Shown: positions 1 to 20,000 of the stretch, one piece after another
Layout: every line of letters starts with the position of its first letter
Position numbering within the stretch: position 1 is the first letter of the stretch
Origin: an uncultured virus (IMG/VR IMGVR_UViG_3300010278_000172)
Taxonomy: Duplodnaviria > Heunggongvirae > Uroviricota > Caudoviricetes
Length of the DNA: 20,000 nt
Reading direction: 5' to 3' (one strand)
Virus record (IMG/VR): IMGVR_UViG_3300010278_000172
Translations under genes and position numbers: made by a program
Notes under the pieces: model-generated
The model's input: only the letters and a program-made list of their open reading frames with translations
Databases searched by the model: none
What the model was told of the DNA's origin: nothing

Positions 1-1212
1 TACGGTGGCATTCGACGAAGCCCTAATAAATACAGTTATTACACATTGCATTGTACAGGCGATGATGGAACGGTTGTAAGACAGGGAGCTACAGTTGCGA
101 CAAATACAGCGCCACAAGCTAAACTGGCGGCTGTTTCAGAATTTGTTATAACGAGGGAATCTTTCAACAAGGTGTCAATAAGGGTATCAGCTCCTATTAC
201 AGGGGCTATATATTCTGTATCAATAAACGGTGTTCAGTACAGTTTTACAAGTGTGTCCGATGATGAATTATCAATCATTGAAGGCCTGAGTAAAGCTGTA
301 AATCCAGATGGATATAAGGTATCTGTGAATGAAAGCAATATTACATTGGATGTGATCAGTGAATCGGCATCAAGGAGTGGAATACTTGTGCTTTCTGACA
401 ATTTAACAACAGCAAGTGTTACAACACTTGCTGATTTTGCAACTATAGATTATGGAAAACTTATATTTCCTAACGGAACGATAACAATCATGATTACAAA
501 TATTAGTGGGTTCAATGCTGTTGAGAATTTGATTGCACCTACATACGGAAGGTTACAGGAAACGGATGTAGAACTTCGACATTCATATTTGGCAAAATCG
601 GCTATTCGCTCTACAAGGATGATAGACAGTATTTGTTCTCAGTTAATAAATAATGTTCCGAATGTAGAAAGTGCAACAGGATATGAGAACAATACGGATG
701 ATACAGACGAGGAAGGAAGACCTCCGCATAGCGTTGAAATAATAGTAGATGGCGGAGATGAAACAAGTATCGCAAGCATTATTCTGGATAAAAAAGCTGC
801 TGGTATTCAGACGTTTGGCTCTATTTCTGTTAATGTTGCAACAGAGTATGGAGATTCCATTCCTATAAGCTTCAATAGACCAGAATATATTTATGTCTGG
901 ATGAAAGTTACATTAGATGCAGATAAATCATATCTTCCTACAAATTATGCAAACTTGGCGATAAATTCAATTGTCAAAGATGCTTCCAAATTACAGGCAG
1001 GTGACAATATGTTGTCACAGACATTCAATGATGGGATTTATTCGGCAGTGGGCGGTGTAACTTATGTAGATATTAAATGTGCTGCCACAAAAGACAAAGA
1101 GCGTATTCCGACCAGCGATGAATACACAAAGGTAAATATAAATGTTGAAAGCAGACAGAAGATTGTGGTTGCAGATACGAGAATTGAGGTGGTGTATAGT
1201 GGACATTCTTGA
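1..1212 (+). CDS. Baseplate J/gp47-family protein, 5'-truncated by window
   Basis: Frame is open from base 1 (YGGIRRSPNKY...). Motifs GRLQETDVELR, ENNTDDTDEEGRPPHSVEIIVDGG and KAAGIQTFG are typical of baseplate J. Confidence 0.85.
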   Translation, partial: YGGIRRSPNKYSYYTLHCTGDDGTVVRQGATVATNTAPQAKLAAVSEFVITRESFNKVSIRVSAPITGAIYSVSINGVQYSFTSVSDDELSIIEGLSKAVNPDGYKVSVNESNITLDVISESASRSGILVLSDNLTTASVTTLADFATIDYGKLIFPNGTITIMITNISGFNAVENLIAPTYGRLQETDVELRHSYLAKSAIRSTRMIDSICSQLINNVPNVESATGYENNTDDTDEEGRPPHSVEIIVDGGDETSIASIILDKKAAGIQTFGSISVNVATEYGDSIPISFNRPEYIYVWMKVTLDADKSYLPTNYANLAINSIVKDASKLQAGDNMLSQTFNDGIYSAVGGVTYVDIKCAATKDKERIPTSDEYTKVNINVESRQKIVVADTRIEVVYSGHS

Positions 1213-2356
1213 TAAATGGTTGGATGATTTACCGCAACAGTTTCAAGGAAAGAAATACATAGAAGCCCTTATTTCGGTGTTCGCAAAGCAATTAGAGGAT
1301 TTATATAAGGTATTCAAACAGCTTGATACAGAGACAGATTTAGATAGTGCTGTTGGTATGAATTTGGATATGGTCGGAGATATTGTGACACTTACACGAA
1401 AAGAAGCTGGTGTTCTTGCAGGTATTGATGTTGAGGATCCTGTTATTAGCGATGAGAGGTACCGCCAGTTCTTAAAGTATCAGATGCTGGTTAATACAAA
1501 TGAATGTACCTACCATGACCTTATGGACGGATTGGCATTATTATGGGATGTATCTCCGATTTATTACAGAGAAGATCCAGCACTTCCTGCTGTGATTATC
1601 CTCACAATGCCATTTCTTACACCAGGCGGAAAAGTTGTAACATTGGGTGAAGTTCCGATGGTAAAGCCGGCAGGTGTCAGAATTGAATTTGAGTATTATA
1701 TCAAGGCTATCGTTGAGGTAGCCTTTAATTTTTGGATATCATCCTATGACGTACCGAGATGCAACACTATTGTTTGCGGCACACACCCAAAGAGAGCAAC
1801 ACTTGGAACTATTATTGAAGTTCGCTGTGAACAGGATGTGAATGCTTTGATAGCAGCTTTTGAATCAAGCAAAACAGGTACAATTCGGATAGGCGGAACT
1901 GCATATAATGCGACACTTGGACAATTGCTTAAAAAGGATATAGAAATTGAGATTGACAGCAACCTACAAATCGTAGACTTTCTGCAGTCTGGACAAAGTG
2001 TGGCAGGATTGAAGCCAAATAAGGCAAAGAAGGGAATGATAATTCCGAAAGATATTCTTATCGATGGAAGCACATATTTACAGAAATACAACATGCCAGC
2101 TTCTGGCCGTCAAACATCTGGCGGTGGAGTGCTGGCTGATTCTTTATCCGTGGATGTTCAGAGCGGCATACAAGCTGAGAAAAATATAATGCTTGGAACA
2201 TCAACCGAGATATATGCCTCGCCAGAGCACAAAGCTGGTAAAGCATATAAAACGCTTGCTGTTTCATCATCAGAAACAGAGGCAGATGTAAATGTATTCA
2301 TTGCTTCGGCTACCATCAGACGATGTGGAACCAGAAGCTGTGGAAATAAAGAATAG
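1199..2356 (+). CDS. DUF2612-like baseplate wedge protein with a repetitive C-terminal extension
   Basis: Likely GTG start at 1199 after GAGGTG RBS, overlapping the baseplate J stop. LDSAVGMNLDMVGDIV and DERYRQFLK resemble DUF2612; position follows baseplate J. Confidence 0.7.
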   Translation: MDILDKWLDDLPQQFQGKKYIEALISVFAKQLEDLYKVFKQLDTETDLDSAVGMNLDMVGDIVTLTRKEAGVLAGIDVEDPVISDERYRQFLKYQMLVNTNECTYHDLMDGLALLWDVSPIYYREDPALPAVIILTMPFLTPGGKVVTLGEVPMVKPAGVRIEFEYYIKAIVEVAFNFWISSYDVPRCNTIVCGTHPKRATLGTIIEVRCEQDVNALIAAFESSKTGTIRIGGTAYNATLGQLLKKDIEIEIDSNLQIVDFLQSGQSVAGLKPNKAKKGMIIPKDILIDGSTYLQKYNMPASGRQTSGGGVLADSLSVDVQSGIQAEKNIMLGTSTEIYASPEHKAGKAYKTLAVSSSETEADVNVFIASATIRRCGTRSCGNKE

Positions 2357-2367
2357 GAGGTAGCAAG

Positions 2368-2682
2368 ATGGGATTCTGGGAAAAAGATTTTCTCGACAGA
2401 AGACGGCAGGAATGGATGAGCTCTATTCATAAATTCCAGTACCAAGTAAATGGAAATTGGTATGATGCCAAAATCAATAGTAAGAAAATCACAGGCAACA
2501 AGATTGTTTTTATTGTAAGTTTGCTCACCACTCCCAAGACAGCCCACACAATTACCGGAATTCGCCTTTGGGACATTACCGGTCGCATTTGTGGAGGACT
2601 GGAAGTTGCCGTTAAAAGGACGGCAAATCAGGGTGTGTTAGCTAAATTTGAATTTCCAATTTACGAGAAAGGAGATGAATAG
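2368..2682 (+). CDS. Hypothetical phage tail-module protein (104 aa)
   Basis: Strong AGGAGG RBS; lies in the tail operon. Confidence 0.7.
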   Translation: MGFWEKDFLDRRRQEWMSSIHKFQYQVNGNWYDAKINSKKITGNKIVFIVSLLTTPKTAHTITGIRLWDITGRICGGLEVAVKRTANQGVLAKFEFPIYEKGDE

Positions 2683-2684
2683 GG

Positions 2685-3167
2685 ATGAATGTATTACCAG
2701 AATATTTGGAAGGCAACAGAACTGGCTCATACACACCAGAACAGTGGCTTGACGAAGTAAAGGACAAAAATTCGGACGAGATTATCCAGGAGGGAACTCC
2801 AATGGATGCCGAACACTTCAATCACATGGAGCAGGGCATTCATAACAACTCACTTATGTTGGCTCTTTTGTTAGAGAATGTAAAGCATACTCAGCAAAGC
2901 GTAGAGTCTGTTGATGGTGAGGAACTTGAAGTTACATTGACCAACACAAAGGATTTCTATTTTAATAATTCTGTTAAGACTGTGGCGCTTGCGAATATGC
3001 GTAGCACATTGGATTACAGGGTTATCACAGAAGTACAAGGCAATCCTGTAAATGTTGGCGATGTGGTTGTCTATGATAAGCAGGTGAATGGCTTTAAGAT
3101 TGCTTTTACAGGCAGTGCTAAAAGCGTGACTGTTCGTTGCTTTGTACAGGGAGGAGGTACGGTGTAG
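2685..3167 (+). CDS. Phage tail fibre/collar-like protein (160 aa)
   Basis: GGAG RBS; N-terminal IIQEGTPMDAEHFNHMEQGI resembles tail-fibre anchor segments; operon context. Confidence 0.6.
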   Translation: MNVLPEYLEGNRTGSYTPEQWLDEVKDKNSDEIIQEGTPMDAEHFNHMEQGIHNNSLMLALLLENVKHTQQSVESVDGEELEVTLTNTKDFYFNNSVKTVALANMRSTLDYRVITEVQGNPVNVGDVVVYDKQVNGFKIAFTGSAKSVTVRCFVQGGGTV

Positions 3168-3337
3168 TGGCAAATATCATTATTCATAGTGACGAAAGAA
3201 AAGCTGAAACAAACAGAACCCTTCGTGATTATGGTATCAATCCGGAACATGCAACCAAAGCACAAAGAGATATGGCAGATTGCGTAGCCCAGAAGACAGG
3301 CGAAGCCTGCAGAGAATTAAGGAGGTATGACAGATGA
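3167..3337 (+). CDS. Small hypothetical protein (56 aa, MANIIIHSDERKAE...)
   Basis: GTG at 3167 overlaps the upstream TAG, with GGAGG RBS; its stop overlaps the next ATG (ATGA). Confidence 0.65.
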   Translation: MANIIIHSDERKAETNRTLRDYGINPEHATKAQRDMADCVAQKTGEACRELRRYDR

Positions 3338-3678
3338 AAGTCGTAGAGGTAAATGTTGGAAAGAAAATTGAGTACAGTGTATCGAAAAATAAGATTACAT
3401 TTGCTGATGAATTGATGCTCAATTGCGAAAAGTTGGAGAGAGATAATGATGAATGTGTTGACATTTGCATTGCAAAGAATGGGATGATTACTTCTGGCCA
3501 GCTTGGTGAAAAGTATGCAGCACAAATTGAGATTCCGGCAAGGCAGTATGTTGAAAAGGAAGTTCCTAATCCAGATTATGATCCTGAGGTAGAAAACAGC
3601 AGCGAAACAATTATGGAAAGAACCCCTGTTCCGTTCAATATGGCAAATGTTACGCTCAAATTATATGCAATCGAATAA
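3334..3678 (+). CDS. Hypothetical tail-associated protein (114 aa), directly upstream of the DGR target
   Basis: AAGGAGG RBS; ATGA overlap with the previous gene. Confidence 0.75.
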   Translation: MKVVEVNVGKKIEYSVSKNKITFADELMLNCEKLERDNDECVDICIAKNGMITSGQLGEKYAAQIEIPARQYVEKEVPNPDYDPEVENSSETIMERTPVPFNMANVTLKLYAIE

Positions 3679-3689
3679 GGAGGACTATT

Positions 3690-4742
3690 ATGGGAAATTA
3701 TGATCAGATGGCAGCTGCGGTAAGCGAGCTGTCAGGCGGAAAAAATGTGGTATTACTGGATGACATCGGAATGCCATCAATTTATGTAAGAATTCCAAAA
3801 GGAAAAAATTCAGAGCTTGTAAGCGGCCTTAGCGATAATGTTCATTATGCGTTTAATGTGGACAGTGTCGAGAAGACCGCTTTTTATTATTCCAAGTATC
3901 AGAATATTATTGTAAATGAAAGGGCATATTCTCTCGGACACAGAGATCCTGCAAATTCCATAAATTGGGATGCTGCAAGAAAGGCTTGCGAAAATAAAGG
4001 AGCGGGCTTCCACCTTGCAACAATGGCAGAGTGGGCTTATATTGCTCTCTGGTGCCGCAAGAATGGCACTATGCCGCATGGAAACAATAATTACGGAAAA
4101 GATTCGGCTTATACACATGAACACGGCGAGGAATCTTCAAAGGATAGCGGAAAAACTGGAAGATGTTTTACCGGTTCTGGACCTGTAACATGGAACCATA
4201 ACCATCACGGAGATGGCATTTGTGACTTAAACGGAAATGTATGGGAGTGGAATGCAGGCATGCGTCTTGTTGATGGAGAAATCCAGATCATTCCATACAA
4301 TAATGCAGCAATGGGTAGCAAATGTGATATGTCGGCATCCTCTACTCTCTGGAAAGCAATTAAGGCGGATGGCTCGCTTGTAGAACCTGGAACGGCCGGA
4401 ACATTAAAGTGGGATTGGGTATCAGGCAAAATTCAGCTTACTTCTGGTGCGATTACATATAAGACTGATAGCGGTGTCGGTGGACAGTATAAAGATATGA
4501 CACTTGCAAGCGGGCTTACTGCTCCAGAAATTGCAAAGATGTTATTGCTCTACCCAGACGAACCAAACGGAGATTACGCAGGTGATTATCATTGGTTCGA
4601 CCCTGTTGGCGAGCGTTTGCCGCTTTGCGGGGGCGGCTGGAACTCTGGTGCCATCGCTGGTGTCTTCCGCTTGTACCTCGACACTCCCCGCTCCTATGCG
4701 AGCTGGTACGTCGGTTTCCGCTCCGCTTTTGTTGATCTGTAA
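3690..4742 (+). CDS. DGR target protein, FGE-sulfatase/C-type-lectin fold; probable receptor-binding (Mtd-like) protein
   Basis: Motifs INWDAARKAC, HLATMAEWAY, GICDLNGNVWEW and C-terminal GFRSA; the VR encodes 38 residues just before the C-terminus; AAGGAGG RBS. Confidence 0.92.
   Translation: MGNYDQMAAAVSELSGGKNVVLLDDIGMPSIYVRIPKGKNSELVSGLSDNVHYAFNVDSVEKTAFYYSKYQNIIVNERAYSLGHRDPANSINWDAARKACENKGAGFHLATMAEWAYIALWCRKNGTMPHGNNNYGKDSAYTHEHGEESSKDSGKTGRCFTGSGPVTWNHNHHGDGICDLNGNVWEWNAGMRLVDGEIQIIPYNNAAMGSKCDMSASSTLWKAIKADGSLVEPGTAGTLKWDWVSGKIQLTSGAITYKTDSGVGGQYKDMTLASGLTAPEIAKMLLLYPDEPNGDYAGDYHWFDPVGERLPLCGGGWNSGAIAGVFRLYLDTPRSYASWYVGFRSAFVDL
4613..4727 (+). repeat. DGR variable repeat (VR), 115 bp
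   Basis: Aligns without gaps to 5244-5358 with 100/115 identity; all 15 mismatches are at TR adenines. Confidence 0.97.
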
Positions 4743-4764
4743 TCTGTTGCACTGTAATCTGACT

Positions 4765-4784
4765 GAGGCTGCGATAGCAGCCTC
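4765..4784. other. DGR target-recognition hairpin/cruciform GAGGCTGC-GATA-GCAGCCTC (may also act as a terminator)
   Basis: Perfect 8-bp stem with a 4-nt GRNA-type loop starting 38 bp after the VR; T-rich tail follows. Confidence 0.85.
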
Positions 4785-4806
4785 TTATTTTATTTTTTAC
4801 CTTGCA

Positions 4807-4866
4807 ATAACGAAATACGATATAAAATAACAAATAAATCCGAAGCAGAACTATGTGTGGTAGAAT
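4807..4866 (+). promoter_or_regulatory. Putative promoter of avd-TR-RT: operator-like motif (4807-4834) plus extended -10 TGTGgTAGAAT (4856-4866)
   Basis: TRTGnTAnnnT extended -10; the motif is shared with 9655-9682. Confidence 0.6.
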
Positions 4867-4894
4867 GGAAAAAAATATGGTATAGAGGGACTTT

Positions 4895-5230
4895 ATGGAG
4901 GAATTAAAGATATTACAAAAGACCTTCGATATGATGAACTATGCTTATCCTGCATTGGCACAATATCCAAAGGGCGAGAAATTCGCCCTTGTTGTGGATA
5001 TAAAGAGGTGCATGGATGTTATGTTGGAGAGGATTATCGAGGCCAACAAAAAGTATTATAAGAAAACTACACTACAGGAATTAGATGTAGAAGTGGAAAA
5101 GTTAAAGGCATATGTCCGATTGTCATATAACTTAGGTTTTTTACCTCCGAAAAAATATGAACAATGGTCCGGTCTGGTAGTTGAAATTGGCAGAATGGTA
5201 GGAGGCTGGATAAAGAGTGTAAGCAAGTAG
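4895..5230 (+). CDS. avd: DGR accessory variability determinant (Avd), four-helix bundle
   Basis: 111 aa with QYPKGEKFAL, LQELDVEVEKLKAYVRLS and EIGRMVGGWIK; lies directly upstream of the TR. Confidence 0.93.
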   Translation: MEELKILQKTFDMMNYAYPALAQYPKGEKFALVVDIKRCMDVMLERIIEANKKYYKKTTLQELDVEVEKLKAYVRLSYNLGFLPPKKYEQWSGLVVEIGRMVGGWIKSVSK

Positions 5231-5243
5231 GGTACGGAATACT

Positions 5244-5358
5244 GCGTTTGCCGATTTGCGGGGGCAACTGGAACAATGGTGCCAACGCTGGTGTCTTCAA
5301 CTTGAACCTCAACAATCCCCGCTCCAATGCGAACTGGAACATCGGTTTCCGCTCCGCT
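5244..5358 (+). ncRNA. DGR template repeat (TR), part of the DGR RNA
   Basis: Non-coding copy of the VR with 11 AAY and 2 ATY codons in the VR frame (24 adenines); between avd and RT. Confidence 0.95.
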
Positions 5359-5512
5359 CTGCCTTCAAGTCAGATGCTGCAGACCTAATGGGTGTGCAGT
5401 CAGTACAGAGGTGTAAAGGATTCCGTCTCCTTTGCTCTCGCAAAAAAATGTAATGGGCATGAATGCCGGTAGTAGTATAAGCGAATCCCGCAATGCTCTG
5501 AAATGAGATAAT

Positions 5513-6619
5513 ATGTCCATTAAAAATGTGTATGCTCAAATCGTATCTTTTGATAATTTGCTACAGGCTGAGAAAGATGCCCGAGCAGGAAAAAGATATG
5601 AAAATGAGCAGCTTGCATTCTGGGGGAACCTGGAAGACAATATACATTCGATATCCGAAAAACTTAAATGCCATAATTATCCGCCAGACATATACCATCA
5701 TTTTTATGTGTATGAGCCAAAATTGCGAAAAGTAATATTTTCTGATTACACAACAAAGGTAATTCAAAGGGCAGCATACAATGTACTCAATCCTATAGTT
5801 TGTAAAGGGATGATTAGTGATACCTATTCCTGCATAGAAGATAGAGGACAACTTAAATCTATGCAGAGATTAGCAGGGTGGGTTGATTTTGTAGAGAAAA
5901 GCGGTGAACGTTGGTACTATCTGAAAATGGATGTGGAGAAATTCTTCTATCGAATGGATCATGAGGTGCTTATGAGCATAATCCAGAAAAAGATAGGGGA
6001 CAAGGAAGCGGTTAGATTCCTTGAACATTATGTGTGCCATGCTTCCAGAGCATTTGGACTTCCGCTTGGAGTAAAGTCACCACTGGAAATATCGGATAAA
6101 GAAATGCTGTGGGATGTAGGGATTGCCATAGGTGGCGGATTGTCACACATGTATGGCAATATGTATTTAAACCCTATGGACCAAATGGCAAAGAGAAAAG
6201 AGGGCATACAGTATTATATTCGTTATATGGATGATGTGATTATTCTATCGACGGACAAGGAGCTGTTACACAGGTACAAGAATATGTTTTCTGATTTTTT
6301 AGGCGATGTTCTGAAACTTCGATTAAATAATAAAACAGCAATTCGACCTGTCTCACATGGCATGGAGTTTGTTGGTTATACTATTCGCCCTTTTGATGTT
6401 CGATTGAGAAAAAGCACAAGCCTTAGAATGAAAAGGCATTTGAAAACAATACAGGAGCTTTATCGTGATTATGAGATAGACCTTGATAGAGCCCACTCCA
6501 CTCTTATGAGTTATAAGGCCTTGATGGACCATTGCGACTGCAGGGCTTTGGAAAAGAAAATATTTGAGGATTTTGTTCTTACGCACAATCCGAAGGAGGC
6601 TGATACAGACAATGGATGA
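5513..6619 (+). CDS. DGR reverse transcriptase (368 aa)
   Basis: VYEPKLRKV, YYLKMDVEKFF, GIAIGGGLSH, YIRYMDD and GMEFVGY motifs; no maturase or endonuclease extension. Confidence 0.95.
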   Translation: MSIKNVYAQIVSFDNLLQAEKDARAGKRYENEQLAFWGNLEDNIHSISEKLKCHNYPPDIYHHFYVYEPKLRKVIFSDYTTKVIQRAAYNVLNPIVCKGMISDTYSCIEDRGQLKSMQRLAGWVDFVEKSGERWYYLKMDVEKFFYRMDHEVLMSIIQKKIGDKEAVRFLEHYVCHASRAFGLPLGVKSPLEISDKEMLWDVGIAIGGGLSHMYGNMYLNPMDQMAKRKEGIQYYIRYMDDVIILSTDKELLHRYKNMFSDFLGDVLKLRLNNKTAIRPVSHGMEFVGYTIRPFDVRLRKSTSLRMKRHLKTIQELYRDYEIDLDRAHSTLMSYKALMDHCDCRALEKKIFEDFVLTHNPKEADTDNG

Positions 6620-6839
6620 AGACAATATGTTGGAACTGCTCGAACTTTATATGGATATGGTTGAAAAACAGGATGAAATCATATACCGCCTTGGAAAAAT
6701 CGTAGCCAGACAGGCAACGGATATTCAACTGTTGAAAAATGACAGGGAATTTTCGGACGATAAACTGACGGAGGATACAGCAATTGTAGATGAAGTTATC
6801 GGGCAGTATAACGATATGAAAAGCGAATTAGAGCCGTAA
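6612..6839 (+). CDS. Small acidic, coiled-coil-like protein (75 aa, MDEDNMLELLELY...) coupled to the RT
   Basis: AAGGAGG RBS at 6593-6599; ATG 6612 overlaps the RT 3' end. Confidence 0.7.
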   Translation: MDEDNMLELLELYMDMVEKQDEIIYRLGKIVARQATDIQLLKNDREFSDDKLTEDTAIVDEVIGQYNDMKSELEP

Positions 6840-6851
6840 GGCTCTTTTTTT
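6830..6851 (+). terminator. Rho-independent terminator closing the DGR operon
   Basis: AGAGCC-GTAA-GGCTCT followed by a T run. Confidence 0.75.
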
Positions 6852-6879
6852 ATGCCCTTTGGAAGGAGGTGAGAGAACA

Positions 6880-7188
6880 ATGGAGGATCCAATTACAAGA
6901 GCTGAGTATGAAGAATACCAAAAGCGAATGGAGCAGGAAGACCACAGGCAGAACCGACGGATTGAACAGTTGGAGGAAAATACCAAGCAGATCAACGCTC
7001 TTACGGTATCAATAGAAAAACTGGCACAGAGTGTTGAAAGCATGGTCAGGGAGCAGGAGGCACAGGGGAAACGTCTCGTGTCTTTGGAAAGCAAAGACGG
7101 AGAAATGTGGAGAAAAGTCGTTGGTTATGTAATAACTGCGGTAATAGGAATTGTCCTAGGATTTGCATTTACGCAAATTGGAATGTAA
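6880..7188 (+). CDS. Coiled-coil protein with a C-terminal TM helix (XhlA-like lysis-associated protein)
   Basis: AGGAGGTG RBS before ATG 6880; heptad-rich body and hydrophobic tail; first gene of the lysis cassette. Confidence 0.65.
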   Translation: MEDPITRAEYEEYQKRMEQEDHRQNRRIEQLEENTKQINALTVSIEKLAQSVESMVREQEAQGKRLVSLESKDGEMWRKVVGYVITAVIGIVLGFAFTQIGM

Positions 7189-7221
7189 CTTTAGTTGAGA
7201 TTATTTATAGGAGGAATCATC

Positions 7222-7548
7222 ATGAACATGGAATTTATTATTGCTAATGCGTCACAGTTACTTGTTGTAGTTGCGGTTATCTGTACACTGATTTCTGTAA
7301 TTACAGAGTTCACAAAAGAGATTGGGATTCTTAACAGAATTCCTACATCTTTGCAGGTCTTAATCCTGTCAATTATAATTTGCGTCACAGCCTTTTTTGC
7401 ATATATTTCATATGCGAAAATCACCTTCGTGTGGTATTACCTCGTGGCTGTAATTTTTGCTTCATTCATTGTTGCTATTGTTTGCTGCAAAGGTTGGGAA
7501 TATCTGATTACTATTTGGAAAAGGTTCTATAAGCCGGAGGATAAATGA
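7222..7548 (+). CDS. Putative holin (about 3 TM helices)
   Basis: AGGAGG RBS before ATG 7222; three hydrophobic stretches and a charged C-terminus; upstream of the endolysin. Confidence 0.7.
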   Translation: MNMEFIIANASQLLVVVAVICTLISVITEFTKEIGILNRIPTSLQVLILSIIICVTAFFAYISYAKITFVWYYLVAVIFASFIVAIVCCKGWEYLITIWKRFYKPEDK

Positions 7549-7796
7549 GAACGGTGATTATGGTCTACATAATCATTGCAATTTTAGGATTCACAGCAGG
7601 AGTGATTTTGCTTTGCAGGGCAATGTATAAATCTATATCCAAAAGACACACAGAGAATACACCGGGGATAGTAATATTCCCGGTATTTCTTGTGTTAACA
7701 TCAATAGCATGGCCGCTGTGTCTAATTGCACTTTGTGTACTGACCATAAAAGAATTGGATAATGAACAAAATAACTATGATCAAAGAGATTTGTAG
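7545..7796 (+). CDS. Small two-TM membrane protein in the lysis cassette
   Basis: ATGA overlap with the holin; two hydrophobic segments. Confidence 0.55.
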   Translation: MRTVIMVYIIIAILGFTAGVILLCRAMYKSISKRHTENTPGIVIFPVFLVLTSIAWPLCLIALCVLTIKELDNEQNNYDQRDL

Positions 7797-7805
7797 GAGG
7801 AACAC

Positions 7806-9611
7806 ATGAAAGAACAGGATTTTATTCAGAAAATATGTGGATATGCGATAAGTGATATGAAAGAGAACGGAATTCTCGCCTCTGTCACGATTGCTCAGGC
7901 TATTCTTGAAAGTTCCTGGGGCACATCTGAATTGGCGAAGAAAGCTAATAATTACTTCGGCATGAAATGCTCTCTGAGCAGCAACTCGTGGGGAAGTGTA
8001 TGGGATAGAGTATCAAAATACACAAAAGTCACTAACGAGCAGGATGAGGCCGGAAAAATTTATACTATCAAAGCGGATTTTAGGGCATATCCAGACATAG
8101 AAATGAGCATAAAGGACCATTCAATGTATCTTGTTGGTGCTATGAATGGAACGGAACATAGATATTGTGGTATCGCAAACGAAAAAGACTACAGAAAAGC
8201 GGTTGAAATCATTAAAGCTGGAGGATATGCCACAGATATAAATTATGTGTCTAAGATTTGCTCAATCATAAAGAAATATGAATTAACACAGTATGACGAA
8301 ATGGAGGAATTGAATATGGGAATTGAAATCAGAAAGCAGATTGCAACGAATAGTCCCTGCAATAAAACGGGAGATGAAATTACTGTAAAGGGCTCTATGT
8401 TACATAGTGTAGGGTGTCCGCAGCCTAAGCCGGAAGTATTTGCAAAGATTTGGGAGACTTCTACAGGAGCCTGTGTTCATGCAGTTACAGGCGCTGACGC
8501 TTATGCAATTCAGTGTTTACCTCTTTTCCCGGAGCGGAAAAAGGCTAGAAGAGGATGGCATGGAGCAAGTGGAAAGAATGGCAGTGTCAACAACACACAT
8601 TTATCTCTTGAAATGACAGAGCCGGCTACAATTAAGTATGTGGGAGGGGCTACATGGATTGAGACAGGAGACGGAAGCAATACCAAGAGACATGTCCTTG
8701 CAACATATGCGAATGCAGTACAGGTATTTGCTAAATGGTGCAAGGAATTTGGGCTAAATCCATTGGAGGATGGTGTAATTATCTCACATCATGAGGGAAA
8801 TCAGAGAGGTATCGCAAGCAATCATGGGGACGTTGAGCACATTTGGAACAAGTTCGGACTTACTATGGATCAGTTTAGAGAAGATGTTAAGAAAGCCATG
8901 GGAGGACAGACGATTGACACAGTGCCAGATGCACCAGTAGATAACAGCAGCGATGATACAAGTTCACAGGCTGTCAATCCTTTGAGTGGTTCTGTGAAGA
9001 TTATTTACACAGGTGATGATGGACTTAATGTAAGAAAAGCACCTTGTATATTAGACAAGTATGTTGATCATGTTGAACATGCAGGCACATTCACTGTGGT
9101 TGGTATATCAGCAGATGAAAAGTGGTACAAGTTAAAGAGCGGGCTTTTTATCACAACCATACCTGAATATGTATCATTCAAAGCAACACCAGAGCAGAAG
9201 CAGCAGACAGCAGGCACAGGATATTACAGAGTAAGAAAGAACTGGGATGATGCGGACTCACAGATTGGAGCATTCAAGAATCAGAACAATGCCATTGAAT
9301 TATGTAAGCAGAACAGCGGATACAAGGTATTTGATAATGATGGCAATGAGATCTATCCTTGCATCAAAGATGATGGTACTCCTTTTAAGTTCCGGGTGAC
9401 AATTCCTGATCTCAGAATCAGAAAAGGACCAGGAACTACTTATGATTACTGGAAGAAAAATGGAAGTCCGGAATATACTGGTAAAAATGTATTTACAATC
9501 ATTGATACAGCTGAAGGTCCGGGAGCTAAAGTCTGGGGATTATTAAAATCGGGAGAAAAAGACAGAGACAGATGGATTTCTCTTGATGAAGATTATGGAA
9601 ACAGACTGTAA
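7806..9611 (+). CDS. Endolysin: GH73 glucosaminidase + Amidase_2 + SH3b-like/cell-wall-binding domains
   Basis: IAQAILESSWG, NNYFGMK and GGYATD (GH73); SMLHSVG, WHG, LEM and ISHHEG..NHGD (Zn amidase); LNVRKAP and LRIRKGPGT (SH3b-like). Confidence 0.9.
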   Translation: MKEQDFIQKICGYAISDMKENGILASVTIAQAILESSWGTSELAKKANNYFGMKCSLSSNSWGSVWDRVSKYTKVTNEQDEAGKIYTIKADFRAYPDIEMSIKDHSMYLVGAMNGTEHRYCGIANEKDYRKAVEIIKAGGYATDINYVSKICSIIKKYELTQYDEMEELNMGIEIRKQIATNSPCNKTGDEITVKGSMLHSVGCPQPKPEVFAKIWETSTGACVHAVTGADAYAIQCLPLFPERKKARRGWHGASGKNGSVNNTHLSLEMTEPATIKYVGGATWIETGDGSNTKRHVLATYANAVQVFAKWCKEFGLNPLEDGVIISHHEGNQRGIASNHGDVEHIWNKFGLTMDQFREDVKKAMGGQTIDTVPDAPVDNSSDDTSSQAVNPLSGSVKIIYTGDDGLNVRKAPCILDKYVDHVEHAGTFTVVGISADEKWYKLKSGLFITTIPEYVSFKATPEQKQQTAGTGYYRVRKNWDDADSQIGAFKNQNNAIELCKQNSGYKVFDNDGNEIYPCIKDDGTPFKFRVTIPDLRIRKGPGTTYDYWKKNGSPEYTGKNVFTIIDTAEGPGAKVWGLLKSGEKDRDRWISLDEDYGNRL

Positions 9612-9634
9612 TAGTCAAGACGGGCAGTTGCTCC

Positions 9635-9714
9635 ATAACTTATACCGATAAGATATAACACAATTCGCTATAAAATAACAAACGACACAAAAAGATGTCA
9701 GAAAATGCTATTTT
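9635..9714 (+). promoter_or_regulatory. Putative promoter of the XRE gene: two operator-like 17-mers (9635-9651, 9655-9671) plus extended -10 TGcTATTTT (9706-9714)
   Basis: ATAACT-N5-CGATAA and ATAACA-N5-CGCTAT; 9655-9682 matches 4807-4834 at 24/28. Confidence 0.55.
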
Positions 9715-9736
9715 ATAACGGAAGGAGCAACGACGT

Positions 9737-9994
9737 ATGATAAGAATTTTACTATCTACAAAGCTCGGCGAAATGAAATGGAGTCAGGCGGATCTGGCCA
9801 GGGCAACCGGAATCAGACCCAACACCATCAGCGAATTGTACCATGAGTACACAGATAGGGTGAATTTGGAACACCTCGACCTAATATGCGAGGCTCTACA
9901 TTGCGAACTCGATGAACTGATTGTTAGGGTGCCAAATGATTATGCGAAGATTACCCACACCAGATCCGGCTCCTTGATTTCGTCAGACAAGTAG
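9737..9994 (+). CDS. XRE/Cro-C1 (HTH_26-like) transcriptional regulator
   Basis: SQADLARATGIRPNTISELY...LDLICEALHCELDELI; AAGGAG RBS. Confidence 0.9.
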   Translation: MIRILLSTKLGEMKWSQADLARATGIRPNTISELYHEYTDRVNLEHLDLICEALHCELDELIVRVPNDYAKITHTRSGSLISSDK

Positions 9995-10018
9995 TGCTGC
10001 AACACTGCTGTCATAGAG

Positions 10019-10049
10019 AAAGACGTTCAAGGAACGAACGTCTTTTTTT
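10019..10049. terminator. Likely bidirectional terminator between the convergent XRE and GGCT genes
   Basis: AAAGACGTTC-N7-GAACGTCTTT followed by a T run. Confidence 0.75.
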
Positions 10050-10061
10050 ATACCACAATAT

Positions 10062-10505
10062 TTATCTACATTCAATGGTATTTCTATCCAATGAATTCTC
10101 AAATAGTGCTAAATCAAAATTGTTATCAATATATCCCTGTCGGATAGTTTCTATGTAGGTCAAAGATGGTCTTCCGGGTGCACGCTGTTGGTCCATAATA
10201 TAGACCATAGCTCTTTTCTTTTTTCCGCCAATATCAACCATTACATTCTGCTTATAATAATATCGGGGATATCCTTCGTATATATCTAATCTTTTCTCGT
10301 CTTCCGGTTCAATGTTCCATAGTAAAACAGGTACATATGAACCCTGCTTTTTGGCTATTGTTGCGTGCGAATTGGTTGCACTGCCTCTGTATAAAAGTTC
10401 CCAGTTAGTTAATTGCCCAGTACCATAAATACTCGCAGAGGGGCATCTATAAGCCATTTGCTTTAAGTTGAGATTACTTCCGTATGCTACATACAATTTT
10501 TTCAT
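10062..10505 (-). CDS. Gamma-glutamylcyclotransferase (AIG2-like/GGCT family)
   Basis: LYVAYGSNL N-terminal motif and LDIYEGYP catalytic Glu motif. Confidence 0.9.
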   Translation of the reverse strand: MKKLYVAYGSNLNLKQMAYRCPSASIYGTGQLTNWELLYRGSATNSHATIAKKQGSYVPVLLWNIEPEDEKRLDIYEGYPRYYYKQNVMVDIGGKKKRAMVYIMDQQRAPGRPSLTYIETIRQGYIDNNFDLALFENSLDRNTIECR

Positions 10506-10681
10506 GCCGATACCTCCTCAATTTTAATTATTCTTATCCATGGATTTAACTCGCCTCTTGCCATTGACCTAGCAATGGTTTTATTTGGAGCTTTTACATG
10601 GTATTTATCAGATATACCACCAGATATCATTATTCTGTACATTTTCCAAGGTGTGTCCGGGTTATTCGTTCGTCTTGCCAT
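10502..10681 (-). CDS. Small basic protein (59 aa, MARRTNNPDTPWKMYRIMISGGISDKYHVKAPNKTIARSMARGELNPWIRIIKIEEVSA); not in the ORF track
   Basis: AGGAG RBS; TGA overlaps the GGCT ATG (ATGA). Confidence 0.65.
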   Translation of the reverse strand: MARRTNNPDTPWKMYRIMISGGISDKYHVKAPNKTIARSMARGELNPWIRIIKIEEVSA

Positions 10682-10726
10682 ATTTTCTCCTATCTCCCCG
10701 TTTTGCCGCTAGGTCAGCACTTTTTA

Positions 10727-11650
10727 CTAAGCTGCCCGACAAGCCATTCCGGCAGCTTTTTTAAGTGGTGTCATAAGATGAAGCCTGCATGTTTTAAATT
10801 CGTCTCCATAAAGTCCCAGGCGGTGGGTAAGAATGTTTCTCATAATTGTAACTTTCTGTTCTGGTGAGTACCCATCCATTGAACGGAATACAATTTTTTC
10901 TTGTGAAGTGATAGCCCATGCTGATACCGCCAAACAAAACTGTATATAGGCCTTGATTTTTCCTGCGTGAAGTGTGCTGTTAAAAAGTCTGAATTCCACT
11001 GTACCCTTGGTGAAGAAAGAATGGAGATTTACTCCATGATATCTTGTGGAATTGTAATGCTGATGATCGATTCCACCGCAATAACCATCATTTGCTCTGC
11101 TATACCAGATTTCTTCGGCTTTTTCTTTTGTAAGATTCTTATCCTTTTTCATGGCATCAAGTAGCGTTTTGTTAAGTTTGTGGCACCAGCTACTCTCACG
11201 GTCTCCGATTTGGAGTGCTTCGTAAATCAGATCCTGTCTGGCTGTCATAAAGTTAACTAATCTTCTGAGAGATACTGCTGTATGGTTTGCACCATCGACA
11301 TGGATATGAATACCGCAACTGCTATGAGCCTTTGCTCCGTTCTCTCGGAGTTTTCGTATGATGTTTTGGAGAAGTTCAATGTCGGAATAATTGAGCGGCG
11401 GTGTTACAAATTCGACTCTGTATTCATCAAGAGGCTCGCTTGTATCATCGTTTCTTATTGGTGTGATAGATGAATCTCTCATAATTTTCCATTTGCGAGC
11501 TGCCTGATCAGCAATCGTGCGTGTGTGGTAGCAATTTGATTCTGGATGAGAAGGTGTTGTTCCAAGAACTCCGGCAACGAGACGAGCTGCTTTTTCTCTT
11601 GTAATACCTGTCATTTCTACTTCAACTCCGAATAATTGATTTTTTAACAT
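10727..11650 (-). CDS. Putative amidoligase (Amidoligase_2, COOH-NH2 ligase type 2)
   Basis: FGVEVE, DSSI, VEFVTPPL, SCGIHIHV, RYHGVN and TVEFRLF motifs; AGGAGG RBS. Confidence 0.88.
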   Translation of the reverse strand: MLKNQLFGVEVEMTGITREKAARLVAGVLGTTPSHPESNCYHTRTIADQAARKWKIMRDSSITPIRNDDTSEPLDEYRVEFVTPPLNYSDIELLQNIIRKLRENGAKAHSSCGIHIHVDGANHTAVSLRRLVNFMTARQDLIYEALQIGDRESSWCHKLNKTLLDAMKKDKNLTKEKAEEIWYSRANDGYCGGIDHQHYNSTRYHGVNLHSFFTKGTVEFRLFNSTLHAGKIKAYIQFCLAVSAWAITSQEKIVFRSMDGYSPEQKVTIMRNILTHRLGLYGDEFKTCRLHLMTPLKKAAGMACRAA

Positions 11651-11710
11651 ATATTTATCCTCCTAAATTGTTTTTCTGTTTTATTGAACTTTTATTCTGT
11701 TTCTATGAAT

Positions 11711-11738
11711 ATATTACCATATGTACACCCAGTGTCAA
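11711..11738 (-). promoter_or_regulatory. Sigma-A promoter of the amidoligase operon
   Basis: Minus strand TTGACA-16 bp-TAATAT with an upstream TG. Confidence 0.65.
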
Positions 11739-11789
11739 TGCTTTTTTCTAATATTCTGAATATTTTTTCTGGAAAAGCAGAATAAAAAG

Positions 11790-11818
11790 TTGACAAAACA
11801 GAAAAACGAATTTATAAT
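11790..11818 (+). promoter_or_regulatory. Consensus sigma-A promoter
   Basis: TTGACA (11790-11795), 17 bp spacer, TATAAT (11813-11818). Confidence 0.85.
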
Positions 11819-11835
11819 AAAACAGAGGTGATTAT

Positions 11836-11997
11836 ATGATTGATGAAAGATTGAAAGAGCAATACAATCAATCGGTTGTCGAGCTAAAGGAAGCTCTTAA
11901 AAGGGAGCGTATTTTTAACAGGATTTACCGAAATATGATTGCGATAATGGATAAATTAGAGAAAATTTTGCGAAAGACAGGGGGAGAAAGAAGATGA
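11836..11997 (+). CDS. Small helical protein (53 aa, MIDERLKEQYNQSVVELKEALKRERIFNRIYRNMIAIMDKLEKILRKTGGERR); not in the ORF track
   Basis: GAGGTG RBS just after the consensus promoter; TGA overlaps the next ATG. Confidence 0.65.
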   Translation: MIDERLKEQYNQSVVELKEALKRERIFNRIYRNMIAIMDKLEKILRKTGGERR

Positions 11998-12191
11998 TTT
12001 GCTACGATCGACTGTGGAAAACACTAATTGATAAGCACTTGAAAAAGACAGAGCTTCGGGATAAAATAGGAATCAGTAATGCCACATTAGCGAAGCTTGG
12101 TAAAAATGAACCTGTCAATCTTAAAGTTATAGATGCTATATGTCAGGAGCTTGATTGTGATGTTGAAGATGTTTTGGAGATAAAACATTAA
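11994..12191 (+). CDS. XRE/Cro-C1 (HTH_26) DNA-binding protein
   Basis: YDRLWKTLIDK..KKTELRDKIGISNATLAKLGKNEPV..IDAICQELDCDVEDV. Confidence 0.9.
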   Translation: MICYDRLWKTLIDKHLKKTELRDKIGISNATLAKLGKNEPVNLKVIDAICQELDCDVEDVLEIKH

Positions 12192-12206
12192 ATTTAAGGA
12201 GGCATT

Positions 12207-12494
12207 ATGTACGTTGAACAGGATAATAAAGTGCATTTTGACAAATCTGATTTAATTGATCCGGTTATTCCTTCTCCGTTTTGGAAAAAACCGTCTATCA
12301 CAATGACGAATCCAGAGGTTCAAATTATTGCAGAAAATTGTGATAATGAAAAAAATGCACAAGCAGGTGAATCTGATAGATTAGAACATCAGCCTATATT
12401 TGATACATATACTGGTATTGACAAAAACATAAATGATGTTATTATGATGTTATTAGAGAACACAAATAAAAGTAATGAAAGTAATCACAAATAA
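12207..12494 (+). CDS. Hypothetical protein (95 aa)
   Basis: AAGGAGG RBS; no recognisable domain. Confidence 0.55.
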   Translation: MYVEQDNKVHFDKSDLIDPVIPSPFWKKPSITMTNPEVQIIAENCDNEKNAQAGESDRLEHQPIFDTYTGIDKNINDVIMMLLENTNKSNESNHK

Positions 12495-12606
12495 AATTCA
12501 TAAAATTAGTGGAAAAATTAACGATGAACGTACACAGAAATGCTGTTACGAAATCGAGTTTGAATAATTCACACAATCACAAAATACCAGTATTTATGCG
12601 GGCCGC

Positions 12607-12645
12607 AAGCAAATTTGCTTAGTGATTGGCAACAAAATGGCAACA
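12607..12645. repeat. 14-bp palindrome AAGCAAATTTGCTT and tandem TGGCAACA repeats; possible integrase arm sites at the element junction
   Basis: Palindrome at 12607-12620; TGGCAACA at 12627-12634 and 12638-12645. Confidence 0.45.
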
Positions 12646-12695
12646 TTTTGCGATTATTCAAGAGATAAAAATTTTATTTCATAACGTATATAAAG

Positions 12696-12742
12696 AAACC
12701 TTACTGATTTTCAGAAGTAAAAACTGAATATCGGTAAGGTTT
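12696..12742. terminator. 19-bp inverted repeat (17/19) just downstream of the IME repressor gene; terminator-like
   Basis: AAACCTTACTGATTTTCAG ... CTGAATATCGGTAAGGTTT. Confidence 0.6.
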
Positions 12743-12747
12743 TTCTT

Positions 12748-13275
12748 TTATTTCTTTTTCTTATCAAATAAAGCCTGTACAAGGTGATCGCTCAATTCCT
12801 GAGAAGGCACTTTGGCATGTCTCTGGTAAGTATCCAGTTCTGGGTACTTATATCTCCATTCATCATATTCTTCCTTGCTGATTTCACCGTTTTCCAGTTT
12901 GTCAGCCTGTTCCATCCATGCACGAAGCATCTGATCTACAGATGAGCCGGGAGCAGATATGGAACGGTCAAGACAGAGATAAGGCTGTCCGCTTATATTT
13001 TTGATTTTCAGACCGTACATATCTTCCAGTGCAAACAATGTGTGCATTAAACCGTCATAAGTATCAATATCAGGCACTGTTAAAGCATGAGTATTGACAT
13101 CGAAGATCTGAGACATTTGTTTTACAAGATCAATTTTAGGAACTCTGGCTTCTGATTCATACTGAGCCATGCGGACATCTGAGGTTTTACCCTTGAATCC
13201 CAGTAGTTCTCCGAGTTGTTTTTGCGTCATGCCCTTGCGGTTGCGAAAAAATTTGATACGTTGTCCGATTGCCAT
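12748..13275 (-). CDS. XRE-family repressor of the IME (175 aa)
   Basis: Start MAIGQRIKFFRNRKGMTQKQLG after an AGGAGG RBS; N-terminal HTH; divergent from xis-int. Confidence 0.9.
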   Translation of the reverse strand: MAIGQRIKFFRNRKGMTQKQLGELLGFKGKTSDVRMAQYESEARVPKIDLVKQMSQIFDVNTHALTVPDIDTYDGLMHTLFALEDMYGLKIKNISGQPYLCLDRSISAPGSSVDQMLRAWMEQADKLENGEISKEEYDEWRYKYPELDTYQRHAKVPSQELSDHLVQALFDKKKK

Positions 13276-13336
13276 TGTTATTTGCCTCCTTATATATGAC
13301 ATTTCGTGTGTTGCCATGATTGATTGTGATATGAAA

Positions 13337-13491
13337 TAAAACAATTCTGTTTAGGCTCAGTATAGCATGAGCAAATTTGGATAGCAAGAAGAACTTAAAC
13401 AAAACAATTTAATATTCTTGCCGAAACTACTTGACTTAAATAAATATGTTTAGTATCATGCAAATGTAATAACCTAAACAAATTGCGTTAA
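13337..13491. promoter_or_regulatory. Divergent promoters with four palindromic operators (YTAAACA-N4-TGTTTAR)
   Basis: Plus strand TTGACT 13431-17 bp-TATCAT 13454; minus strand TTGCTA 13387-17 bp-TATACT 13364; operators start at 13337, 13395, 13436 and 13474. Confidence 0.7.
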
Positions 13492-13512
13492 GAATGAAAG
13501 GGGAGATGCGAT

Positions 13513-13695
13513 GTGACGAACAGAACTTTTATGACAGTAGAAGAAGTTGCAGCGGAAATGGGAGTTTCCAAGTCTTATGCTTATAAGATTGTCAAACAGC
13601 TAAATGAAGAATTACAGAAGCTGGGTTATCTTACGGTGGCAGGCAGGGTGAATACCAATTATTTCCGTAAAAAAGTATGCTACAGCGAAGCGTAA
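13513..13695 (+). CDS. xis: Excisionase-like HTH protein
   Basis: FMTVEEVAAEMGVSKSYAYKIVK; directly upstream of the integrase. Confidence 0.75.
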   Translation: MTNRTFMTVEEVAAEMGVSKSYAYKIVKQLNEELQKLGYLTVAGRVNTNYFRKKVCYSEA

Positions 13696-13716
13696 GAGAA
13701 AGAGAGGAGAATTGGT

Positions 13717-14817
13717 ATGAGCATTTACAAAGATAATGCCACTGGGAAGTGGCGAGTGGTCTATCGTTATAACGATTGGACAGGAAAAACGAAACAAACC
13801 TCCAAACGAGGATTTCCTACGAAACGGGAAGCTCAGATGTGGGAACACGAACAGATGTTAAAGCATGATGCAAAACTGGATATGACTTTCGCAAGTTTTT
13901 ATGAAATCTATGTAGAAGATAAAAAAGAACGAATCCGGGATAACACATGGGGAACGAAAGGTCATATTGCAAGAACAAAGATTCTTCCATATTTCGGAGA
14001 GCGTAAGATTGCTGAGATAGAGCCAAGGGATATCATTGCATGGCAGAATCATTTACTTGCTTGCCGGAAGCCAAATGGACAACCATATTCTGCTTCGTAT
14101 TTGCAGAAGATTCACAGCCAGTTAAGTGCCGTTTTTAATCACGCAGTTGATTTTTACCATCTGCCCTCTAATCCGGCACAGAAAGCAGGAAATATGGCTT
14201 CGGAAGAGCATAAGGAAATGTTGTTCTGGACGAAAGAAGAATATCTGAAATTCGCAGATGCCATGATGGATAAACCAGTTTCCTACTACGCATTTGAAAT
14301 GCTGTACTGGTGTGGAATCCGTTTGGGAGAGTTGTTGGCACTGACACCTGCAGACTTTGATTTCAAATCCCACACGTTGCGAATCAATAAGTCTTATCAG
14401 AGATTGAACAGGGAAGATGTAATCACACCACCAAAGACATTAAAAAGCAATCGAACGATTAAGATGCCGCAGTTCTTATGTGATGAGATGCAAGATTATA
14501 TGGCAATGCTTTATGACCTGAAAGACGATGACAGAATCTTTACGATTTCTAAATCCTATTTGCATCATGAGATGAACAGAGGGGCGAAAGAAGCAGGCGT
14601 AAAAAGAATCCGGGTGCATGATCTGAGACATTCGCATGTATCACTGCTGATTAATATGGGATTTTCGGCGCTTGCAATTGCAGATCGTGTGGGACATGAG
14701 AGTATTGATATCACTTACCGATATGCTCATTTGTTCCCGACAAAGCAGACTGAAATGGCTGAAAAGCTGGATATCGAAAGGATGGAAAAATCAAATGGAG
14801 AAGAATCTGGACAGTAA
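13717..14817 (+). CDS. int: Tyrosine recombinase/integrase
   Basis: N-terminal arm-binding region (KRGFPTKREA); catalytic residues in GIRLGE, K, HDLRH, VGH and Y (TYRYAH). Confidence 0.95.
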   Translation: MSIYKDNATGKWRVVYRYNDWTGKTKQTSKRGFPTKREAQMWEHEQMLKHDAKLDMTFASFYEIYVEDKKERIRDNTWGTKGHIARTKILPYFGERKIAEIEPRDIIAWQNHLLACRKPNGQPYSASYLQKIHSQLSAVFNHAVDFYHLPSNPAQKAGNMASEEHKEMLFWTKEEYLKFADAMMDKPVSYYAFEMLYWCGIRLGELLALTPADFDFKSHTLRINKSYQRLNREDVITPPKTLKSNRTIKMPQFLCDEMQDYMAMLYDLKDDDRIFTISKSYLHHEMNRGAKEAGVKRIRVHDLRHSHVSLLINMGFSALAIADRVGHESIDITYRYAHLFPTKQTEMAEKLDIERMEKSNGEESGQ

Positions 14818-15118
14818 AGGAAGATGGAGAAACAAAATTGTAGCATTCCGGGTATCACCGGAAGAGGCAGAGCAAATTGATGTATGTGTCCGGTTGTCAG
14901 GACTCAGCAAACAGGACTATATCACGAAACGATTAACTGATCGGGAAATCGTGGTGCAGGGAAATCCAAGAGTTTATAAAGCGTTGAGAAACCAGATGAC
15001 AGAGATTTATGAAGAACTGAAACGTCTGGAAAGGTGCAGTGATGAAAATGGCGAGTTGCTGAGTACCCTGAGACTGGTCGCAGAGACATTGAAGGGATTG
15101 AAAGGGGAAAATGAATGA
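14795..15118 (+). CDS. MobC-like ribbon-helix-helix protein
   Basis: RNKIVAFRVSPEEAEQID..LSGLSKQDYI RHH pattern; ATG 14795 overlaps the int 3' end. Confidence 0.7.
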   Translation: MEKNLDSKGRWRNKIVAFRVSPEEAEQIDVCVRLSGLSKQDYITKRLTDREIVVQGNPRVYKALRNQMTEIYEELKRLERCSDENGELLSTLRLVAETLKGLKGENE

Positions 15119-16269
15119 CAGCAAAAGAAAAAATGACTGCTCCGATTACATCTGTTGGCGCAGATGTGGAACAGCCATCAAGTAATAAATTAACCAACCA
15201 AAGTATAGCAGATTTGCCCGGCAAGGGCAATCTGCAAGCCACAAATAATGCGGGAAATACAGCAAAATCAGCAAATAAAAAGAATCCGGATGATCTGGAA
15301 ACCGTTTCTATGATGGAATTATATGATACTGCATATCCACCGAAGCTGCCGATTGTAGATGGACTTCTGTATAACGGAACGTATTTGTTTGTGGGTTCAC
15401 CGAAAATCGGGAAATCATTTTTTATGGCACAGATCGGGTATCACATCAGTAAAGGACTTCCATTGTGGGGCTTTTCAGTCAGACAGGGAACTGTTCTTTA
15501 TTTGGCACTGGAAGATGATTATGCAAGGTTGCAGAAGCGATTATCACAGATGTTTGGAATGGAAGGCAGTGAGAATTTTTATTTCGCTACAAAATCCAAA
15601 TCGCTCAATGACGGACTGGAAAGACAGCTTGTAACGTTTGTGACAGAGCATAAAGATGCAAGGCTGATCATCATTGATACTCTTCAGAAAGTACGTGAGG
15701 TTGGTGGAGATAAATTCAGTTATGCCAGTGACTATGAGATTGTAACAAAGCTGAAAGCGTTCAGTGACAAATATGGCATCTGTTTTCTGGTAGTGCATCA
15801 TACGAGAAAGATGGAATCTTCAGACAGTTTTGATATGATTTCCGGCACGAATGGTCTGCTGGGAGCTGCAGACGGAGCGTTTGTTATGCAGAAAGAAAAG
15901 CGGACAGATAATAAGGCAGTTCTGGAAGTGGCAGGGCGAGACCAACAGGATCAGAAATTGTGGCTGAACTTTAACCGTGAGAGATGTGTCTGGGAACTTA
16001 CCAAGACAGAAACAGAACTCTGGAAAGAACCAGAAGATCCATTGTTGGAGAAAATCAAAGAACTTGTAACAGAAACTCAGCCAGAGTGGATTGGCACAGC
16101 AACAGAATTGGTACAAGTCCTGCAGGTGGAAATGCAGCCGAACGCATTATCAAGAAAATTAAATGTCAGCCTGGAACGTCTGATTCTGGAATATGGAATT
16201 CAGTATAAAACAGAGCGGGGACACGATGGAAGAAAAATCAGATTGACCTTTGTTGGAAAACAAGCGTGA
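15115..16269 (+). CDS. AAA_25/RepA-like helicase (replication ATPase)
   Basis: Walker A GSPKIGKS, LYLALED, Walker B LIIIDTLQ, VVHHTRK. Confidence 0.88.
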   Translation: MTAKEKMTAPITSVGADVEQPSSNKLTNQSIADLPGKGNLQATNNAGNTAKSANKKNPDDLETVSMMELYDTAYPPKLPIVDGLLYNGTYLFVGSPKIGKSFFMAQIGYHISKGLPLWGFSVRQGTVLYLALEDDYARLQKRLSQMFGMEGSENFYFATKSKSLNDGLERQLVTFVTEHKDARLIIIDTLQKVREVGGDKFSYASDYEIVTKLKAFSDKYGICFLVVHHTRKMESSDSFDMISGTNGLLGAADGAFVMQKEKRTDNKAVLEVAGRDQQDQKLWLNFNRERCVWELTKTETELWKEPEDPLLEKIKELVTETQPEWIGTATELVQVLQVEMQPNALSRKLNVSLERLILEYGIQYKTERGHDGRKIRLTFVGKQA

Positions 16270-16347
16270 CGATATGTGACGGTTGTGACGGTATTTTATA
16301 TAGCGTGTCGGTAGTGAAAATATCGTCACCATCGTCACGACCGTCAC
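16266..16347. repeat. Three GTGACG direct repeats facing three inverted CGTCAC repeats; putative replication origin
   Basis: GTGACG at 16266, 16276 and 16285; CGTCAC at 16324, 16333 and 16342; 33-bp spacer between the two arrays. Confidence 0.7.
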
Positions 16348-16360
16348 GGAAAGGAGAAAG

Positions 16361-16603
16361 ATGGAAAGAAAATCACAGGTACAGATACCAAAAGATTTAT
16401 TACTGGCGTTGTTTCAGTATCATCTAGCCGGGAACGAGGAATATCTGCCGGAGATAGAAAAGGCATTGATGGAAAAATTAGACAGTATGGTAAAGCGTCA
16501 GTTATATACAACATTCAAAACAGCATCAACCGAGGAAGAACGTGAAAAGGCAAGACAGGAATATTTGGATAAGTGCGGAATGCAAGAGGACTTTCGTTGG
16601 TAA
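16361..16603 (+). CDS. Hypothetical IME protein (80 aa)
   Basis: AAGGAG RBS; helical composition. Confidence 0.7.
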   Translation: MERKSQVQIPKDLLLALFQYHLAGNEEYLPEIEKALMEKLDSMVKRQLYTTFKTASTEEEREKARQEYLDKCGMQEDFRW

Positions 16604-16778
16604 AGATTCTGCTTGATTACCTTATGACAGGAGCGTGGCACGCACCTGTAGATAGCAGACAAGGAGAAAGTCGGTAAGGTGCAGTTGGGAGTTGGCTGGT
16701 GAAGCAAGGAGATTTTCAAAAGGGGACCCTGATTCAGGGCGTCCTTGCGGAAATGACAAATGAAGGGAGAACGAAACA

Positions 16779-17006
16779 ATGAGAGAAGGAAGATTAGGTT
16801 ACAACAGTTATAACAAAAGATATGGTTTATTATCATCAGATTTATGGATTGATACGGGATTTCATTGCGGAGAATGCCTGGAAGTGTTAGTAGATGATCA
16901 GTGGGTAAAAACCAGAATGGAAATGAATCCAGCGAGAGAATGGTATCTGGTTGGAACACCGTATTGCGGAGATTTGGAGTATGTGCGGGCAAGGATACCG
17001 GAATAA
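16779..17006 (+). CDS. DUF5348-like protein
   Basis: GFHCGECLEVLVDDQWVKTRME motif. Confidence 0.7.
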   Translation: MREGRLGYNSYNKRYGLLSSDLWIDTGFHCGECLEVLVDDQWVKTRMEMNPAREWYLVGTPYCGDLEYVRARIPE

Positions 17007-17074
17007 AATAGACAGGAAGAGTAATAGTTGGTTTGTTGTTAGTGAAAAAATAAGCCCGGATACGGGCAGAAAAA

Positions 17075-17245
17075 GAGGGCGGATACGCCCAAAATAGAAG
17101 GCTGAAGCCAGGTTATGGCAGGCAGGAAGTATCTCACAAAGTCCTCGGCGTTTGAGAGCGAAATACACCCATCGCACAAATCAAAGATTTGTACTCAGGG
17201 TATTTCGCCCTGCCGGGGTGCTAAGTGCCAGTGGCACTTGTTAAG
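17075..17245. other. Putative oriT region with several inverted repeats upstream of the relaxase
   Basis: GGGCGgataCGCCC; GCGAAATAC...GTATTTCGC; ACAAATC-AAA-GATTTGT; AAGTGCCA-G-TGGCACTT. Confidence 0.5.
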
Positions 17246-17367
17246 CACCGACCGAAGCGGAGCGTAGACTGTTTGTGCCGGAAACGGCAGTTAGTTCGTA
17301 AACGGATGCCGATGCATCCACTCACAGATAGTACGGCAGAATTTACTTTGCCGAAAACAAGGAGGGA

Positions 17368-18909
17368 GTGCCTATCGGAAGAAATTCATTTATTCAAATG
17401 ACAAAACTAAGCAATGTAAAAGGCAGGATCAGTTATATATCCAGTCATGCAAAACAGGAAAATCTCTATGCGGTTTATGAAACCACAGAACGGAAATTCT
17501 GGCGGGAACTTGCAAAATGTAATCAGGAAGAATTTGTAAAAAGCGGGACAGAAGGAAAATGTATTGAGGCAAGAGAATTGATCATTGCTATGCCAGAGAG
17601 CTTTACAGAATATCAGCCGGACAGATTGCTACAGCTTTTTACAAATCATTTCAAGCAGAATTATGGAACAGAGTGTATTGCTGCTTTGCATCACAATAAA
17701 AGAAAAACAAATTATCACATTCATCTGATATTTGCAGAACGGAAGCTATTGGATGAACCAATCATTAAGACTGCCAGTAGAGATATGTTTTATGATGAAA
17801 ATGGGAAACATGTCAGAACCAAGAAAGAGATACTGGGAGAAGAGGGTGAGATACGAGAAGGCTGCCGCATTGTGAAAAAAGGTGAGGTGTATGAGAAGAG
17901 GCTGTTTACAGCGAAAGATGAACGTTTCAAGAGTAATTCATTTCTGGATGAAGTAAAGCATTCTTATACAGACTTAATTAATATTTATGTGCAGGACGAG
18001 AAACAGAAACTGCAGGTATTTGAGCGTGGTGGTGTGTATCTTGCAACAAAGAAAATCGGAAAGAACAATCCAAAAGCACATGAGATAGAAGACGATAACC
18101 AGAAACGTCAGGAATGGAACAGAGCGGTTGATATGGCATTGATCAGCGGAGTACCAGAACTGCAGATAGTGGAAGTGAAACGAAAACAAATCACTGAACC
18201 AATCAAGAAATCCATTGCCCGGCAAGGAAACAGACCGGGATTATTTGCCAGAGTTGTAACAGTGGCGGTTGAAGCACTGGAATTTTTGATAGAAAGTATG
18301 TTGTTTAAGAAATCCAGGGAAGTGTCGGAACAGACAAGCATGATACAGGCAGGAATGCCGGAAGCGGAGCAAACAGAGAGCATTGCAGAAAATATCGTAC
18401 CAGAGAGTATAGCGATAAAAGAAGAAAAGACAGAACCAAAGCAACCAGAAATGACGAGGCTTGCATCGAAGTATCCGAAATTTTTCAAAGTTAAGAAAGA
18501 GCTGGACGAACAAAATGTTGCAATTCAACAGAAACAAAAACAGCTTTCTGCAAAGAAAAAAGAACTGTCAGAAGTCAAAGGCTTGTTTAAGGGAAGAAAG
18601 AAAAAAGAATTGCAGAAAGAAATTGATGAACTGACAAGCCACATTAGAGATATGAAAGATTATCTTCCAAGGATTGTGCAGAAAATCGGCTACAGAAATG
18701 TACAGGAATTTCTAAAAGATGTCAAAGTTTCTCAAATTGAGTATAACCAGTATCGAATTGCAATAGAAAAATGGAAGAATGAAACAGGAAAAGAACCAGT
18801 ATCGCATGGCATTAGGGCGAAGCTGGCAGAAAAGAAACAGGAAATACAAAACGAACAGAAAAATAAACAGCGTACCCATAAACAGAATAAAGATCGGGGT
18901 GCAAGATAG
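17368..18909 (+). CDS. MobA/MobL-family (MOBQ-like) relaxase with coiled-coil C-terminus
   Basis: N-terminal Tyr (RISYISS), EARELIIAMP and HUH motif ALHHNKRKTNYHIHLIF; AAGGAGG RBS before GTG. Confidence 0.88.
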   Translation: MPIGRNSFIQMTKLSNVKGRISYISSHAKQENLYAVYETTERKFWRELAKCNQEEFVKSGTEGKCIEARELIIAMPESFTEYQPDRLLQLFTNHFKQNYGTECIAALHHNKRKTNYHIHLIFAERKLLDEPIIKTASRDMFYDENGKHVRTKKEILGEEGEIREGCRIVKKGEVYEKRLFTAKDERFKSNSFLDEVKHSYTDLINIYVQDEKQKLQVFERGGVYLATKKIGKNNPKAHEIEDDNQKRQEWNRAVDMALISGVPELQIVEVKRKQITEPIKKSIARQGNRPGLFARVVTVAVEALEFLIESMLFKKSREVSEQTSMIQAGMPEAEQTESIAENIVPESIAIKEEKTEPKQPEMTRLASKYPKFFKVKKELDEQNVAIQQKQKQLSAKKKELSEVKGLFKGRKKKELQKEIDELTSHIRDMKDYLPRIVQKIGYRNVQEFLKDVKVSQIEYNQYRIAIEKWKNETGKEPVSHGIRAKLAEKKQEIQNEQKNKQRTHKQNKDRGAR

Positions 18910-18919
18910 GAGGACAATC

Positions 18920-19297
18920 ATGGAAAAACACATTATGGGAGAAAATGGTATTAGCTACACTTTAGGAGAGGACGGTCTGTATTATCCAGACCTGTACCTC
19001 CCGGAAGAAACAGAGTATCCAATTGGAAAGTATGGAATGTTGAGAAAAACTTACTTGAAAGAGCATCGGAAAGGCTTATATCTGGAGCTGGTACTTGCCG
19101 GGAAGTTAAATGAACATCTGCATCAGATTGACGAGGAGTGTAATCAGATGATGGATAGACTGGTGGAGCAGATGAAAGAAAAGCAGGGAGTGACAGAAGA
19201 ATTGAAGATGCAGAATCAGATGGCATGGGTTGGGAGAATGAATAATATTCGGGCTTGTGCGGAGGAGATTGTGTATAAGACCATTTTGTATCGATAG
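18920..19297 (+). CDS. tnpV: TnpV-family transposon-encoded protein
   Basis: GLYYPDL...IGKYGMLRKTYLKEHR...GVTEELK...WVGRMNNIRACAEEIV; AGGAGG RBS before ATG 18920. Confidence 0.85.
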   Translation: MEKHIMGENGISYTLGEDGLYYPDLYLPEETEYPIGKYGMLRKTYLKEHRKGLYLELVLAGKLNEHLHQIDEECNQMMDRLVEQMKEKQGVTEELKMQNQMAWVGRMNNIRACAEEIVYKTILYR

Positions 19298-19356
19298 ATT
19301 CGATTGAGCATTCTATGATATTTTATTAAATGCGTCAAAAGAAAGTGAGGTACGAA

Positions 19357-19962
19357 ATGATAAACAAATATGGATATGTTCGAGTAAGCACAAAAGATCA
19401 GAATGAAGATCGACAATTGGAGGCGATGAAACAATTAGAAATTTTAGAGAAAAATATTTATGTGGAAAAAATATCAGGAAAGGATTTTAATAGACCAGTG
19501 TATCAAAAACTGGTGAAAAAATTGAGAGCAGATGATTTGCTTTATATAAAAAGTATTGATAGGTTGGGAAGAAATTACGAAGAGATTTTAGAACAATGGA
19601 GAATTCTTACAAAAGAAAAGAAAGTGGATATTATTGTTTTGGATATGCCGTTATTGGATACGAGAAGAGGAAAGGATCTTATGGGGACATTTTTGAGTGA
19701 TATTGTTTTGCAGGTGTTATCTTTTGTAGCTGAAAATGAAAGAAGTAACATAAAACAGCGTCAAGCGGAAGGAATTGCTGTTGCCAAAGCTAAAGGTGTC
19801 CGTTTTGGACGTCCACCGAAGCCATTACCAAAAGATTTCCACAAGATATATAAGAAATGGAAAGAGGGAAAAATATCAGGTGTAGTTGCCGCAAATGCCT
19901 GCAATATGCCGATTTCTACGTTTTTGTATAAGGCGAAGTCTTACGAAAAAGTTGAAAAATAA
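19357..19962 (+). CDS. Small serine recombinase (resolvase/invertase)
   Basis: YGYVRVSTKDQ catalytic Ser motif, SIDRLGRN, GVRFGRP and C-terminal HTH; GAGG RBS before ATG 19357. Confidence 0.92.
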   Translation: MINKYGYVRVSTKDQNEDRQLEAMKQLEILEKNIYVEKISGKDFNRPVYQKLVKKLRADDLLYIKSIDRLGRNYEEILEQWRILTKEKKVDIIVLDMPLLDTRRGKDLMGTFLSDIVLQVLSFVAENERSNIKQRQAEGIAVAKAKGVRFGRPPKPLPKDFHKIYKKWKEGKISGVVAANACNMPISTFLYKAKSYEKVEK

Positions 19963-19976
19963 GAAAGAAGAGCAAT

Positions 19977-20000
19977 TACAAAAAAGTGTACTTTTTTGTA
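19977..20000. repeat. Palindrome TACAAAAAAGT-GT-ACTTTTTTGTA; candidate serine-recombinase crossover site
   Basis: Perfect 11-bp arms around a 2-bp centre, directly after the recombinase gene. Confidence 0.5.

Follow-up and report, generated by a model that had tools for sequence, protein, structure and literature searches.

The window analysed here, a 20,000-nucleotide stretch of an uncultured Caudoviricetes record of IMG/VR (IMGVR_UViG_3300010278_000172), carries what we read as a complete and intact DGR of a temperate tailed phage that has inserted into the genome of a gut Lachnospiraceae. The DGR would follow the steps described for Bordetella BPP-1 and rewrite an exposed face of its target protein; we hold this reading with a probability of roughly 0.93. 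The element is an ordinary member of a well-described kind and adds no new principle. Its cassette is flanked by the baseplate/tail genes on one side and the lysis cassette on the other, with baseplate-type PHROG matches upstream of the target gene and lysis genes downstream (Pfam and PHROG searches), and every DGR ORF and RNA element in the window is open or intact. The initial annotation had proposed a DGR with the gene order target-avd-TR-RT in a tail module, and the Pfam, PHROG, and NCBIfam matches bear out identity, order, and setting alike. Related loci are embedded in long contigs of Lachnospiraceae MAGs and also occur in isolate-sized runs, pointing to an integrated state, and the MAGs of the lineage are assigned to Lachnospiraceae and Clostridiales. 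The lineage is represented solely in metagenome, MAG, and IMG/VR records, and a megablast search of window positions 1-9700 against deposited phages returned zero matches. The window contains a single VR, and the nearest genome (G001) likewise has just a single TR and a single VR. As a separate observation, the tail-lysis junction of these phages hosts several unrelated DGR types.

The repeat pair consists of a VR at positions 4613-4727 (plus strand), encoding target residues 308-346, and a TR at 5244-5358 (plus strand) with 24 adenines. Aligned by MAFFT and by a script, the two are ungapped over 115 bp and differ by 15 mismatches, 15/15 of which fall on TR adenines (6 A>G, 5 A>T, 4 A>C), and the homology ends abruptly on both sides. 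Read in the frame of the ORF at 3690-4742, the adenines occupy the first two positions in 11 AAY codons and the first in two ATY codons, which correspond to 13 variable codons (residues 312, 316, 318, 319, 322, 327, 329, 331, 332, 336, 338, 340, and 341). Since NNY specifies 15 residues and NTY four, with zero stops, 15^11 x 4^2 = 1.4e14 variants are possible. The gapless repeat with its adenine-only mismatches, the two peptide strings, and the stop-free repertoire of about 10^14 had all been reported from the sequence beforehand; the alignment was reproduced exactly, the strings agree with the translations, and the repertoire was recomputed to the same value. That VR and TR arose by a plain segmental duplication followed by chance divergence has next to no probability and is rejected, as nothing speaks for it except that a repeat exists, while 15 random mismatches would all fall on 24 of 115 sites with a probability of 5.5e-13, 252 of the 253 mismatches pooled over relatives are at A, and an Avd equivalog, an RT, and the RT-14 RNA adjoin the repeats.

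Variation among related phages gives the clearest view of what the element does. A scan for repeat pairs covered 41 sources (the window and loci L001-L040), of which 18 hold both repeats and yield 17 distinct VR/TR pairs; L001, which has an N inside its VR and lies on the same contig as L003, and L031, which also has an N, were left out of the counts. Across the 17 pairs, A sites differ in 252/407 cases and non-A sites in 1/1548, so that VR variation restricted to TR-A positions, the check suggested in the initial annotation, is found among related loci and contigs. Eleven of the 17 pairs share one TR sequence while their VRs are all different, and all 24 A sites are variable across the 11 VRs that share the TR of the window. 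Outside the VR, ten close loci diverge from the window by 0.64-2.23%; their VRs differ from that of the window at 13-18 of the 24 A sites and at 0/91 other VR sites. Contigs from three runs belonging to different studies span the locus, and every VR difference listed for these contigs is at a site equivalent to a TR adenine. Changes at this many A sites between phages that have diverged so little mean that the VR turns over far more quickly than the rest of the sequence diverges, and A-only differences among near-identical phages mean that the element has fired repeatedly in the lineage. Phages that are otherwise 98-99% identical have seen their VR rewritten many times, and the DGR is evolutionarily active; the recent activity proposed from the window finds stronger support in these near-identical phages. 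Among more distant loci, at least 85% of the mismatches fall on an A of the downstream copy in 19 of 22 distinct repeat pairs, and in the other three (L021, L026, and L114) the longest internal repeat is not a TR/VR pair and is uninformative on their DGRs. A contig break inside the VR in one run (X2) was considered as a sign of heterogeneity and set aside, since words common to VR and TR account for it: the loose end of the contig runs into sequence identical to the TR.

The DGR is probably active in this particular lysogen as well. The opposite view, that the cassette looks intact yet is silent here and that the VR differences record past events in the lineage, we regard as unlikely. It draws on the fact that the run data are contigs, so that VR differences are known between phages rather than within a sample, and on the existence of derivatives that lose the element, such as a database protein in which residues 1-227 of the target are joined to the RT from about its residue 111 onwards. 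Against silence stand the intact state of every ORF and RNA element, the single TR sequence kept in 11 of 17 pairs despite VRs that are all different, and the extent of VR change at 0.6-2.2% divergence.

The protein components are readily assigned. The avd gene (accessory variability determinant, 111 aa; 4895-5230, plus strand) matches Pfam bAvd (5.5e-31), phrog_3206 "Avd protein of DGR" (4.2e-42), and the NCBIfam equivalog NF033474 (116.3 bits, cut-off 80). The RT gene (368 aa; 5513-6619, plus strand) matches Pfam RVT_1 (7.7e-15) and phrog_1423 (1.9e-120), and its YMDD box reads IRYMDDVIIL, in which D240 and D241 are invariant in an alignment with 12 relatives from DGR loci, 12/12 of them from loci with A-only repeats. 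No NCBIfam model names the protein as a DGR RT, the best models (group II intron RT and Drt3a) scoring far below their cut-offs. One motif reads IGGGLSH in the window and IGNLLSQ in the relative at L090, SQ being the usual form of that motif in DGR RTs. Sister phages carry a swapped RT allele (86% amino-acid identity) alongside the same TR. The intactness claimed earlier for avd, the RT, and the hairpin described below holds, with all three present and both genes open.

The RNA and DNA elements around the repeats are equally in place. The IMH-like 3′ end of the VR (4711-4747, plus strand) consists of an A-free stretch followed by VR-specific sequence. The A-free part, 17 nt at 4711-4727 with 11 G/C, is common to VR and TR, and past it (after 4727 and 5358) the VR departs from the TR as IMH does from IMH*, the VR flank being TTTGTTGATC and the TR flank CTGCC, constant in 18/18 sources with a VR/TR pair. 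By analogy with BPP-1, as described in the part of its literature drawn on here, this end would serve as an IMH. Farther downstream, a GC-rich hairpin with an 8-bp stem and the loop GATA, followed by a T run (4765-4784, plus strand), conforms to the GC-rich stems of 7-10 bp and the loop consensus 5′-GRNA of DGR hairpins (Guo, 2011), with a start 37 nt past the VR/TR identity that is slightly outside the 4-34 bp quoted for phage DGRs. Relatives keep a 4-nt loop (GATA, GGTA, or GGCA) on about eight different, compensating stems that covary. The hairpin is predicted to be the target-recognition hairpin or cruciform of the DGR and a terminator-like site at once, and since it doubles as a terminator, its DGR role is inseparable by sequence. 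Such a GRNA-loop hairpin occurs on the VR side only, the TR side having RT-14 instead.

RT-14 (Rfam RF02921; 5357-5496, plus strand) is a structured RNA that begins at the IMH* end of the TR and lies exactly between TR and RT. It scores 79.6 bits in cmscan against a gathering score of 48.1 (E 1.6e-11) and covers model positions 1-144 of 144; Rfam files the family as an sRNA with function unstated, and the window holds a full-length copy between TR and RT. From this position we read RT-14 as the spacer RNA of the DGR, and a literature search for papers linking "RT-14" to a DGR found none. The RNA of the BPP-1 DGR has a role in cDNA priming, and by analogy the RT-14 spacer may take part in priming here. 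A terminator-like hairpin with a T run (6830-6845, plus strand) closes the DGR block.

Modelled on BPP-1, a transcript of the TR and the RT-14 spacer would be bound by the RT-Avd complex and reverse-transcribed, with random misincorporation opposite template adenines. The cDNA, guided by the IMH end and by the GRNA-loop hairpin downstream, would then take the place of the 3′-terminal VR of the target gene, so that 13 codons of a TaqVP-type protein could be rewritten into about 1.4e14 proteins with no stops. While the biochemical steps of mutagenic retrohoming are transferred from the model system, their evolutionary footprint is seen in the related phages.

The target gene (3690-4742, plus strand) encodes a TaqVP-like C-type-lectin (CLec) variable protein of the FGE-sulfatase subtype, 350 aa in length, with matches to Pfam FGE-sulfatase (2.3e-8) and phrog_2889 (1e-142) and a profile match to PDB 5VF4 over residues 5-347 (E 2.1e-80). 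Its AF2 model (pLDDT 83.4, pTM 0.88, residues 311-330 reaching only pLDDT 70-73) is placed by Foldseek on 5vf4 with TMq 0.89 and 39% identity. The protein consists of a single domain with the FGE-subtype CLec fold; nothing is appended to it, and the VR lies at its very C-terminal end. TaqVP has nine variable residues, which are solvent exposed (PMC6328139; 5VF4), and in the profile alignment combined with the codon table all nine align gap-free to variable codons of the target, whose invariant W317 and W339 align with W349 and W371 of TaqVP. Judging from this alignment, the 13 variable codons probably lie on a solvent-exposed face of the target. The claim of BPP-1 architecture made at the outset stands for the gene order, which is the same, and fails for the target as an Mtd homologue: Foldseek against the Mtd entries 1yu0-1yu4 gives TM 0.28-0.30 (E 5e-3 to 2.6e-2), the Pfam search finds no Mtd-type domain, and the nearest structure is the monomeric TaqVP. 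The evidence supports a target that acts like Mtd, yet is a single-domain protein of the TaqVP type rather than an Mtd homologue.

From its position and fold, the target is probably a receptor-binding protein of the virion whose variation would shift host range, as the initial annotation had proposed. A doubtful alternative, though one of some weight, is that the diversified protein, instead of binding a host receptor, recognises something else (a gut glycan or another surface, for instance) or has a role in the lysogen, with no host-range switching. TaqVP, a monomer with a single domain and without the trimerising domains of Mtd, has no known virion attachment (PMC6328139), and its authors only suggest receptor binding (PMC6328139); a tail-fibre role of TaqVP-like proteins is likewise a suggestion in the portion of the literature used here. 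The low Foldseek similarity to Mtd fits the alternative too, as does the result that Pfam and NCBIfam detect no tail-fibre domain in the target. Receptor binding, on the other hand, is favoured by the place of the target as the last gene of the baseplate/tail block ahead of the lysis genes, by the match of phrog_5302 "tail protein" to residues 286-348, and by an N-terminus which, inspected by eye, shows no hydrophobic signal-like stretch, so that the protein probably leaves the cell only as part of the virion or when the cell lyses. Moreover, the target is always accompanied by a small conserved ORF upstream, which might serve as an adaptor.

This upstream ORF (114 aa; 3334-3678, plus strand) matches phrog_8734 (8e-43), directly precedes the target, and is conserved with it at 34-100% identity wherever a locus extends that far (tblastn); we treat it as context and not as a proven part of the DGR. 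Just downstream of the RT lies orf70, a conserved ORF of 70 aa (6627-6839, plus strand) with a strongly conserved N-terminal motif. It has no family match in Pfam, PHROG, or NCBIfam and no match in deposited phages, and the ESM Atlas returns only unnamed viral clusters at 0.89-0.90 and no family. An RT lies upstream in 35/35 loci with orf70, including DGRs with unrelated RTs and different targets, and orf70 is found in 0/25 loci that have a related lysis gene but no RT. A sister phage (L075) has lysis genes 96-97% identical to those of the window and lacks orf70, its homology to the window beginning at 6837, so that the mosaic breakpoint is the orf70 stop codon; because it shares the lysis genes without orf70, membership of orf70 in the lysis module is unlikely. 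The likeliest reading is a bystander gene of the tail/DGR module. The constant RT upstream, the absence from loci without RT, and the breakpoint at its stop codon leave a slim chance that Lachnospiraceae phages have in orf70, and perhaps also in the 114-aa ORF, an accessory factor linked to the DGR that has yet to be listed. A complex prediction of RT and orf70 scored 0.00 and, as it lacks control runs, is uninformative either way.

The lineage offers a clean natural case of a DGR, with at least 17 differently rewritten VRs beside identical or near-identical templates in near-identical phages of an abundant gut family, and such a case makes a good system for studying the ligands of TaqVP-type proteins, their possible place in the virion, and the turnover rate of gut DGRs. 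The orf70 gene after the RT, the swapped RT allele, and the varied DGRs of the junction give modest leads, open to testing, on the assembly and exchange of DGR cassettes.

Set beside known systems, the element shares with Bordetella BPP-1 (mtd-avd-TR-brt) the order target-avd-TR-RT, a C-terminal VR in a CLec fold, and AAY-rich TR codons, and, as far as the BPP-1 sources used here describe them, an IMH end that is GC-rich and free of A and, downstream, a GC hairpin whose 4-nt GRNA loop reads GATA in the window and GAAA in BPP-1. It differs in that Mtd has beta-prism and beta-sandwich trimerisation domains which the window target lacks, and in its host, a Gram-positive gut anaerobe unlike that of BPP-1. 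By RT alone, the best matches among 50,697 deposited phage records are those of Bacillus phage BalMu-1, Clostridium phage Saumur, and Faecalibacterium phage FP_Lagaffe (40, 39, and 37% identity over 95-96% of the RT), and all 118 records with an RT match stay below 60% identity. Human gut Bacteroides prophages carry DGRs with TaqVP-like "domain group 2" targets, single-domain and 5VF4-like, for which a part as receptor-binding elements of tail fibres is suggested (bioRxiv 10.1101/2024.11.15.621889); in the portion of that survey used here the hosts are Bacteroides, whereas the window lineage belongs to Lachnospiraceae/Clostridiales MAGs. The closest counterpart is the DGR of the Thermus aquaticus prophage, with the order TG-AVD-TR-RT, coded B1 by Wu et al., and a CLec1 VR in an FGE-sulfatase domain (category b of Wu et al., the largest catalogued DGR target category); the window has the same B1 architecture and the same VR type. 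TaqVP (PDB 5VF4; PMC6328139) is a full-length homologue of the window target, with nine variable positions and two invariant tryptophans in common. The window target, however, has 13 variable codons against nine (1.4e14 against 3e9 variants), its phage lives in mesophilic gut Lachnospiraceae rather than in a thermophile, and in contrast to the TaqVP system its lineage provides population evidence of repeated rewriting.

The variable repeat (VR, 4613-4727) and the template repeat (TR, 5244-5358) of the diversity-generating retroelement (DGR) align without gaps over 115 bp with 15 mismatches (MAFFT alignment and script tally), and all 15 fall at TR adenines (6 A>G, 5 A>T, and 4 A>C); the probability that 15 random mismatches would all land on 24 of 115 sites is 5.5e-13. 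The homology ends abruptly at both sides. In the frame of the target ORF (3690-4742), the 24 TR adenines are confined to positions 1-2 of 11 AAY codons and position 1 of two ATY codons, therefore no stop codon can arise, and 15^11 x 4^2 = 1.4e14 proteins are possible. Alignment and script reproduced the repeat alignment, mismatch classes, codon placement, and variant number of the initial annotation, and its two peptide strings match the translations. At 4599 the window has G (Asp304), where the base is A (Asn) in four public runs and in the related loci L001 and L002; this position precedes the VR/TR homology by 14 nt and is therefore an ordinary SNP rather than a DGR change.

The target, a 350-aa protein with the VR at its C-terminal end, matches Pfam FGE-sulfatase (2.3e-8) and phrog_2889 (1e-142), and its VR region also matches phrog_5302, “tail protein.” Further downstream is avd (accessory variability determinant, 4895-5230), matching Pfam bAvd (5.5e-31) and phrog_3206 (“Avd protein of DGR”), whose product scores 116.3 bits against the NCBIfam equivalog NF033474 (cut-off 80). 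The TR begins 14 nt past the avd stop codon, and from its 3′ end to just before the reverse transcriptase (RT) gene the whole Rfam RT-14 model (RF02921) is matched at 5357-5496 with 79.6 bits, the gathering score being 48.1. Judging by position, this match would represent the spacer segment within the DGR RNA, and we assume for it a priming role by analogy with the DGR of Bordetella phage BPP-1. The RT (5513-6619, 368 aa, with IRYMDDVIIL) matches RVT_1 (7.7e-15) and phrog_1423 (1.9e-120), and a 70-aa ORF (orf70, 6627-6839) closes the block together with a terminator-like hairpin (6830-6845). The usual DGR RT form carries SQ; at RT residues 203-212 (6117-6137) the clade of the window's RT reads IGGGLSH, and relative L090 reads IGNLLSQ.

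Since a DUF2612/baseplate-type gene (1142-2356) lies upstream of this cassette and lysis genes lie downstream, the cassette is located where tail and lysis genes meet (the tail-lysis junction) in a tailed phage. Also upstream are small PHROG families of unknown function, and downstream are phrog_937, labeled “hemolysin” and presumably XhlA-like, then two small ORFs, and a glucosaminidase-amidase endolysin (7806-9611). A 114-aa ORF (3334-3678; phrog_8734, unknown function) is always directly upstream of the target, with 34-100% identity across relatives, and may serve as an adaptor or as a partner in assembly.

Phage DGR hairpins are described as having GC-rich stems of 7-10 bp and 4-nt loops of consensus 5′-GRNA, located 4-34 bp from the VR, with a Eubacterium rectale prophage among the examples (Guo et al. 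2011, PMC3240598). The hairpin that follows the target stop codon in the window (4765-4784) fits this pattern, having a GC-rich 8-bp stem with 6 GC pairs and the loop GATA; it starts 37 nt past the end of VR/TR identity and 22 nt past the stop codon, is followed by a T run, and doubles as a terminator-like structure. Among relatives the loop is GATA, GGTA, or GGCA, and there are about eight different stems with compensating sequences.

Relatives were drawn from the nearest genome and virus record, from IMG/VR (26 loci), and from species genomes (12 loci), the latter being Lachnospiraceae and Clostridiales MAGs and a single contig of 2.8 kb assigned to a Bacteroides bin. A script scan of 41 sources, namely the window and L001-L040, recovered both repeats in 18, giving 17 distinct pairs; in the remaining sources the region is absent, too divergent for the pattern, or has N in the VR. 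Pooled over the 17 distinct pairs, TR and VR differ at 252 of 407 A sites (125 A>G, 69 A>C, and 58 A>T) and at 1 of 1548 non-A sites. Eleven distinct VRs accompany a TR identical to that of the window, and none of the 24 A sites is constant across this set. In ten close loci, 0.64-2.23% of the positions outside the VR differ from the window, as do 13-18 of the 24 A sites and none of the 91 other sites inside it. Four public runs, each of a different study, also contributed contigs, not reads, for alignment to the locus, which is spanned in three of the four, and among the VR differences listed all are at TR-A-equivalent sites; in the remaining run a break falls within the VR, and the sequence there runs into TR-identical words. 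For more distant loci, 22 distinct repeat pairs were compared, and in 19 of them A positions of the downstream copy account for 85% or more of the mismatches. As a lineage-level record read from contigs, these comparisons show that the element has rewritten its VR many times, and recently when measured against the divergence of the phages. The recent activity that had been suggested from the window alone is thereby upheld at the level of lineages, near-identical phages differing within the VR at A sites only.

A profile of 58 target homologs found PDB 5VF4 at E 2.1e-80 over target residues 5-347, and the AlphaFold2 model of the target (pLDDT 83.4, pTM 0.88) matched the same structure in Foldseek with a TMq of 0.89 and 39% identity. 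The structure is that of TaqVP, a monomeric, single-domain C-type lectin (CLec) protein of the FGE subtype that serves as the variable protein in a prophage DGR of Thermus aquaticus (PMC6328139). In the gap-free C-terminal part of the profile alignment, TaqVP residues I344, D348, N351, V354, Y361, N364, S368, R370, and G372 correspond to window residues 312, 316, 319, 322, 329, 332, 336, 338, and 340, and all nine of these positions have variable codons in the window, which has four further ones at 318, 327, 331, and 341. Two tryptophans that are invariant in TaqVP, W349 and W371, have W317 and W339 as their counterparts. By homology to TaqVP, whose nine variable residues are solvent-exposed, the variable residues of the target would be exposed too. 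The likeness to BPP-1 and its variable protein Mtd proposed in the initial annotation holds as a functional analogy, suggesting an Mtd-like way of working, but does not extend to membership of the Mtd family, as the closest structure is TaqVP, and the model reaches a TM of only ~0.3 against Mtd, TvpA, and formylglycine-generating enzymes. The target family counts 4366 proteins at E <= 1e-3, and single 90%-identity clusters in it hold 7528, 3624, and 1080 member sequences. In one database protein of 485 aa (P0105), target residues 1-227 are joined to the RT from about residue 111, which implies a probable dead derivative of this DGR, formed by a deletion of ~1.5 kb spanning the VR, avd, TR, and RT N-terminus.

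The orf70 product has a strongly conserved, invariant N-terminal motif (LELL..Y....EKQDE.I), and no family match was found in Pfam, PHROG, NCBIfam, or the ESM Atlas, nor any match in deposited phages. An RT ORF lies just upstream in all 35 loci holding orf70; 29 of these RTs are at least 50% identical to that of the window, two only 23-31% (tblastn), and four are not detectably related; by the repeat-mismatch check, a genuine DGR is present also where the RT is unrelated. Among 48 loci with the neighboring lysis-region gene, some cut short upstream and many being contigs already counted among the earlier loci, 16 have RT and orf70, seven have an RT-like match but no orf70, and 25 lack both; orf70 never occurs there in the absence of an RT. 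Linkage of orf70 to the DGR/tail module is clear.

Five loci (L002 and L030, which are one record, and L012-L014) share only 65-84% identity with the window over ~5400-6450. These ~1.05 kb take in the 3′ half of the spacer and ~310 RT codons, whereas the flanks, among them the target, the TR, and the last ~55 RT codons, are 98-100% identical; an RT allele has been exchanged inside an otherwise identical cassette, and diversified VRs accompany both alleles. Phage L075 is 96-97% identical over 6837-10500 and 10675-11860, but its left module is unrelated, and it lacks 174 bases that the window has at 10501-10674. Eight loci (L056, L060-L063, L104, L106, and L109) have other DGR types at the tail-lysis junction beside related lysis-region genes, with other targets, RTs having no or 21-23% tblastn identity to that of the window, and repeat mismatches A-only or nearly so; the junction looks like a DGR hot spot. 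Homology with related phages continues to at least 11860 and includes an HTH gene. On the minus strand of the prophage right arm, a GGACT/AIG2 (gamma-glutamyl cyclotransferase-like) gene adjoins an Amidoligase_2 gene (10062-11650), both with phage PHROG families. A second mobile element (12748-19962) adjoins the prophage, with an HTH regulator (minus strand), a tyrosine integrase (13717-14817), NikA-like and AAA_25 genes, a MobA/MobL relaxase (17368-18909), TnpV, and a serine resolvase. Contigs of the public runs X1 and X17 stop ~5.5-5.6 kb past 6851, near 12.4-12.5 kb if collinear with the window. No tRNA gene was found in the window.

Among 50,697 deposited phages, megablast found no nucleotide match to 1-9700 of the window, and RT matches were found in 118 records, all below 60% identity, the best being Bacillus phage BalMu-1 (40%), Clostridium phage Saumur (39%), and Faecalibacterium phage Lagaffe (37%). 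In the compilation of Wu et al., the Thermus aquaticus DGR has the order TG-AVD-TR-RT (code B1) with an FGE-sulfatase target of VR class CLec1, and the target category with the most members (71 of 372) is category b, in which an FGE-sulfatase domain has a CLec1 VR at its C-terminus; Lachnospiraceae DGRs are numerous in the compilation, mostly of other classes (Wu et al. 2018, PMC5758913). “TaqVP-like” prophage targets have been defined in gut Bacteroides and suggested, without demonstration, to be receptor-binding parts of tail fibers (2024 preprint, 10.1101/2024.11.15.621889). Gene position and fold suggest receptor binding as the putative role of the target in the window. The DGR reading of the initial annotation is confirmed as an observation and supported in its interpretation, and the DGR of the window is a well-known kind of element, ordinary for its class.
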